Of a DNA stretch of 64,000 nucleotides, positions 1-64,000 are shown in pieces. Under the pieces are notes generated by a model. That model did no database searches. It was not told where the DNA came from and was given only the letters and a program-made list of their open reading frames with translations. Made by a program: the position numbers and the translations under genes. Each line of letters starts with the position of its first letter. Position 1 is the stretch's first letter. The DNA is from Candidatus Latescibacterota bacterium (lineage in GTDB: Bacteria > Latescibacterota > UBA2968 > UBA8231), in the NCBI GenBank assembly GCA_965204725.1, contig OZ242005.1:2976001-3040000 (forward strand). Reading direction: 5' to 3'.

Positions 1-896
1 ATGGTGGTGGCGCGCTCCACGCCGCCGGGGATCACTTGCGCCGTGGCCGGGTCGAAATGCTCCGGCGGCGCAAACCCCCGGCCCGCCTGCCCGAAAAGCA
101 AGCGGTAGAAATAGGGAACGACCTTGTATTCGCCCAAGAGCAACCCGTAGGCTCGCTTGAGTTCCTCCGGCGACGCGCTCGCGGCAAAAGGCGAGTCCTC
201 GTCGTGAAACACCAGCGGCAGGCCGCCATCGGAAACAAAGGTGGGCGCGGCCACCACATACCCGTGCGAAGCGAGAAATTCAGCGAAGGAACTCCACATG
301 CCGTGGCTGCCAGCCAGCCCGTGCGCGAGGAGAATCAGCGGGAACGTGCCCTCTGCGGCCCGAGCGTCTTGCCACGCGCCCTGCGACGCATTGAGAATCC
401 GCTGGCCGATCTCGGCGAATGCGGCTTCCCGAGTCGCAGGGTTGGCCTCGGCCAGAATGCCGCCACCGCGCAGGTGAATGAACTGGGGCAGGACCACCTG
501 AGCCGCCGCGCCGAGCGTCCGCGCCATGTCGCCGGCTTGGAAGAAGAAGTCGTAGTAGTTGGCCCGCCGACCGCTCGTCGCGGCAAAGGGCGAGCGCGGC
601 CCGGCCAGCCGCCCCCCGGCCGTGTCCGGCTCCGCTGGATACCACAACTGAAACACCACCGTGCGGGTCTGTCCGGCGGCTTCCACCTCGCGCAGTAGAG
701 CGCGGTATTCAGGGCCGGCATAAGCGCTGTTCCAAGGGTCGAAGCGCTGGCGATTGTCCACGGCAAAACCCGTGGCCACGCCCACGGCGTAGTCGCCATA
801 AACGGCACTCTCCGGCAACGAGTCCATCTGGGCTCGGGTGCTCAAGGCCGACGCGAAAATCGCGAAAATCGCGACAGCTTTTGCTCTTTTGTCCAT
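1..896 (-). CDS. Secreted alpha/beta-hydrolase-fold protein (PAF-acetylhydrolase/dienelactone hydrolase-like); runs off the window edge
   Basis: Translated by hand from ATG at 896 (RBS AAAGGAG): MDKRAKAVAIFAIFASALS signal peptide, then VFQLWYPAE and FPLILLAHGLAGSHGMWSSFAEFLASHGYVVAAP. Not in the ORF track because no stop codon falls inside the window. Confidence 0.75.
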   Translation of the reverse strand, partial: MDKRAKAVAIFAIFASALSTRAQMDSLPESAVYGDYAVGVATGFAVDNRQRFDPWNSAYAGPEYRALLREVEAAGQTRTVVFQLWYPAEPDTAGGRLAGPRSPFAATSGRRANYYDFFFQAGDMARTLGAAAQVVLPQFIHLRGGGILAEANPATREAAFAEIGQRILNASQGAWQDARAAEGTFPLILLAHGLAGSHGMWSSFAEFLASHGYVVAAPTFVSDGGLPLVFHDEDSPFAASASPEELKRAYGLLLGEYKVVPYFYRLLFGQAGRGFAPPEHFDPATAQVIPGGVERATT

Positions 897-979
897 GACG
901 TGTGCTCCTTTGGTAACATCGTGCTCCGCTCGGTGCGTAGGTCCTTAGTACGCCTTTTCTGCTGTTGCCGCTGCGTCCG

Positions 980-1006
980 GGATCGAGGGCGTCCCGCCCT
1001 CGATCC
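980..1006. repeat. Perfect 12-bp-stem hairpin (REP-like)
   Basis: GGATCGAGGGCG-TCC-CGCCCTCGATCC. Confidence 0.8.
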
Positions 1007-1151
1007 TAAGAAGCTGTCTGAAAACTCTAGTAGTCGTCCCTTGCGTCTAAACTATCCCGTCTGGATTCCCGCTTTCGCGGGAATGACGGATCCTGTCTAT
1101 ACGGCTTGTTCAACAGGACCCAACGGTGGGTTTTCAGACAGCCTCTTAGGA
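1004..1151. mobile_element. MITE-like non-autonomous element with 22-bp terminal inverted repeats and an internal dRS3-like palindrome
   Basis: TCCTAAGAAGCTGTCTGAAAAC (1004-1025) and GTTTTCAGACAGCCTCTTAGGA (1130-1151) are inverted with 1 mismatch. Internal ATTCCC-GCTTTCGC-GGGAAT at 1065-1084. No transposase ORF. Confidence 0.6.
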
Positions 1152-1323
1152 AGGTTGGCCGCGGATGTCGGGTAGTAAGGCGTAGGTCTCTTTTGCTCAC
1201 TCAGGGCCGTCTTCTTGACCCTCTAATGACAATAAACCATTCTTAAAAGCAGGATCAAGTCAACAAACCTCGGAGCACCCTCGGAAGCCCATCAGACCGC
1301 CGACCCCACCCCAAGGAGCTATT

Positions 1324-4014
1324 ATGAACTCCGTTTTTCCCTTTAGCGAAGTAGCCCGGTTGCCCATGCCCGGGGACAATGTGGCGATTGCGACCCGGCG
1401 CTTAGCCGCGGGCACGAGAATCGACTGCGAAGGGCGGTCGTTCACTTTGTCCCACACGGTGATGGAAGGCCATCGCTTTGCCGTGGAGCCGATTGAACCC
1501 GGCCAGTTCCTGCTGTCGTGGCAACTGCCCTTTGGCGTGGCCGAGCGCGTCCTCAAGCCGGGCGACTACGCCTGCAACCAGAGCATGCTCGACGCCTTGG
1601 GCATCCGGCAGTTGGACTTTGACCTGCCCGCGCAGGCCAATTTCGTCGATCGCATTGAGCCGTATCAACTCGATCCGGCCACGTTCCGGCCTAGGGTGGT
1701 GCTCAATCCACATGAGGAGCGGCGGACCTTTCTCGGCTATGGTCGCTCCGGGGGACGAGGCGTGGGTACGCGCAATTACATCGTCGTCTTGGGCACCTCC
1801 TCGCGCACGGCCAGTTATGCCCGGCTGTTGGCCGAGCGCTGGATCGGCCGGCCGGCCGGCGACGGCGTGGTGCCGATTGCCCATACCGAGGGCGGCGGCG
1901 GGTCCGCTCCCAACAACCGCGAACTCCTATTGCGCACCCTAGCCGGCTTTGTCGTCCATCCCAATATCGGCGCGGTGCTGGCGGTGGATTATGGCAGCGA
2001 AGCCGTGACCAACAAAATGCTGCGGGAGTACATGGTCGCGCACGGCTATGGCCTCGACCACGTCCGGTGTCGCTTTATGAGCTTGGATGGCTCCTTTGCG
2101 GCGCGCTTGGAAGAGGGCGATCGGCAGGTGGCGGCTTGGGCGCGGGAAATGGCGGGCGAGGAGCGGAGCGAGCACGACCTAAGCTACCTCAAGCTGGCCT
2201 TGCAGTGCGGCGGCTCAGACGCCTTTTCCGGGATTTCGGGCAATCCGCTGGCCGCTTGGGTGGCGCGCGAGTTGATCCGCTACGGCGGCGCTGCCAACCT
2301 CGCCGAGACCGACGAGCTGATCGGCGCCGAACCGTACGTGCTGCAAAACGTCAAGGATGTGGAGACGGCGCGCACCTTTTTGCAGATGGTCGAGTGCTTT
2401 AAGGAGCGGGTGTCGTGGCACGGGGCCTCGGCCGAGGGCAATCCCTCGGGCGGCAACAAATTTCGCGGTCTCTACAATATCGCGCTCAAGTCCATTGGCG
2501 CGGCGCGCAAGCGCGATCCAGACGTGCGCTTGGACTACGCCATTGAATACGGCGAGCCGCTCCGAGGAACGGGTTTCCACTTTATGGACAGTCCGGGCAA
2601 CGACCTAGAAAGCATCGCCGGGCAGGTCGCCAGCGGCTGCAACGCCATTTTCTTTGTCACGGGCAACGGCTCCATCACCAACTTTCCGTTTGTGCCTACG
2701 ATCAAAATCGTCACCACCTCGGAGCGCTACCAGTTGCTGGCCGCGGATCTCGATGTCAATGCCGGGGCCTACTTGGATGGCGCGTCTATGGACGAGTTGG
2801 GGCAGGCGTTGTTTGAGCGCACCGTGCGGGTTGCCTCGGGCGAGCACTCGCTGGGCGAGCAGGCCGGTCACGCCCAAGTGTCCATCTGGCGCGACTGGCA
2901 ACAGACCGATGCCAGTCGGCTGGCGGAACTGTTGGCCGCGCCCGCGCCCGAGGGCCGTCCTCTAGCGGTGCGGGACGAGGTTGGGCCTGCCGTGTCGTTC
3001 CCCATGCTGGACGGAGCGCACGGGGCCGCGATTGATCAAGTCGGGCTGGTTTTGCCCACCAGCCTGTGCGCTGGGCAGATCGCCCGGATGTGTGCCGAGC
3101 GGCTCAATGCCCGGCAAGTGGGTCGCGCACAGGGCCTGTCGCGCTTTGTCGCCTTGGTCCACACCGAAGGCTGTGGGCTGTCGTCGAGCGGTGCCACTGA
3201 GCAAATGCACTTGCGCACCATGATGGGGTACGCAGCGCATCCGCTGGCCCGGCGCGTTTTGTTGTTGGAGCACGGCTGCGAAAAGACCCACAACGACTAC
3301 ATGCGCAACGGCCTTGAGGAATGGGGCTTGGACCCGGCTGCTTTCGGCTGGGCTTCTGTGCAGTTGGACGGCGGCATTGTCAAGGCCATGGACAAGGTCG
3401 AGGCGTGGTTCCGCCAAACGCTGGCCGCGCTAAAAGCACCTGCTGCCGTACAACGCGGCTTTGCGGCCTTGCGCTTGGGGATGCAGGCGACAGGTGAGTT
3501 GGAGGCAGACGCGGCGCGGTCTTTTGCCCAATTGACGCGCTGGGTAGTGACGGCCGGCGGCACGGTGGTCGTCCCGCACAATGCGACGCTGCTGCGCGAA
3601 TCAGCGTATCTCGAATCCGTGCTAATCCAGCCCTCGGCTGCCGCGACATTGCCCTACGGCGAGGCGGCCACAGAGCCGGGTTTTTACATCATGGAGACGC
3701 CCACCGACCACTGGGTGGAGACGGCCACCGGACTGGGAGCTACGGGCGTGGACCTCATCTTGGCCCATACCGGCGAGCATCCCCTACAGGGGCACCCCCT
3801 GATGCCGGTGGTGCAGGTGAGCGCGAACCCGACGGTAGCGGCGCTCTACGGAGACGATATTGATTGGGCACTGACCGGTGCGGCGGACGATTGGGCCGAG
3901 CAGTTGGCCGCTTTGTTGGTTCGGGTAGCGCACGGCGACTACACCCCCGGTGCCTTACAGCAGCGCAACGTTGACTTCCAACTGACGCGCGGCTTGCTGG
4001 GAGTTTCAACCTGA
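1324..4014 (+). CDS. UxaA/GarD-family sugar-acid dehydratase (altronate dehydratase-like) with SAF domain and a second, degenerate UxaA-like module
   Basis: DNVAIA SAF start, GVGTRNYI, LQCGGSDAFSGISGNP, GNPSGGNKFRGL, FMDSPGNDLES, FVTGNGS. RBS AAGGAG. Confidence 0.85.
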   Translation: MNSVFPFSEVARLPMPGDNVAIATRRLAAGTRIDCEGRSFTLSHTVMEGHRFAVEPIEPGQFLLSWQLPFGVAERVLKPGDYACNQSMLDALGIRQLDFDLPAQANFVDRIEPYQLDPATFRPRVVLNPHEERRTFLGYGRSGGRGVGTRNYIVVLGTSSRTASYARLLAERWIGRPAGDGVVPIAHTEGGGGSAPNNRELLLRTLAGFVVHPNIGAVLAVDYGSEAVTNKMLREYMVAHGYGLDHVRCRFMSLDGSFAARLEEGDRQVAAWAREMAGEERSEHDLSYLKLALQCGGSDAFSGISGNPLAAWVARELIRYGGAANLAETDELIGAEPYVLQNVKDVETARTFLQMVECFKERVSWHGASAEGNPSGGNKFRGLYNIALKSIGAARKRDPDVRLDYAIEYGEPLRGTGFHFMDSPGNDLESIAGQVASGCNAIFFVTGNGSITNFPFVPTIKIVTTSERYQLLAADLDVNAGAYLDGASMDELGQALFERTVRVASGEHSLGEQAGHAQVSIWRDWQQTDASRLAELLAAPAPEGRPLAVRDEVGPAVSFPMLDGAHGAAIDQVGLVLPTSLCAGQIARMCAERLNARQVGRAQGLSRFVALVHTEGCGLSSSGATEQMHLRTMMGYAAHPLARRVLLLEHGCEKTHNDYMRNGLEEWGLDPAAFGWASVQLDGGIVKAMDKVEAWFRQTLAALKAPAAVQRGFAALRLGMQATGELEADAARSFAQLTRWVVTAGGTVVVPHNATLLRESAYLESVLIQPSAAATLPYGEAATEPGFYIMETPTDHWVETATGLGATGVDLILAHTGEHPLQGHPLMPVVQVSANPTVAALYGDDIDWALTGAADDWAEQLAALLVRVAHGDYTPGALQQRNVDFQLTRGLLGVST

Positions 4015-4126
4015 GCGAGGAGAATTAGGCAGAGGCAATCAACGGCACCATAGCGGTGCTCTCCAAATTGACAGGAATTTTTTATCTTGTATGAAATCAA
4101 TTCCATTGCAACTAGGAGATGTGGAA

Positions 4127-4372
4127 ATGTATGCGCGTATGACTTCCAAAGGTCAGGTGACCATCCCGCAGGAGGTCCGCAAAAAACTCAAGCTGAAGGA
4201 AGGCGCATTAATCGCCTTTGTCCTTAAAGGGCAGCAGGCTGAAATAACTCAAGTCGAAGACGATGTAATGGCACTCAAGGGCAGTGTCCGGGTGCAAGGC
4301 CGCCAAAATTTCGCTCAGATCGAGACCGAAGTCGAAAAGAGAATCGCCCAAGATGTCGTCGGCGAGGCATAG
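4127..4372 (+). CDS. AbrB/MazE/SpoVT-family DNA-binding antitoxin (VapB-like)
   Basis: RMTSKGQVTIPQEVRKKLKLKEG AbrB signature. RBS AGGAGA before ATG 4127. Upstream TTGACA at 4068-4073. Confidence 0.85.
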   Translation: MYARMTSKGQVTIPQEVRKKLKLKEGALIAFVLKGQQAEITQVEDDVMALKGSVRVQGRQNFAQIETEVEKRIAQDVVGEA

Positions 4373-4451
4373 ATTCGTCGATACCAACATCTTCCTGCGC
4401 TTCCTCACCGAGGATATACCCCGTAAAAGTCGGCAGTTTTACCCTCCATAG
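4353..4451 (+). pseudogene. Truncated PIN-domain (VapC-like) toxin remnant
   Basis: MSSARHRFVDTNIFLRFLTEDIPRKSRQFYPP*: PIN N-terminal DTN motif overlapping the antitoxin stop. It ends after 32 aa inside the 3' end of the convergent gene. Confidence 0.7.
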
Positions 4452-5113
4452 CTCCGCTTCCGCGCCAGCGTCAGCCCGTCGCCAATCGACAGCAGGGACG
4501 CGGTGACTCGATGGTCGGCGCAGATTTTGGCGTTGAGCGCTCGGATGGCTGCGGTGCTCTCGTCCTGCACGTTGGCATCGGCGGGCCGCCCGCCCCACAG
4601 CACATTGTCTATTAGGATCAATCCGCCCAGGCGCAAAAGCTGCAAACAACGCTCGTAATAGGCGTCGTAATTTTCCTTGTCGGCGTCGATAAAGGCCAAG
4701 TCGAAGCAGCCCGCTTCTCCGGCCGCGAGCATTCCGTCAAGGGTGACTACCGCCGGTCCCAACCGCAATTCGATCTTGTCGGCCACGCCGGCCTCCTGCC
4801 AATAGCGCTGGGCGACGCGGGTAAACTCGTCGCTCACATCGCAGGCGATTAGACGCCCGTCCGCTGGCAGGGCTAGTGCCATCGCGAGGCTGCTGTAGCC
4901 AGTAAAAGTCCCCACTTCGACGATCCGCTTGGCGTCAATCAACTCGACGAGCAGGCCCATGAACTGCCCTTGATCGGGCGAGACTTGCATGCCGCCCATG
5001 GGCATGGCTTGGGTCTCTTGGCGCAACCGCCTGAACATGTCGCGGTCGCGCAGCGAGTTGGCGAGGATGTAGTCGTAAATGTGCGTTTCGATAAAACCAT
5101 TGCGGGAACTCAT
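4439..5113 (-). CDS. Class I SAM-dependent O-methyltransferase (COMT/caffeoyl-CoA OMT-like)
   Basis: MQVSPDQGQF, VEVGTFTGYS, FDLAFIDADK, LIDNVLW, IGDGLTL. Confidence 0.92.
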   Translation of the reverse strand: MSSRNGFIETHIYDYILANSLRDRDMFRRLRQETQAMPMGGMQVSPDQGQFMGLLVELIDAKRIVEVGTFTGYSSLAMALALPADGRLIACDVSDEFTRVAQRYWQEAGVADKIELRLGPAVVTLDGMLAAGEAGCFDLAFIDADKENYDAYYERCLQLLRLGGLILIDNVLWGGRPADANVQDESTAAIRALNAKICADHRVTASLLSIGDGLTLARKRSYGG

Positions 5114-5185
5114 GGGCCGACCTTTCGCAAAAGAGGATACGGGAAGTTTTGCCAAAGTAAGCGGCGGTCGCGCCCCGCACAACTT

Positions 5186-6508
5186 TCAGTCGCCGCCCAC
5201 GGCCAACAACCTAAATCCCCCGGCCGCCAACTCCACGGTCAAGGTTCGGCCGGCGACCGCCAAGGCCGCGCCGGTCGCTGCATCGCGGGCCGCATCCTTC
5301 TTCAGGCCCAGCACCACGCGCCGCCGCTCCCAAGTGCGCCGATTGACGACCAACACGTGGGTCTGCTGCTGGAGGTCGCCAAAAAATCCGAACTCCAAGT
5401 CTGCGTCCGCCGCGGCGACCAGTTCGTTTTTAGCGAGCGGGTCTGCGCCGGTCGCGCCGCGAAAGTACAGGCCCGCGAGCACCGGACTCAGCGCGTGTAC
5501 CTGCTCGTTGATCTTTTGCCCGGCCGCATAGCTCGCCGTAGGAGCCCCATCTCGATCGACCAACCCCTCATACCAGCGCACCTGAACCAACTCGCCGCGG
5601 GCATTGCGCACTTTTTCGCGGCCCGAGCTGTAGAGAAAATAGACGATGCCCGAGGCCCCCCGCGTCAGTGCCAACCCCACTTGGACGGAAATTTCCGCGG
5701 GCGAGGGCTTGCGATAGTACGGCTTCCCGTCCCGCGTCTCGCTGTGTACTTGCACGATGGCGTGCCAGCGTCCCCAGTGTTCGCGCAGGTGCGCGGCGAC
5801 TTGGTCGTATCCGGCGATCAACGCGCTGAGCCGACGCTGTAGGCCCGCGCCAGTGCGCGGCGCATGGCTCCTAAATACGTAGTGCTCGTGTTGGAAGATA
5901 TTGGGCGGCCCGCGCCGGCGGAAAAACGCATCGGCAAAGGCCCGGGGGTCCTCGTAGTGGTCGAGCCGCCCCACGGTGAGGGCCGGCCGCAGGGAGTCGG
6001 CGTGCCCGAGGGCTGACACGACCTCGGCGAGCGCATCGTAGTACTCTTGCTGATAATCCTCGTGCCCCACGAGATAGCCCTGCAATCCGGCCGCGCCCTC
6101 CCACTGCGCGACGAGGGCTTGCACACGCCGGGCTAGCGAGTCGGCAAAACCCGCGCCCACCGGGGAGCGCGTGGCCCAGTGTTGCAGCTTGTCGTAGGGC
6201 GTGTACCCAGGCGGCTCGTAAAAGACCGGCATCTGCAAGCCGCGGGCATTGCAAAAATCCATGGCCCACTCTTCGGCCGTTTTTCCTCCCGCCTCGGCCC
6301 GCTGCAACCACTCTAGCTGATTCAGGCCCAGTTCGACGAGCTGCTGTCGGTCCGCAGCGCTGAACCGATAGGTGTCTAGCCCGGCCGGCAGCCACGCGCC
6401 CACGACGAGGGGGCCGATGGGGGTGGGAACGGCGGGACGCTGGGGCTGGGGCTCACACCCGGCCCCGGCCAGCAACACCGCCGCGAGATAGAGGCCGTAG
6501 AACCTCAA
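5186..6508 (-). CDS. Hypothetical lipoprotein, possibly glycoside-hydrolase-like
   Basis: Lipobox-like LLAGAGC. Long ORF overlapping the upstream gene's stop. GASGIVYF segment is reminiscent of GH TIM barrels. Confidence 0.6.
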   Translation of the reverse strand: MRFYGLYLAAVLLAGAGCEPQPQRPAVPTPIGPLVVGAWLPAGLDTYRFSAADRQQLVELGLNQLEWLQRAEAGGKTAEEWAMDFCNARGLQMPVFYEPPGYTPYDKLQHWATRSPVGAGFADSLARRVQALVAQWEGAAGLQGYLVGHEDYQQEYYDALAEVVSALGHADSLRPALTVGRLDHYEDPRAFADAFFRRRGPPNIFQHEHYVFRSHAPRTGAGLQRRLSALIAGYDQVAAHLREHWGRWHAIVQVHSETRDGKPYYRKPSPAEISVQVGLALTRGASGIVYFLYSSGREKVRNARGELVQVRWYEGLVDRDGAPTASYAAGQKINEQVHALSPVLAGLYFRGATGADPLAKNELVAAADADLEFGFFGDLQQQTHVLVVNRRTWERRRVVLGLKKDAARDAATGAALAVAGRTLTVELAAGGFRLLAVGGD

Positions 6509-6852
6509 GATTGGAGCTTGGGATTTTCTGCGTGACGCCGCCGGTCGCGTCGGGTCTTCTTGGCCAGCGTGCGTTGGAAGGACTCTTCTAAGTCAACCCC
6601 GGTCTGATTGGCGAGACATAGCAGGACGAAGAGCACGTCGGCCATCTCCATGCCGAGATCGGCTTCCTCGCCCTCCTTAAAGCTCTGCTCCCCAAAGGTG
6701 CGAGCCATGATCCGCGCCAGCTCGCCGACTTCCTCCATCAGCACGGCCGTATTGGTCAACTCGGAGAAGTAGCGCACGCCGACCTCGGCGATCCACTCTT
6801 CTACTGCCCGCTGGCAAGCGCGGAGGGTGTGCTCAGGCGCGGGCTGGTTCAT
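6505..6852 (-). CDS. MazG-like nucleotide pyrophosphohydrolase (YpjD-like)
   Basis: YFSELTNTAVLMEEVGELAR ... EMADVLFVLLCLANQTGVDL. Confidence 0.9.
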   Translation of the reverse strand: MNQPAPEHTLRACQRAVEEWIAEVGVRYFSELTNTAVLMEEVGELARIMARTFGEQSFKEGEEADLGMEMADVLFVLLCLANQTGVDLEESFQRTLAKKTRRDRRRHAENPKLQS

Positions 6853-7960
6853 GGGGAACGGGGGCCAGACCGTCCTGCTGGCGTTGGGCATTGACCTCGT
6901 CCAAACGCCAAGGTACGGCCGATCCGTCGGCGCGAAAGCGCTTGTAGTAGCCGCCTTGGTTGAGGCGGGCGATGGGCATGAGCGGAGCGGCCGGCCGCAG
7001 TTCGGCTAGAGCCGCGCCATGGAGCACCGCACCGCTCGCGAGATCGACGACCTCGATTTGCTCGGGGTCAATGATGCCCAAGCCGCGGGCGTGGGCGCAT
7101 TGCAGATAGGGGGTGGCCTGCGGGTCGAGGCCCATCAGGTAGGTGGCCACGGCATCTACCTGCACTTCGTTGACGCCGGCCAAAGCCCAGCCGAGGGGGT
7201 AGTTGGCCCCTTCGTTGAACGCCGTGCCGTCGCGCCCGACCAAGCCATCGACCACCGAAAGCCGCGGAATCCCCAAGCCGCGCAACGCGACCAATAGATC
7301 GCAGAGCTTGTGATAGAAGCGGTCTTCAAAGAGGCTGAGGCCGCTCTCGGTCAGCCGCCATAGCTCCTCGGCGCAAGGCTCATCTACCGCTTGGATCGCG
7401 CACAGGTGCCGCTCGGGCTTGGCTACGATGCCCATTAGGTTTTTGATCGACAAGGTCGTGCAGCCCAAGTTGTGGCACTTGGCGAGAGGGACGTTCAAAA
7501 AGAAGGCGCAATCGGTCACTTCCCGGTACAGGGGATAGCACTCGTACACCACGCCATCGGCGACCTCAACGACGCGGGAATCCTCGTCGTCGTTCATTTC
7601 TTCGAGGCGCACGCCCCGCTCCTCGGCCATGGCGCGGTAGCCGCATCGTTCCCAAGTATGCCCGGCCGCGGCGTTTTCCCCGGACTGACCGTCGGCAACG
7701 ACCATGCGCTCGGCCGCTACGCCTTGGTTGGACAGGGCGTCGAGCAGGCCGCCGACAAATCCGGGGTGGGTGATGACGCGCTTTTCCGGTGGATAGAGCA
7801 CCGTGGCGTTGGGCTTGAGCAAGATGGTGCCTGCGGCCGGTAGCGGCACCTGTAGGGCGGCGAGGGTGCGATGGGCCAACGCCCGGTAGGTCGCAAAAGG
7901 AGCTTCGGCGCGGTCGAGGGGCGAGCGCGCTACATATACTGAGTCGGGGTGTACGAGCAT
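6833..7960 (-). CDS. DUF362 domain-containing protein
   Basis: ILLKPN, THPGFV, NVPLAKCH, TLSIKNLMG, VVDG, VQVDAVA. Confidence 0.85.
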   Translation of the reverse strand: MLVHPDSVYVARSPLDRAEAPFATYRALAHRTLAALQVPLPAAGTILLKPNATVLYPPEKRVITHPGFVGGLLDALSNQGVAAERMVVADGQSGENAAAGHTWERCGYRAMAEERGVRLEEMNDDEDSRVVEVADGVVYECYPLYREVTDCAFFLNVPLAKCHNLGCTTLSIKNLMGIVAKPERHLCAIQAVDEPCAEELWRLTESGLSLFEDRFYHKLCDLLVALRGLGIPRLSVVDGLVGRDGTAFNEGANYPLGWALAGVNEVQVDAVATYLMGLDPQATPYLQCAHARGLGIIDPEQIEVVDLASGAVLHGAALAELRPAAPLMPIARLNQGGYYKRFRADGSAVPWRLDEVNAQRQQDGLAPVPHEPARA

Positions 7961-7987
7961 GGTGAATTCCCCTAGTGATCGGCAAGC

Positions 7988-8024
7988 AAAAGCGGCCGAG
8001 AGCCCCGAGCTCCCGACCGCTTTT
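7988..8024 (-). terminator. Probable intrinsic terminator downstream of murA
   Basis: AAAAGCGG...CCGCTTTT inverted repeat with T-tracts on both strands. Confidence 0.5.
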
Positions 8025-8049
8025 AGTCGCCTTGGAGGCGCGACGCGCC

Positions 8050-9321
8050 TCAGTGCCTTTCGATGTCGGCGCCCAAGGCCCGTAGGCGGTGCTCGATGTG
8101 GGCGTGCCCGCGGTCGAGCTGGTAGAGGTTGCTGATTTCGGTGTCGCCTTCGGCCGCTAGACCGGCGAGTACGCAGGCGGCCCCAGCGCGAATGTCCATG
8201 GCCTTGACTTTGGCCCCTTTGAGCTGCGCCGGGCCATGCACCAACACTAGGCGATCCTTTTCCGGCGCGATGCGAGCGCCGAAAGAGCGCAAGGCCTTGA
8301 CGTGGCCGAGGCGATCTTCAAACACGGTCTCGCGGATGTAGCTGTCGCCTTTGGCCATGCAGGCCAAGGCTGTCATCCCGGGCTGTAGGTCGGTTGGGAA
8401 GCCGGGGTAAAAGGTGGTCACTACGTTGATCGGCGACAAGGTTTTCGGCCCGCGCACCCGCATCCAAGCCCCTTGTTCCGTCATCTCGACCCCCATCTGC
8501 TGGAGCTTGGCCTCAAAGACGTACAGGTGATCGCGGACCACGCCCTTGAGGGCGATGTCGCCGCCGGTAATCGCCCCGGCCATCATCAGGAGACCCGCGT
8601 CGAGGCGGTCGTACATGATCGTGTGCTCGGTGCCGACCAATTCGCGGACTCCCTTGATATGCACTCGCCGCGTACCCGCTCCCTCTATTTGGGCACCCAT
8701 CTTTGTGAGGAACGCGGCAAAATCGACGATCTCCGGGTCGGAGGCCGCGTTTTCAATCGCGGATTCGCCCTCTGCTAGACAGGCCGCCATCACGAGATTT
8801 TCCACCCCGGTATGGCTGGGCAAATCGCAGTACATAAAGGCCCCGGAGAGCCGCTTGGCCACCACGTCGATGCCGCCGCCGATCACGCTTTGGACTTCGG
8901 CCCCGAGCCGGGCAAAGCCGCGATAGTGATAATCCGTTGGCCGCGAGCCAATCGTGCAGCCGCCGACCTCTTGGATCCAAGCGCGGCCAAAGCGGGCCAA
9001 CAGCGGCCCGACGAAAAGCAGCGAGGCGCGAAAGCGCTTGGTCAAATCCTCGGGCAACCGGGTCTCTTTGACATCGCGGGTGTCTAGGACAGCTACTCTC
9101 TCGGTTGCATCGTAATCAACGCGGGCGCCGAGCCGACGCAGCACCGCGAGGGCGACCAATACGTCTTTGACCGGGGGGACCCGGTGCAAAACGGTTTGCC
9201 CTTCAGTGGCCAACAGCGAAGCGGCCAACATGGGCAAAGCGGCGTTTTTGGCCCCCTGAACCTCGACCTCACCTTGCAAAGGGCGGCCGCCGCGCACGAA
9301 AAGGACTTCTGTAGAACTCAT
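8050..9321 (-). CDS. murA: UDP-N-acetylglucosamine 1-carboxyvinyltransferase
   Basis: GAKNAALP, RASLL, GGCTIGSRP (catalytic Cys), PGFPTDLQ, DIRAGA, LDRG. Confidence 0.95.
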   Translation of the reverse strand: MSSTEVLFVRGGRPLQGEVEVQGAKNAALPMLAASLLATEGQTVLHRVPPVKDVLVALAVLRRLGARVDYDATERVAVLDTRDVKETRLPEDLTKRFRASLLFVGPLLARFGRAWIQEVGGCTIGSRPTDYHYRGFARLGAEVQSVIGGGIDVVAKRLSGAFMYCDLPSHTGVENLVMAACLAEGESAIENAASDPEIVDFAAFLTKMGAQIEGAGTRRVHIKGVRELVGTEHTIMYDRLDAGLLMMAGAITGGDIALKGVVRDHLYVFEAKLQQMGVEMTEQGAWMRVRGPKTLSPINVVTTFYPGFPTDLQPGMTALACMAKGDSYIRETVFEDRLGHVKALRSFGARIAPEKDRLVLVHGPAQLKGAKVKAMDIRAGAACVLAGLAAEGDTEISNLYQLDRGHAHIEHRLRALGADIERH

Positions 9322-9421
9322 TGCCAATCCTAAAGTTAAGCAGGAGAGTAAATATAAAAGGTGAGGGGATAGCTCAAATGTAACGCCGGGTATTCGGTTC
9401 GTCAATCACATAGTACCGTGC

Positions 9422-9449
9422 TTGACAGGGAAGGGCGCGGCTCTATATT
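9422..9449 (+). promoter_or_regulatory. Sigma70-type promoter for the glutaredoxin gene
   Basis: TTGACA-N16-TATATT. Confidence 0.55.
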
Positions 9450-9497
9450 TCACCGAACGCAAAACAGCCTCTATCACGCCAGAAAGGAATCCCAATC

Positions 9498-9767
9498 ATG
9501 GCTGAAGCCCCTCACATCGTCGCCTACCTAAAGCCGGTTTGCGGCTGGAGCCGCAGCGTGCGCGAAACCTTCGCCAAGTACGGCCTCCAGTACGAGGACA
9601 AAGACATTATCAACAATCCGGCCATTTACGCTGAGATGGTGCAGAAAAGCGGCCAACCCCTCTCGCCCTGCGTCGAGATCAACGGTCAGATGCTGGCCGA
9701 TGTCGATGGCGGTGAGGTCGAGGCTTGGATGGTCGCAAACGGAATCGTCGAGCCGGTCGCGGTCTAG
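9498..9767 (+). CDS. Glutaredoxin-family protein
   Basis: KPVCGWS active-site loop, KSGQPLSPCVEING. RBS AAAGGA. Confidence 0.85.
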   Translation: MAEAPHIVAYLKPVCGWSRSVRETFAKYGLQYEDKDIINNPAIYAEMVQKSGQPLSPCVEINGQMLADVDGGEVEAWMVANGIVEPVAV

Positions 9768-10276
9768 CGCATCCGGCTCAACACGCGCCGCATGCCCTCG
9801 CACAGGTTGGGCTGCTCGTGGTTGAGCGGCCCGCTCGCCGCTCGGCGAATCAGCGTCAACGCGCCCCATAGCCGGCCGTCGCCAGCCTTGAGGGGCAACA
9901 CGTAGCTAAAGCCGATAGACCCGTATTCAGCCCCCTCCAGCAGGAAGCGCACGACTCCTGCTGGCAGGGGGCTTTCTTCGTCGGCGCGCGTCTGTCCCAC
10001 CAGCAACAACGCGGAGTCCCCGTCCTGATCGGCGAAGGAATGCGCTTCGTCTTGCTCCAACACCCGCTGCAAGACCTCAGCCCCTGCGCCCGCCGTGTGG
10101 ACCACCCCTTGGCCGACGCGCTCATATACGATGGTGTCAGCCGCTTCAATGCCCAGCAGCAGATCCATGCCTTGGATCACGGCTTCATCGGGCGACATGG
10201 CTTCGAGCGATGCGACGATGTGTGGCGGAATTGCAGCGGGTTCGGGCATGTTAAACGGGATGATTGAGACGGGCAT
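9764..10276 (-). CDS. Hypothetical GAF-like domain protein
   Basis: SYVLPLKAGDGRLWGALTL GAF-like C-terminal strands. Start codon uncertain. Confidence 0.6.
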   Translation of the reverse strand: MPVSIIPFNMPEPAAIPPHIVASLEAMSPDEAVIQGMDLLLGIEAADTIVYERVGQGVVHTAGAGAEVLQRVLEQDEAHSFADQDGDSALLLVGQTRADEESPLPAGVVRFLLEGAEYGSIGFSYVLPLKAGDGRLWGALTLIRRAASGPLNHEQPNLCEGMRRVLSRMR

Positions 10277-10285
10277 GGCGCATCC

Positions 10286-10315
10286 TTGACAAGGCAAATG
10301 AGGGGGCTTTAATTT
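10286..10315 (+). promoter_or_regulatory. Sigma70-type promoter of tRNA-Phe
   Basis: TTGACA at 10286-10291, followed 18 bp later by TAATTT. Confidence 0.55.
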
Positions 10316-10333
10316 TTTAACGCTTCTTTGGGT

Positions 10334-10409
10334 GGCTCTTTAGCTCAGTTGGTAGAGCAGGAGACTGAAAATCTCTGTGTCCGCGGTTCGATTCCGCGAG
10401 GAGCCACCA
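10334..10409 (+). tRNA. tRNA-Phe (GAA)
   Basis: GGCTCTT acceptor stem pairing with AGGAGCC, TAGCTCAGTTGGTAGAGC D-arm, CT-GAA-AA anticodon loop, GGTTCGATTCC T-arm, encoded CCA. 76 nt. Confidence 0.97.
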
Positions 10410-10423
10410 CTATTATAAACAAT

Positions 10424-10465
10424 AAACAGCCCCTTAGCTTACTCACCCAAGCGGAGGGGCTGTTT
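10424..10465. terminator. Probable bidirectional terminator between the tRNA and the convergent CDS
   Basis: AAACAGCCCCT ... AGGGGCTGTTT inverted repeat. Confidence 0.55.
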
Positions 10466-10469
10466 GCAT

Positions 10470-11381
10470 TTAATCGCCCTCCTCGACCCCGCGCTTGATT
10501 TGTCCCCAGCTTGCGGCCTCCACTGCCGTAGCGGGGAGCTCGCGCACAGCGCAGCGAAATCCGACGATGATGTAGGTCGCTGAAGGCGGCAGCCCACTGC
10601 GGTCGGTAGTGCGGAGGCGATACGGGTCGCTGCTCATTGACCCGCCCCTAAGCACTCGGCTGATCCCGGCGTCTGGCCCCTGCGGGTCGCGCTCGGTGCT
10701 CTGTGCATAGTAATCCGCGCCGTACCAATCCACGACCCACTCCCAGACATTGCCCCCCATATCGTAGGCCCCATAAGGCGAGACCCCGCGCGGGTAAGAG
10801 CCTACCGGGGCCGAGTAGAAAAAGCCGTCGCGCCCATCGCCGCGCCCGCCGCCTTCGGGGCCGTAGTTGGCCCGGCTGCGGTCGATGGAATTGCCCCAAG
10901 GATAGAGGCGGCCGTCAGTGCCGCGGGCCGCCTTCTCCCACATGGCCTCGGTCGGCAACTGCATGCCAGCCCAAGTGCAATACGCCCGGGCACCGTACCA
11001 CGAGACCTCGGCGACGGGCCGCTGTTCAGACCCAGGAATCGGCGCGTAGCGCTCTCGGTCATAGCGGATCTGCGCGTCGGCGTCGTCCAGATCGAACAGC
11101 AGATGCCCTTCCCCATCTGCATTGCGGCCCCGGTCGTTCAAAAAAGCGGCGTACTGGTCGTTGTTCACTTCAAAACGGTCGATGTAGAAGTCGTCGAGAT
11201 AGACCGGGTGGACCGGCTGCTCGTCCGCCCGCCCTTCGGCCGAGCCCATCGCAAAATAACCGGCCGCGACGCGGGCCAACTCGTGTGTGGTGCCGGCCGG
11301 CGTCTGCACTTGGACTGTCTCTTGGGCTAGGGCACTTGACGCCCATACCCAAAAGCACCAGAACGCGCTGCTGCGCCCCAT
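10470..11381 (-). CDS. Secreted formylglycine-generating-enzyme (FGE-sulfatase/SUMF1) domain protein
   Basis: FAMGS, LPTEAMWEKAARG, YPWGN, YDMGGNVWEW, RVLRGGS, VGFRC. Signal peptide and C-terminal TAVEAASWGQIK. Confidence 0.9.
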   Translation of the reverse strand: MGRSSAFWCFWVWASSALAQETVQVQTPAGTTHELARVAAGYFAMGSAEGRADEQPVHPVYLDDFYIDRFEVNNDQYAAFLNDRGRNADGEGHLLFDLDDADAQIRYDRERYAPIPGSEQRPVAEVSWYGARAYCTWAGMQLPTEAMWEKAARGTDGRLYPWGNSIDRSRANYGPEGGGRGDGRDGFFYSAPVGSYPRGVSPYGAYDMGGNVWEWVVDWYGADYYAQSTERDPQGPDAGISRVLRGGSMSSDPYRLRTTDRSGLPPSATYIIVGFRCAVRELPATAVEAASWGQIKRGVEEGD

Positions 11382-11471
11382 ACCGCCTCCGCTCCATGGT
11401 CTTTTTTGTCGCGAGCCGTTGACTTACCTTCTTAATACATAACTGCCATTCCCCATTCCAGCAAAAAGAAA

Positions 11472-12737
11472 TTGGTCTCCACGCATCGCGAGGCCCTGTC
11501 GCTTTTCAACCGCGACGTGCGCCTAGTGCTTTTCAGCCAAGCCCTGCTCGGCTTTACGATTTTCGGCGGCGTCTATACGGTCCTGCTCAATCTCTATCTC
11601 CTGCGCCTAGGCTACGGGCCTCAACTGATCGGCCAAGTCAACGCCGTAGGCGCGCTGTCGTTTGCCCTCTTGAGCATGCCTGCGGGCGTGTTGGCCAACC
11701 GCTGGGGGGCGCGGCGGAGCATGATCGTCGGTACGGTGGTCGCGGCCCTCGGTTTTGGCTTGTTGCCCCTCGGCGAGTTTGCTCCCCCCTCCGCGCAGCT
11801 AACTTGGATCATGGGAGCGTATGCCCTCGGCGTCCTCGGCAATACGCTCTTCCTCGTCTGCTCAATTCCCTTCCTGACCCTGATCTGTCCGCCGCGACTG
11901 CGCAACCACGTGTTCTCGACCCAAGTGGCCCTGTGGCCGCTGGCGGGTTTTGCCGGCAGCCTATGCGGTGGCCTGCTGCCCGGCCTCTTCTCCGCGCTCC
12001 TCGGCCTGCCCGAAGACCACCCGGCCCCCTACCGCTACCCGCTGCTGCTGGCCGCCGGCGTCCTATTCATCAGCGCCGGTGCTATCGCCGCAACCCGCTC
12101 CACCGCGCACAAACCGGCCGCGAGAGAACGCGGTCGAGCGACGCCCTTCCCCTGGGCCATCGTCCTCGCCTTGAGCTTGGTCACCTTCTTGCAGATGGCC
12201 GCGGAAAATAGCCTTCGCATCTTCTTCAATGTGTACATGGATGACGGCCTCGGGGCCTCCACCGCGCTGATCGGCAGTCTGACGGCCGGGGGACAGCTCC
12301 TAGCCGCCTGTACTGCGTTGGCCGCCCCCGCGCTCAGCCGGCGTTTTGGCCGGGTGCCAGTGATTACCGGGGGGGCCGGGGCGATGGTGCTGTGCCTCGT
12401 CCCCTTGGCCTTGGTCGCTCATTGGGCGGTGGCCGGAGCCGCCTGTATGGCGCTGGTCGCCCTCAGCTCGATCCGCCGCTCGGTCTATATCGTCTTTCAG
12501 CAGGAATTGGTCCCTGAGCGCTGGCGGGTCACCATGAGCTCGGCACTGACTATGGCCTACGGCATCAGCACTGCCGGCATTTCGCTCGGCGGCGGCTGGC
12601 TGATCAACGCGCTAGGGTATCGGGCGTTGTTTTTGAGCTGCGCCCTAATTACGACCGCGGGCGTGCTTTGCTTTCAGGGGTACTTCCGCATCCCGCGGGG
12701 CGAGTACGCCAACCGCCGGACAGAGGATCGTGTGTAG
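11472..12737 (+). CDS. MFS transporter
   Basis: About 12 hydrophobic segments. Motif A GVLANRWGARR, repeated as LSRRFGRV. Confidence 0.88.
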   Translation: MVSTHREALSLFNRDVRLVLFSQALLGFTIFGGVYTVLLNLYLLRLGYGPQLIGQVNAVGALSFALLSMPAGVLANRWGARRSMIVGTVVAALGFGLLPLGEFAPPSAQLTWIMGAYALGVLGNTLFLVCSIPFLTLICPPRLRNHVFSTQVALWPLAGFAGSLCGGLLPGLFSALLGLPEDHPAPYRYPLLLAAGVLFISAGAIAATRSTAHKPAARERGRATPFPWAIVLALSLVTFLQMAAENSLRIFFNVYMDDGLGASTALIGSLTAGGQLLAACTALAAPALSRRFGRVPVITGGAGAMVLCLVPLALVAHWAVAGAACMALVALSSIRRSVYIVFQQELVPERWRVTMSSALTMAYGISTAGISLGGGWLINALGYRALFLSCALITTAGVLCFQGYFRIPRGEYANRRTEDRV

Positions 12738-12833
12738 CGGAGAACGCGCTGCCGGAAACTCAAGGCGTCCCACTTGCATCCGCAGGCCCAGATGCGAGTG
12801 GGACGCCCGCGCTGGCGTCGGGTGGATGAACGC

Positions 12834-14543
12834 CTACTCGGCGCGCAGCACCAACACCTCGTAGGCAATCGGCTCGGATACGCGCTCCATCTTCACCCCG
12901 AACTGCGTGCGCAAGTAATCGAGGGCCACATCCCAGCCCTCGGAGAAATCGACGTCGATATCTACTTGGCGCTCAAAGGGATTGTCGGCTGCGCCATCCC
13001 ATTGCAGCTCAATTTCGTCAAGGTCTCGGTCGTAGCCTTCGACTAGGTCGTTGAGCGCGGCGTTTGTGAGCATACCCCGGATCGCAGACCCGAGCAGATA
13101 CCCCGTAGCTTGGTAGTTTTCGCCATTGGTCCGAGAGCCTCCCTTGTGTGGGTTCGTTGGAAATTCAGAGCCATCTTGGGTAAAAATCCAGCGACTCCTC
13201 GTGCCCTGCCGCTGTTCCACCTCAGCGACAAAACCAAAGCGGCGGCCTAAGCGCTGGACGCGCTCGACCGGAGTTAGACGATGGCTGTAGGCAATCCGCA
13301 CGGTGTAGGGCTGGTTGGCCAGTTTCTGCGCTGGGGTCGCGGCGTTCGGGGCACTATCCGAGGCCGCCATCTCGACGCGCGGCTCCACCGGCATTTCCCC
13401 AACGGACCGCACGATTTCGGCCAGTGGGGTGCGGTGAAATTCGCGGCGCGTGATCCCGCCTGCGGTAGAAGAGGCACTGCCTGAACTGCCCTTGCTCGGA
13501 TCATCCCAAGGAGGATGGACGATGATATCCATCCCGTCTAGGGGCATGTAAAACGTCCTGTTCCACGGCACAAACGGGTCTAGTGCCAAACCGAACAGGT
13601 TTGCCTCAACGTCCGAAAGGGTCAACGGCTGGATCTCCTCATCGGCGACCGCAAAAAGCTCGCCCGCCAGCGGCACGTCGTAATCCAGATAGTTCAATTC
13701 GCTGACCAACTCCCAATCTTCTTGGCCTACATCGAGATAAACGCGGGAGTGGTTGGGCAACCGCGCCTGAGCATCTACTTCGACCTCATACCGGATATCG
13801 GCTGGGGTCTTACGCCCCAGCGAGGAGCGTTGCCAGATCGAAAAAAGCACGGTCGCCCCCCGATCCTCGTGCTCAATCTGGTAGTTCCTACGTTCTAGTT
13901 CCCCGTATTCGGGCAGTGCTAGCTGCTCGGCGAGCGCACCTATGGACCACGCCCCTTCTGCGCCGAGGTCTTTTCCATACCAGACGCCGTCCACGTAAAT
14001 CTGTGCTTTGGCGTCGTTCACCACCACCGCCCGCCGCGCCGCGCCAGTGCCTACTTCAGAGCGGAAAGAGTGCGGGGCCTTGAGCCACTGCTTCACTGGC
14101 ACCTGCTCTCCCTGTTCGCCGCGAATCCAGCCCTCTACGCGCACGGAGTTGAGCTTACGCACTTCGGCGACTACTTCGGCCCACGCAGAAGTGCTCCCTT
14201 GCCAGAGCACTCCCAACACGACCCCGGCCAGCCCGGCCGCTAGCCCCGACAAGTACACCGGCCGTGGCAGCCACTGCCAAAATGTTGTGCGCTGCGTTTT
14301 GTGCTCGCGCTCCTTCGCGTGGATCGCTTGCAGCGCGTTGGCACGAGCCGCCGCAAAGAGCGCGGGCGGCGGCTCGGCGGTGCTAATGTCGGTGCTCAGT
14401 TCCAGCACGGTACGCACCGCCTCTAAGTCGTCGGCCGCTTCCGGGTGCTCGGCCAAATAGGCTTCAATCTGGAGCGCGTCTGCGGTCGATAGCTCGCCCC
14501 GCACGTAGTCGCTCAGCTTGCTTTCAAATTCGTCTCTTAGCAT
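12834..14543 (-). CDS. Anti-sigma factor-like membrane protein with a large extracytoplasmic region
   Basis: N-terminal LSDYVRGELS...IEAYLAEHP (zf-HC2-like but lacking Cys), one TM helix, AWAEVV motif. Immediately downstream of the ECF sigma gene. Confidence 0.75.
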   Translation of the reverse strand: MLRDEFESKLSDYVRGELSTADALQIEAYLAEHPEAADDLEAVRTVLELSTDISTAEPPPALFAAARANALQAIHAKEREHKTQRTTFWQWLPRPVYLSGLAAGLAGVVLGVLWQGSTSAWAEVVAEVRKLNSVRVEGWIRGEQGEQVPVKQWLKAPHSFRSEVGTGAARRAVVVNDAKAQIYVDGVWYGKDLGAEGAWSIGALAEQLALPEYGELERRNYQIEHEDRGATVLFSIWQRSSLGRKTPADIRYEVEVDAQARLPNHSRVYLDVGQEDWELVSELNYLDYDVPLAGELFAVADEEIQPLTLSDVEANLFGLALDPFVPWNRTFYMPLDGMDIIVHPPWDDPSKGSSGSASSTAGGITRREFHRTPLAEIVRSVGEMPVEPRVEMAASDSAPNAATPAQKLANQPYTVRIAYSHRLTPVERVQRLGRRFGFVAEVEQRQGTRSRWIFTQDGSEFPTNPHKGGSRTNGENYQATGYLLGSAIRGMLTNAALNDLVEGYDRDLDEIELQWDGAADNPFERQVDIDVDFSEGWDVALDYLRTQFGVKMERVSEPIAYEVLVLRAE

Positions 14544-14548
14544 GGCGT

Positions 14549-15097
14549 TTACTCCTTGCAGTCGGCACCCATCTGGGCGCGAATTTTTTTGAGTGCTTTG
14601 TACTCGCTGGCTCTAGCCGACGCCTCGCTGCATCCTAGTCGTGCGGCGATCTCGGCAAAAGGCCAGCCTTCAAAGTTGCGCAGGGCGAAGACCATGCGCT
14701 GACGCTCGGGCAATTCGGCGGCCAAGTCGCGCACCCTGCCCATGAGCAAGCGGTGCTCGGCATCTTTGTCGGCCTTGGCTTCTACCGCGCTGGCGTCCTC
14801 TTCGCAGAGTAGCATCCGATGTTGATACCGCCGGATTTTGCAGGCCGCGTTGGTCGCCACTTGGCAAAGCCACGCCTTGGGGTGGGCGATAATCTCGCCT
14901 CGCGCACAGGCCGAGTGGAAGCGCAGGAAGGTCTCTTGAAAAACCTCCTGCGCTTCATCGGCATTGGCGACGATCTTGTAGGCGACCTTGAGCACTAAGC
15001 GTCCGTAGCGATCTACGGCTTCCGTGCTTTTGTCGGCTGGTCGGCGCAAAACTTCCTCCCTGTATGGATGTCTGAATGTCGTCGCTATAGAAGTCAT
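14549..15097 (-). CDS. ECF RNA polymerase sigma factor
   Basis: DEAQEVFQETFL, AWLCQVATN (region 2); LPERQRMVFALRNFEGWPFAEIA (region 4). Confidence 0.92.
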   Translation of the reverse strand: MTSIATTFRHPYREEVLRRPADKSTEAVDRYGRLVLKVAYKIVANADEAQEVFQETFLRFHSACARGEIIAHPKAWLCQVATNAACKIRRYQHRMLLCEEDASAVEAKADKDAEHRLLMGRVRDLAAELPERQRMVFALRNFEGWPFAEIAARLGCSEASARASEYKALKKIRAQMGADCKE

Positions 15098-15111
15098 AGC
15101 CTAACGTCCGA

Positions 15112-15921
15112 TTATATGGCCGAAAACAGAAAGGGATTCGGCCGCTTGGAGGCGTAGAAGACTTCGACAAAGCGCCACATCGCCCGCTCTGAATCCCAGA
15201 CCAGCCGACAGAAGAAGGGGGTGCAAACCGGCCTGGTCGCCCCGGCGAACTCGGCCGGCTCTTCGGTGACAAACGCGATGTCAGTGAAGACCCGTTTCTC
15301 TCCCGCCCGCAACGCCGCTTCCACCTCTCGCTGCAACTTGAACTTGCTCTTGACGACGCCCGGCCGATGCGACCGATAGCCCTCGTAGCGGCCCTGCATC
15401 TCAAACACCTTGAAGGTGCTGTGGCGGAAGAAGGCGTGGCCAAAGCGGTATTCGCAGCCTTGACCGTCGAGGACGGCGCGGTGCATGGCTTGCAAGAGGT
15501 CAAAGGGCGTGTCGCCTTTGGGGACGCCCCAATGCTCTAGGGTCTCTTTTATATGCTTCAAGGCCGTGGGGTTGTTGACGCCCTCGCGGAGGTAGAACTG
15601 GGCGGCGAGGCTGTCGTTGCCGGAGACGGAGAAGGCGACGAGAAAGTCGTAGAGCCAAGCGCGCAAGTCGGCTTCTTGCTCGGGGACGATGGGGACGCCC
15701 GCCGCGATGGGGATGGATTCGATGGCCTGCCACAACGTGGGACCGGCCTTGACCTCGATCTTCTCCGCGGTGTGGATGTAGTCCAGCAAGCCTTGGATCT
15801 GGTCGAGGCGAGGGGTAAAGCCGCCGTCTGGCCGCTTGGTCTGGACGGCTGCTGCGCTGGAGACATCGCCATAGACGGCGATCAGGGCGACGCACAAGAT
15901 GCGAATGGCTAAGCGTTGCAT
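15112..15921 (-). CDS. Hypothetical secreted protein
   Basis: RBS AAGGAGGG before ATG 15921. Signal peptide MQRLAIRILCVALIAVYG. Confidence 0.65.
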   Translation of the reverse strand: MQRLAIRILCVALIAVYGDVSSAAAVQTKRPDGGFTPRLDQIQGLLDYIHTAEKIEVKAGPTLWQAIESIPIAAGVPIVPEQEADLRAWLYDFLVAFSVSGNDSLAAQFYLREGVNNPTALKHIKETLEHWGVPKGDTPFDLLQAMHRAVLDGQGCEYRFGHAFFRHSTFKVFEMQGRYEGYRSHRPGVVKSKFKLQREVEAALRAGEKRVFTDIAFVTEEPAEFAGATRPVCTPFFCRLVWDSERAMWRFVEVFYASKRPNPFLFSAI

Positions 15922-16011
15922 GATGCCCTCCTTTGCGGAAGAGTGCGGGTTGAGTTGTTGCGTCTTTGCCCTATATGATCCACCAAGCGCGATTATGTGA
16001 ACCGCTAAAGC

Positions 16012-16042
16012 AAAAAAAAAACCGCCTAGGAGCCTAGGCGGT
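16012..16042 (-). terminator. Intrinsic terminator of the M16C peptidase gene
   Basis: Minus strand ACCGCCTAGG-CT-CCTAGGCGGT followed by a poly-T run. Confidence 0.85.
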
Positions 16043-16066
16043 CGCGCAAACCACAAACTACTCTTC

Positions 16067-18979
16067 TCACAACGCCTTGACCGGCGTCAGCCAGTTGCCG
16101 CGGGCGGCCGAAGCCGCTGCAATCGCGTCGGCCGACCCCAACACCGCGACTCGGCCCGCTGCGCCGACTTGGTCCAGCACGGCGGCAAAATCCGCAAAGT
16201 GCTCGGCCTTAGTCGCCAAAACTTGGTCGCGCATTTGCTGGCGATAGGCGTCGTCAATCCCGGTCAGGTAGCGCACCAGTGAGGCGTAGCCCTTGGCGTC
16301 GGGGAGCTGATAGGCGTCGAGATCGCCGATGGTGCCGATGATCGCCTTAGTCAGCTCGTCGCTGCTAATCGGAAAGTCGCGCAAGAAAGCCCCGCTCTGG
16401 TCGTACACTTGCAGCGTCTCCAGCAAGTTGGGATCGCGGTACGACGCGTACGCGAACACCCCGGTAAACGGGTCGAGGGAGCAAAAGGCCCCGTACGCGC
16501 CCCCTTGGACTCGCACCCGATCCCACAGCCAAGTCGTGGCTAAGTAGCGAGTGATGACGGCCGCCGACCCGTCCAATTCGTAGCCGAGCGCGAAGAGGTT
16601 GGCCGCCTTGCCCACGTAGTTGACTTGAGCGGGGACGGTTAGGCCCTCGTCGGCCGCCGTCAGGTGCGGCGTCCAAGTCGCGGGCGGGTGCGCCTCTTGC
16701 GGCAACGCGCGCAGCAGCGTCGCCAAGCTCTGGTCGCACACAGCGCGGTCGTCGCCAGCTACGGTCGCATTGCACAGCATACCCGGCCGGTTGACCAACA
16801 GGGCGCGGATATGCTCCAGCCGCGCCTGCACGGCCGGCCAGTCGCGGTGGATGTCTGCGATGAGCTGCCGCAAGAAGAACAAATAGCTCAAGCCGCGCAT
16901 CTGCTCTGCGAGCCAGCCCGTCTCGTCGAATTGCGCTCGCAACCGGGTGGCTACCACTCGGTGTCCGCCCGGCACCAGCCCGGCCTCTGCACTGGCCCGC
17001 TCTTCTAAGGCCATTTGCAAAAAACGCTCGCGGTCGTCGAGGCGGCCCTCTAGCAGCACGTCGCGCACAATCGCCGTCAGGTCGGCGACCCGGTCGACCA
17101 TGGCCTTGCCGCGCAAAAAGAGGTACGCGGCGGCCGGCCCGCCGCCGCGGCGCGTCCCCACCAGCGAATGGGCATTCAGGCCGCCGGTCTGGCTGCCGAT
17201 TCGTTGTTGCAGCTCGACAAAGCTCATGCTTTTGGTCCCCATCTCCAGCAGGGCGCGCCCAAAAAGCGGGATATAGGGCAAAAGCTCTTGGGGCAACACC
17301 CGCAGGTCGCAGCCCACGTCGAGATAGGCGATGCCGTTGGTAAAGAGGTCGTGGTGGAGCACCGGCACGCCAGCGATTTGGTCCTCTTGCCGAGGCACGG
17401 TCTTGACCGCTGAGTCGAGGTCGCTCAATTGCAGGCGGGGCAGCTTGGCCAACGCCTCGGGCGGGTCGGGTTGCTCTTGCCGGCGCTTGAGCTGTTGCGT
17501 CTTGGCGACTAGGGCCTCTAAATCCGCGTGGCTCATGCTCGCCCGGGCCGCGGCGAGGCGCGCGGTCTCTTCCTCCTCCAGCCGCGTCCCCAGCTCGGCA
17601 TCGGGCTGGAGGACCACGGTCGTGCGGTGGGCGTTGTCGAGGAGGTGGCGTTGGAGCAATCCCTCTAGATAGCGGTCGTCCGCCGCCAGCTTGGCCTTGA
17701 GCGCGGCGAATGAGTCGGCAAAGCGCAAGGGCGTGAAGGGGTCGCGGTCGTAGAGCCAGTCGGTCAGCAGCCGCAGCATCAGTCCCAAGCCACGCGGATA
17801 GGACCCGGTGTTGTTTTCCCGCAACAGGAACTCTGCGGTGTGCAGCGCGGCCGCGACCATCCCGCGGTCGATCCCGCCGCGCGCCAACTCGCCGAGGTGC
17901 TGCAAGATCAGGGCCTCAACCGCATCCTCATCGCCCGGTTGCACGCCCTTCAGGCCCACGCTGAAAAACATTTGCGCCAAGTCGGTCTCCAGCCCGCTGC
18001 CGGTCAAATCCTCGCCGAGCCCAGAGTCGATCAGGGCCTTGCGCAGCGGGGATCCCGGGGTGCCGAGCAGCGCGTATTCGAGCACCTGCAGGGCACGGCG
18101 CTCGTCGGCGTCAATCGCGTCTTGCAACAGCCAAGTGAGCGCGACAAAGCACTTGGGTTTTTCGGCCGCGTCTGGATCAACCGTATAGGGAAACTGCTGC
18201 CGCTTGGGCGCGGCAAAGCGCGGCTGGGTCCCAATGGTGGAATCAACGGCGTACGCCTCGTAGGCGCTTAGATAGTCGTGTAAAAGCGCGAGGCGTTGCT
18301 CGGGGTCGTCGTCGCCGTAGAAGTAGATGCGGGCGTTGGACGGGTGGTAAAACTCTTCGTGGAAACGCTTGAACTGGGCAAAGCTGAGGGCCGGGATGTG
18401 GCGAGGATCGCCGCCGGAATCCACGCCGTAGGTCGTGTCGGGGAGGACGGACTGCTGGGTGCGCTCGGCGAGGATCCGCTCGGGATCTGAATACGCGCCC
18501 TTCATTTCGTTGAAGACCACGCCTTTGTAGCGTAGCGGATCGCCGGCGTCTTCTAGCTCGTAGTGCCAGCCTTCTTGTTGCAAAACCTCCGGTGTGAGCC
18601 GCGGGTAAAATACCGCGTCGAGATACACGTCTATCAGGTTGTAGAAATCCTGCAAGTTGGTGCTGGCGACCGGGTAGCAGGTTTTGTCTGGATAGGTGAA
18701 GGCGTTGAGGAAGGTGTTGAGCGAGCCTTTGATCAGCTCGACAAACGGCTCCTTGACCGGGTACTTGCGCGAGCCGCACAACACGGAGTGTTCGAGGATG
18801 TGAGCAATGCCGGTCGAGTCGGCCGGCGGAGTGCGGAAGTTGATGCCAAAGACCTTGTTTTCGTCTTCGTTGATCAGCGAGACAATTTCGCAGCCGGTGC
18901 GGTGTCGGTAGAGTAAGGCGCGCGTGTTGATCTCGGGAATTTCCTCGTCGCGCAGCAGTTCAAAATCGCGGCGATCCAT
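16067..18979 (-). CDS. Insulinase-family M16C metallopeptidase (presequence protease PreP-like)
   Basis: GIAHILEHSVLCGSRKYP (HxxEH), GVVFNEMKG, RVQGGAYG, SYRDP. Confidence 0.95.
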   Translation of the reverse strand: MDRRDFELLRDEEIPEINTRALLYRHRTGCEIVSLINEDENKVFGINFRTPPADSTGIAHILEHSVLCGSRKYPVKEPFVELIKGSLNTFLNAFTYPDKTCYPVASTNLQDFYNLIDVYLDAVFYPRLTPEVLQQEGWHYELEDAGDPLRYKGVVFNEMKGAYSDPERILAERTQQSVLPDTTYGVDSGGDPRHIPALSFAQFKRFHEEFYHPSNARIYFYGDDDPEQRLALLHDYLSAYEAYAVDSTIGTQPRFAAPKRQQFPYTVDPDAAEKPKCFVALTWLLQDAIDADERRALQVLEYALLGTPGSPLRKALIDSGLGEDLTGSGLETDLAQMFFSVGLKGVQPGDEDAVEALILQHLGELARGGIDRGMVAAALHTAEFLLRENNTGSYPRGLGLMLRLLTDWLYDRDPFTPLRFADSFAALKAKLAADDRYLEGLLQRHLLDNAHRTTVVLQPDAELGTRLEEEETARLAAARASMSHADLEALVAKTQQLKRRQEQPDPPEALAKLPRLQLSDLDSAVKTVPRQEDQIAGVPVLHHDLFTNGIAYLDVGCDLRVLPQELLPYIPLFGRALLEMGTKSMSFVELQQRIGSQTGGLNAHSLVGTRRGGGPAAAYLFLRGKAMVDRVADLTAIVRDVLLEGRLDDRERFLQMALEERASAEAGLVPGGHRVVATRLRAQFDETGWLAEQMRGLSYLFFLRQLIADIHRDWPAVQARLEHIRALLVNRPGMLCNATVAGDDRAVCDQSLATLLRALPQEAHPPATWTPHLTAADEGLTVPAQVNYVGKAANLFALGYELDGSAAVITRYLATTWLWDRVRVQGGAYGAFCSLDPFTGVFAYASYRDPNLLETLQVYDQSGAFLRDFPISSDELTKAIIGTIGDLDAYQLPDAKGYASLVRYLTGIDDAYRQQMRDQVLATKAEHFADFAAVLDQVGAAGRVAVLGSADAIAAASAARGNWLTPVKAL

Positions 18980-19072
18980 GGCGTCTCCTTTGGGGTCCTT
19001 TGTGGTTTAGTGCGGAAAACTAGCGGGCAAACATATTCGCGCTACGGCTTCTCAGCAAGGAAACAACGGCAC

Positions 19073-20224
19073 TCACGGCAGGGCAATTTTGCCGAGGACG
19101 ACCGGGCGCTGGGCGCGGGTGGCGGCTGGGATGTTGCCTGGGCGGCCCATCAGGGTTTCGTTGGCGAGGACCGCAAAGGCGAGGGCCTCGCGCGCGTCTG
19201 GATTGACGCCCAGCTCGGCCAGCGACCGCACCGCTAGGCCCGGCAGCGCGTGGCGCAGCCCCGCCATAATGCGCGGATTGTGGACGCCGCCGCCCCCGAC
19301 CCAGAGCGCGGCGAACTCCCCCGGGCAGAAGCGGCCAATGCCCTCGGCAATGGATTGCACGGTAAAGGCGGTCAGCGTGGCGATCAGATCGTCGTCGCGC
19401 CACTGGCCGCGCCGGAGAATATCCGCGAGAAAAGGCTCGCCAAACTCCTCGCGCCCGGTGGATTTGGGCGGCTCGCGCTGCAAGAAATCGGTGCGCATCA
19501 GATCGGCCAACAGGCCCTCGTCAATGCGTCCACGCGCCGCCCGCTGGCCCCCGCGGTCAAAGCGCTCGCGCCCGTTGGTGCAGTGCGCCACGGCCGCGTC
19601 AATGAGCATGTTGCCCGGCCCTAGGTCAAAGGCCCGTATCGCGCTGGCAGCGGCGTTGGGCGGCAAGACCGTGACGTTGGCGATCCCGCCGATGTTGAGC
19701 AGCAGACGCCCCTCGTGCCGCTGGGCAAAGAGCAGGTGATCGGCTAGCGGGACCAGCGGTGCGCCCTCGCCGCCGACCGCCATGTCGGCCACGCGAAAGT
19801 CCGCAATAGTCACCGCGCCCGTGCGAGCCGCAATGACGGCTGGCTCGCCAATCTGCAAGGTGGACCCGCTGGCCGGCAAGTGGCGCACGGTCTGCCCGTG
19901 CGAGCCGATCAGGTCAATGGCGTCGGGGCCGAGCTGAGCCTGCTCTAGTGCGGCTAGGGCCGCTGTGGCAAAAGCCTCGCCGAGGGCAAAATTGACCCGG
20001 CACAGTGCGTCGAGCGAAGCATCCTCGGCGAACAGGGCGAACACCTCGCGCCGCAACGCGCTGGGCAGCGGCGTGGTGGCAAAGGACAACATTTCGTAGC
20101 GCGTGGATTCGCCGCTGCCCCACAGATCGACCACCACCGCGTCAATCCCGTCGGCCGAGGTTCCAGACATCAGGCCCACGACCCGTCGCCGCTGCTTGGC
20201 GGCCAGTGTGGCCAGTTGGTGCAT
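19073..20224 (-). CDS. anmK: Anhydro-N-acetylmuramic acid kinase
   Basis: GLMSGTSADGID, GSHGQT, GGEGAPLVP, NIGGIAN, PPKSTGRE, EALAFA. Confidence 0.95.
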   Translation of the reverse strand: MHQLATLAAKQRRRVVGLMSGTSADGIDAVVVDLWGSGESTRYEMLSFATTPLPSALRREVFALFAEDASLDALCRVNFALGEAFATAALAALEQAQLGPDAIDLIGSHGQTVRHLPASGSTLQIGEPAVIAARTGAVTIADFRVADMAVGGEGAPLVPLADHLLFAQRHEGRLLLNIGGIANVTVLPPNAAASAIRAFDLGPGNMLIDAAVAHCTNGRERFDRGGQRAARGRIDEGLLADLMRTDFLQREPPKSTGREEFGEPFLADILRRGQWRDDDLIATLTAFTVQSIAEGIGRFCPGEFAALWVGGGGVHNPRIMAGLRHALPGLAVRSLAELGVNPDAREALAFAVLANETLMGRPGNIPAATRAQRPVVLGKIALP

Positions 20225-20227
20225 GTT

Positions 20228-21331
20228 TTAGGAGCGGTCGCGGGCCGAGTGCAGGTAGTAGCCAACGACCTGCCCGTGCCCGTCCATGACGTGTGCGCCC
20301 GGGTAGCGAATGGTCGTCGGACACACGTGCCCGGGCACGGCGAGGAGGTAGGTGCCGACGGCGGGTTGGGGTGCGGGCCAAGAGAACACGCCGTGCTCCT
20401 CGTTTTGCCTGAGCAGCTCGGCTGCGGGGTTTTGCAAGAGCTTGGCCCGGCTCGGCATGGGGCCATCGTCGCTAATGGCCTTGATGCCCAAGTCTGTGGT
20501 GATCGTCTGCTGCTCGGGATAGCGATCAATCACTTGCGTTAGGACGAGGGCCGCCCATTTGAAGGGCAGGTCGGCCATGGCGCGGCCGTACCCGGCATCC
20601 CAGTACACGCAGGTGCCCGGGGAGCCGTGCATCCCCTCTGTGCGGGCGTAGTATGGAAAGGAAAAGGAGCCGCCGCCGACGATCCGGGGCACGGCCAAGC
20701 CCGCGCCTTCGAGGGCTGCTTTTAGGCTTTGGGCATCGCGGATGTGCCGCTCGGCCGCTGCTTGGCGCGCTTTAGGCTCGGCGATGTGCTCGTGCCCGTC
20801 GTACAAGTGCAGCCCGCCCGGCGACAGGTGGGGGTGGTGAGCGATTTGGCGGTAGAGGTCGGCGGCCGCGTCCAAGGGGACGCCGGTGCGGAACATGCCC
20901 ACGTTGAGGTCGATCATCACCCGCAGGGTCTGCTGCTGCTCTTGGGCCACCGCGCCCAAGACCTGCACGTGTGCAGGCGTGCTGGCAATCGCGCGGACGG
21001 TCGCCGCACGGCGCACCAACGCGGCGAAGCGCAGCACCTTGCTTTTTTGCACTAGCGGATAGGACAAAATGGCTTCTTGGGCGCCGGCGTCGAGGGCCAT
21101 TTCCAGTTCCTTGAGCGTGGCGCATTTGAACCCGGCGACGCCGGATGCGAGTTGCTTGCGCGCCACGTCGATGGACTTGTGGGTCTTGACGTGGACGAAC
21201 AAATGCTCACTGCCGCCGACTAGTTCGCCGACTCGCTGGATGTTGTGGTCGAGTTGGTCGGCAAACACCAGCATGGCCGGCGTCTCAATGCCGTCCGGCT
21301 CAGCGACTTTGTACTCTCCTATTTCGATCAT
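20228..21331 (-). CDS. D-threonine aldolase / D-serine dehydratase-like PLP enzyme (alanine racemase fold)
   Basis: HVKTHKS, RTG, YDGH, NEEHG, PGHVCPT. Confidence 0.88.
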   Translation of the reverse strand: MIEIGEYKVAEPDGIETPAMLVFADQLDHNIQRVGELVGGSEHLFVHVKTHKSIDVARKQLASGVAGFKCATLKELEMALDAGAQEAILSYPLVQKSKVLRFAALVRRAATVRAIASTPAHVQVLGAVAQEQQQTLRVMIDLNVGMFRTGVPLDAAADLYRQIAHHPHLSPGGLHLYDGHEHIAEPKARQAAAERHIRDAQSLKAALEGAGLAVPRIVGGGSFSFPYYARTEGMHGSPGTCVYWDAGYGRAMADLPFKWAALVLTQVIDRYPEQQTITTDLGIKAISDDGPMPSRAKLLQNPAAELLRQNEEHGVFSWPAPQPAVGTYLLAVPGHVCPTTIRYPGAHVMDGHGQVVGYYLHSARDRS

Positions 21332-21439
21332 GACTTGGGTCGGGTTGGGGAGGTCGTCTTTGTAGCTCAGCGGAAGGTAGCACTCGTCGCCGGTCCGAGC
21401 AACTTTCTCTATTTTCTTCCCAATTCACAGGGAACCTGA

Positions 21440-23719
21440 ATGGCAAAAAGAAAGCAGAAGAGCAGGGTGCGCCGCGAGCTGGCCCTCCTCGCGCTCGGCC
21501 TGCTGGTGGGGGTCAGCTACCTGCCGGCGATGCTGTGGGGCGGCTTTGTCTGGGACGACTACTCATGCGTCATGACCGAGCCGGTGCGGAAAGTATCCGG
21601 CCTGTGGCAAATTTGGTTCTCGCCCGGCGATATCGAAGGAGAGGGGCACTACTGGCCGCTGGTCTATACGACCTTCTGGCTGGAGCACAAGCTGTGGGGC
21701 TTCAACCCGGCTGGCTACCACATCGTCAACGTGCTGCTACACGGGGCGAATACGCTGCTGGTGTGGCACCTTTTGCGGCGGCTGGCAGTGCCCGGCGCGT
21801 GGATGGTGGCCGCGGTGTTTGCCGTGCATCCGCTGCACGTGGAGTCGGTGGCTTGGATCATTGAGCGCAAGGACGTGCTTTCGGGCCTGTTCTACCTCGC
21901 CGCAGCGCTGACGTGGACGCGCTTTGTCGAGCAGCCGCGGCCGCAGCGGTACGCGGGGGCACTGGCGTTGTATGCGGCGGGCCTGCTCAGCAAATCCATT
22001 GCGATTACCCTGCCAGCGGCGCTTTTGCTCGGGCATTGGTGGAAACAGGGCCGCGTGACCTCGACCGACCTAGTGCGGCTGGTGCCGTTTTGCGCGGTAG
22101 GGCTAGCCATCACGGTCGGCGACTTGTCGTTTTATCGGGCTGTCGATACCAAGGCCCTCGGCGATCTCGACTACTCATTAACCGAACGAACGCTCATCGC
22201 GGCCCGCGCCCTGTGGTTTTACGCGGGTAAGCTCCTGTGGCCATCTGGCTTGGCCGTCATCTATCCTCTTTGGGACATCCGCGTCGCCGATCCGCTCGCT
22301 TGGGGGTATCTCATCGCCGCCATCGCACTGGCGGTGACCCTTTGGTGTTTCCGGCGACCGCTCGGGCGCGGACCGCTGGCCGGGGCGTTGTTCTTTGCGG
22401 TCACCCTGTCGCCGGTACTCGGCTTCGTCAATTACGGCTACATGCAGTACGCTTTCGTCGCCGACCGTTTTCAGTACCTCGCCGGCATCGGAGTCATGGC
22501 GGTCGTCATCGGTGCGGCCACCGCTGGGGTTCGTCGCCTGCCAAGCTGGGGGCAAAAGGGGGCACTGGGCGTTGCGGCCGTGGCCCTCGTCGCGCTGGGG
22601 CTGCTGACTTGGCGGCAGGCGAGCATCTATCGGGACGACGAAACCTTCTATCGCCACATCATCGCGCTCAATCCGCAGGCGCGGGGTGCCCACCTCAACT
22701 TAGGCTCCGCCCTATACAAGCAGGCACGGCACGAGGAAGCCCTCGACATAGCCCGCATCGCCGTCGAAAAAGAACGCGCCTTGGCCTCGCTCAACTCGGC
22801 GCATCTGCGCGGCATGCGCCGACAGGCATTTCGACGCAGGCTCGCGCTAGCCGATGCCAACCTCGGCGCGATCCTCAATGCGCTCGGGCGCGTCGAAGAA
22901 GCAGAAACCCACCTGCGCCGAGCCATCGCGCTCGACCCGCAGGCGCGGAGGGCGTACCTCAATTTAAGCAAGGCCCTGTACAAGCAGGCACGGTATGAGG
23001 AAGCCCTCGACGCAGCCCGCATCGCCGTACAGCAAGACCCCGAATACGCCAAGGCCCACCTCAACTTGAGCGCGGCTTTGTACAAGCAGGCACGGTATGA
23101 GGAAGCCCTCGACGCAGCCCGCGTCGCCGTACAGCAAGACCCCGAGTACGCGAAGGCCCAAGCCAATCTCGGCGCGATTCTCAATGCGCTGGGGCGCGTC
23201 GAAGAAGCGGAAACCCACCTGCGCCGCGCCATCGCACTTGACCCGCAAGATGTCGATCTTTTCGCGCAGGTACTCATGCGACAGGGGCGCTACCAAGAAG
23301 CGATTGACGTCCTAGCCCAAGCGGCGGCATTGGCCCCGGCCTTGCCGCAGGCCGCCGAGCTGCATTTTCGCATGGGTCAGGCCGCGCAGCAAAACGGGCA
23401 ACCCGAGGCCGCGGCCGAATACTACATGCGCGCCTTTGAGTTGAACCCACGGCATACGGAAGCTATCCGTTGGCTGGGCCGTCTGCGGAACGAGCAGCAG
23501 CGCTACGACGAGGCACTCGAACTCTTTCAGCGCCTCGTCCACATCGACTCCAGCGACGCAGTGGCCTTGGGCAACATGGGCGTCGCCCTGTTCTACTTGA
23601 ACAGAAGAGACGAGGCCCTGCAACGCTTCGACCAAGCACTCTCCCTCGACCCAACCCTCGAAAGCGCACGGGTCAACCGCGAGGCCGTGCTCAAGGCGAT
23701 GGAAGGAGTGCCCGAATAG
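21440..23719 (+). CDS. TMTC-like multi-pass membrane protein with C-terminal TPR repeats (putative GT-C protein glycosyltransferase)
   Basis: FVWDD, HPLHVESVAWIIERKDVL, ADRFQYL, then TPR units. Confidence 0.85.
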   Translation: MAKRKQKSRVRRELALLALGLLVGVSYLPAMLWGGFVWDDYSCVMTEPVRKVSGLWQIWFSPGDIEGEGHYWPLVYTTFWLEHKLWGFNPAGYHIVNVLLHGANTLLVWHLLRRLAVPGAWMVAAVFAVHPLHVESVAWIIERKDVLSGLFYLAAALTWTRFVEQPRPQRYAGALALYAAGLLSKSIAITLPAALLLGHWWKQGRVTSTDLVRLVPFCAVGLAITVGDLSFYRAVDTKALGDLDYSLTERTLIAARALWFYAGKLLWPSGLAVIYPLWDIRVADPLAWGYLIAAIALAVTLWCFRRPLGRGPLAGALFFAVTLSPVLGFVNYGYMQYAFVADRFQYLAGIGVMAVVIGAATAGVRRLPSWGQKGALGVAAVALVALGLLTWRQASIYRDDETFYRHIIALNPQARGAHLNLGSALYKQARHEEALDIARIAVEKERALASLNSAHLRGMRRQAFRRRLALADANLGAILNALGRVEEAETHLRRAIALDPQARRAYLNLSKALYKQARYEEALDAARIAVQQDPEYAKAHLNLSAALYKQARYEEALDAARVAVQQDPEYAKAQANLGAILNALGRVEEAETHLRRAIALDPQDVDLFAQVLMRQGRYQEAIDVLAQAAALAPALPQAAELHFRMGQAAQQNGQPEAAAEYYMRAFELNPRHTEAIRWLGRLRNEQQRYDEALELFQRLVHIDSSDAVALGNMGVALFYLNRRDEALQRFDQALSLDPTLESARVNREAVLKAMEGVPE
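22688..23250 (+). repeat. Near-identical intragenic 102-bp TPR-coding repeats
   Basis: TACAAGCAGGCACGGTATGAGGAAGCCCTCGAC recurs 102 bp apart (~22979, ~23081) with a variant at ~22715. The ANLGAILNALGRVEEAETHLRRAIALDPQ unit occurs twice. Confidence 0.85.
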
Positions 23720-23800
23720 AATTCTTGGTCGCCTCGCCTGAGTTCGTTATTTTGTCGGCGCGATACGCCCTCCATCACCCCAATCCAAAGGAAGCCTCTA

Positions 23801-24640
23801 ATGCTCAAGCTAGGCTGCATGTCCCTCAGCTACAAAGACGAATTTGCCGCGAATAAGCTCAACTTGGAGCAGTTCATTGAACGCGCCTATCAGCTCGGCC
23901 TCGACGGTATCGACATTCACACGCGCGCCTTTGCCTCGCTCGACCCGGCGTATCTGCGCCGCATTCGCATGCAGGCTTTTCGGCGCGGGCTCGCGCTCTC
24001 GTACATCGGCGTCAGTTCCAACTACGGCAAGCCCCAAGACGAGCTTGCCGCCGAAGTTGCGACCACCAAGGAGTGGATTGACGTGGCCGCGTTCATGGGC
24101 ATTCCGCTGGTCAGGGTTTTTGCCGCGTGGATTCCCGAAGGCGACCGCGAAGAGGACGTGTGGGCGCGGATGATGCCCTGCCTCGAGGAAGTGGCGGCCC
24201 ACGGCGAGGAAAAGGGCGTGGTCGTCGGCTTGCACAACCACAATCACGGCTGCGTCACGCGCACGGGCAAAGACGTGCGCCGAATTATCGAGGGCGTCAA
24301 CAACCCCTATTTCTCGCACATCCTCGACACGGGTCAATACGTCGGCTCTCCCGGGGCTTCGGGCCAGCGCGGGCACGAGGATCCCGCCCTCAACTTTTAC
24401 GGCAGCATCGAGGAAACCGCTCCGTTGGCCGTCCACGTCCGGTGTAAAATCTATCGCGTCCAAAGCGGTGTTGAAGAGTGGCTCAACTATCCGCGCATCT
24501 TTGAGATTTTGCGGGGAGTCAACTACAATGGTTGGCTGTCGGTGGTGTACGAAGGGCAGGACGTGGAAGCAGAGGCGACCGCCGTGCCCAAGGCCGTGCG
24601 CTACTTGCGCGGCTTGATGGCCGAATACGACGCGGCGTAA
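23801..24640 (+). CDS. Sugar phosphate isomerase/epimerase (xylose-isomerase-like TIM barrel)
   Basis: LGLDGID, LHNH, LDTGQ, VNYNGWLSVVYEG. Confidence 0.85.
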   Translation: MLKLGCMSLSYKDEFAANKLNLEQFIERAYQLGLDGIDIHTRAFASLDPAYLRRIRMQAFRRGLALSYIGVSSNYGKPQDELAAEVATTKEWIDVAAFMGIPLVRVFAAWIPEGDREEDVWARMMPCLEEVAAHGEEKGVVVGLHNHNHGCVTRTGKDVRRIIEGVNNPYFSHILDTGQYVGSPGASGQRGHEDPALNFYGSIEETAPLAVHVRCKIYRVQSGVEEWLNYPRIFEILRGVNYNGWLSVVYEGQDVEAEATAVPKAVRYLRGLMAEYDAA

Positions 24641-24659
24641 GCAGCGAGGGCCGGTCAGA

Positions 24660-25067
24660 ATGGGCACTGCGCTTGGCACACCCCGCACCTTGGTAAAGTT
24701 CTCTCTGACCGGCCTCAGCGGGGTGGTCGTCAATCTCGGTTCGTTCCATCTCCTGCTCGAACTCGGCGTCCATAAATATCTGGCCTCACCCGCTGCTATT
24801 GAAATCTCGGTCGTTTCAAATTTTTTCCTCAACAACTATTGGACCTTTGCCGACCGCGCCTTGAGCGGCCACAAGCGGCTGCGGGGTTTGCGGTTTCACC
24901 TCGTGTCCCTGCTAGCCCTGGGGGTGAGCTATGCGACGTTTCTCGTCCTGTCGGTGCTGTTGCCGCACATCGCGCCGGTGTGGCTGCAAGGGTGCGCCAT
25001 CGCGCCGGGCACGGCGGTCAACTACATTCTCAATTCTTACTGGACGTTTCGGCCGGAAGAGCCTTGA
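24660..25067 (+). CDS. GtrA-family membrane protein
   Basis: KFSLTGLSGVVVN, NFFLNNYWTF, NYILNSYWTF. Confidence 0.88.
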   Translation: MGTALGTPRTLVKFSLTGLSGVVVNLGSFHLLLELGVHKYLASPAAIEISVVSNFFLNNYWTFADRALSGHKRLRGLRFHLVSLLALGVSYATFLVLSVLLPHIAPVWLQGCAIAPGTAVNYILNSYWTFRPEEP

Positions 25068-25097
25068 GCGGCCAAGGTGGGGTTTGCAGACCGCTGC

Positions 25098-25976
25098 TCA
25101 GGGAATGCCCAATTCCCGCCGGTATATCTCGTCGGCGTTGGCCTGCAACTGCCAGTAGGGGACCCGGATCGTCCGCACCAATTCGCCGCGCCCCCCAGCG
25201 CCGTCCTCCCAGCGCAGAATGCGATGCGGATAGGCTTTTTCCGTCCACAACGTGTGCTGCCGTGGGCCAATGTGCAGCTCCCACCGCACGCTGGCTCGCG
25301 CACCGGCGGCCGTCTGAAGTTGCTCCTCGGCGGCCTTGTGGATTCGCCCGCTCGCCATCGCATGCGGCTGATGCGCCTGCCTAAGCTGCCAAAAGCTCGG
25401 CAGCACCTCCAGCTTCTGCACCTCGCCCAAGGCCATAAACGGCCCTTGCAGCTCACGGATGCGGATCAGCAGGTGGTCCTCGCTCGCGAAGTGCTCTGGC
25501 TGCTTGAGCTGGTAGGCCCCCCGGCCTTCGCTGGCAAAATAGCTGCTGATGCGCCCGTTGATCTGCCCGCCGCTAAACAGGGCCTCGTCAAAGACCTGCC
25601 CGCACCACTCTTGTGCGCTGAACGAAATGCGCCGCAACTCAAAGGGATGCCGCTCGCCCGCCACTTGGCTAAAAACAGAAGTCATTACCGAGTAGTCGTA
25701 TATCCCGGTCGTAAACTTGAGGATGTGGTTGAGCTTGAGCGCGTAGAATCGGTCGGCCTCCGCGGTCGGCGAATCGACCTTGATCAAGGTCTGCCGGTGC
25801 AGGTCCTCGGTGACGAAGATCATCACTCCGTACCCTGACCGCAGCTCGCCGTAGCGGGGCTGGACCACCTCGTAGCTAGAGACCTCGGCCTTCCCGTCGG
25901 CCCAGTGCGCGTAGAAATCTACCGCGCCCACCTGCACGGCCCCAGCCAATAGGGGCACTATCATCCATTTGATCAT
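25098..25976 (-). CDS. Hypothetical secreted protein
   Basis: Signal peptide MIKWMIVPLLAGA. Conserved-looking WADGKAEVSSY, IFVTED, FTTGIYDY, QEWCG. Confidence 0.7.
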   Translation of the reverse strand: MIKWMIVPLLAGAVQVGAVDFYAHWADGKAEVSSYEVVQPRYGELRSGYGVMIFVTEDLHRQTLIKVDSPTAEADRFYALKLNHILKFTTGIYDYSVMTSVFSQVAGERHPFELRRISFSAQEWCGQVFDEALFSGGQINGRISSYFASEGRGAYQLKQPEHFASEDHLLIRIRELQGPFMALGEVQKLEVLPSFWQLRQAHQPHAMASGRIHKAAEEQLQTAAGARASVRWELHIGPRQHTLWTEKAYPHRILRWEDGAGGRGELVRTIRVPYWQLQANADEIYRRELGIP

Positions 25977-25987
25977 CGTCAAAGACC

Positions 25988-27601
25988 TCAGCGCGATTCG
26001 CTGCGGAGCCCCATCCAGACGCAGACGCACATCCCGAGAATTACGAAGGAAAAAGGGAGGCCGGTTGCGATTGCGGCAGCCTGCAATGACTTCAGCCCGC
26101 CGCCGAGTAGGAGGGCAATGGCGACCAGCCCCTCTATCGTACACCAGAAGACCCGTTGCGGTACGGGCGCGTCCGTCCTGCCGCCGGCTGCGATGGTGTC
26201 GATGATCAGAGAGCCTGAGTCCGACGAGGTAATGAAGAAGACAATGGTCAGGAGCATCCCGATGCAGGACAGCAGGCTCGTCAGCGGGAGTTGGTCGAAC
26301 ATTTTGAACAGCACGAGGGCCGGCTTATAGACCTCGACCGTTTCGGTTACGCCGGTGTAGCCCTCGGCGAGGAATTGGTGAATGGCAGTGCCGCCAAACG
26401 CACCGAACCACACCACGCACAACAGCGTCGGCAGAAGGAGCACGAAAATCATGAACTCGCGCACCGTGCGCCCTTTGGAAATGCGGGCGATGAAGGTGCC
26501 GACAAACGGCGCCCAAGCGATCCACCACGCCAAGTAGAACGTCGTCCAGCCGTGCAGGAAGTCCGTATCCTCCCGCCCGACCCAGTTGCTCAGCGGCACA
26601 ATTTTCGCGACGTATTCCCCGAGCCCAGCGAACATGCTGCGAAAAATGTAGGACGTTGGGCCGAGTATGATGACAGTCAACAACAGCAACAACGCGAGTA
26701 GGATGTTGAGCTGGCTGAGCCGCTTGATACCGACGTCAATACCCGTCAGCACAGAAGCCAGCGCGATAGACGTAATCACCACAATCAGCAGCACCATGGT
26801 CGCGTTGGTCTCGGGAATGTCGAACAAATAGTTGAGGCCGGCCGACACTTGTTGGACGCCGAGGCCGAGCGAGGTCGCAAGCCCAAACAGCCCGGCAAAG
26901 ATGGCAAACGTATCGATGGCATGCCCGGGCCAGCCCCAGACGCGCTCGCCGAGCAGCGGATAGAACGCCGAGCGGATGGCGAGCGGAAGCCCCTTGTTGT
27001 AAGCAAAAAACGCAAGGGTGAGACCGACGATGCCATAGACCGCCCAGCCGTGTAGGCCCCAGTGAAAAGTCGTCGCGGCAACCCCGAGGGCACTCGCCGT
27101 TTGGGTGTTGGCGTCGTCCATTGCGGGCGTATTATCGGCGTTGTACGCTATCTCTGTATCATAAACTTGGTCTAGGTGCGTTAGGCTGAGAGGAGGACTC
27201 TGAAAGTAGGTCACTGGCTCTAGCACCCCAAAGAACAGGAGACCGATTCCCACGCCGGCCGCAAAGAGCATTGCCAGCCAAGTTAAGTAGGAGTACTCGG
27301 GCTTTGCCTCTTTCCCGCCGAGGCGCACCTTGCCGAGGGGGGTGAACGCCACAAACAGGCAAAAGAGAATGACGAAATTGGTGGTGATCATGAACAACCA
27401 ATCGAGGTTCGTCGTCAGCCACGTGCGGGTATTTCCGAAAACCGTTGTCGCGCCCTCCTGAAAGACGAGGGCACCGACGATAAAGATGACAATGGCAATA
27501 CTCGAAGTCACGAACACAGGCGTGAGGTAAATCTCTAAACCGAATAACTTCCTGTACTCCTCGTCGCCCGGCCGTTGGGGTGGGGTGGGGTGTTTCCGCA
27601 T
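25988..27601 (-). CDS. BCCT-family (betaine/carnitine/choline) transporter
   Basis: WLAMLFAAGVGIGL, FHWGLHGW, WTTFYLAWWIAWAPFVGTFIARISKGRTVREF, TSSDS. Confidence 0.95.
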   Translation of the reverse strand: MRKHPTPPQRPGDEEYRKLFGLEIYLTPVFVTSSIAIVIFIVGALVFQEGATTVFGNTRTWLTTNLDWLFMITTNFVILFCLFVAFTPLGKVRLGGKEAKPEYSYLTWLAMLFAAGVGIGLLFFGVLEPVTYFQSPPLSLTHLDQVYDTEIAYNADNTPAMDDANTQTASALGVAATTFHWGLHGWAVYGIVGLTLAFFAYNKGLPLAIRSAFYPLLGERVWGWPGHAIDTFAIFAGLFGLATSLGLGVQQVSAGLNYLFDIPETNATMVLLIVVITSIALASVLTGIDVGIKRLSQLNILLALLLLLTVIILGPTSYIFRSMFAGLGEYVAKIVPLSNWVGREDTDFLHGWTTFYLAWWIAWAPFVGTFIARISKGRTVREFMIFVLLLPTLLCVVWFGAFGGTAIHQFLAEGYTGVTETVEVYKPALVLFKMFDQLPLTSLLSCIGMLLTIVFFITSSDSGSLIIDTIAAGGRTDAPVPQRVFWCTIEGLVAIALLLGGGLKSLQAAAIATGLPFSFVILGMCVCVWMGLRSESR

Positions 27602-27611
27602 GGGGCCTCTA

Positions 27612-29387
27612 TCAATCCCCTACCACGCGGATCTCAAGGGCTTGCGAGCCTTTGAGGGCTAGATCAACCGCTTGCTGCGTAGAAACCGCTGGCTCGGGGG
27701 CCAAAAAAGGAAATCCAGTGGCCCCGGCCCCAATGCCCGCCCCCTCATCGGCTCCGTCCGCAAAGGGCCGCACAAACGTCAACTGCGCCTTTAAGATCGC
27801 GTGTTCGTCCGGTGCATTCACGCGGGCAAAAAATTCGCCGAGCGTTTCATCCGACTCAGTGCCCGAGGGGGCGGATGGAGCTTCAGTCGGCCCGAGCGGA
27901 GTTTCAGCGCCAAAACCACCCGATGCACCAAACGGCTCGGCTCGGCTCAAGGCCGCGACCGAACCCACTTCAAGCCGATAGACGCCAACGGGAAGCTCGT
28001 CCGGTATGCTGAGGGCGAGCTCAATCGCTTGGTCCCGGAGCCGACCTACGCGCAACGATGTCTCAATAGGCAGGGTGCTCCCGACGCGGACCACGGAGTC
28101 GGCCACAACGGCTGTGACTTTTGCAAAGCGAGATTCAGCGAGCAGTTCGAGGTGAACCTCGGCCTCGCGCAACTCCAACTCGTAATCATCCCTAGTCATG
28201 AGTTGTGTGATCATCCGGTTCAAATCGTCCTCTGCCCTGATATACAAGGTCCTGAAGCGGGAGTCCGCAGTGGCGTAAAGCCGGGAGAGGGCCAGTACCG
28301 AATCGGTTCCGACAAAGGAAATGTTCGTCCTGACCCGCATACTGACATTCGCCTCATTGGCAACCTCGCTGGTCAACGGCACAAAAACAGCCGCAGAGAG
28401 CAGCCGGCTCCCTTTTGCCATCTCGTGCATGTATTCGAGTCTGCGCCCCGCAGGAAGCGTATATACGCTCCGAATAGGGATCAGTTCCGGCGCCTCCCCC
28501 AGCCGACCGCGCACCCCGGGCAAATAGTCTTCGGTCAGGGTTCCCCGCACCGTTGGGTTCAAGGTCAACAACTTGAACGGTGCCTGAATACTCGATATTT
28601 CGGCGAGGACCTGTCCTTCTATAATAGGCAGTTCCACGGCACCCGTGTTTGCCATTGGATGCCCGAAACCATATACCCGGTCGCCCTCGATATAGGATAT
28701 AGTCCCAAACGCGCCGCGCGTAACCTCACCCAAAAGATACCCAACCACGAGCGGTCGGCCGGGTTCAAAGCTCTCCTGACGCTGCGTGGTCTTCCCCGCT
28801 TGCACCATCCCCTTTGGGAACGACTCCAGATCGAATCCAGTGCCGACCAATGGGATTTCCAACGGGGCGAAGCGGGTGTCCGCCCAAGTCGCCGTGGGCT
28901 TGGCCAAGGGCCTAGGGCCTTCTCGGCCGATTACCCACTCTATGGGCGTGGCAAAGAAATAGTACGGCGGGCTGGTTTGGCCATTAGACCCATAAGCAAT
29001 GGCTCCCCAAGTGCCTTGCTCGGTGAAGATGGGTGAACCGCTCATCCCTTGGGCAATGCCTTTCAACTGGATCAAAACCGGATCGGAGGCTTCGACCAGA
29101 TAGACCGGCATGGGGGGCAAAAAATCATCGACCACCTGTATGAACGTCATTTCGAGATCCGCGAGCTGGCCATTGGCAAATTCGGTGCGCAAGAATACGG
29201 GCGTACCCGGGGGCATGGTGCGCACCGAATCAACCGGGACAATGGGCGACAGATCCCAAGGTTTTAATTCCCCGGTCGGGCGCAGCACCGGATGCTGCGG
29301 CGCGGTGGGGGCAGGGGCCGTATCATCGTCGTTCCCACAGCCTCCTAGACCGACGACGAGCGCGAACAGGGCTAAATGGATCAACAT
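27612..29387 (-). CDS. SpoIVB-type peptidase S55 domain lipoprotein
   Basis: GIAQGMSGSP, GFGHP, lipobox LGGC. RBS GGAGG before ATG 29387. Confidence 0.82.
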   Translation of the reverse strand: MLIHLALFALVVGLGGCGNDDDTAPAPTAPQHPVLRPTGELKPWDLSPIVPVDSVRTMPPGTPVFLRTEFANGQLADLEMTFIQVVDDFLPPMPVYLVEASDPVLIQLKGIAQGMSGSPIFTEQGTWGAIAYGSNGQTSPPYYFFATPIEWVIGREGPRPLAKPTATWADTRFAPLEIPLVGTGFDLESFPKGMVQAGKTTQRQESFEPGRPLVVGYLLGEVTRGAFGTISYIEGDRVYGFGHPMANTGAVELPIIEGQVLAEISSIQAPFKLLTLNPTVRGTLTEDYLPGVRGRLGEAPELIPIRSVYTLPAGRRLEYMHEMAKGSRLLSAAVFVPLTSEVANEANVSMRVRTNISFVGTDSVLALSRLYATADSRFRTLYIRAEDDLNRMITQLMTRDDYELELREAEVHLELLAESRFAKVTAVVADSVVRVGSTLPIETSLRVGRLRDQAIELALSIPDELPVGVYRLEVGSVAALSRAEPFGASGGFGAETPLGPTEAPSAPSGTESDETLGEFFARVNAPDEHAILKAQLTFVRPFADGADEGAGIGAGATGFPFLAPEPAVSTQQAVDLALKGSQALEIRVVGD

Positions 29388-29509
29388 GATGTATCCTCCT
29401 CTTTGCAGAGCATCGCCCAAGTTCACGACACCCGTCTGTGATGGTGTATCTACACCCGTTTTATACGCTAAAACGGACTTTGCGTCAAAGCGCGCCGGCG
29501 AGGTCGCGG

Positions 29510-29580
29510 TTGACTTAGGGCTTTAATTGGCTATATATTACAACTATTTGGCATGTCAAACATATTTTTAGCAACCTAAA
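29510..29580 (+). promoter_or_regulatory. feoAB promoter with two tandem DtxR/MntR-like operator boxes
   Basis: TTGACT...TATATT; TTTGGCATGTCAAA (29547-29560) and TTTAGCAACCTAAA (29567-29580). Confidence 0.55.
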
Positions 29581-29582
29581 CA

Positions 29583-29840
29583 ATGCCCGCCGGAAATCGC
29601 GTGAAACTCCGCAAAACATCATCTCATCTCGACTTGTCGCAGTTGCCTCGGCACGTCGAGGCCGTCATCGCCGAGATCGCAGGGCCAGCGCACTTGGCCG
29701 CCCGCCTGCGCGAATTGGGCTTTTTGCCCGGCGAGCACTTGTGCGTGTTGCGCTCAGGGGCCGCGCTCATCGTCCAAATCGGACAGACCCGCTTGGCCCT
29801 GCGGCGTCAAGACGCTGCCGCCATCCGCCTCGTCTCCTAG
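29583..29840 (+). CDS. feoA: Ferrous iron transport protein A
   Basis: RLRELGFLPGE...LALRRQDA, directly upstream of feoB. Confidence 0.88.
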   Translation: MPAGNRVKLRKTSSHLDLSQLPRHVEAVIAEIAGPAHLAARLRELGFLPGEHLCVLRSGAALIVQIGQTRLALRRQDAAAIRLVS

Positions 29841-29846
29841 TTTCAG

Positions 29847-31982
29847 TTGAGTAGCCCCGCTTTGCGGACCCTCGCACTTATCGGCAACCCCAACACCGGC
29901 AAGACCACGCTCTTTAACGCCCTGACCGGATTGTCCCAGCACGCCGGGAACTATCCGGGCGTCACGGTCGAGCACAAAGTGGGCGCGGTCGCACTCGCGG
30001 GCGGGGAAGCGCTTGAGCTGATTGACCTGCCCGGCACGTACAGCCTCGCGGCGCACTCGCCCGACGAGATGCTGGCCATTGACGTACTCTTGGGCCAACA
30101 GCAAGACGCGCCGCCCGTCGATGGCATTTTGGTGGTCGTCGATGCCAGCAACCTGCGGCGCAATTTTTACTTGGTTTCCCAACTCGCGGAAGTCGATTTG
30201 CCCTTGGTCGTGGCCCTCAATATGGGGGACATCGCCATTCGGCGCGGCATTCGCATCGACGCCCATGCCTTGTCCGAAGCACTCGGCGCGCCGGTGGTGC
30301 CTATATGCGCCCACCGGCGGCAGGGGCTAGACGAGCTGCGACGCGCCTTGGCGGCCTCGGGTGCCGGGCGGGCGCAGCAGATAGACCTGCCCGAGCCGCT
30401 CCAGCGCGCCACCGCCGAGCTACAAGCCGCCGTCTCCGGGCCGCTCTCGCCCGTAGAGGCCCTGCGCGCCCTAGTGGATGAAGATGGCTATGCCGAGCAC
30501 CGCTTGTTGGCGGCCGCTGGGGATGGCGTCGCTGGCCGCTTGCACGGCCTGCGCACGGCCTGCGCGGACTCCCTATCCGAATTGGAAAGCAACGCCCGCT
30601 ATGCTTGGATCGATGGCCTGCTCGCGCGGGCGATTTCTCAGCCCAGTCGCCTACAGGGCCGCCGCTCAGACCGGGCCGACCGCATTCTCGCGCACCGCTT
30701 TTTTGGCACGGCGATTTTTGTGCTGATCAACCTCTTGGTCTTTGAAGCCATTTATACGTGGTCCGGGCCGCTGATGGATGCCATTGACGCGCTCTTTGCC
30801 GTCGCCGGCGACCGCGTCGCCGCGTTCATCCCCCCTGGCCCCCTGCAAAGCCTCGTCGTCGATGGTCTCATTGCCGGCGTGGGCGGCGTCCTCATCTTCC
30901 TGCCTCAGATCGCCATCTTGTTCTTTTTTTTGGCCCTGCTCGAAGACAGCGGCTACATGGCCCGCGCCGCGCTGTTGATGGATCGGCTGCTCACCCGCGT
31001 GGGGCTTTCTGGCACGGCCTTCATTCCCCTGCTGTCCAGCTTTGCCTGCGCCGTCCCGGGCATCATGGCCGCCCGCACCATTGAAGACCGACGCGACCGC
31101 TTTGCCACCATTTTGGTCGCGCCGCTGATGAGCTGCTCGGCGCGGCTGCCGGTGTACGTGCTGTTTATCGGCACCTTTGTCCCAGATCGCTCGCTGTGGG
31201 GTGGCATCATCGGCTGGCAGGCTCTGACCTTGTTCGCTTTCTATTGCCTCGGTGCGCTCGTCGCCATCCCGGTGGCTTGGTTGCTCAAGCGGACCTTGCT
31301 CCGCGGCGATCCGCCGCCCTTTCTGCTGGAGCTGCCTTCGTACAAGATACCCGATCTACGCACGGTGCTGCTGCGCGTACATCACAGCAGTCGAGCCTTT
31401 GTCGTCCGCGCTGGCAGCCTCATCTTGGCGACGACGATTGCGATGTGGGCACTGGCGTACTTCCCGCGCTCGGCCGAGGTGGTTGAGCGCCACCAAGCTG
31501 AGCGCCAAGCGGCCGAGCCCGAAGCCCTCGACGCCTTAGAAAAGCACCAAGCGGCCGATCTTGTCGAAAACAGCTATCTCGGCCAAGCCGGGCATTGGGT
31601 CGCGCCGGCCGTGCGCCCTTTGGGCTGGGACTGGCGCATTGGCATGGCGGTCATCGCCTCGTTCCCGGCCCGCGAAGTCATCATCTCGGCCTTGGGCACC
31701 ATCTACAGCCTCGGCGCGGGCGAGGACGAAGGCTCTGAGAGCCTACGGGCGACCTTGGCCGCGGCCACGTGGCCGGATGGCCGCCCGATTTACACCTTGG
31801 CGGTCGCGCTGTCCATCATGGTTTTTTTCGCCCTTTGCGCCCAGTGCCTATCGACCTTGGTGGTCATAAAAAAAGAGACCGGCTCCTATAGCTGGTCCCT
31901 GTTTAGCTTTGGCTATATGACCGCCCTCGCCTATGTCGGTGCGCTGGCGACCTACCAAGTCGGCACGGCTCTGGGGTTTTGA
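29847..31982 (+). CDS. feoB: Ferrous iron transporter B
   Basis: GNPNTGKT, NYPGVTVE, DLPGTYSL, LEDSGYMAR, CSARLPVY, FLLELP. Confidence 0.96.
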   Translation: MSSPALRTLALIGNPNTGKTTLFNALTGLSQHAGNYPGVTVEHKVGAVALAGGEALELIDLPGTYSLAAHSPDEMLAIDVLLGQQQDAPPVDGILVVVDASNLRRNFYLVSQLAEVDLPLVVALNMGDIAIRRGIRIDAHALSEALGAPVVPICAHRRQGLDELRRALAASGAGRAQQIDLPEPLQRATAELQAAVSGPLSPVEALRALVDEDGYAEHRLLAAAGDGVAGRLHGLRTACADSLSELESNARYAWIDGLLARAISQPSRLQGRRSDRADRILAHRFFGTAIFVLINLLVFEAIYTWSGPLMDAIDALFAVAGDRVAAFIPPGPLQSLVVDGLIAGVGGVLIFLPQIAILFFFLALLEDSGYMARAALLMDRLLTRVGLSGTAFIPLLSSFACAVPGIMAARTIEDRRDRFATILVAPLMSCSARLPVYVLFIGTFVPDRSLWGGIIGWQALTLFAFYCLGALVAIPVAWLLKRTLLRGDPPPFLLELPSYKIPDLRTVLLRVHHSSRAFVVRAGSLILATTIAMWALAYFPRSAEVVERHQAERQAAEPEALDALEKHQAADLVENSYLGQAGHWVAPAVRPLGWDWRIGMAVIASFPAREVIISALGTIYSLGAGEDEGSESLRATLAAATWPDGRPIYTLAVALSIMVFFALCAQCLSTLVVIKKETGSYSWSLFSFGYMTALAYVGALATYQVGTALGF

Positions 31983-31995
31983 AATGGGTTTGCAG

Positions 31996-32247
31996 CTAAC
32001 GACCAAACAGTTCTCGGTGGATTTCAGCGCGTGTACGTCCAAGATATTCGGCAACATCGGATATAATCGCGCTCAAGGTGCCGACATGTACGTTTCGATG
32101 ACGCGGGATCGTCACCCTATGTTCGGTGCCTTGATCGGCAGTAGTCAGCATCATGTGACTGCCTTTCTGTCGGATGAGCCGGTAGCCGTAGTGACGGCGT
32201 AGTAACTTCGCCAAGTCATCGCCGGATAAATCGCGGGGCAATTTCAC
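31996..32247 (-). CDS. hicA: HicA-family mRNA interferase toxin
   Basis: MKLPRDLSG...RQKGSH...VTIPRH...VGTLSAII. GTGA overlap with the upstream gene. Confidence 0.9.
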   Translation of the reverse strand: MKLPRDLSGDDLAKLLRRHYGYRLIRQKGSHMMLTTADQGTEHRVTIPRHRNVHVGTLSAIISDVAEYLGRTRAEIHRELFGR

Positions 32248-32456
32248 AGGACCACAGCTTCTTCCTTGACGAGATGCAGCCGGATGACTTGGGGCGCACA
32301 GCCCTCGTCGAAATGGCAGAGTACGGCGTCTTTCGCCATGGCCTTCAGATCGGCCCAATCCTGTCCTTGCGTAAAGATGCTATGGCCCAACGCCTTGGCG
32401 TCATAGCCGCCTTCGGTCGCCTCGGTCACTTCAAAAATAATTTCGCTTGGTCTCAT
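32244..32456 (-). CDS. hicB: Short HicB-like antitoxin
   Basis: EIIFEVTEATEGGYDAKALGHSIFTQGQDWADLKAMAKDAV. Coupled to hicA. RBS GGAGG. Confidence 0.78.
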   Translation of the reverse strand: MRPSEIIFEVTEATEGGYDAKALGHSIFTQGQDWADLKAMAKDAVLCHFDEGCAPQVIRLHLVKEEAVVL

Positions 32457-32551
32457 TATGGGACCTCCAGTTAGTGAGCCTAGATCAAGCCTGAACTCGA
32501 TTTAGGGTTTAGCACGGGCGTTGTGACGCTCGGCGTAGTCGTCAAACTTGA

Positions 32552-33916
32552 TCACTTTGCCAAAAGCTCCCCTGCATCGCCGTCGTCGGGCAGGCGGGCC
32601 GCCTCGCGCACATCCACTTGGCCGGTGACTACATCGGCGATCAGGCGTGTGCGGTATTCGCTCAACAATTCGATTTCCCGCCGGGCGCGGGCCGTAGCGG
32701 CGTCGATGGCGGCGGTCTGTTTGTCCAAATACGCGGCGATGGCGGCTTGCTCGGCGAGAGGTGGGATGGGCAAAAGTGCGGATTTGATGGCATGATGAGA
32801 CAAGCCATAGCGAGTTACCCCGTTGGCCGCTAGGTGAAACTGAGAAGCAATCGCCGAACTCTGTAAAGAATGAAAAAGATACGCACCGTTGAGCACTGCT
32901 TTCAAAGGACGAAGCAAGGCTAAATGGTATCCGCAAACCAAATCTTTGGCCGAATACTCAACAAACGCTGGCACCCCAATGTCGTTCCATACTTCCGAAT
33001 CTTTGGTAATCAGAACATCGCCTAGTTCTAACCGAAAGCGATCCATTTCGTCCGCCTTAGCCGTGGCTCGCATAAACGGCACACTCTCGGTAATGCGGTC
33101 GTTTTTGTACACGTCAACATAATTGCAAAGTCGGACGGGAAGTTCATCGTCTTTGCTATGTTTATCAACGTTACTCACTCGCATATTGACCGTGTGTCGC
33201 AGCCGCCGGACTTCCCAATGCGCCGGCACCTCGCCAAGCCACTCCACGCCAGAGGGCTTGAGGGGCACATCCGGGTCAAGTCCGCGTGTGACCGCCTCGT
33301 GGACGACAGCCTGCCGATACTCCTTGAGCAACTCGATGAGCCGTTCCCTGCTGCGGAGGTAGCGGGCGATGCGCCCGTCGGTGTGGTCGAGGTAGCGGAC
33401 GATGGCGGCTTGTTCGGCGAGGGGTGGGAGAGGGACTAATTGAGAACCAAATTCTGCATACCTAAAATCTGATGACCGTTCTCGGATGCCCTTTGCAAGT
33501 GCTTGTATCCATTGATTTCGTGCCATTTCTCTCAAGGTGTAAGCATAATAGTAAGCGTTAGCTCTCGGATTAGCTCGGCAGACGGAATAAACAGGCGTCC
33601 CCTTACCATCAGAGTCAGCAACCCCAATTGCCCCGGCAAAAGCATCCATAGCGTGGATTACCAAGTCTCCCCGGCGAATGCCTTGATAGCCAATCTCCTT
33701 TATGGATTCCGTAAATCCTAGCTCACGCCGATTCTTCCTAAGCGTTACGGTGCCATCGCGAAAGCATGTAACGGTTTCATCACCCTCTCGAACGGACCTC
33801 CCCATTTTCTGAAATAACCATTTTGCACGCTCAACATGCCAATGCGCCGGCACATCGCCGAGCCACTCGACGCCGGAGGGCTTGTAGGAGGGATAGGGTT
33901 TCAGGTCGGCGGTCAT
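32552..33916 (-). CDS. hsdS: Type I restriction-modification specificity subunit (copy 1)
   Basis: KPSGVEWLGxVPAHW and PPLAEQAAI each occur twice, two TRDs, EYRTRLIADVVTG. Confidence 0.93.
   Translation of the reverse strand: MTADLKPYPSYKPSGVEWLGDVPAHWHVERAKWLFQKMGRSVREGDETVTCFRDGTVTLRKNRRELGFTESIKEIGYQGIRRGDLVIHAMDAFAGAIGVADSDGKGTPVYSVCRANPRANAYYYAYTLREMARNQWIQALAKGIRERSSDFRYAEFGSQLVPLPPLAEQAAIVRYLDHTDGRIARYLRSRERLIELLKEYRQAVVHEAVTRGLDPDVPLKPSGVEWLGEVPAHWEVRRLRHTVNMRVSNVDKHSKDDELPVRLCNYVDVYKNDRITESVPFMRATAKADEMDRFRLELGDVLITKDSEVWNDIGVPAFVEYSAKDLVCGYHLALLRPLKAVLNGAYLFHSLQSSAIASQFHLAANGVTRYGLSHHAIKSALLPIPPLAEQAAIAAYLDKQTAAIDAATARARREIELLSEYRTRLIADVVTGQVDVREAARLPDDGDAGELLAK
32598..33435. repeat. 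~0.84-kb direct repeat shared by the two hsdS genes (partner 48133-48970)
   Basis: Near-identical central spacer, second TRD and C-terminal conserved region. Confidence 0.9.
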
Positions 33917-33971
33917 TCCACTATCCCAACGTCACAACGAATGATTTATTGCCCAACGCCCACACGCCGAT

Positions 33972-35378
33972 CTAGTCCACCCAGCCCGCCGAACAATCGC
34001 CACTCCTGTTTCTTCCAAACTGATCTCGACTGTTGTCGGGTGACGTTCCATCTCTTCTTTGGAATGCCTTGTGAATCCACCGGCGAATTTGCTCCGTCGC
34101 CTGCTGGCCGGGCCAATTGTAAATGCAGGCGTAGGGATCATCGTCTCCGCAGTTATCCGCCAGCCTCGGCGGTATCAGGTGAGGATGGTACTTTCCCGTC
34201 CCAAAATCCGGGTGATTGGGCAACAGAATCCCCAACAGACCACAGCGGGGGTTCTTATCCGTTTTCCTCAAGCTGGAACCGATCTCCCAATCCACATGCT
34301 TCCGTTGCCAAGTGCAAGGGCCGATCAAAACGATAGTAACGGTTGCGTCGGCAATGAAGTCGTCGCGGATTTTCTGGCGAATCGTTTCCGTTTTGATATT
34401 GAGGTCGTCAATGTCGCCATCCTCGACTGATTTATCTACCATATCCTCGCCCATCATGCGGACGAACAGGTCCTTGTAGTCTTGATCATCGTGATGGAAA
34501 CTGACGAATACTTTGTGCCTATTTGTTTGGCTCATATCTTTCTCCTTTTGGAGTCCAAGGCGGTGTAGCCCCCGCATGACCAGTATGGTTGCTTGATCTA
34601 TGTGCGGTGTGCGGGCGAGGGTGGCGTTTTCATCCTCCGAAAGCCCATTGCTCAAGTATGTGCTGGCATCCCTCAAGCCAGTATCGGACGAGAACGCCGC
34701 GAATTTCTGGCGGCCCGGCCAATCCGGGCGGGAGCCTGCCCAAGGCTCAACCAGCCCGAGGGTCTCGGCAACGTCCCGGGTACAGCCGCCGAAGCCGCCC
34801 AACAAAAATAGCGGTTGACGTTTCTGGAGCGACAGCAGGGCTTCCTCCGCGATGCCGGGCATAATGCCTTTGTAACCGGCGACTTTCCCACCTAATACGA
34901 CTCTCGCTTGGGTCGCCTCGCGCATGACGCGCCGCATAGCGGTCAATCCAGTGGCCCATTCCTCGTCGCTTGGCTGATGCAACGCACGTTTGTGCCATGT
35001 CGTCGGTTCCAAACGGCGACCTTTCTGCGTTAGGCAGACCAAATCGCCGGTGCCAATAAGGCTGTCGGAGATCGCCTTGAGTTCGTCTGTGGCCATACTT
35101 ATGTGGACCGGCCATGCGAGGTAATTGGTCACGCCAATCTGGGTTTCACTCGTCTCGCGCCGATAGCGACTCACCAGTTCAAACAACCATTCCGTAAACC
35201 CGTCCTTCCGCAGATCGCCACCGTATGCGAGGCGAGCACCGGACGAAAGTAGATGTAGTGGGAGTCTATCCATGGCGTCGCGCAGATGCACATCGCTTAG
35301 CCCAAATACCGACAGGTCTGGGCTTTCCGATATCGAGATTGCCACCGTATTGCCAGCAATCGTTGGCATATAGGCCAT
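33972..35378 (-). CDS. SLOG-domain protein fused to a C-terminal ThsB-like (DUF1863/MTH538) TIR domain
   Basis: N-half: RLAYGGDLR, NYLAWP, ARVVLGGK..GYKGIMPGIAEE, FLLGGFGG (SLOG-like). C-half from Met 34535: HKVFVSFHH, VTIVLIG..TWQRKHVDWEI (TIR with catalytic Glu), with its own RBS AAGGAG. Confidence 0.8.
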   Translation of the reverse strand: MAYMPTIAGNTVAISISESPDLSVFGLSDVHLRDAMDRLPLHLLSSGARLAYGGDLRKDGFTEWLFELVSRYRRETSETQIGVTNYLAWPVHISMATDELKAISDSLIGTGDLVCLTQKGRRLEPTTWHKRALHQPSDEEWATGLTAMRRVMREATQARVVLGGKVAGYKGIMPGIAEEALLSLQKRQPLFLLGGFGGCTRDVAETLGLVEPWAGSRPDWPGRQKFAAFSSDTGLRDASTYLSNGLSEDENATLARTPHIDQATILVMRGLHRLGLQKEKDMSQTNRHKVFVSFHHDDQDYKDLFVRMMGEDMVDKSVEDGDIDDLNIKTETIRQKIRDDFIADATVTIVLIGPCTWQRKHVDWEIGSSLRKTDKNPRCGLLGILLPNHPDFGTGKYHPHLIPPRLADNCGDDDPYACIYNWPGQQATEQIRRWIHKAFQRRDGTSPDNSRDQFGRNRSGDCSAGWVD

Positions 35379-35380
35379 CG

Positions 35381-36073
35381 CTACACCTCCGTGAGCCACT
35401 GGCTCAAGTTTAGCAACCGAACATGCGGCGCGATTTTCTCAAACAACTGTTCCTCCTCAGCCCCCAATGGCGGGTCGGGATATACAATCGTGGGATCCGC
35501 TACATCCGTGTCAGTCGGCAGGGCCGGAGCAGAAATCAACTCTGGGTTCGCAAAAGAGGTGAACGCCGGATTCGCAAGAGAGATTAACTCTGGAGGTCTT
35601 GGCATGAACAAGGCCCCCGAGTTGGATCGCCCTGCGAGCTCGACGCAGCATTGCCAGAGAAAGTCTTTGAACACTTCGTCGAGCAAACGACCAATGACCA
35701 CCTCGATGCGACCTGTCTTATCCGGGTCCATCCGCACGATGGGCACATTGCCCATGTATGGAAAGCCGCGCTCGTCAATATCTGTCATACAATTGATCAC
35801 AATCATCGGAACATTCTGGATTTTCGCTTCGATGATCTCGCGCCGACACCATTCGCGTGACGAGTAGGAATCAGTATGTACAGCCACGACCACGCTTCTC
35901 TTAACTTGGTGGTAAAGGACATCCTGAAAGCGTACACCCGCGGGAATATCTATCATGTCGAAAAAACTCGACAGCCCGCTGTTCTGGTGCAACCAATCTC
36001 GAATACTCTTGGCGATGAGTTCTCCATCGCTGTCGTGTTTTGAATGACTGAGAAAAATCTGCACTTTCTCCAT
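35381..36073 (-). CDS. TIR-domain protein (TIR_2-like)
   Basis: IFLSHSKHD, FFDMIDIPAG, TDSYSSREWCRREI. Confidence 0.88.
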   Translation of the reverse strand: MEKVQIFLSHSKHDSDGELIAKSIRDWLHQNSGLSSFFDMIDIPAGVRFQDVLYHQVKRSVVVAVHTDSYSSREWCRREIIEAKIQNVPMIVINCMTDIDERGFPYMGNVPIVRMDPDKTGRIEVVIGRLLDEVFKDFLWQCCVELAGRSNSGALFMPRPPELISLANPAFTSFANPELISAPALPTDTDVADPTIVYPDPPLGAEEEQLFEKIAPHVRLLNLSQWLTEV

Positions 36074-36127
36074 TCAGTTCACCTCGGTTCCTCCGCTGGG
36101 CATCCACCCGTCCGCCCGTGCCCTTCC

Positions 36128-37699
36128 TTACATGCCCCAGATGTCGATCTCCGTCCCACGGTCCGATACGCGGCGATCCCGAAACACCTTGTCGTCCCAA
36201 CGCCGACCTGCGCGCCGGTCGAAAACCACCAAATGACCCGCCTCTGCATCGCAACGATCCATATACTCGGCGGTCTGCTCCAACCCCTCGGCGATAGTTT
36301 GCTCCAAGCTCTTGTGGAGCACTTTGCACTCGATCACGAACTGGCGCGTGCGCTCGCCCTGCGGCCAGACGATGAGCAGATCGGTGCGTTTCCGACCCAA
36401 GCCATACTCGCGCTCAATCCGCCCGCCGCTGTTGACGAGCCGTTGCAAAAACGCCTGCAACAGCAACTGCGGACCGGCCTCTTGATACTGGAATCGCTTG
36501 ACCCAATGCTCGGAGTGTTCGCGGAAGAACGTCTGGAACGCGGTCAGCAACTTGACCACATCCAAGTTGCCGTCGGCATGGATGTACCAAGCCGTGTCCT
36601 GATCAAATTCCCCTTGAATGACCCATGTCAGTTCGCGGGGGATGACCTCGGCATAAATCGAATTGGCAATGCGATACGGCAGGTCCTGCGCCACGAGGCC
36701 GAGATCGCGCACGTATTCCAAATCGCGATCGGTGAAGTGGCGTTCCTCGGCCCCGCTCAACAGCGGCTCCACGATGCGCCGCACGCGCTCCTCTTGGAGC
36801 TTATCCGCCAATTGGTCGAGGTGCGTTTCGCGGCGGAGGATGAGCCGCTCTTTCGCCTCGACGATGGCCGCCGCCGTGATTGGATCGCGCCGGTCTGCGG
36901 CCCCATCGCGGAAGCAGGTTTGATCTGCCAAGGCGTTGACCAGCCACGGCTGCCCTTGGGTCTGCGTCCAGATCGTCGCCAGTGCGTCTGGCGTGAACAC
37001 CTGACCCGTTTCATCGGTGTGTTGTGCGAGCAGGGCCTGCACCTCGTCTTGCGAGAAGTCGCCCAAGCGCAACGATTGTGTCTTGATGTTGAACGCGCTC
37101 CCCCCGGCGATAGTCGCGTTGGCCGCAGTGGAATGGATACGGTAATCGCGCACATCGCGCACACCGCACAGCACCACGCTTTGCGGAAACCCCTCTGGGC
37201 GCAGATCGTAGCCCGCTCGTAACTGCCGCAACACGGACAGGAGTGCGTCGCCGATCAGCGCGTCGATCTCGTCGATGAGCAGCACCAGCGGTTTCGGGGA
37301 CGCCGCGGCCCAACGGGTCAACGCCTCGCGCAAAGCAACGTGCGGACCGTACTTGGTCAAGATGTCGAGCCAAATCTCGTCTAGAAATTCGTCGCCTATT
37401 AAACGCGCCCGAGATGCCAACTCGCCCAGAATGGTGCGCGTCACTTGTTCCACATCTTCGCGTGCGGCTTGCCCACCCTCGACATTGACGTACACGCAAC
37501 GATAGACGCCCTCGGCGTTGAGCAGGTCGCGCAGAGCCAGCAAGGCCGAAGTCTTGCCCGTCTGCCGAGGTGCGTGTAGGACGAAATACTTCTCGTCCCG
37601 AATGAGGGCGAGTACATCGTCGAGGTCTAAGCGTTCCAGCGGCGGGATGCAATAGTGCCTTGCCGGCTTGATGGGGCCGGCGGTGGTGAAAAAGCGCAT
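36128..37699 (-). CDS. AAA-type ATPase with C-terminal PD-(D/E)XK-like domain (paralog A)
   Basis: Walker A APRQTGKTS, Walker B LLIDEID; C-terminal REYGLGRKRTDL...IECK. Confidence 0.85.
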   Translation of the reverse strand: MRFFTTAGPIKPARHYCIPPLERLDLDDVLALIRDEKYFVLHAPRQTGKTSALLALRDLLNAEGVYRCVYVNVEGGQAAREDVEQVTRTILGELASRARLIGDEFLDEIWLDILTKYGPHVALREALTRWAAASPKPLVLLIDEIDALIGDALLSVLRQLRAGYDLRPEGFPQSVVLCGVRDVRDYRIHSTAANATIAGGSAFNIKTQSLRLGDFSQDEVQALLAQHTDETGQVFTPDALATIWTQTQGQPWLVNALADQTCFRDGAADRRDPITAAAIVEAKERLILRRETHLDQLADKLQEERVRRIVEPLLSGAEERHFTDRDLEYVRDLGLVAQDLPYRIANSIYAEVIPRELTWVIQGEFDQDTAWYIHADGNLDVVKLLTAFQTFFREHSEHWVKRFQYQEAGPQLLLQAFLQRLVNSGGRIEREYGLGRKRTDLLIVWPQGERTRQFVIECKVLHKSLEQTIAEGLEQTAEYMDRCDAEAGHLVVFDRRAGRRWDDKVFRDRRVSDRGTEIDIWGM

Positions 37700-37772
37700 G
37701 GTTTAAGTCTCCCGTTCAATGGTCTGTTCCGATCAGCCGCCCGTCTGCCCATACCCCCGTGCGTACCCTTCT

Positions 37773-39347
37773 TCACATCCCCCAGATGTCGATCTCTGTC
37801 CCACGGTCCGACACGCGGCGATCCCGAAACACCTTGTCGTCCCAACGCCGGCCTGCGCGCCGGTCGAAAATCACCAGATGACCCGCCTCTGCATCGCAAC
37901 GATCCATATACTCGGCGGTCTGTGCCAACCCCTCGGCGATGGTCTGCTCCAAGCTCTTGTGGAGCACTTTGCACTCGATCACGAACTGGCGCGTGCGCTC
38001 GCCCTGCGGCCAGACGATGAGCAGATCAGTTCGCATGCGACCCAAGCCATACTCGCGCTCAATCCGCCCGCCGCTGTTGACGATCCGTTGTAAAAACGCC
38101 TGCAATAGCAACTGCGGACCGGCCTCTTGATACTGGAATCGCTTGACCCAATGCTCGGAGTGTTCGCGGAAAAAGGTCTGGAACGCGGTCAGCAATTTGA
38201 CCACATCCAAGTTGCCGTCGGTATGGATGTACCAAGCCGTGTCCTGATCAAATTCCCCTTGAATGACCCATGTCAGTTCGCGGGGGATGACCTCGGCATA
38301 AATCGAATTGGCAATGCGATACGGCAGGTCCTGCGCCACGAGGCCGAGATCGCGCACGTATTCCAAATCGCGATCGGTGAAGTGGCGTTCCTCGGCCCCG
38401 CTCAACAGCGGTTCGACGATGCGCCGTACGCGCTCCTCTTGGAGCTTGTCCGCCAACTGGTCGAGGTGCGTTTCGCGGCGGAGGATGAGCTGCTCTTTCG
38501 CCTCGACGATGGCCGCCGCCGTGATTGGATCGCGCCGGTCTGCGGCCCCATCGCGGAAGCAGGTTTGGTCTGCCAAGGCATTGACCAGCCACGGCTGCCC
38601 TTGAGTCTGCGTCCAGATCGTCGCCAGTGCGTCTGGCGTGAACACCTGACCCGTTTCATCGGTGTGTTGGCCGAGCAGGGCCTGCACCTCGTCTTGCGAG
38701 AAGTCGCCCAAGCGCAACGACTGTGCCTTGATGTTGAACGCGCTCCCTCCGGCGATAGTCGCGTTGGCCGCAGTGGAATGGATGCGGTAATCGCGCACAT
38801 CGCGCACACCGCACAGCACCACGCTTTGCGGAAACCCCTCTGGGCGCAGATCGTAGCCCGCCCGCAACTGCCGCAACACGGACAGAAGCGAGTCGCCGAT
38901 CAGGGCATCGATCTCGTCGATGAGTAGCACCAGCGGTTTCGGGGACGCCGCGGCCCAGCGCGTCAATGCCGTATGCAGAGCAGCCCCAGGTCCGACCTCG
39001 GCGAGAACACCGGACCAGATCTGGTTCAAAAATTCGTCGTCCAGTGTCAAACTCGCTCGGAGTGCCAATGTCGCCAGAATAGTACGCATGACTTGCTCTA
39101 CATCTTCGCGCATAGCTTGCCCACCCTCGACATTGACGTACACGCAACGATAGACGCCCTCGGCGTTGAGCAAATCGCGCAAGGCCAGCAAGGCCGAAGT
39201 CTTGCCCGTCTGCCGGGGCGCGTGCAGGACGAAATACTTCTCGTCCCGAATGAGGGCGAGTACATCGTCGAGGTCTAAGCGTTCCAGCGGCGGGATGCAA
39301 TAGTGCCTTGCCGGCTTGATGGGGCCGGCGGTAGTGAAAAAGCGCAT
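37773..39347 (-). CDS. AAA-type ATPase with C-terminal PD-(D/E)XK-like domain (paralog B)
   Basis: Near-identical tandem copy of 36128-37699 with the same motifs. Confidence 0.85.
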   Translation of the reverse strand: MRFFTTAGPIKPARHYCIPPLERLDLDDVLALIRDEKYFVLHAPRQTGKTSALLALRDLLNAEGVYRCVYVNVEGGQAMREDVEQVMRTILATLALRASLTLDDEFLNQIWSGVLAEVGPGAALHTALTRWAAASPKPLVLLIDEIDALIGDSLLSVLRQLRAGYDLRPEGFPQSVVLCGVRDVRDYRIHSTAANATIAGGSAFNIKAQSLRLGDFSQDEVQALLGQHTDETGQVFTPDALATIWTQTQGQPWLVNALADQTCFRDGAADRRDPITAAAIVEAKEQLILRRETHLDQLADKLQEERVRRIVEPLLSGAEERHFTDRDLEYVRDLGLVAQDLPYRIANSIYAEVIPRELTWVIQGEFDQDTAWYIHTDGNLDVVKLLTAFQTFFREHSEHWVKRFQYQEAGPQLLLQAFLQRIVNSGGRIEREYGLGRMRTDLLIVWPQGERTRQFVIECKVLHKSLEQTIAEGLAQTAEYMDRCDAEAGHLVIFDRRAGRRWDDKVFRDRRVSDRGTEIDIWGM

Positions 39348-39350
39348 GGT

Positions 39351-41483
39351 TTAAGTCTCCCGCTCAATGTTGACGATACTTCTGCCATCGGCCCCAATGA
39401 TCGCCGCGAGCACCGCTTCATTCTCGCGCTCCAACGTTAGGATGTCGGCGCGAATTTCGCTGCGGGAGCGCAGCGGTTGCGGCTTGTAAAAATGCCGGGT
39501 GAAGCTGATCTCGTAGCCGATCTTGACGCTCGCTGGGTCGTACCAAGCGTCCGGCGCGTAGGGCAGCACCTCGCGGCGCAAGAAGCCCTCAACGCCGCCC
39601 TCGGCGAGCAACGGCACCTGTTCGGCATCGCGTAACTCGCTGTCCGGCTCGTATTCGACTACACACGGCCGATCGTTCACCGTCGTTTCGACCAAGCCGC
39701 GAAGTGGAACCGGCTTGCCCGGCCGGTGCGTCTTTTTGACGACCGGCTCGGCAGCCTCGTCGCGGAACGCCAGCACCGTTTGCAGCAGTTTCTTGCGCTT
39801 GGCCGTCAGGTTGACGCCGCGTCTGACCGCATCCACAAACAGGTTGAAATCGCGGTGCGGCCCGTCGCCGAGGGTGGTCGCTATTCGCTCAACGGCCTCA
39901 GCGAGCGATTCTTCGCCCACTTCCTCGCAGGCAGCGCGAAAGCGCGCGAGATGCTCCGACGACAACTCGACGGCAAGCCGCAAAGGTCGCTCAACCGTTA
40001 CGCGCCAGTAGCCAAAGGCCCGGTTGGGAAAAATTTTCGAGTGCTCGCTTTCTTCAAAGGCGAGAAACGCATCGCAGACGCGGCCGATGTCGTCCTCGGA
40101 CAACGCGCAATTCTTATTGCCGAGATTCTTACGCAACGGACTAAACCACTCGGTGGCGTCGATGAGCTGCACCTTGCCCTGCCGATGCGCCGGCTTGCGG
40201 TTGGTCAGCACCCAGATATAGGTGGCGATGCCGGTGTTGTAGAACATGTTGAGCGGCAGGGCGACAATGGCCTCCAGATAGTCGTTTTCGATGATCCAGC
40301 GGCGGATGTTGCTCTCGCCCTGCCCGGCGTCGCCGGTGAACAGGGAACTGCCGTTGTGGACCTCGGCAATGCGGCTGCCGAGCGCGGTGTCGCGCTTCAT
40401 CTTGCTCAGCATGTTGGCGAGGAACAGCATCTGGCCGTCGCTGGAGCGGGTGAGCAGGGAATAGTTCGGATCGCCGGCGTGCTGGATGATGAAGCGCGGG
40501 TCCGCCACACCGCGCTTGCCGCCCAAGCGGTCGAGGTCTTGCTTCCAACTCTTGCCGTAGGGCGGATTGCTGAGCATAAAATCGAACTGGTGGGATGGGA
40601 AAGCGTCGTTGGCGAGGGTCGAGTGTTCCGGGCCGCCGACGATGTTGTCCGCCGCGCTGCCCTCGCCCTTGAGTAACAAATCGGCCTTGCAAATCGCGTA
40701 GGTCTCGGCGTTGATCTCTTGGCCGTAGAGATGCGTGGATACGTTCTTGCCGCGTGCTCGGGCGAGTTCCTGCAGGGTTTCCTCGGCCACGGTCAGCATG
40801 CCGCCGGTGCCGAGCGCACCGTCGTAGAGCAGATACGTGCTCGACTCAATGGCGTCGGCGACCGGCAGGAAGATGAGATTGGCCATCAGCTTGACCGCGT
40901 CGCGCGGGGTCCAGTGTTCGCCGGCCTCCTCGTTGTTCTCCTCGTTGAACCGCCGCACCAACTCCTCGAAAATCGTGCCCATGGCGTGGTTGTCGAGGCC
41001 GGGATGCCTCTCGACCGGATAGGGGCTGAGGTTGATCTCCGGCGACAAAAATTTCTCGATGAGCGCGCCGAGCACGTCCGCGTCGGACAAGCGCGGAATC
41101 TGGTTGCGAAACTCGAAGTTCTTCAAGATGTCCTGCACATTGGACGAAAACCCGTCCAAGTAGATCTCAAAGTCGGCGCGGAGTTGCTGCCGAGTCGCCC
41201 GGGCGCGGAGGTCGCGCAACGTGAATTGGGACGCATTGTAAAAGGCATGTCCCGCGGCCTGCTTGAGGGCCGCTTCCTGTTCGACAATGCCTTGGTCGTT
41301 GAGCCGGGCCTGCATGGCGAGCACGGCTTGCTTGGTCGGTTCGAGCACCGCGTCCAGCCGCCGAATCACCGTCATGGGCAAAATGATGTCGCGGTACTTG
41401 CCGCGCACATAGAGGTCGCGCAGCACATCGTCGGCAATGCCCCAAATAAAGTTGGGAATGCGATTGAGTTGGCTGTTTTGCAT
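39351..41483 (-). CDS. hsdM: Type I R-M DNA methyltransferase subunit M
   Basis: AGEHWTPR, YDGALGTGGML, YGQE, SNPPY (N6-adenine MTase motif IV), FYNTGI. Confidence 0.95.
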   Translation of the reverse strand: MQNSQLNRIPNFIWGIADDVLRDLYVRGKYRDIILPMTVIRRLDAVLEPTKQAVLAMQARLNDQGIVEQEAALKQAAGHAFYNASQFTLRDLRARATRQQLRADFEIYLDGFSSNVQDILKNFEFRNQIPRLSDADVLGALIEKFLSPEINLSPYPVERHPGLDNHAMGTIFEELVRRFNEENNEEAGEHWTPRDAVKLMANLIFLPVADAIESSTYLLYDGALGTGGMLTVAEETLQELARARGKNVSTHLYGQEINAETYAICKADLLLKGEGSAADNIVGGPEHSTLANDAFPSHQFDFMLSNPPYGKSWKQDLDRLGGKRGVADPRFIIQHAGDPNYSLLTRSSDGQMLFLANMLSKMKRDTALGSRIAEVHNGSSLFTGDAGQGESNIRRWIIENDYLEAIVALPLNMFYNTGIATYIWVLTNRKPAHRQGKVQLIDATEWFSPLRKNLGNKNCALSEDDIGRVCDAFLAFEESEHSKIFPNRAFGYWRVTVERPLRLAVELSSEHLARFRAACEEVGEESLAEAVERIATTLGDGPHRDFNLFVDAVRRGVNLTAKRKKLLQTVLAFRDEAAEPVVKKTHRPGKPVPLRGLVETTVNDRPCVVEYEPDSELRDAEQVPLLAEGGVEGFLRREVLPYAPDAWYDPASVKIGYEISFTRHFYKPQPLRSRSEIRADILTLERENEAVLAAIIGADGRSIVNIERET

Positions 41484-41503
41484 GGGTCGTCCTTGGGTGG
41501 ATG

Positions 41504-44485
41504 CTATCGGTAGGTCAGTTCAAACACGCTAGCGGCCAGCCAGCGTTTGAACGCTGCGTTGTCCGAGTATTGCTTGTAGAGTTCGGTGTCGTCGGCAAGC
41601 AGGTCGGTGATTGCTTTCTCCAAGGCCCGGTCGTGCTCGATGCGGGTGTTCTGTGCGTCTGCGTGTTGTCGGGCGTTGCGATAGGCAGGGTCCGCCTCGA
41701 CCCGTTGCGGTACGTCCTCGGTGATCATCCGGCGGATGCGGTCGGCATCGGTCCACGGAATGTCGCCGAACAGGTCGTTAAATTCCCGCAGAATGTTGGA
41801 GAGCCGGTCCATCTCAGGCTCAGGTTGGAACCCGCCGCCGCTGGCCGGCACCGGCTCGATTTCGGCGTCCTCGTCGGGCAGCAGGATGTGCATAGTTGCC
41901 TGCTTCTCGGCGCGATAGCTATCCATGTCGATAGCATTCTCAATGCCCAGCGATAGGTCCTCGGCCGCGGGCGTCGGCAGCTTGGGAATGAGCAAGGTCA
42001 GAAAAATGGACAGCTTCTCCCAATCGGCATTTGCGTAGGGCAGCACCTGCGACAGGAAGTTGTATGCGCGGGTGAAGGCTTTGGCTTGGCCCTTGAAATC
42101 GACCTGCCCGTCTTCGTCGAGGTCGCGGCGATAGGTATGCACGCACTCATCCAAGATGGGGTCGAGGGCGGCGCGGTCGTCGCCGTTCAAATAGGCCGCG
42201 ACCAGCGCATCGACTTGCTCGGCGGAATAGACCTGTTGGTCGTCGAGCGTGGACTTGAGATCGTGCAGTTTGTCCGGGTCGGTTTCGTCCGCCAAGATGG
42301 TGGTGCGGTAATACGCGGCAAAGGCGTCTTTGATGGCATCGGCGTCGTTGTGGAAATCGAGCACAAACGTATCGCGCTTGGCGGGATGGGCGCGGTTGAG
42401 GCGCGACAGGGTCTGCACCGCCCGGATGCCGGACAAGACCTTATCGACATACATGGTATGCAGCAGCGGCTCGTCGTAGCCAGTCTGGAACTTGTCCGCA
42501 CAGACGAGAAACCGATAGGGGTCTTGCTGAATTTTGCGGGCGATCTGCGACGACGGAAATCCGTTCAACCGCGCTTCGCTCACCTGCTCGCCGCCGAGTT
42601 CGACCTCGCCGGAAAAGGCCACGATGGCCTTGTGTGGACTGTTGCGCTCGGCGAGATAGTCGCAGATGGCGCGATAGTACGCTATCGCCACCTCAATGCC
42701 GCCGGTGACGACCATGGCCCGCGCCTGTCCGTCGATTTTGCGTGGGGCCAGTACCTGCTCGTGGAAGTGATCGACGATGATCTCGGCTTTGAGGCGGATG
42801 GCCCGGCTGTGGGTCTCCACATAGCGGATGAGCTTTTTGTGCGCCTTGTTGGCGTCGAACTCCGGGTCGTCGACTGTGGTCTTGGCGAGGCGGTAGTAGC
42901 TCGTTACCGGCGTGTAATGCCCGAGCACGTCCAAGATGAACCCCTCTTGGATGGCCTGCTTCATCGCATAGCTGTGGAAGGGCCGATGCCGGACCGCGCC
43001 ATCGGGCTGCGGCGCGGGTGTGCCGAACAACTCCAGCGTCTTGTTCTTGGGCGTGGCGGTGAAGGCGAAGTAGCTGGCGTTGGCGAGCAGACGCCGCTGT
43101 TCGATAATGCGATTGATTTGGTCCTCAAATGTATCGTCCGCGTCCGCGTCATGCTCCCCCAAAACCCGCGCCATGGCCGAGGCCGTGCGCCCGCCTTGGC
43201 TGGAGTGGGCTTCGTCAATGACGATGGCAAAGCGACGGCCTTGATGGTCTTTGTCGATTTCGTCCAAGATGAACGGGAACTTTTGCACGGTAGAGATGAT
43301 GACTTTCTTGCCCTCGCCGATAAAGCGGCGCAAATCGCCGGCATTTTCCGCATGGCCCACGGTTGCCCCCACTTGCGCGAACTGCCGGATGGTGTCGTTG
43401 ATCTGCCGGTCCAAGATAATGCGGTCGGTTACGACGATGATGGAGTCAAAGACCGGCCGGCCGCCCTTTTCCAAGCCGATGAGCCGGTGCGCCAACCACG
43501 CGATGGAGTTGGACTTGCCGCTGCCGGCCGAGTGCTGGATGAGATAGCGTTGCCCAACGCCGTGCTCGGCGACCGAGTCCAACAGTTTCCGCACCACGTC
43601 CAATTGGTGATAGCGCGGCCAGATTTGCGTCTTGGTCTTGCGCCCGGTCTCAGGGGCGGTGGACTCTATCAGCAGGGCGTAGTTTTCCACAATGTCGGTC
43701 AGGCTTCGCCGGGTCAGCACGTCGCGCCACAAATAATCGGTCTTGATGCCGTTGGGGTTGGGCGGGTTACCGGTGCCGTCGTTCCAGCCCTTGTTGAACG
43801 GCAGGAACCACGACGCCTTGCCGTTGAGGTGCGTACAGAACAGCACTTCGAGGTCATCCACGGCGAAGTGGACCATGCAGCGACCGAGGCGGAAGAGCTC
43901 CTCTTTGGGGTCGCGGTCGCGTTTGTATTGTTCGACCGCATCGGCGGCGGTCTGTTTGGTGAGGCTGTTTTTCAACTCAAAGGTCGCCACCGGCAGGCCG
44001 TTGATGAACAGCGCGAGATCGAGGGTCAGCCGCTTGTTGGCGTTGCTGTACGACAATTGGCGCGTGACCGAAAAGCGGTTTTGCTCGTATAGGGCTGCCG
44101 CCTGTGGGTTGCCCGGTGAGGGGGTGCCATACAAGAGCGCGATGGCGTGCGGCCCGTGTTTGACGCCGTTGCGGAGGACTTCGACGATGCCGCGCTTGCC
44201 GACTTCGTTTTTCAGGCGGGCGAGGAACTTGCGGCGCGTCGGGCTGTCCGCGTCCAAAGCCAGCGCGGCGGCCAAGCGCGGCTGTGTGGTCTTGAGGAAG
44301 GCGGTCAACTGGGCTAAGTCTATGCAGTGCTCGCGGTCGTAGTCGGCGGAGTGGCCGTTGAGCCAACCGGCTTCATAGGTGGCCGGGCGTTCCCGTACAT
44401 CAGCGGCATCCGGCGCGTCGGCCCGGTGGGTCAGCAGCGCGCAGATGCGCTGTTCTAGGCCGCGTTCGGTGGTGTCGGTGGTCAT
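41504..44485 (-). CDS. hsdR: Type I R-M restriction subunit R
   Basis: DLALFINGLPVATFELKN nuclease motif, HSAGSGKS, IDEAHSSQ, FTATP, QTGYD, QTLSRLNR. Confidence 0.95.
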   Translation of the reverse strand: MTTDTTERGLEQRICALLTHRADAPDAADVRERPATYEAGWLNGHSADYDREHCIDLAQLTAFLKTTQPRLAAALALDADSPTRRKFLARLKNEVGKRGIVEVLRNGVKHGPHAIALLYGTPSPGNPQAAALYEQNRFSVTRQLSYSNANKRLTLDLALFINGLPVATFELKNSLTKQTAADAVEQYKRDRDPKEELFRLGRCMVHFAVDDLEVLFCTHLNGKASWFLPFNKGWNDGTGNPPNPNGIKTDYLWRDVLTRRSLTDIVENYALLIESTAPETGRKTKTQIWPRYHQLDVVRKLLDSVAEHGVGQRYLIQHSAGSGKSNSIAWLAHRLIGLEKGGRPVFDSIIVVTDRIILDRQINDTIRQFAQVGATVGHAENAGDLRRFIGEGKKVIISTVQKFPFILDEIDKDHQGRRFAIVIDEAHSSQGGRTASAMARVLGEHDADADDTFEDQINRIIEQRRLLANASYFAFTATPKNKTLELFGTPAPQPDGAVRHRPFHSYAMKQAIQEGFILDVLGHYTPVTSYYRLAKTTVDDPEFDANKAHKKLIRYVETHSRAIRLKAEIIVDHFHEQVLAPRKIDGQARAMVVTGGIEVAIAYYRAICDYLAERNSPHKAIVAFSGEVELGGEQVSEARLNGFPSSQIARKIQQDPYRFLVCADKFQTGYDEPLLHTMYVDKVLSGIRAVQTLSRLNRAHPAKRDTFVLDFHNDADAIKDAFAAYYRTTILADETDPDKLHDLKSTLDDQQVYSAEQVDALVAAYLNGDDRAALDPILDECVHTYRRDLDEDGQVDFKGQAKAFTRAYNFLSQVLPYANADWEKLSIFLTLLIPKLPTPAAEDLSLGIENAIDMDSYRAEKQATMHILLPDEDAEIEPVPASGGGFQPEPEMDRLSNILREFNDLFGDIPWTDADRIRRMITEDVPQRVEADPAYRNARQHADAQNTRIEHDRALEKAITDLLADDTELYKQYSDNAAFKRWLAASVFELTYR

Positions 44486-44537
44486 GGACAACTCCAGTCA
44501 AGTACCCGTCAAGTAATATAATTGATGCAGATTGGTG

Positions 44538-44573
44538 AATCCTTTAATAGATCCTTTACTAAATCCTTTAATA
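44538..44573. repeat. Three tandem copies of a 12-bp AT-rich unit
   Basis: AATCCTTTAATA-GATCCTTTACTA-AATCCTTTAATA; a related unit AATCCTTTACTA lies at 53120-53131. Confidence 0.7.
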
Positions 44574-44684
44574 GACTCTCCGAAATGTCTAAAACTTATT
44601 AAAGAGTAAAAGTGTTGTAAAAACAGAGACTTGCGGAGATTTGGCAGACGCGAGTCAGTGTTTGCTGTCCCCTTTCCTTTAATT

Positions 44685-46367
44685 TTATTCATCAAATATC
44701 TCTTCCGGTTGCGCTTTCGCGGGTATCCATGCAGGTTGGGTACGCGTACCTCGATTGACGATCTGACCGGAGCGACGCAATGCCTGCATTAAATTCTGAA
44801 CCTGCCACCGCTTCTGCACATCCGTCAGTCGGTCGGGCAACTTGGGTATCAGGGCCTGATCGATCTCTTTGCGGCTGACCGGCCCGTGCTCGCGCACCAA
44901 AGCTACGATCAGATCTAAGTAGTACTGCTTGTCGAACCCGCGTTCTCGGATGTGGCGACCGGCCTCGCCCGTCGCCTTGGCGACCAATCCGGCGACCATC
45001 AGGTTGGGATAACGGCCCTCGACAAGGCCGTCGGCCTTCAGATGACGATGCTCTTCCCGGCTGATGGACAGGCCCTTTTGCACCCGGTCGAGGAGCATGG
45101 CTCGGTCGAGGTCCAAATCGGTCCGTTCCATCAAGAGGTGGGTGTAACGCTCGTCGAGGATGCGGCCGTGGAGGCTCACGGCTACGCGGCTCGTCTCCGT
45201 CTCGGTCAAATCGTAGTCCGGCAGTGGGAAGGAACGCTTCCTCTGCGTGTCAAACATGCGCTTGATACCACCGCCCTGCGTGTCAATCAGGTTCAGTTCG
45301 ACCATCGCACGCGCCAAGAACGGGTTGCGGTAGATCGCTTGGGGAGCGTCCTGCCGGATGACCGTTGCGACATCGCCGGGCAGGAAATCACCGACGTTGG
45401 TCATCAGGATGCGGTCGGGGAACTCAACGACGACGATCCGGCCTCGGAGGCGATAGTCTTGGTGCGCGATGCTGTTGTGCAGGGCCTCGCGGATCACCCA
45501 CGGGTCGTACTGGGTGAACTCCTGTGGGAACAGGGTTCCGTTGGGCAGGGCGCGCACGGTGAGGTTGCGAATGCGTTGCAGCAGGCGATCGCCAGCGAGC
45601 AAGAACGGCGGCTCAATATGCTCGTAATCCAATTCGCGGTTGTGGGCATCTTTGAGCACCCAAGAGATTCGGGCCACTGCCGGCACCAGCAGGGCCGACG
45701 ATTCGGGCTGTCCCAGCAACAGCAGCGCGGCGTTTGTCAGTGCCCCCTGCCATAGCACCCGCGCCTTGTTGAGAAACGTCGTGTCGTCCCACCCCTCAAT
45801 TTCGGCCGCCTGCGACGGATGTCTGACGATGAACTGCTCGCGTGCTTTGGCTATGGCTTCGGGGTCGAGGTCGTCGAGACCCGCTTGTTCGCACACTTCC
45901 GCAGACCAGTCGCTCCCGTGCGTCCAAATCGCCCGCGCTTTCTCGGGATGATTGCTGAGTTTGGTTTTGCTGGTGCCGACCCGAATGTACGCCGTTCCGT
46001 AAAAATTGACCGGCTGATCCCGCGCCGGACCGACCTCAAAGACGACGACCCGTCCGGCTGGGTAATCGACGATACGTAGCTCGAATCCCGTATTGGGATG
46101 CAGGCCGGCCGCAAGCCACAGCAGCAGGTCTTGGTTGCCCTTCGCCTTGGTGTTGCGGGGATCAAAATCTGTGCCGACGACTTCGTGTGTCTCGTCGTCA
46201 ATTCCGAAGATCAGATAGCCCGCCGGTTGATCGGCGAGGCAGGCCGAGTTCGCAAGCGCGGACAGATATTCTCCGAGTTGCTCGGGTTCGTAGCGATTGC
46301 GCTTGAACTCCAACCATTCCGTCTCCGTCGGCTGACCGCGCAACTGGTCGATACGTACGGCGTTCAT
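44685..46367 (-). CDS. AlbA_2 (Schlafen-like) plus HATPase_c_4/RecG-C-like domain putative transcriptional regulator
   Basis: ETEWLEFK, YLSALAN, YLIFGIDD, REALHNSIAHQDY, YRNPFLA, IDTQGGGI. Alternative start at 46403 (ATGA overlap). Confidence 0.85.
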   Translation of the reverse strand: MNAVRIDQLRGQPTETEWLEFKRNRYEPEQLGEYLSALANSACLADQPAGYLIFGIDDETHEVVGTDFDPRNTKAKGNQDLLLWLAAGLHPNTGFELRIVDYPAGRVVVFEVGPARDQPVNFYGTAYIRVGTSKTKLSNHPEKARAIWTHGSDWSAEVCEQAGLDDLDPEAIAKAREQFIVRHPSQAAEIEGWDDTTFLNKARVLWQGALTNAALLLLGQPESSALLVPAVARISWVLKDAHNRELDYEHIEPPFLLAGDRLLQRIRNLTVRALPNGTLFPQEFTQYDPWVIREALHNSIAHQDYRLRGRIVVVEFPDRILMTNVGDFLPGDVATVIRQDAPQAIYRNPFLARAMVELNLIDTQGGGIKRMFDTQRKRSFPLPDYDLTETETSRVAVSLHGRILDERYTHLLMERTDLDLDRAMLLDRVQKGLSISREEHRHLKADGLVEGRYPNLMVAGLVAKATGEAGRHIRERGFDKQYYLDLIVALVREHGPVSRKEIDQALIPKLPDRLTDVQKRWQVQNLMQALRRSGQIVNRGTRTQPAWIPAKAQPEEIFDE

Positions 46368-46399
46368 GTCGCGGCTACCTTTGAAAGCTATTGCGGCGG

Positions 46400-47458
46400 T
46401 CATGGGGTATGGGGTGAGCGGAGGTCCTCTATCCAGTTCTTCTCGGCGAGCACATTGAGGGCAATGTCGAGTTGTCGGGGAGTGAACTGTCTCTTTCGCT
46501 CGTTCCACATATATGTTCGCTCGGCGACCTCGGCAAGGGTCGATGCCTGCTCTTCGCGGACGACCCAATGGACGGTGGCCAGCAATTCCAAGCCAAAGGA
46601 CGACTCGAATCCCTCGACGAGGGCGGCCACCCTTTCAAAGCGGGCGGGCGTTTGGGGCGCGTCCGCGAGAAAGGTGTGTGCATCCTCAAGCGCACCCGGT
46701 ACGAGTTCCAATTCTTTGTGGGGTGCATCGCCTCCGTCTGCGTAACCGGACACAAAGTGCCCTTCAATGGCATGCAAGACGTGCCGGAGGTTTTCGGCGT
46801 AAGGTCCGTAAGGACCTTTGGCGAATCGCAGTCTCAACGGCTCGCCAGCAGTCTGCATGAAGTACATGAGCTTGTGTACTTCCAGCAGGGTAATGAATGG
46901 ATCCAGCAGACCGCGTAGGTAGCGGTCCATTAGCCCGATAAGCGCGGCCCGTCCTGCTGTCATTTCCGGGACCTCGCGCGAACGATTGGCCCTTTGATCT
47001 ACTGGGCCGCTAGGCTCAAATACGACGACCTTCACATCGTCAAATTTCTCCAAAGCCGCCTGCACACGCCTGCGTACTTCCGGCCACTCCAAGCCGCCTA
47101 GTCCGCTGCCAAGCGGGGGGATGGCAATGGAGCGGATGCCCCGCGTTCGTATTTCCGTTGCGAGCGATACCAAGCCGGCTTCGATGTCCTCCATGCGGCT
47201 TTTGCCCCGCCAGTGCCGTTTGGTGGGAAAGTTGATGATGTAATGGGGATTGGTAAGTTGCCCGGTCTCAAAGACGAACACCTGTCCCGGCCGCATTTCG
47301 TCGCGCTTACACCGGGTGGCATAGGCTTTGAAATTTTCGGGAAAGGCTCGCTTGAACTGTAGCGCGATGCCGCGCCCCATGACCCCGACGCAGTTGACGG
47401 TGTTGACCAGAGCTTCGGCATCTTCCGCGAGGATGTCGCCGGTCTTGTATTTGATCAT
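46400..47458 (-). CDS. darG: Macrodomain ADP-ribosylglycohydrolase antitoxin DarG
   Basis: GDIL, ALVNTVNCVGVMGRGIALQFK, INFPTKRHW, IPPLGSGLGGL; C-terminal KLMYF, YGPY, LELLATVHW. Confidence 0.93.
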   Translation of the reverse strand: MIKYKTGDILAEDAEALVNTVNCVGVMGRGIALQFKRAFPENFKAYATRCKRDEMRPGQVFVFETGQLTNPHYIINFPTKRHWRGKSRMEDIEAGLVSLATEIRTRGIRSIAIPPLGSGLGGLEWPEVRRRVQAALEKFDDVKVVVFEPSGPVDQRANRSREVPEMTAGRAALIGLMDRYLRGLLDPFITLLEVHKLMYFMQTAGEPLRLRFAKGPYGPYAENLRHVLHAIEGHFVSGYADGGDAPHKELELVPGALEDAHTFLADAPQTPARFERVAALVEGFESSFGLELLATVHWVVREEQASTLAEVAERTYMWNERKRQFTPRQLDIALNVLAEKNWIEDLRSPHTP

Positions 47459-47477
47459 GGTTGTTCTCCTTTTGCGG

Positions 47478-48116
47478 TCAATAATACCAATCGGGCTTGA
47501 TTTCGACGAGTGGTTTATGGGCGGCGGTCCCAAGACCCGCCATGACCTGTTGATAAACCCGTTGCGACAGGACGCCGATGCGCGAGATCAGTGCCCAAGG
47601 AAATAGTTGCTCAATTAAAAATTCTGCCTGTTTGCCTTCCTTACACTGCCGCCAGTCGGTGGCTTGCACTGCATTCCAGTTGATTTCGTCCAACTGCTTC
47701 AAGTCGCACAGGTCCTCAAAGTAAGAGGTGCCAGCATTCGAAAGCGTAAATGCCCAACGCTTACCATGTTTCTTTGCCCAAGCAACGGTTTGATACAAGT
47801 CTGCCTCCAGATGGACGATAGGGCCTTGCCCGCCGCAATAGGTCAATTCTGGGTGGTTCCTTTGGGAAATCACGTAGAGCATAATAGAGCGCGGACAGAA
47901 GTAGAATGGCACACAGTCGCCTACGCACAGGTCTGGATGACTGCTCAAAGGATTCGTGAGGCGGCGTTGCTTGATGTTGTACATGCCAATCGTGGTGCCG
48001 GGAGGTTGGCGTCTGAGTATCTCCGCGTCGCACCAGATATAGTTGTCTGCAATAATGGATTTGAGCCGGTCCACATGAACAATATGGTATATCTTTGGCT
48101 GACGGGGCACCTGCAT
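47478..48116 (-). CDS. darT: DNA ADP-ribosyltransferase toxin DarT (DUF4433)
   Basis: IYHIVHVDRL, VPFYFCPRSIMLY, FTLSNA, KQAEFL (catalytic Glu). Upstream of darG. Confidence 0.93.
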   Translation of the reverse strand: MQVPRQPKIYHIVHVDRLKSIIADNYIWCDAEILRRQPPGTTIGMYNIKQRRLTNPLSSHPDLCVGDCVPFYFCPRSIMLYVISQRNHPELTYCGGQGPIVHLEADLYQTVAWAKKHGKRWAFTLSNAGTSYFEDLCDLKQLDEINWNAVQATDWRQCKEGKQAEFLIEQLFPWALISRIGVLSQRVYQQVMAGLGTAAHKPLVEIKPDWYY

Positions 48117-48125
48117 CGTCAAATC

Positions 48126-49481
48126 TCAGTCAGCCGCCTCGCGCACATCCACTTGGCCGGTGACTACATCGGCGATCAGGCGCGTGCGGTATTCGCTCAA
48201 CAATTCGATCTCCCGCCGGGCGCGGGCCATGGCGGCGTCGATGGCGGCGGTCTGTTTGTCCAAATACGCGGCGATGGCGGCTTGCTCGGCGAGGGGTGGA
48301 ATGGGCAAAAGTGCGGATTTGATGGCATGATGAGACAAGCCATAGCGAGTTACCCCGTTGGCCGCTAGGTGAAACTGAGAAGCAATCGCCGAACTCTGTA
48401 AAGAATGAAAAAGATACGCACCGTTGAGCACAGCCCTCAAAGGACGAAGCAAGGCCAAATGGTAGCCGCAAACCAAGTCTTTAGCCGAATACTCAACGAA
48501 GGCAGGCACCCCAATGTCGTTCCATACTTCCGAATCTTTGGTAATCAGAACGTCGCCGAGTTCTAACCGAAAGCGAGCCATTTCGTCCGCCTTAGCCGTG
48601 GCTCGCATAAACGGCACACTCTCGGTAATGCGGTCGTTTTTGTACACGTCAACATAATTGCAAAGTCGGACGGGAAGTTCGTCGTCTTTGCTATGTTTAT
48701 CAACGTTACTCACTCGCATATTGACCGCGTGTCGCAGCCGCCGCACTTCCCAATGTGCGGGCACATCGCCTAGCCACTCGACGCCAGAGGGCTTGAGGGG
48801 CACATCCGGGTCAAGTCCGCGTGTGACCGCCTCGTGGATAACGGCCTGCCGATACTCTTTGAGCAACTCGATGAGCCGTTCCCTGCTGCGGAGGTAGCGG
48901 CGGATGCGTCCGTCGGTGTGGTCGAGGTAGCGGACGATGGCGGCTTGTTCGGCGAGAGGTGGGACAGGGAGTGGGTAGTTGGCCACGAATGCCTGCGGTA
49001 CGCGTTGTTGACCGGCTGCACCCGTCATCGCCTCAGCACCGGAATGTCGAAATGGTGCAAGAGTGGTCAGGCGGTACAGAAACTGTGAGGAGATAGACGA
49101 TCCCGCTCGTAAGACGTGAAATTCCGTTGAACCGAAACCGATTTCCGTAGATAAGGCGCGAAGACACGCGCCCTTGCCATTCTCAAAGCACGGGGTGATT
49201 TTGGCAACAAGAACATCGTCTCGGCGGAAATAAGTAAAGCCGTTCCAAACGTCAGAAGCAGAGACCATTTTCTCATCTATTTCCCCATCGGTCCCTACTC
49301 GCTCCATGGGAAGAAACGTCACCGGCGTATCTGCTGTAAGGAATGTACGCGCTTCGGTCCTGCTCGGGTTCAATGAGGCGACCCACTTCAACCGCCGCAC
49401 CTCCCAATGCGCCGGCACTTCGCCAAGCCACTTGACGCCGGAGGGCTTGTAGGATGGGTAGGGTTTCAGGTTCGTAGTCAC
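48126..49481 (-). CDS. hsdS: Type I restriction-modification specificity subunit (copy 2)
   Basis: Same conserved blocks as copy 1. Different N-terminal TRD (AKITPCFENGK, GSTEFHVLR, GAAGQQRVP). Confidence 0.93.
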   Translation of the reverse strand: MTTNLKPYPSYKPSGVKWLGEVPAHWEVRRLKWVASLNPSRTEARTFLTADTPVTFLPMERVGTDGEIDEKMVSASDVWNGFTYFRRDDVLVAKITPCFENGKGACLRALSTEIGFGSTEFHVLRAGSSISSQFLYRLTTLAPFRHSGAEAMTGAAGQQRVPQAFVANYPLPVPPLAEQAAIVRYLDHTDGRIRRYLRSRERLIELLKEYRQAVIHEAVTRGLDPDVPLKPSGVEWLGDVPAHWEVRRLRHAVNMRVSNVDKHSKDDELPVRLCNYVDVYKNDRITESVPFMRATAKADEMARFRLELGDVLITKDSEVWNDIGVPAFVEYSAKDLVCGYHLALLRPLRAVLNGAYLFHSLQSSAIASQFHLAANGVTRYGLSHHAIKSALLPIPPLAEQAAIAAYLDKQTAAIDAAMARARREIELLSEYRTRLIADVVTGQVDVREAAD

Positions 49482-49696
49482 TTTACTATCCTAAGTCACA
49501 GCAATTTTCAAGGCAGGTCATACAATTTGCGTATTTATGCCAGAAAATACTGAGTTCACGACGATGAGCGGTCAATCAAGGGTATTCGACGAGGGTGATT
49601 ATAGATGCTTGTGAAGATGTACTCTCCGGGTTACAGATACTCATAATGCTTAGGCTCACAGTGATCGATTGTGACGTTCATCTGCTTCGATGCCTG

Positions 49697-50617
49697 TCAG
49701 TCAAAGGATAAATCGTCAGCTATATCTTCAACTGTCTTTCGGTGCGCTTCTGATTGCTGGAGGCGCCTTTCGCTTTCCCTACGCTTGTGTTCGAGGCTGT
49801 TGGCCTCCTCCACGTTCGCTCTATCAACACATAGCATCAGTGTCTTGCGATGATACTTCTTAACTTCTTCGATTGTAGTCCCATCTAGTACGATCTTCGC
49901 GCCGGAAACTCTGGCAATGCCTGGACGATGCATAGAGGTGAAACTTGGGGGGGAATTCCAAGTTTGCACAAAGATACCAGACCATAGGGATGAAGGTTCC
50001 CGATTAAGTCTGAAAGGTACGGTGTAAAGAGCGGAGCCCGGTGTACCATCCAGTGTCGGTTCTGTAACTTCATCAACGATGACATCAACAATTTTAATCG
50101 GTTCGTCCGACGGTGATTCCTCCATAGGCTCCGAGTAGGCGGGCCGAGACGAGGTTTGAAGTGGCGGAGCGACAGGTCTTTCCCCTAGTAGCGTAACTAT
50201 AAGATCAGGATAGTTTTTCTTGTATTGTTCCGGCGTACTCAAATCAATATAGCATTTCCCTTTCAGCCATGATGGGGCTGAATCTTTCCACTTATCACGG
50301 GCAAGAATTGGGATGAACTTACGGTGATTGCTTTGATTAAGCACTTCACTAGTCATGATATCTCCCTCATATCCAACACCACCCCGTCTTTCGTCTGACT
50401 TTATCCGATAGTTGGGCGTACAGATGATCAAAACATAATCATTTTCTCGTATCTCTTTTTCCATGAAGGCTGGGAATTGATCGCCAGGAGCAGTATGCCA
50501 CTGATCTAGAATCGTCTCGACTCCATCGGCGCGAAGTTTGGTCGCCAAGTCTGCAACCCACTTCTTGTGAGAATCACCATCCCATGAATAAGATATGAAG
50601 GCTTTTGGAGCACCCAT
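49697..50617 (-). CDS. SEFIR/TIR-domain protein with an uncharacterised C-terminal domain
   Basis: KAFISYSWD...HKKWVADLA.KLR.DGV..ILDQW, VLIICTPNY, GGVGYE. Confidence 0.87.
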   Translation of the reverse strand: MGAPKAFISYSWDGDSHKKWVADLATKLRADGVETILDQWHTAPGDQFPAFMEKEIRENDYVLIICTPNYRIKSDERRGGVGYEGDIMTSEVLNQSNHRKFIPILARDKWKDSAPSWLKGKCYIDLSTPEQYKKNYPDLIVTLLGERPVAPPLQTSSRPAYSEPMEESPSDEPIKIVDVIVDEVTEPTLDGTPGSALYTVPFRLNREPSSLWSGIFVQTWNSPPSFTSMHRPGIARVSGAKIVLDGTTIEEVKKYHRKTLMLCVDRANVEEANSLEHKRRESERRLQQSEAHRKTVEDIADDLSFD

Positions 50618-50691
50618 GAGTTGTTATTCCTTCTCTCAATGCTAATTTCAAATGAATTACTTAAATAAAAAAAGATTGCATAGCCTAAGAA

Positions 50692-52164
50692 TCAAGACCT
50701 CCGAAATATCCTATCGAAAAGCTTGACGACATAACGCCAAATCCCACGCCATATAGATTGCGGCGGCTCCGTGTATTTTTCCTCTACCAAATAGGGTGGG
50801 TTTTCCTCATCCCCCTGTGCGCGACGCTGACGGAAAGAGCAATAGGGATGGCATTCGTCATTGATAATCCGCGTCTCGGCGGTCACAAATTGGTAGTCCT
50901 GTTGCCGCACTAACGGCCACCACTCCTCGGCGAGCAGGTAGCGAAGCATCAAATTCACCTCCATCCCGGCAACGCCCACGCTGAAAGGAAATACATTTTG
51001 ATTGCCGACCCGCTCTTCAGGCGGCAAGTTGTTGACGTAAGACGGATCATCGAGTGACCCGTCCAATTCCACAACCACCATACTCGAATTGTATTGTTTG
51101 CTGCAACGCAGACACTGATGATAGGGCGTAACGAGGTGTGTGCGCCAATGCGCTGAAAACAGACTGTCTTTGCGGCGGTCTGTTTCCACTGCGATCCCGC
51201 CATCAATAACCGGAATCAAATGCGCTTGTGCGAGATAGTTTAAGACATCGCGGGCAACTGGCCGGTCAACACAACTAAAAAGAAGATCGCAATCCAACGC
51301 GGCCTTGTAAGCCTCGCTGTTGTGAACCGAAACCGGCAAAGCCGTTATTTGGATGCTTTCAGCCGTCGCATTGCGCCGCATCGCTCGGGCTGCCAAATCG
51401 ACTTTTAATTCACCGATGTCGTGTACTGTTCCGTAGAGCAAGCGGTCGAGATTGTGCTCCTCAACTTTATCGGGGTCGATCAGAGTAACTTGTGCGATTC
51501 CAATTCGAGCCATGGCCTCGGCGACGATGCACCCGACGCTGCCAAGTCCGACAATGCCGATCTTCAAACGTGAGATCGTATTCTGCGATTCGCGCCCCCA
51601 CGTATCAAAAGTGCGCCTGAGTATATCCCTCCGTAGTGGGGGCGGCGCAATGTCGTCGTTAAAATAAATTTTGTAGGACTGCGGCCCGACAACGCGGACC
51701 TTCTCGCACCAATGGCGACGCATCTCCCCGCCATCTCTCTCCCAAAAACGCGCACTCCAGCAACCGTCGGTCCCGATTGTCAGCCCTACCAACGGCAAGC
51801 CGGTCGCTCCCGCCGGATACGCTAGAACATCTCGCTCTGCTTCGACATCGGCAGCACTCATTCCCTGCCATCCATCGCTTGGATGGCTGTGCATAAACGC
51901 CAACCCCGCCCTTTTTTTCAGGGCTATTTTCATCGCCCGTGCGAGGTACGCAGGCTCGAAACTAACGTTGCCGTGCAGCAGTCGCTCGCCTTCTTGGGGT
52001 AGGATGATTTCGTCTATCAGCGCGGTGCGGCGCAGCTTGCCTGTAGAGGGGTGCCACAGAGCAAAGCACAGATCTTCTTGGGGCGTGTCGCGCTTGTAGT
52101 GTTGTAGTAAGTGATCGTTGGAAGTTGAATCCGCCTCTGCGGTGAGAACGGCCTCGACCCTCAT
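50692..52164 (-). CDS. JAB-peptidase / ThiF (E1-like adenylyltransferase) fusion
   Basis: E...HSHP.....MSAAD JAB motif; GIVGLGSVG, DPDKVEEHNLDR, SCVD, CLRC and CHPYC. ATGA overlap with the upstream gene. Confidence 0.88.
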   Translation of the reverse strand: MRVEAVLTAEADSTSNDHLLQHYKRDTPQEDLCFALWHPSTGKLRRTALIDEIILPQEGERLLHGNVSFEPAYLARAMKIALKKRAGLAFMHSHPSDGWQGMSAADVEAERDVLAYPAGATGLPLVGLTIGTDGCWSARFWERDGGEMRRHWCEKVRVVGPQSYKIYFNDDIAPPPLRRDILRRTFDTWGRESQNTISRLKIGIVGLGSVGCIVAEAMARIGIAQVTLIDPDKVEEHNLDRLLYGTVHDIGELKVDLAARAMRRNATAESIQITALPVSVHNSEAYKAALDCDLLFSCVDRPVARDVLNYLAQAHLIPVIDGGIAVETDRRKDSLFSAHWRTHLVTPYHQCLRCSKQYNSSMVVVELDGSLDDPSYVNNLPPEERVGNQNVFPFSVGVAGMEVNLMLRYLLAEEWWPLVRQQDYQFVTAETRIINDECHPYCSFRQRRAQGDEENPPYLVEEKYTEPPQSIWRGIWRYVVKLFDRIFRRS

Positions 52165-52532
52165 ACGTCCTTCCAAATTCGCCGCAAGTGTTCGTTTATG
52201 TAGGCATACATGTGATTTGTCGGTAACTGATCCCATATATCCCCCGGGGGTCTGCTCATTGCGAGCCATTCGCGCCCATTGGCGTTGTATCTTTCAACCA
52301 CGCCGCCTCTCCCGTCGTCAATTGGCGGGGTTATATGGATCCAGTGGGGAGGGTAGTCAGGATACCCAGTCTCTTGAAAGCTGACGCCTACCGCGACTTG
52401 CTCGCCTTTGTGAGAGCCGGTTTCAATCGTGTAGTCAAACGAAACTACTTTTCCGCGTGGGCTATCAGACCACGATGTTTCATACCCCAAGGCTTCCAAC
52501 TCAGCCTTTATCCGATTGATGTCGTCGGACAT
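52161..52532 (-). CDS. Prokaryotic E2/UBC-like protein lacking cysteine
   Basis: GYPDYPPHWIHI (UBC-like YPxxPP), WLAMSRP, HL near the C-terminus. Lies between the Ubl and JAB-E1 genes. Confidence 0.68.
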   Translation of the reverse strand: MSDDINRIKAELEALGYETSWSDSPRGKVVSFDYTIETGSHKGEQVAVGVSFQETGYPDYPPHWIHITPPIDDGRGGVVERYNANGREWLAMSRPPGDIWDQLPTNHMYAYINEHLRRIWKDV

Positions 52533-52542
52533 TCTTCTTTGC

Positions 52543-52779
52543 CTATGCTACTGGCGTGGGCTTATTGGGAATCGTAATGAATAGGTTATCCTCCTCCAGA
52601 TCGACCCAGTCACCCCAGCCATACTGCCCTTTGGCACCCTGCAGAAGGTAATCCTTCAGCCTACCGGGGATGGCTCCATTCTTTTCAGCGAGCTCCAGAA
52701 TATCGTGGGCGACGACTCCTATATACGACGTGGTCATTTCAATGCCGTTTACTTTGAGCGTGAATTCTTTTTCAGCCAT
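52543..52779 (-). CDS. Small ubiquitin-like (beta-grasp, multi-ubiquitin-type) protein
   Basis: 78 aa, FTLKVNG...DILELA...DYLL...VDL....FIT pattern, flexible PNKPTPVA tail. RBS AGGAGG. First gene of the E2/E1/JAB operon. Confidence 0.68.
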   Translation of the reverse strand: MAEKEFTLKVNGIEMTTSYIGVVAHDILELAEKNGAIPGRLKDYLLQGAKGQYGWGDWVDLEEDNLFITIPNKPTPVA

Positions 52780-52810
52780 TTTGGGCCTCCTGACGTTAGT
52801 TATCTCAGAC

Positions 52811-52858
52811 AGTAACACTCAGTACTGTACTGTAACAGATACTATACTAGAGTGTCAA
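52811..52858 (-). promoter_or_regulatory. Sigma70 promoter of the Ubl operon, overlapped by an imperfect inverted repeat
   Basis: Minus strand TTGACA-N18-TACAGT with extended TGn; ACACTC-AGTA...TACT-A-GAGTGT (52815-52855). Confidence 0.6.
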
Positions 52859-52873
52859 GCTCGCCGATCATTC

Positions 52874-53112
52874 GCCATCGGCCCCGATGATCTCCGCGAG
52901 CACCGCTTCATTTTCGCGCTCCAACATTAGGGTGTCGGCGCGGATTCCGCTTCGGGAGCGCAGCGGTTGCGGCTTGTAAAAATGCCGGGATGTCTCTCGA
53001 CCGGGTAGGGGCTGAGGTTGATCTCTGGCGACAGGAATTTCTCAATGAGCGCGCCGAGCACATCGGCGTCGGACAAGCGCGGAATCTAGTTGCGAAACTC
53101 GAAGTTCTTCAA
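52874..53112 (-). pseudogene. hsdM: Internally deleted hsdM remnant
   Basis: 52874-52989 matches hsdM 39384-39499 and 52984-53112 matches hsdM 40998-41126. The pieces are joined at the shared GCCGGG. There is also a CAG>TAG stop. Confidence 0.9.
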
Positions 53113-53206
53113 TTGGTTAAATCCTTTACTAACTTCTGTTATAGAGCAGGCGCGATTGGCAAAGAATAGTCTCCAAAACGGCTTGCTGTTCGGCGTTGGG
53201 TTTCTG

Positions 53207-53344
53207 ATGGACTGGCAAACGCCCGTGGCCGTCGCCATTGCCGCGCTCGCCGCAGTGTATGTGTTGTGGCGTTTAGCGCGGCCTTTTTTCCGCAACCAAT
53301 CCCACCGCGACGAACCGCTGCAAATAGACGACTCAGACGACTAG
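53207..53344 (+). CDS. Small membrane protein resembling FeoB-associated membrane proteins
   Basis: MDWQTPVAVAIAALAAVYVLWRLARPFFR...LQI. Its ATG overlaps the TGA of a feoB-like ALGF* tail (TGATG). Confidence 0.62.
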   Translation: MDWQTPVAVAIAALAAVYVLWRLARPFFRNQSHRDEPLQIDDSDD

Positions 53345-54429
53345 CTGCGGGGTGACTCCGCTCGCCGCAAAAACCGCTTGCCCGCAAGCTGCTCTACTAG
53401 GCCGTCGAGTTCCAACCGCAGCAGCACGTCGAGCAGGGTCGCGGGCGGCAGGGTGCTGTTTTGGGCGAGCTCGTCGATGTGCTGGGGTTGGCGCGAGAGC
53501 AGGGCATAGACGCTGTCTTCTTCTGGGGGAAGAACGGGCGCGGGCGTGGGCGCATTTTGCGGGGCCGTCCAGATAGCCAATTCCTCTAGCACATCCTCCA
53601 CATCCTCGACCAGTTTCGCCCCGTCTTTGATGAGCCGGTGACAACCCGCGTTGCGGCCCGAACGCACATCCCCGGGCACGGCGAAAACCTCGCGGTTTTG
53701 ATCGAGTGCGTGTTGGGCCGTAATCAGCGCGCCGCTCTTTTGCGGGGCCGCGACGATGAGTACCCCCAAGCTCAGCCCGCTGATGATGCGGTTGCGGCGC
53801 GGGAAGGCCCCGCGCTCGGGCGGCGCCCCCCAAGCAAACTCGGAAACAATGGCCCCGCGCTCGCGGATTTGGCGATAGAGCGAGGCATGGGCACTCGGAT
53901 AGGCCACATCGGCCCCACAGCCCAACACCGCGATGGTGCGGCCGCCGGCCGCGAGCGCGGCCGCGTGAGCCGCGGCGTCAATGCCGAAAGCCAAGCCGCT
54001 GACGATGCAGACGCCGCGCCCCACTAGCTCGCGGGCCAGCTCGGCCGCGAGCTGCTTGCTGTCGCTCGATGCCCGGCGCGAGCCGACGATAGCCACCGTA
54101 GGAGGGGCCAAGTCGTCTGGACCCAGCGCGAACAGCACGGGGGGCGGCGCGGCGATTTGGCCGAGGAGTTGGGGATAGTTCGCGTCCTGCGGGGATAGAC
54201 AGCGCCCGCCGCTGGCGCAGAGCCGTTGCCATTGCTCGGCCGCCCAAGCGAAATCGTCCTGCGTCGGCCGCTGTTCGAGGGCGTTGGCTCCCACGGCCGC
54301 AGTCCAATCGGCCGCGTCGAGGGCCGCTTGGGCCGAGCCAAAGTGGTCGAGCAAACGCCGCACGCGCCCGAGCCGCTCGGCTTGGCTCAGCGCGAGTAGG
54401 GCCTGCACTTCGCGTTGGGACTCAGGCAT
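53341..54429 (-). CDS. dprA: DNA-processing protein DprA
   Basis: VAIVGSR, VSGLAFGID, FPRRNRIISGLS, KSGALITA, REVFAVPG, LLRLELDG. Confidence 0.95.
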   Translation of the reverse strand: MPESQREVQALLALSQAERLGRVRRLLDHFGSAQAALDAADWTAAVGANALEQRPTQDDFAWAAEQWQRLCASGGRCLSPQDANYPQLLGQIAAPPPVLFALGPDDLAPPTVAIVGSRRASSDSKQLAAELARELVGRGVCIVSGLAFGIDAAAHAAALAAGGRTIAVLGCGADVAYPSAHASLYRQIRERGAIVSEFAWGAPPERGAFPRRNRIISGLSLGVLIVAAPQKSGALITAQHALDQNREVFAVPGDVRSGRNAGCHRLIKDGAKLVEDVEDVLEELAIWTAPQNAPTPAPVLPPEEDSVYALLSRQPQHIDELAQNSTLPPATLLDVLLRLELDGLVEQLAGKRFLRRAESPRS

Positions 54430-54916
54430 TTTGGAATTTCTCCCGCAGGCGTTGCTCGATACAAGGGGGCACGAACTGGTTCAACTGCCCGCCCATTTGC
54501 GCCACTTGGCGCACGACCGACGAACTGAGATACATGTACTCGGCCTTGGTCATTAGAAAGACCGTGTCGAACTCTGGCCACAGCGAGCGATTGGTCAAGG
54601 CCATGGCGAACTCGTGCTCAAAGTCGGTGACCGCCCGCAGGCCCCGCACGGCCGTGCGTATGTTGTGCTGCCGCGCATAGTCAACGGTTAAGCCGTCGTG
54701 AAAATCGACGTTGGCTTGCGGCCAGTGGCTAATGGCCTCGGAGATCATCGCCCGGCTCTCCGCCAGCGAAAAGAGCGGCTTTTTGTTGGGATTGATCGCC
54801 ACCAGCAGGGTGACTTGGGAGAAGATGCCCAAGGCCCGTTCTAGAATGTTTAGGTGGCCCAAGGTGATGGGGTCGAAACTGCCGGGATAGATGGCTGCGT
54901 CTGCAAAGCGGTTCAT
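54422..54916 (-). CDS. coaD: Phosphopantetheine adenylyltransferase
   Basis: IYPGSFDPITLGH, VRGLRAVTDFE, LSSSVVR. Confidence 0.96.
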   Translation of the reverse strand: MNRFADAAIYPGSFDPITLGHLNILERALGIFSQVTLLVAINPNKKPLFSLAESRAMISEAISHWPQANVDFHDGLTVDYARQHNIRTAVRGLRAVTDFEHEFAMALTNRSLWPEFDTVFLMTKAEYMYLSSSVVRQVAQMGGQLNQFVPPCIEQRLREKFQNA

Positions 54917-56085
54917 CAGGGCGCGTCCACAACAATGTCCACAGCCGCGTAGAGCCGCGCCTTGACCCAGCCGTGCTCGTCGCTCTCGACGGGCATGAGC
55001 AAGACCTCTCCGAGGGTCGCGACCTCCTCGGCCTGTTGAAACTGCTGTAAGAAGGCGTCAATCTGCTGAGGGGCCCCAATGCCCCGCAATTTTTGCCGCT
55101 GTTGGATGCGCGCCGGCGACGAGCGCTTGAGGAGAGGCTCGTGAATCGACAGGCTGTCTAAGCCACTCGCGTCGGCCCAGCCGGCCACCTTGCCTAAGAA
55201 TTGCTCGGCTTGGCCAGAGGAGAGGGCGGCCAGTGGAGGGGGGGCCTGCTCAACAAAGCGGCCTTGAAATGAGAAGCGCAACGCACGTTCCTCCCACCAA
55301 GTCGAAAACGAAACCCGCGATGGAAATGCTTGCAAGCCAAGCCTGAACTCGCGCAGCACGGTGTGCGAGGGGGTGGTCCCCTCCAGCCAGTACTCCCCGG
55401 CCGAGTTACAGTTCAGCGAAGCCACGCGAATCCCGGCGGGAACCTGTTGGGCGATCTGCATGGCTTGGTGGCAGGCCGTGCTGCGTTGGAGCGCGGGGGC
55501 GGGGCGGGACGGGGCTTTGCTGGGGGCGATTTCTCGTGGACTCGGAGTGGTATCTCGTTGCGCTATGGGACTGGGGCTGGACTCTTGTATGGGGCTGGAC
55601 GTGGTGTCTTGTTCTATTCCGGGACTGGGGACGGCCTCTTGCTGGACCACCGGCTCGGCGGTTTTCTCTTGCTGGGCTACGGGACTGGGGGCGGTCTCTT
55701 GCGCTGCCGCAGGGCTGGATTCGATTTCTTGTTGCACTACGGCAGGGCTGGGGTTGGCCTCTTGCTGGGCTACAGAACTGGAGTCGGTCTCTTGCGCTGT
55801 CGCGATCTCTGGGGTGGTTTCTTGCTGGGCTAAGGGGCTTGGGGCGGGTTCTTGCTGGACTATCGGGCTTGGGGTGGTTTCTTGCTGAGTTACCGGACTA
55901 GGGGCGGTTTCTTGCTCGACTACCGGGCTAGGAGGAGCGACCTCTTGCTGAGTTACCGGGCTTGGAGCGGAACCCGAGTAGTGAAAATGGTAGAGCCAGT
56001 ATAGGCCCCCACAGACGATCAAGGCCGAAAGCAAGGCTTTGGGCCAAGGCGACCGCCGCCGACCGACCAGTTCGACGCGGATCAT
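54916..56085 (-). CDS. PilN-like single-pass membrane protein with a Pro/Ser/Gln-rich repeat stalk
   Basis: MIRVELV start (compare the PilN INLL motif), TM helix, ATGA-coupled to the pilM-like gene. Confidence 0.6.
   Translation of the reverse strand: MIRVELVGRRRSPWPKALLSALIVCGGLYWLYHFHYSGSAPSPVTQQEVAPPSPVVEQETAPSPVTQQETTPSPIVQQEPAPSPLAQQETTPEIATAQETDSSSVAQQEANPSPAVVQQEIESSPAAAQETAPSPVAQQEKTAEPVVQQEAVPSPGIEQDTTSSPIQESSPSPIAQRDTTPSPREIAPSKAPSRPAPALQRSTACHQAMQIAQQVPAGIRVASLNCNSAGEYWLEGTTPSHTVLREFRLGLQAFPSRVSFSTWWEERALRFSFQGRFVEQAPPPLAALSSGQAEQFLGKVAGWADASGLDSLSIHEPLLKRSSPARIQQRQKLRGIGAPQQIDAFLQQFQQAEEVATLGEVLLMPVESDEHGWVKARLYAAVDIVVDAP
55535..55965 (-). repeat. ~30-bp degenerate tandem repeats encoding PSP(V/I/A)xQQE(T/A)x
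   Basis: More than a dozen 10-aa units such as PSPVTQQETT, PSPIVQQEPA, PSPVAQQEKT. Confidence 0.85.
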
Positions 56086-56975
56086 CGCGTCAACCCCCGT
56101 TGAGCTAGCCCGACGGCAATGGCATACACGGACCGTTGCGCGGACGTGGCACTGCCGAGCAGTTTGGGATTGACCGCGGCGAGCGGATCGAGGGTTGAAT
56201 GCGGCACCCGCAAATGATCGGCCAAGCCATTGGTCCAGAACACGACGCCGGCCCCCCACAGGCGCTGGAGACTATTGCCCCTATCGCTGAGTAACTCGTC
56301 CGCCGCACCTTTTAAGGCGTTGACCGCGGCGGCGTTGCCCTCCCAAGTGCAACTGGTCATTGCAAACAGTTCGCCTTTCTCGGTCAGCAGGAGCCAAGCC
56401 TCGCCCATATCGGCATAAACCAAGAGCGAAAACTTGTCTTTGGCGAGCAGGTTGGCGCATTCGCTGGCGTTGTACAGCGAAAAGGGTGCCAAATCCACGT
56501 CGAACCGATTGACCCCCGCCGCCCGGCTTAGGGCGCGGTAGCAGTCGAGGGCGCGGTGGCGAGCCGCGACCACAAACCCCCACTGCGAGGCCAGCGCGCA
56601 ATCGCAGCTAAACGCCTTCGCTTCTCCGGCCAAAAGCTGCTCGGACTCCCAGAAGAGTTGCTCGCGGTTTTCTCGCCCAGACCCCGCCACGAGGGGCCGA
56701 CGCTGAACGAAACCCACGCGCCGGTCCAGCGCAAAACAGGCGTTGTTGTAGCCAAAATCGTAATCCTTCGCCAGCGCGGCTAGCTTGACGGCTAGCGCTT
56801 GTCGCTGGCGCTCGTCGGTCAGAGCTACCGGGTCAAAGGGCTGCTCCAGCTCGTCGGTCGCCAAGACCAAGGGCCGGACGCCAGTGCGTCCAGCGTCTAA
56901 AGCGGCGACGCGCACGGTTTGACCGCTGATGTGGATCCCGGTCGCCTTTGTTCTGCCAAACCCAAACAATCCCAA
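56082..56975 (-). CDS. Divergent PilM-like (actin-fold) pilus assembly protein
   Basis: TGIHISGQTVRVA, VDLAPFSLYNA, LDPL, YAIAVGLAQRG C-terminus typical of PilM. Confidence 0.68.
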   Translation of the reverse strand: MGLFGFGRTKATGIHISGQTVRVAALDAGRTGVRPLVLATDELEQPFDPVALTDERQRQALAVKLAALAKDYDFGYNNACFALDRRVGFVQRRPLVAGSGRENREQLFWESEQLLAGEAKAFSCDCALASQWGFVVAARHRALDCYRALSRAAGVNRFDVDLAPFSLYNASECANLLAKDKFSLLVYADMGEAWLLLTEKGELFAMTSCTWEGNAAAVNALKGAADELLSDRGNSLQRLWGAGVVFWTNGLADHLRVPHSTLDPLAAVNPKLLGSATSAQRSVYAIAVGLAQRGLTR

Positions 56976-56997
56976 CCTCTTCCTGCGAAGTACTCCC

Positions 56998-57363
56998 CTA
57001 CTCCACGATGAGCAAAGGACGAAGCTTTTCTAGTGTTTTGGTCCCGATGCCATGGACTTCGGTCAGTTGCTCCAGCCGCTTGAACGGACCGTGCGTGCGG
57101 CGAAAGGCGACGATCCGCTCGGCGATCTTGGGGCCGATTGCTGGCAGCGCGACGAGCTCGGCGACCGTAGCCGAATTGAGCGAGAGCGGCCCCTGCTCGG
57201 CGGCTACCACGGCCAGCGGTGGCGGCGGCGCGACCGCACGCGGCACGACGCTAAATTCCTCTGAATGCGAAGGAGCATACCAGTCGCTGACGGCGACGAG
57301 CATCCCTACCAGCAGGGCCGCCGTCAGGCCGATGAGTGCGCGTTGCTCGCGTTGATTAAACAA
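56998..57363 (-). CDS. comEA: ComEA-family helix-hairpin-helix DNA-binding protein
   Basis: LNSATVAELVALPAIGPKIAERIVAFRRTHGPF...EVHGIGTKTLEKL, N-terminal TM. TTG start after GGGAGA. Confidence 0.9.
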   Translation of the reverse strand: MFNQREQRALIGLTAALLVGMLVAVSDWYAPSHSEEFSVVPRAVAPPPPLAVVAAEQGPLSLNSATVAELVALPAIGPKIAERIVAFRRTHGPFKRLEQLTEVHGIGTKTLEKLRPLLIVE

Positions 57364-57397
57364 AACATATCTCCCGCAGTCGCGCCGAGCAATACGC

Positions 57398-60300
57398 TCA
57401 GCGAAGGAAGAACGTGCCCGAAAGCCGCACCTCGCGGATCTTCCGCGTCTTGTCTCGGATGTGGTCTTTGTCGTTTTCAATGCGAACCCGCCCCTCGCCG
57501 CGAAAGTTTGAACTGAAGTTGTAGGTCATGGTTAGCTGCGTGCGCCAGATGTTGTTTTTGGCGTTGGGGACGCGCTCTTCGTCGCCCGTGGCGATGGAGC
57601 GCACCTCTTCTTCAAACTTCTGTTCCAAGTTGAGCGTGACATCGCTTTTGAGGCGGCCGAGCAAGGGCAGCCGCCGCGGCTTGAGAGTATGCGTGATCTT
57701 GAAGGTGGTGGTCGTGCGCTCGCGGTCGCGGGTGCCGCGCAGGGACTGGGTGCCGTCGCCCTCTGCGGTGGGTTCGTCAAAATCTCGGCTCTCCGAGATG
57801 GAGATCACGCGCTCGATGGTCGTCGTCGGCCCCCAGCGCCAACGACCGTTCCACGACGCCCGGAACTCGGTCTTGGTCTCCTCGGAGAGCAGGTGCCCGG
57901 GCGCGAGGCTGCCCTCGCCCTCGCTGGCCTCCAAGGTCTCGAAACTCGCGTTTACCTGCGCGCTGTTGATCACGCGCTTTATCAAGGGAATTCGGTCGGC
58001 TCGCCCCCAGCTAAGGTTTATGCGCGGGTAGGTCCGCTCGTTGCGCAGCCGCCGGCGCTGCTGCGAGGCACCGCTGCGCTTGGTGGTCTGATCTTTAGAG
58101 TTGACCTTGACGCTAATGCCAAAGGGCAACCGCATCCCCGAGCCGGCCTCAAACGCGTCCGTGTGCAGCCAGTTGTCTTGGTGGGTCAGCCCTTGGGTCA
58201 CTTGCCGCACCCGCAGCGTGTCCTCAAGGCCGAGTTGATAGGCCAGCGAGGGGCGGTGCAGCAAGTTGAAGTGGCGCGAGTTGATGTTGCGCCGCCAACT
58301 GGCATTGACCGGCTCGACGATGCGGCCAGTCCACCCGGCGAGGCGGCGGAACATATTGGGACGTTGCGGCTTGGCTTGGCTTTTCTTCTCCTCGGCTTGG
58401 TCTTCCTTTGGGTTTGCCTCGCCGGCGTTTCGGCCCCGATCATCGCGGCGCGGTGCTTTGCGGCCTTGCCCCGGGGCCTTGCCCAAGGTTTTGAGCAGGG
58501 TCGGGATTTTGAGATTGAGGCGGACGGACAGGTCGTTCTGGCTGCGGATTTCGCGGGTCTCAAACGGCAGGCCGCGGATCGAATCGATTGGGGCTACCCC
58601 GCGCCGCTGCGCCGGGTCGTTCTGCTCCTCGTAATTGGCCTTGAAGGTGTAGTTTTGGTCCAGCCACGAGATCAGGCGCAGCGATAAGCCGAGATCGGCC
58701 GTTTGTCTGCGCCCGACCTCGCGCCCAAAGCTCCGCTTGTCGAGGGCGAATTTTTTTCGCAAGTCGCGGTCGATTTTGAGGTTGTAGTTGGCCGATAGAC
58801 CGGAGAGCGGATTGAGCTTGGAGGCGTAGGTTTCGACGAGCGTAAAGTCCTCTTGCTCGGTCGGCTCGTCGTCGCCGCGGCGCAGCAACCGCGAGATGTT
58901 CCGGCGGCCGTTGAGCGAGTAGGTCAGGCTCGACGGCAGCGGGCGGAACTCCAGCCGCGTCCAGCTCTTGGGCATGAACGTCGGCAGCCAGCCCATGATC
59001 CGCAGCCCCGGTTTGGGCAGCGGCATGCTGTAGTTGAAGCTCATCGTCTGGGCCTCGCGCTCGTTGATCGGGCGCACCGGGTCCGAGCTGTGTTCACGCG
59101 AATGAGACAGCCTCAGGTTCATCTGGTCAAGGGTCCAGCGCAAGAGGAGGTTTTTGCCCTGCCGCCGGCTGATGGATACGTCGTAGAGTTCCTTGGAGCG
59201 CACGGCCTGTTGCGCCAGCTTCTCTTCGGGCGTCAGCTCCACGTCCGAGCCGGGGCCGAAGCGCGGCAAGCTGGTCGTGCGGCTGAGATTTACCTTGAGC
59301 GGGATCAAAAACCCCCAGCTACTCGGCAGGAGCTTTTGCGCGTTGGTGGAGACCGCGAGCGCGGCTTCGCGGTCTGTGCTGTTGCCCCCTTGGCCGGTAA
59401 AGCTGCGGAAGTTCTCCTGCCGCCAGAGCACGTTGCCGCCGAGGTTGGCAAAGTCGGCCAGCTTGGTGTTGAGATGGGCGTATGCGGCCAGCCCGGGGTC
59501 GTTGCGCGCCCCGTCGAGGCGGAGCTCGTCGAGCAAGACCCGGCCGCTGTACGCGCGGTTTTCAGCGCGGTTGCGCAGGCCAATACTCAGTTGTTTGATC
59601 GACTGCATCGACGGGTTGCCGCGCACCCGGTAAATGGCTTCCTCGCCGCTGCGCCGGCCCGGCCGCGCAAAGACTTGGTCGAGGGAAAAGTGCTCGACTT
59701 CGGGGTCGTAACCGGCCGCGTGCAGCGCTTCCAACTCGCGTTGGGCGATCAAGGAATGGCCGTCTAGGGGTGCCCCGTGCGGATCGATCACCCGGTAGGT
59801 GTAGTAGAACTCGCCCGTAGTGGTATCGGCCTGCCCGGATTGCAGCAGGGCCTTGAGCTGGGAGATGACCGGCAGGTCCACATCGACTTGATTGCCCTTC
59901 CAGCCCTTGCGCCCTCCTTCCCACCCCGGGAAGATGGGGCTGATGGTCTCGTAGTAGTTGGTCGAATCCACGCCAAAGCGCACGAAGAGCACCAAGTCGC
60001 TCGAATCGCCGCGGGCGTATTCAATGGTCTCGCTCGAATCGCCATAGACGTACATGCGCAGCCGCTCGTAGTTGGTGTAATTGGCCGGTCGGGTCAAAAT
60101 TCGAGTGGCCGACATCTGGTGGCCAGGCTCTAGGTTTTCGTAGGCCAGCACGAGGGACTGCTCGCGCTCGCGGGTGCGCGACTGCACGTTGCGGCGGATC
60201 TTCACGCCGGGGGGTGGCCGGTAACTCTGGCTCTTGTCGGTGCCAAGGACCGTGACGTCGAGCGCCTCGCGGTCGCCCACCGGGAAGCGCTCGTCGAGCC

Positions 60301-63300
60301 GCACTACGTCGTCCTCCTGCCACTTGTTGCCCACGATCTCCACGAGCGCGATATCGGCCCGCACAGGCTCTTCGGCCCCCGGCTGCGGTGCGCTCGAAAG
60401 CATCAGGCGCACGTATTCGATGCGGGTGGAGTCGGGCAAGCCCACGCGCTCGACGTGGGGGCCGAACAGAGGCACTCGGAACTGACGCCAGCCCTTGTTT
60501 TGGGTGCCGGCGACCTCATAGTGGCTCGAGGCCAGATCGATCTCGTAGTGATAGTAACTGTTGCGCCGGTCTATCACGCCGTTGCCGTTGAGGTCTTCCG
60601 TGTCTGGGCGGTCGCCGCTTTCGAGGTCTTTTTTGTTGTTCTCGGTTCCGTTGATGCGGCTGTAATCGTTCTTGTTGCGCTCGGCGTCGTATTGCCAGTT
60701 GTCCCCTTCGGGGTCGTCGGGCGAGCGGTTGGGGCGCAGGGGATCGGCGTCTGGGTAGAGCGCGGCGAATGCCTGCTTCCGCTCGTCTAGGGAGCGGGTG
60801 GTGTCAAACGCGGCGTCTTGCAGCCGCAAGTAGAAGTTCAACTCGGCCTCGTCGTCGCGGCCATCAATGCCTACGTCCTCTTCCCGCGACACCAACCCAT
60901 CGCCGGCCGCTTGCCCGGGGAAAGGCTCGTCTTCGGTGTCGAGGCGACCGTTGGCGATGTAATCCTCGCTGATTTGGTCGCCCAAGTTCACGTGCAAAGT
61001 GCCCTCCCGGCCCCGTGCCCATACCTCTAGGAACTTGGACTCGGAGAAGTCGTTGACGGCCGAGAAGGCGAAGGAGATGCCCCCCCAAGACTCAGGGGCT
61101 TCGAGGAGCGGCGTCAGCGCCAGCGACAGGATGTCGGTGCGGCGGTTTTGGGCTTCGATTTGCTCTTCTTGGTTGGGCCAAATGTCGGTGCGCAACGCCC
61201 CGTCGTAGGGATTGTACCAGATGAAGGGAGCGCGATTTTCCGCGCCTAAACGCCCGCCTACTGGTGCGCTGGCCGGTGCCCAGCGCGTGCGGTTGACCAC
61301 CAAGGCGGTGGGCTGCTCGCTATCCTCAAAGTCGTCTATGTAGCCGCGCCCCTTGGTGTTGAGATTGGGGCGGCTCTGCGCGATTTCGGCGTCTAAGGTC
61401 ACTTCGGAGGGAACCGCCGTCTTGACCAGCGGCAGCATATCGACGACGCGGGTGAGGACTGGCATCTCGCGCCGGGCGCGCAAGTCGAAGTTCCATATTA
61501 CCGTGCGCTTAGGCTCGTTGCCCACCCGCACCCGCCGATCGCTCGACCGCTCGTTGTTGTAAATCATGGTGCTGCCCACTCGCCCGTCGCCCCCCCAGAA
61601 CTCGTACTCGGTGCGCAAGCCCAACAGCGTTTTTTGCTGACTGCCGATATTGAAGAGGTCCTCGGACTCAAAGGAGATTTCCAAGTCGGCACCGGGGTCG
61701 GCCACTTCCTGAGCAATCGAGCCGACAAACGTCACGCTGCCCGTGAAATCGACTCGGTAGTCGGTGTCGCGCGCCAAGGGGCGGCCATTTAGCTGGACTT
61801 CTACGGTCTCGGGGCGGACGCTGCCGAAGAGCCCGCCCAGCCGAATGCGCTGCTCTGAGGAGGCGGCGCGGACGAGGATTTTGTAGCGGCTGGCCTCAAT
61901 TTGGGCGCGCTGCTGCTGCTCGTCGTAGATGGCGGCGACGGGTTCGTCGAGCTGGCCTTGGTAGGTGCTGGAGCGCGGATCAAAGGGCCGCTGGTCGGGA
62001 AAAATCAAGTGCCCGCGGATGTCGTCCAGCCCGATGTAATCGGAGTCGATGACGCGGTCGGGGGCGCTGCCGGGGTCTTTGCCGCGCTCGTCCAAGCCCA
62101 AAACCTGCAAATAAGAGCGGCCCTTTTGCGAAAGTTGGTCCTCTTGGCCGGGCACTTCCTTGGCAATATCGACCTGCAAAGTCTTGGGGTCGAAGCGGCG
62201 GCCGGTGGAGAAACCAGAGGCAATGCGATACACGTTTTTCCACTCTAGGTTCCAAGTGGGAAAACCCGGGCGGGCGTTGCGGGCCTTGATCAGCTTTAGG
62301 TGCAAGGAGTCGGATTCGGCGCTGGTTTTGAGCCGAGCCGTCTCGTGTTGGAGGGCGTCGTCGAAGTCCGGTGCCCGGGTTTTGAAATACACGGCCATGG
62401 CATGGGAGTTGGATACGGGTCTGTTGAGGATGATGTAACCCGCCTCCGCCACGATTGCATAGTCGTCGTCCGGGTCGAGCCGGTGCCAAGTCCCCTCCTC
62501 AAAGCAGCCGCTGTTGCGCAAGCGCTGGCCCGCTGCGTCAAAGCACTCAACGGTCGAGAGGGAATCGGACGGATCGACCCAAGCCGTGCCGGGCTTGGCG
62601 AACAGCTCGGCGTCATTCTGGGTATTGAAGTCGTTGATATAGACTTCGAGGCGGCTAATATCGACGAAGTTTTCCGCACCAAACTGCGCTCCGTCCAACA
62701 GCCGGCGGAAGTCGAGGAGGTGAGCGCGGTAGAACTCGTGCAAGAAGAAGTACGTGTTGCGGATGTATTGGTAGTCTTTGAGCTGGAGGGTGTCGATGGC
62801 CGCTCCGCCCTTGAAGGTCTGGCGATTGGACTTGCTCTTTTCGTGGCTGGCCACGGTCGTAAAGGCCAGCGGCCCGATGTGCCCCTTAGCGCGGATGCCG
62901 AAGAGGCCCTTATTCCTCTGCCGGAAGCCGACGAAGCGCGTGTTGGGCAGCTCTAAGGTGGTGTTGCCGGCCTGCACCTCTTGGAATATGGAGTCTTCCT
63001 CGCCGTCGTAGTCGAGCTTGATCTGATTGGACAGCTGATCTCCCAAACCGGAGCCAATCGCTGAGCCGAAGTTTTGGGTGTCTTGGTCAATGCGTATGTT
63101 GATCAGTTCGCCGACTTTGCCTTCGACCGTAAAATCGGATTCCTGTTCGATGCCCAGCGAGGGGAACTTCGAGCTGCGCCCAAACGAGGTCTGGACCTCG
63201 CCGTCGGTCCACTCGCTCTTGCCAGAGATGATGATGGTGCGCGAGCCATTGAGCGCCAGACTGGGGCCTCCGTCGCCGATAAAGCGCCGTAGGGGCTTGG

Positions 63301-63730
63301 GCGCGGAAAAGGGCACGGTCCACTCAAAGCGGCGGCCCTTGCGCCGGCGCTGCTCGGAGGCGGTGGTGCGAAAGGCGCGGCGGATTTGTTGGTGCCAAAG
63401 CTGCCGGTACTTGGCTTGGTATTCCATGCGGAGATAGTCGTTTAGAGCGACGGCGACGGTGGGGCCCTCGGCGAACCCGCTGACGCGGCGGCCATAGTGG
63501 GCTAGGCCCACGGAGTCCACTGCGGCTCGGTACGAAATTGGCGTGCGGCTGGAGGCCGACAAGAGCGGTTGTCCAGCCCTAAAGGCGGCTTCTTGGCGAG
63601 GGACTGCGCGCTGGGAAAGCGGGCCGTACAGCGGCTCAAAGTGCAGACCCGGCTCGGCGCGTACCACCGCCGCGAGCGCGAAAACACACAGCCATGAGGA
63701 AAACGCTTGGACGGAAAAGCGGAGAAACAC
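57398..63730 (-). CDS. sprA: Cell-surface protein SprA-like large outer-membrane protein (T9SS translocon family)
   Basis: ~2100 aa; IKLDYDGEEDSIFQEVQAGN, GLFG, WNLEWKNVY, VRVGNEP, YIDDFE, PDTEDLNGNG, VRGNPS, DELRL; beta-strand-rich C-terminus. Start uncertain (GTG 63730 chosen; the ORF is open to 63886). Confidence 0.85.
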   Translation of the reverse strand: MFLRFSVQAFSSWLCVFALAAVVRAEPGLHFEPLYGPLSQRAVPRQEAAFRAGQPLLSASSRTPISYRAAVDSVGLAHYGRRVSGFAEGPTVAVALNDYLRMEYQAKYRQLWHQQIRRAFRTTASEQRRRKGRRFEWTVPFSAPKPLRRFIGDGGPSLALNGSRTIIISGKSEWTDGEVQTSFGRSSKFPSLGIEQESDFTVEGKVGELINIRIDQDTQNFGSAIGSGLGDQLSNQIKLDYDGEEDSIFQEVQAGNTTLELPNTRFVGFRQRNKGLFGIRAKGHIGPLAFTTVASHEKSKSNRQTFKGGAAIDTLQLKDYQYIRNTYFFLHEFYRAHLLDFRRLLDGAQFGAENFVDISRLEVYINDFNTQNDAELFAKPGTAWVDPSDSLSTVECFDAAGQRLRNSGCFEEGTWHRLDPDDDYAIVAEAGYIILNRPVSNSHAMAVYFKTRAPDFDDALQHETARLKTSAESDSLHLKLIKARNARPGFPTWNLEWKNVYRIASGFSTGRRFDPKTLQVDIAKEVPGQEDQLSQKGRSYLQVLGLDERGKDPGSAPDRVIDSDYIGLDDIRGHLIFPDQRPFDPRSSTYQGQLDEPVAAIYDEQQQRAQIEASRYKILVRAASSEQRIRLGGLFGSVRPETVEVQLNGRPLARDTDYRVDFTGSVTFVGSIAQEVADPGADLEISFESEDLFNIGSQQKTLLGLRTEYEFWGGDGRVGSTMIYNNERSSDRRVRVGNEPKRTVIWNFDLRARREMPVLTRVVDMLPLVKTAVPSEVTLDAEIAQSRPNLNTKGRGYIDDFEDSEQPTALVVNRTRWAPASAPVGGRLGAENRAPFIWYNPYDGALRTDIWPNQEEQIEAQNRRTDILSLALTPLLEAPESWGGISFAFSAVNDFSESKFLEVWARGREGTLHVNLGDQISEDYIANGRLDTEDEPFPGQAAGDGLVSREEDVGIDGRDDEAELNFYLRLQDAAFDTTRSLDERKQAFAALYPDADPLRPNRSPDDPEGDNWQYDAERNKNDYSRINGTENNKKDLESGDRPDTEDLNGNGVIDRRNSYYHYEIDLASSHYEVAGTQNKGWRQFRVPLFGPHVERVGLPDSTRIEYVRLMLSSAPQPGAEEPVRADIALVEIVGNKWQEDDVVRLDERFPVGDREALDVTVLGTDKSQSYRPPPGVKIRRNVQSRTREREQSLVLAYENLEPGHQMSATRILTRPANYTNYERLRMYVYGDSSETIEYARGDSSDLVLFVRFGVDSTNYYETISPIFPGWEGGRKGWKGNQVDVDLPVISQLKALLQSGQADTTTGEFYYTYRVIDPHGAPLDGHSLIAQRELEALHAAGYDPEVEHFSLDQVFARPGRRSGEEAIYRVRGNPSMQSIKQLSIGLRNRAENRAYSGRVLLDELRLDGARNDPGLAAYAHLNTKLADFANLGGNVLWRQENFRSFTGQGGNSTDREAALAVSTNAQKLLPSSWGFLIPLKVNLSRTTSLPRFGPGSDVELTPEEKLAQQAVRSKELYDVSISRRQGKNLLLRWTLDQMNLRLSHSREHSSDPVRPINEREAQTMSFNYSMPLPKPGLRIMGWLPTFMPKSWTRLEFRPLPSSLTYSLNGRRNISRLLRRGDDEPTEQEDFTLVETYASKLNPLSGLSANYNLKIDRDLRKKFALDKRSFGREVGRRQTADLGLSLRLISWLDQNYTFKANYEEQNDPAQRRGVAPIDSIRGLPFETREIRSQNDLSVRLNLKIPTLLKTLGKAPGQGRKAPRRDDRGRNAGEANPKEDQAEEKKSQAKPQRPNMFRRLAGWTGRIVEPVNASWRRNINSRHFNLLHRPSLAYQLGLEDTLRVRQVTQGLTHQDNWLHTDAFEAGSGMRLPFGISVKVNSKDQTTKRSGASQQRRRLRNERTYPRINLSWGRADRIPLIKRVINSAQVNASFETLEASEGEGSLAPGHLLSEETKTEFRASWNGRWRWGPTTTIERVISISESRDFDEPTAEGDGTQSLRGTRDRERTTTTFKITHTLKPRRLPLLGRLKSDVTLNLEQKFEEEVRSIATGDEERVPNAKNNIWRTQLTMTYNFSSNFRGEGRVRIENDKDHIRDKTRKIREVRLSGTFFLR

Positions 63731-64000
63731 CTCTAATGCACACCTATCGACGTTTATTGGAAGCGACTCAGAAGCCTTCACTTGTGATTCGGCGGCATCA
63801 ATGCGCCGAGCGGCTTCTGCATTAACTAAACGCGATAGGCTGTCTCCAAACCCAACAGGGGGATGCTGCCCAGACGGAACGGGCAACCACCTGAAAACAT
63901 AGCATAGGGCTGCGATTATTTCAAGGAAGCCCTTGCAAAAACCATTCCCGTTGCACGGCGCGGGGCGTACTTTTTGGCGCGGCGATCTAAGTCGTTATAT

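Follow-up and report, generated by a model that had tools for sequence, protein, structure and literature searches.

An alanine-ended ubiquitin-like protein encoded in a putative conjugation operon related to Type I Bub

We identify a compact three-gene operon that encodes a ubiquitin-like protein (Ubl) ending in alanine, a cysteine-free E2-like protein, and a fusion of a JAB peptidase to an E1. We propose that this operon is a working Ubl-conjugation module and belongs to a separate branch, sister to the Type I Bub systems (6E.1) and lacking BubE, a reading to which we give a probability of roughly 65%. This proposal builds directly on the folds, homology, conserved residues and gene context of the three genes. 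Type I Bub systems consist of BubAB or separate BubA and BubB, together with BubCD and BubE (Ye, Gong, Chambers & Corbett 2024, PMC11601596), and Bub structures are represented by entries 9ea4, 9ea8, 9eae and 9eav. Ye et al. describe an oxyester chemistry for Bub that proceeds through Tyr and Ser, with a Ser-x-His motif and an Asp that are necessary or invariant in the Type I E2 (PMC11601596).

Operon layout and genomic setting

All coordinates given here are positions within the window, the whole 64-kb stretch of contig OZ242005.1 that was analysed, in forward-strand numbering. The three genes lie on the minus strand and encode a Ubl of 78 aa (52543..52779), an E2-like protein of 123 aa (52161..52532) and a JAB-E1 fusion of 490 aa (50692-52164). 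The Ubl and E2 genes are separated by a 10-nt spacer and the E2 and E1 genes overlap by 4 nt (ATGA), in agreement with the tight coupling asserted in the original prediction. The same gene order was found again in all 37 related loci, and comparison with two of these, L003 and L006, gives dN/dS values of 0.06-0.22 where dS is unsaturated, a figure that averages over the whole divergence. Recurrence of the order and these dN/dS values together establish a three-gene module beyond chance.

The operon is nested in a type I restriction-modification (R-M) locus together with DarTG, and its earlier placement inside an R-M locus is borne out by hsdS (48126-49481), hsdR (41504-44491) and an intact hsdM (39351-41483), all located in the window. 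A PADLOC match occurs in 17 of 33 related loci (up to four flanking ORFs each), the E2 profile is patchy, appearing in the genomes of 8 of 40 relatives, and the family of Ala-ended modules is spread over at least nine phyla. The module is mobile and located in defence islands, as is also the case for Type I Bub, which makes a role against phage or in stress likely. According to the Discussion of Ye et al., in the text available, no Bub operon gave phage protection (PMC11601596). No CD-NTase family was found among the neighbours scanned, matching what had been said of the surroundings.

A beta-grasp protein that ends in alanine

The small protein is predicted to adopt a beta-grasp fold nearest to bacterial multi-ubiquitin (Bil/Bub) Ubls, the type also found in Type I Bub, as had been suspected from its sequence. 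Its AF2 model (pLDDT 83.9) has Citrobacter BubA as its top Foldseek matches (9d5a and 9ea8_B, probability 1.00), and VIA aligns it to 8u38_A with a Z of 9.2 and an rmsd of 1.8 A over 67 aa. Pfam, PADLOC and NCBIfam assigned no family to either the Ubl or the E2-like protein.

A terminal glycine is close to a rule among ubiquitin-fold modifiers. The window Ubl ends in PNKPTPVA followed by TAG, so that T75-P-V-A78 forms its tail (Ala78 codon, 52546-52548); its last glycine is G56, and the 22 Gly-free residues that follow agree with the 20 or more originally counted. Alignment of homologue C-termini, proposed at the outset as a check, returned alanine rather than glycine: 90 of 95 database clusters terminate in Ala, and four further clusters have VA plus three residues. 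All 35 Ubl genes from related loci carry the alanine, with all four codons in use (GCA 14, GCG 11, GCC 8, GCT 2). We reject a decayed allele as the origin of the Ala end, because alanine is the norm across the database clusters, and judging from these alignments the alanine end is a family trait with the pattern T-x-V-A. Ubl and E2 are found both separate and fused within the family, as in Type I Bub (Ye et al. Table S1, PMC11601596), and where relatives join the Ubl to the E2, as in L006, or extend it by a few residues, as in L018 and L037, the added sequence begins directly after VA.

We considered whether the JAB peptidase might trim Ala78 and some other residue be activated, given that BilC removes Ala98 of E. 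aridi BilA, an alanine that lies past a conserved glycine (PMC10557695). The window Ubl offers no such glycine in its final stretch, its alanine is maintained through four different codons, and conservation stops exactly at that alanine, with a stop codon directly after it in 30 of the 35 locus genes and divergence from that point in the remaining five. Trimming of this kind is accordingly very improbable, and we favor Ala78 as the reactive end.

A cysteine-free E2-like protein

The middle protein contains no cysteine and carries the W89-x3-S93-R94 motif, exactly as first described, and its predicted structure is a UBC fold nearest to BubB, which upholds the earlier assignment as E2-like. In its AF2 model (pLDDT 90.9), 115 of 123 aa align with the best VIA match, Citrobacter BubB (9eav_D, Z 9.0), ahead of many E2s at Z 5-8; the Foldseek result is weak, with BubB at rank 3 (E 0.058). 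Sequence searches returned less: Pfam gave no family at E 0.01, single-sequence and profile searches of the PDB gave nothing meaningful, and tblastn against plasmid and phage collections gave no matches. The cluster ranked third in the ESM Atlas has PF14462 in 45% of its members, which we treat as a lead only.

Across 56 E2 sequences Ser93 (codon 52254-52256) is conserved in every one and His63 (codon 52344-52346) in 48, and no alignment column has Cys in more than four. The family thus resembles Type I Bub in having a UBC-fold, Cys-free E2 whose putative catalytic Ser never varies. In alignments with the canonical BubB encoded in the same genome, Ser93 falls on the Ser of the invariant WSRH, which fits the guess that S93 is the active-site residue, and His63 falls on the Asp of LDMFYF; this mapping rests on weak signals (BLASTP E 0.11; hhalign probability 6.5%, E 0.0057) together with fold similarity. 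The family motif continues as S93-R-P95 with an invariant P95, so that Pro replaces the +2 His of Bub.

The absence of that His leaves room for a different role, in which the E2-like protein would be a UEV/RWD-like adaptor with no catalysis of its own, and Ubl activation would fall to the E1 alone, whether the Ubl is then transferred directly or meets a fate other than conjugation. In class 6e, E2-like domains without cysteine were interpreted as inactive by Iyer et al. 2006 (PMC1779556), and the UEV domains of Tsg101 and Vps23 appear in our VIA list at Z 5-6. The top structural match, however, is BubB, a protein that is likewise cysteine-less and that Ye et al. report to be catalytic through Ser (PMC11601596), and the conservation of Ser93 and His63 also speaks against an adaptor. 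We consider this reading unlikely and retain a catalytic E2.

The JAB-E1 fusion

The ORF of the third gene spans 50692-52269 (525 aa), but the start shared by relatives, whose proteins are 460-493 aa long, is the ATG at 52164-52162; residue numbers here count from this ATG. The JAB/JAMM peptidase domain covers approximately residues 1-170 (51655..52164, minus strand), with a border that is approximate, and is recognized by phmmer similarity to BubCD. The E1 adenylation domain occupies approximately residues 171-490 (50692..51654, minus strand), matches Pfam ThiF at E 5.5e-31, and contains invariant residues. The best phmmer match in the PDB is Citrobacter BubCD (9ea4_A, E 5.7e-22, query residues 51-329 including the HSHP), an alignment that takes in both domains, and the canonical BubCD of the same genome shares 30% identity with the fusion (1e-23).

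The original call of a JAB(HSHP..S..D)-ThiF fusion thus stands. The JAB motif comprises E30, H92-S-H94-P, S103 and D106, of which H92 and H94 are invariant and E30, S103 and D106 are conserved in at least 90% of alignment rows, and the E1 domain has a Rossmann GxGxxG, R241, K254 and D300. The residues of the adenylation and JAB motifs are thus intact. A zinc-type motif, C351-L-R-C354 ... C438-H-P-Y-C442, brackets a stretch that, as had been claimed, is free of Cys between 354 and 438 in the window protein and has no conserved Cys in relatives. Within this stretch, the sequence DDPSY376 lies in the E1 crossover loop (Tyr376 codon, 51037-51039). Tyr376 is invariant in 38 of 38 rows and in 34 of 34 rows of an alignment that includes the canonical BubCD paralogue, where it aligns with the EDPTY Tyr, consistent with its candidacy as an active-site residue. 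A JAB-E1 fusion whose crossover loop lacks Cys and has an invariant Tyr is a further likeness to Type I Bub.

Relation to Type I Bub and other known systems

The genome also encodes a canonical Type I Bub operon (L039, at approximately 1.86 Mb), which allows a direct comparison. Both operons have the order Ubl-E2-JAB/E1, and L039 also adjoins a type I R-M system. In contrast, the L039 Ubl strings together several beta-grasp domains and has a terminal Gly where the window Ubl has Ala, the L039 E2 carries WSRH and is a PF14462 member, unlike the window E2 on both counts, and the L039 E1 lacks the CxxC...CxxxC motif of the Ala-ended family. L039 further includes DUF6527 and an upstream pair that, read from sequence, is putatively CapH/CapP-like.

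Relative to Type I Bub in general, the window operon differs in several respects. The Ubl ends in T-x-V-A rather than in a conserved Gly exposed by JAB cleavage. The E2 has Ser-Arg-Pro in place of Ser-x-His and a His at the position of the Bub Asp; it falls outside Prok-E2_E (PF14462; profile-profile probability 6.5%), a family present in 85 of 85 canonical BubB homologues among the matches listed. The E1 is only 24-30% identical to BubCD. Finally, the serine protease BubE (DUF6527) is absent, and most members have a DUF2971 gene instead: tblastn with BubE against the window and 37 loci gave only chance-level matches (E 0.2-0.3), and the genome's sole PF20137 (DUF6527) match lies approximately 1.17 Mb away, in the canonical Bub operon. 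The predicted identity as a Bub-like variant with a non-glycine C-terminus is supported by folds, homology, the Ala ends of homologues, and the aligned Ser and Tyr.

Other systems with overlapping components fit less well. Class 6e of Iyer, Burroughs & Aravind 2006 likewise combines a JAB-E1 fusion with an E2/RWD-like domain that lacks cysteine and with a Ubl or polyUbl, but it includes the metal-binding protein 'Y' (today's DUF6527) that is absent here (PMC1779556); the word 'alanine' occurs zero times in the text available of that paper. Type II Bub (6E.2), with an E2-E1 fusion (BubBD) and usually no JAB, is excluded, as the E2 is a separate gene here and the E1 carries the JAB. Bil Types I and II also combine a Ubl, E2, JAB and E1 in defence islands, and their Ubls share a related beta-grasp shape with the window Ubl by Foldseek and VIA, but they have a separate JAB, an IAD-AAD-CYS E1, catalytic Cys in both enzymes and a Ubl Gly described as universally conserved (Chambers et al., PMC10557695). 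We reject a Bil identity, since the JAB is fused, neither the E2 nor the E1 loop has a conserved Cys, and the Ubl ends in Ala.

Type II CBASS provides a parallel for activation of alanine. There, the cGAS proteins conjugated by Cap2 have either Gly or Ala as their last residue, though replacing Gly with Ala reduced conjugation in one system (Jenson et al. 2023, PMC10097602). The likeness is that an E1 adenylates a Gly or Ala C-terminus and a JAB peptidase handles the same end, in an antiphage setting; the differences are that Cap2 is an E2-E1 fusion, uses Cys thioesters, and acts on a substrate that is not a beta-grasp (PMC10097602). Type II CBASS is rejected for the window operon, which has no CD-NTase among the neighbors scanned and whose matches to PADLOC E1-E2 models cover only the E1 Rossmann part. 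A ThiS/MoaD-ThiF/MoeB sulfur carrier system is likewise rejected: the tail is TPVA rather than Gly-Gly, and NCBIfam scores reach 55-73 bits against cut-offs of 159-377.

The gene slot after the E1

Most related loci (29 of 37) carry, immediately past the E1, a gene for a putative DUF2971-family (ADP-ribosyltransferase (ART)-like) protein, mostly convergent with the operon and overlapping the 3' end of the E1 gene. Fifteen of 26 members match PF11185 (DUF2971) at E <=0.01 (best 1.3e-7), while the reference member, at 20.6 bits, stays below the cut-off of 22, and a profile of this fourth gene found no relative in the PDB. In the window this slot holds a bSEFIR/TIR gene (49697..50617, minus strand; PADLOC bSEFIR E 2.7e-69; Pfam TIR_2/SEFIR) with a GC content of 0.46-0.47. 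The swap is exact, falling between the E1 stop and the hsdS start: DNA homology between the window and L003 stops at 50690 and restarts at 49471.

This arrangement raises the possibility that the module serves the variable effector of the slot, which it would prime, anchor or restrain in the manner of Cap2 and Cap3 acting on cGAS. The effector would mostly be DUF2971/ART-like, with bSEFIR in the window and an AAA_21 ATPase pair in Rhodothermales; in L033-L036 an AAA_21 protein holds the slot, and the operons of L010 and L013 are also flanked by SEFIR/TIR genes. On the other hand, bSEFIR has its own entry among the PADLOC systems, and unrelated systems are crowded together in defence islands. 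In L010 and L011, moreover, the DUF2971 gene is broken or truncated, and 8 of 37 loci have an intact three-gene core without it. We regard service to a slot effector as a possibility well short of even odds, and as one that would refine our preferred reading of a Bub-related conjugation module rather than exclude it.

Proposed mechanism and implications

From these observations we infer both conjugation and antiphage action for the operon, and propose the following pathway. The Ubl would be made with its reactive end, Ala78, already exposed; in relatives where the Ubl continues into an E2 or a short tail, the JAB peptidase would cut after T-x-V-A. The E1 domain would then adenylate the Ala78 carboxylate, and Tyr376 of the Cys-free crossover loop would take the Ubl as an oxyester. 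The Ubl would next be handed to Ser93 of the E2, and finally to an amino group of the target. The base next to Ser93 is probably His63, which takes the position of the Bub Asp, because the +2 His of Bub is Pro here.

A bolder reading, which we hold more tentatively than service to a slot effector, is that these operons make up a third Bub type, defined by a Cys-free E1-E2 pair, an Ala-ended tag, a relocated His-Ser pair in the E2, and an exchangeable effector slot that replaces BubE. Were this so, Ubl conjugation would directly control a toxic effector, much as CBASS cGASylation controls signaling, with the slot occupied mostly by DarT-related, ADP-ribosyltransferase-like DUF2971 proteins and by a SEFIR/TIR protein in the window. 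We found no description of an Ala-ended Bub branch in the literature searched, on which the journal version and supplement of Ye et al. could bear, and the branch is apparently undescribed, in line with the suggestion that it might be a new subtype.

The terminal alanine is under purifying selection beside an E1 and E2 that lack catalytic Cys, in at least nine phyla, and this provides a natural setting in which to ask how an E1 adenylation site, a JAB peptidase and an oxyester relay accommodate a reactive end that has a side chain. These systems would also broaden the Bub group past its DUF6527-based definition, as catalogues that use DUF6527 as a marker miss the Ala-ended branch. The association with DarT-like DUF2971 proteins, and with bSEFIR in the window, gives a concrete starting point for finding out what Bub-type systems do in the cell.

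Upstream region and integrity of the window copy

The Ubl gene starts with an ATG behind a GGAGG Shine-Dalgarno sequence. Upstream lies a putative sigma-70-like promoter, TTGACA-18-TACAGT with an upstream TG (52829..52858, minus strand), which agrees with the claim that the operon has its own promoter and is a consensus match only, at 10 of 12 positions. Promoter-like sites in the region number two, against a shuffle mean of 3.5 (sd 2.4), and so are not above chance; judged by eye, an exact TTGACA is present in 11 of 33 relatives' upstream regions. An imperfect 14-nt inverted repeat (52801..52841; 79% complementary, 13 nt between arms) covers the -10 region and sequence downstream of it and could be an operator, a weak reading because the repeat is not conserved by eye upstream of the operon in relatives.

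Further upstream is an hsdM remnant (52874..53112, minus strand) whose two segments each match a portion of the intact hsdM at 93% identity, seen as the direct repeats 39384-39499/52874-52989 and 40998-41126/52984-53112. The window copy may be incomplete, since it lacks the DUF2971 gene that most relatives keep: one protein query found no DUF2971-like gene in the window or in the genome, which is 94% complete. Together with the remnant and repeats, which indicate rearrangement, this could mean that the window copy is an inactive leftover that lost its DUF2971 partner while the upstream hsdM was cut down as the island rearranged. The copy nevertheless has three intact ORFs, retains its Shine-Dalgarno sequence, ATGA coupling and promoter-like site, and has the dN/dS noted above, with its averaging over the whole divergence; the missing gene is also missing from eight relatives. 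We therefore think it improbable that the window copy is inactive, and favor a working module. In both L003 and L006, an intact hsdM stands immediately ahead of the operon.

An operon encoding Ubl, E2-like and JAB-E1 proteins

As the original prediction held, ORF calls and the sequence itself place three tightly coupled genes on the minus strand: a Ubl gene (52543-52779; 78 residues) beginning at an ATG with GGAGG ahead of it, an E2-like gene (52161-52532; 123 residues) starting ten bases 3' of the Ubl gene, and a JAB-E1 fusion gene (50692-52164; 490 residues) whose start overlaps the E2 stop as ATGA. The residue-level features claimed for the three proteins are likewise present. The Ubl ends in PNKPTPVA directly before the stop, with G56 as its last glycine; the E2-like protein contains no cysteine and carries the motif W89-x3-S93-R94; and the fusion carries H92-S-H94-P, S103, D106, C351xxC354 (CLRC), C438xxxC442 (CHPYC) and DDPSY376, with no cysteine between residues 354 and 438. 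A longer, 525-residue reading of the fusion was rejected because it is not common to relatives, whose proteins are 460-493 residues long. The claim that the operon has its own promoter stands in part: a site TTGACA-18-TACAGT with TG (52858-52829, minus strand) matches the consensus, but since such sites are no more frequent in the region than in shuffled sequence, a promoter here is plausible only. Judged by eye, an exact TTGACA occurs in 11 of 33 upstream regions of relatives.

Of the three proteins, family libraries recognize just the fusion, and that in its ThiF part alone (Pfam, E 5.5e-31); neither the Ubl nor the E2-like protein matches any family in Pfam, PADLOC or NCBIfam. AlphaFold2 models built with alignments taken from related loci agree with the folds proposed for both. 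The Ubl model (pLDDT 83.9) is beta-grasp-like, its top Foldseek matches being Citrobacter BubA (9d5a, 9ea8_B), other bacterial multi-ubiquitin proteins and ubiquitin, each at probability 1.00; a second structural comparison aligned it to 8u38_A (Z 9.2, 1.8 A, 67 residues). The E2-like model (pLDDT 90.9) gave weak matches by Foldseek alone, and an all-against-representatives structural search ranked Citrobacter BubB first (9eav_D; Z 9.0, rmsd 4.0 A, 115 of 123 residues), ahead of many genuine E2 and UEV domains at Z 5-8. The closest solved relative of the fusion by sequence is Citrobacter BubCD (E 5.7e-22), in an alignment that takes in the HSHP motif of JAB and continues into the adenylation domain, in keeping with its assignment as a JAB-ThiF fusion.

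When one genome per species was scanned, 37 related loci were recovered, in metagenome-assembled genomes labeled Latescibacterota, Chloroflexota, Pseudomonadota, Acidobacteriota, Gemmatimonadota, Binatota, Tectimicrobiota, Spirochaetota and Rhodothermota. The order Ubl-E2-JAB/E1 is kept in all 37, with the same ATGA overlap in nearly all. His63, Ser93, Pro95 and Pro96 are invariant among 40 E2 sequences, as are H92, S93, H94, the nucleotide-binding motifs, the four zinc-type cysteines, Tyr358 and Tyr376 among 38 E1 sequences. Searched against 1.84 billion representatives, the E2 profile found just 105 clusters with E at or below 1e-3; in a set of the window protein and the 55 clusters covering most of the profile, Ser93 is present in 56/56 and His63 in 48/56, and cysteine occupies no E2 column in more than four of the 56. 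Pairwise dN/dS against relatives is 0.06-0.22 for all three genes where dS is unsaturated.

Gene content varies around this core. Tandem Ubl genes occur in two loci (L003 and L005), and L012 has two Ubl-E2 pairs. Four others (L025, L029, L030, L032) have a second, solitary E2-like gene 3' of their DUF2971 gene (about 7670-8130, minus strand), with no second Ubl and with His66 replaced by Tyr or Cys. The E1 C-terminus (residues about 465-490; 50692-50770) appears to be a basic amphipathic helix with many Trp, Arg and Ile residues, and could possibly contact a membrane or partner; in relatives, the convergent DUF2971 gene extends into this stretch.

A conserved alanine C-terminus

The alanine end is not a degenerate allele. 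We compared 35 Ubl genes from the window and related loci, leaving out L017 (broken frame), L020, L035 and L036 (near-duplicates), L031 (RVS plus five residues at the end) and L032 (AQAA end). All 35 have a T/A-x-V/I-A tail, with the alanine encoded by GCA (14), GCG (11), GCC (8) or GCT (2), and in 30 the stop follows directly. The other five continue past the alanine, L006, L033 and L034 into E2 and L018 and L037 into a tail of 3-8 residues, and their sequences diverge from there on. In a large protein collection, 90 of 95 homologue clusters end in alanine, four in VA plus three residues, and one is aberrant. Because alanine ends 90/95 clusters and all 35 locus genes have the tail alanine, the homologues clearly do not all end in glycine. 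Ala78 is most likely the mature end. In fused forms that are more distant, TPVA or TPVS stands at the junction.

Alanine ends are known outside the ubiquitin fold: the last residue of Type II CBASS cGAS proteins is Gly or Ala, and conjugation occurs with the E. cloacae protein, which has Ala (PMC10097602). In E. aridi BilA a terminal alanine is removed to expose glycine (PMC10557695), whereas the window Ubl offers no glycine that such removal could expose.

Relationship to Type I Bub

Type I Bub is defined by BubA and BubB (often fused), the JAB-E1 fusion BubCD, and BubE (DUF6527). Its Ubl is cleaved after a conserved glycine and carried as oxyesters by a Tyr of the E1 crossover loop and a Ser of E2, the latter accompanied by a His at +2 and an Asp (PMC11601596). 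The same genome encodes a canonical operon of this type (L039; G000:C1, about 1,854,000-1,868,000), about 1.17 Mb from the window and beside another type I R-M system, with a Gly-ended multi-domain Ubl, a PF14462 (Prok-E2_E) E2, BubCD and DUF6527. L039 further encodes a 552-aa AAA-type ATPase and, upstream, an HTH and metalloprotease pair that appears to resemble CapH/CapP.

The window E1 is 30% identical to this BubCD (1e-23) across an alignment that includes the crossover loop, with DDPSY376 on EDPTY. The E2 alignments to canonical BubB are weak (BLASTP E 0.11; hhalign probability 6.5%, E 0.0057); both place Ser93 on the Ser of WSRH, within the invariant BubB motif WQRWSRH, and the profile alignment pairs His63 with the invariant Asp of LDMFYF and puts Pro95 at the Bub His position. 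These alignments agree with the proposal of Bub-like Ser and Tyr candidates and indicate that the window family retains both residues, with altered surroundings of the Ser; we infer a His63-Ser93 pair in E2. Unlike Type I Bub, the family has an Ala-ended rather than Gly-ended Ubl, an E2 that lacks Ser-x-His and, in the window, falls outside PF14462, and no DUF6527 gene; its E1 carries a zinc-type motif that the L039 paralogue lacks. By tblastn with the L039 copy, the genome's only one, DUF6527 was found neither in the window nor in the 37 loci.

The analysis establishes folds, homology, conserved residues, selection and genomic context; the mechanism is a proposal. E1 would adenylate Ala78, and the Ubl would be carried as an oxyester on Tyr376 and also on Ser93, with His63 as the putative base. 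JAB may cleave after VA in precursor forms, and the operon may have a role in defense. We found no description of this BubE-less, Ala-ended branch in the literature searched. The Ye et al. catalogue comprises operons containing DUF6527 (PMC11601596), and in Iyer et al. 2006 (PMC1779556) class 6e includes a metal-binding protein and alanine is never mentioned.

The gene after E1 and the surrounding defense island

A gene of about 330 residues lies directly 3' of E1 in 29 of 37 loci, mostly convergent and overlapping the E1 3' end. DUF2971 is matched by 15 of 26 members (best E 1.3e-7). Among their invariant residues are an HYT motif and E238-x-E240-x-R242, which in our reading fit the H-Y-ExE pattern on which a recent survey assigned DUF2971 to DarT-like ADP-ribosyltransferases (PMC12522546). 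No DUF2971-like gene was found in the window or, with one protein query, in the 94%-complete source genome. DNA homology with L003, the nearest locus (87-91% identity), ends at 50690, two bases beyond the E1 stop, and restarts at 49471, the hsdS start. The 1.2-kb non-homologous segment holds a bSEFIR gene (PADLOC E 2.7e-69; GC 0.46-0.47), and its L003 counterpart the DUF2971 gene. An AAA_21 ATPase fills this position in L033-L036, and SEFIR/TIR genes lie upstream of the operon in L010 and L013.

The operon is nested within a type I R-M system, as originally described, with hsdS downstream and an hsdM remnant upstream (52874-53112; 239 nt); in L003 and L006, intact hsdM and hsdS flank the operon, and darT-darG comes next. 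The remnant shares two direct repeats (116 and 129 nt, 93% identical, about 12-13.5 kb apart) with the intact hsdM (39351-41483), and because the Ubl-to-hsdR block sits between them, duplication and deletion of the island unit is suggested. The R-M locus also holds DarT (47478-48122) and DarG (46400-47533), adjoined by an SLFN/AlbA_2 protein (44685-46568). This DarTG block also lies 3' of the operon in L002, L003 and L007. Further defense-type genes downstream are a paralogous AAA/STAND-like ATPase pair (36128-37699 and 37773-39347), a TIR_2 protein (35381-36073) and a SLOG-ThsB_TIR protein (33972-35399); a 2162-aa ORF occupies 57398-63886 (minus strand).

Among 113 flanking ORFs from 33 loci (up to four per locus), PADLOC matches at E 1e-8 or better occur at 17 loci and include DarTG, type I R-M, pAgo, HerA, IetS and Hma. 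The E2 profile has a match in 8 of 40 source-genome relatives (4 of 24 within its genus). In a quick, midpoint-rooted E1 tree made without L020, L035 and L036, the window and two Latescibacterota loci form one group (SH-aLRT 100), and phyla are intermingled in a short-branched crown. The flanking defense genes, patchy E2 distribution and mixed phyla together indicate an accessory, horizontally moving module. As only a hint of habitat, runs labeled sponge metagenome contain 40-47% (one study) and 20-22% (another) of sampled words of 50600-52900.
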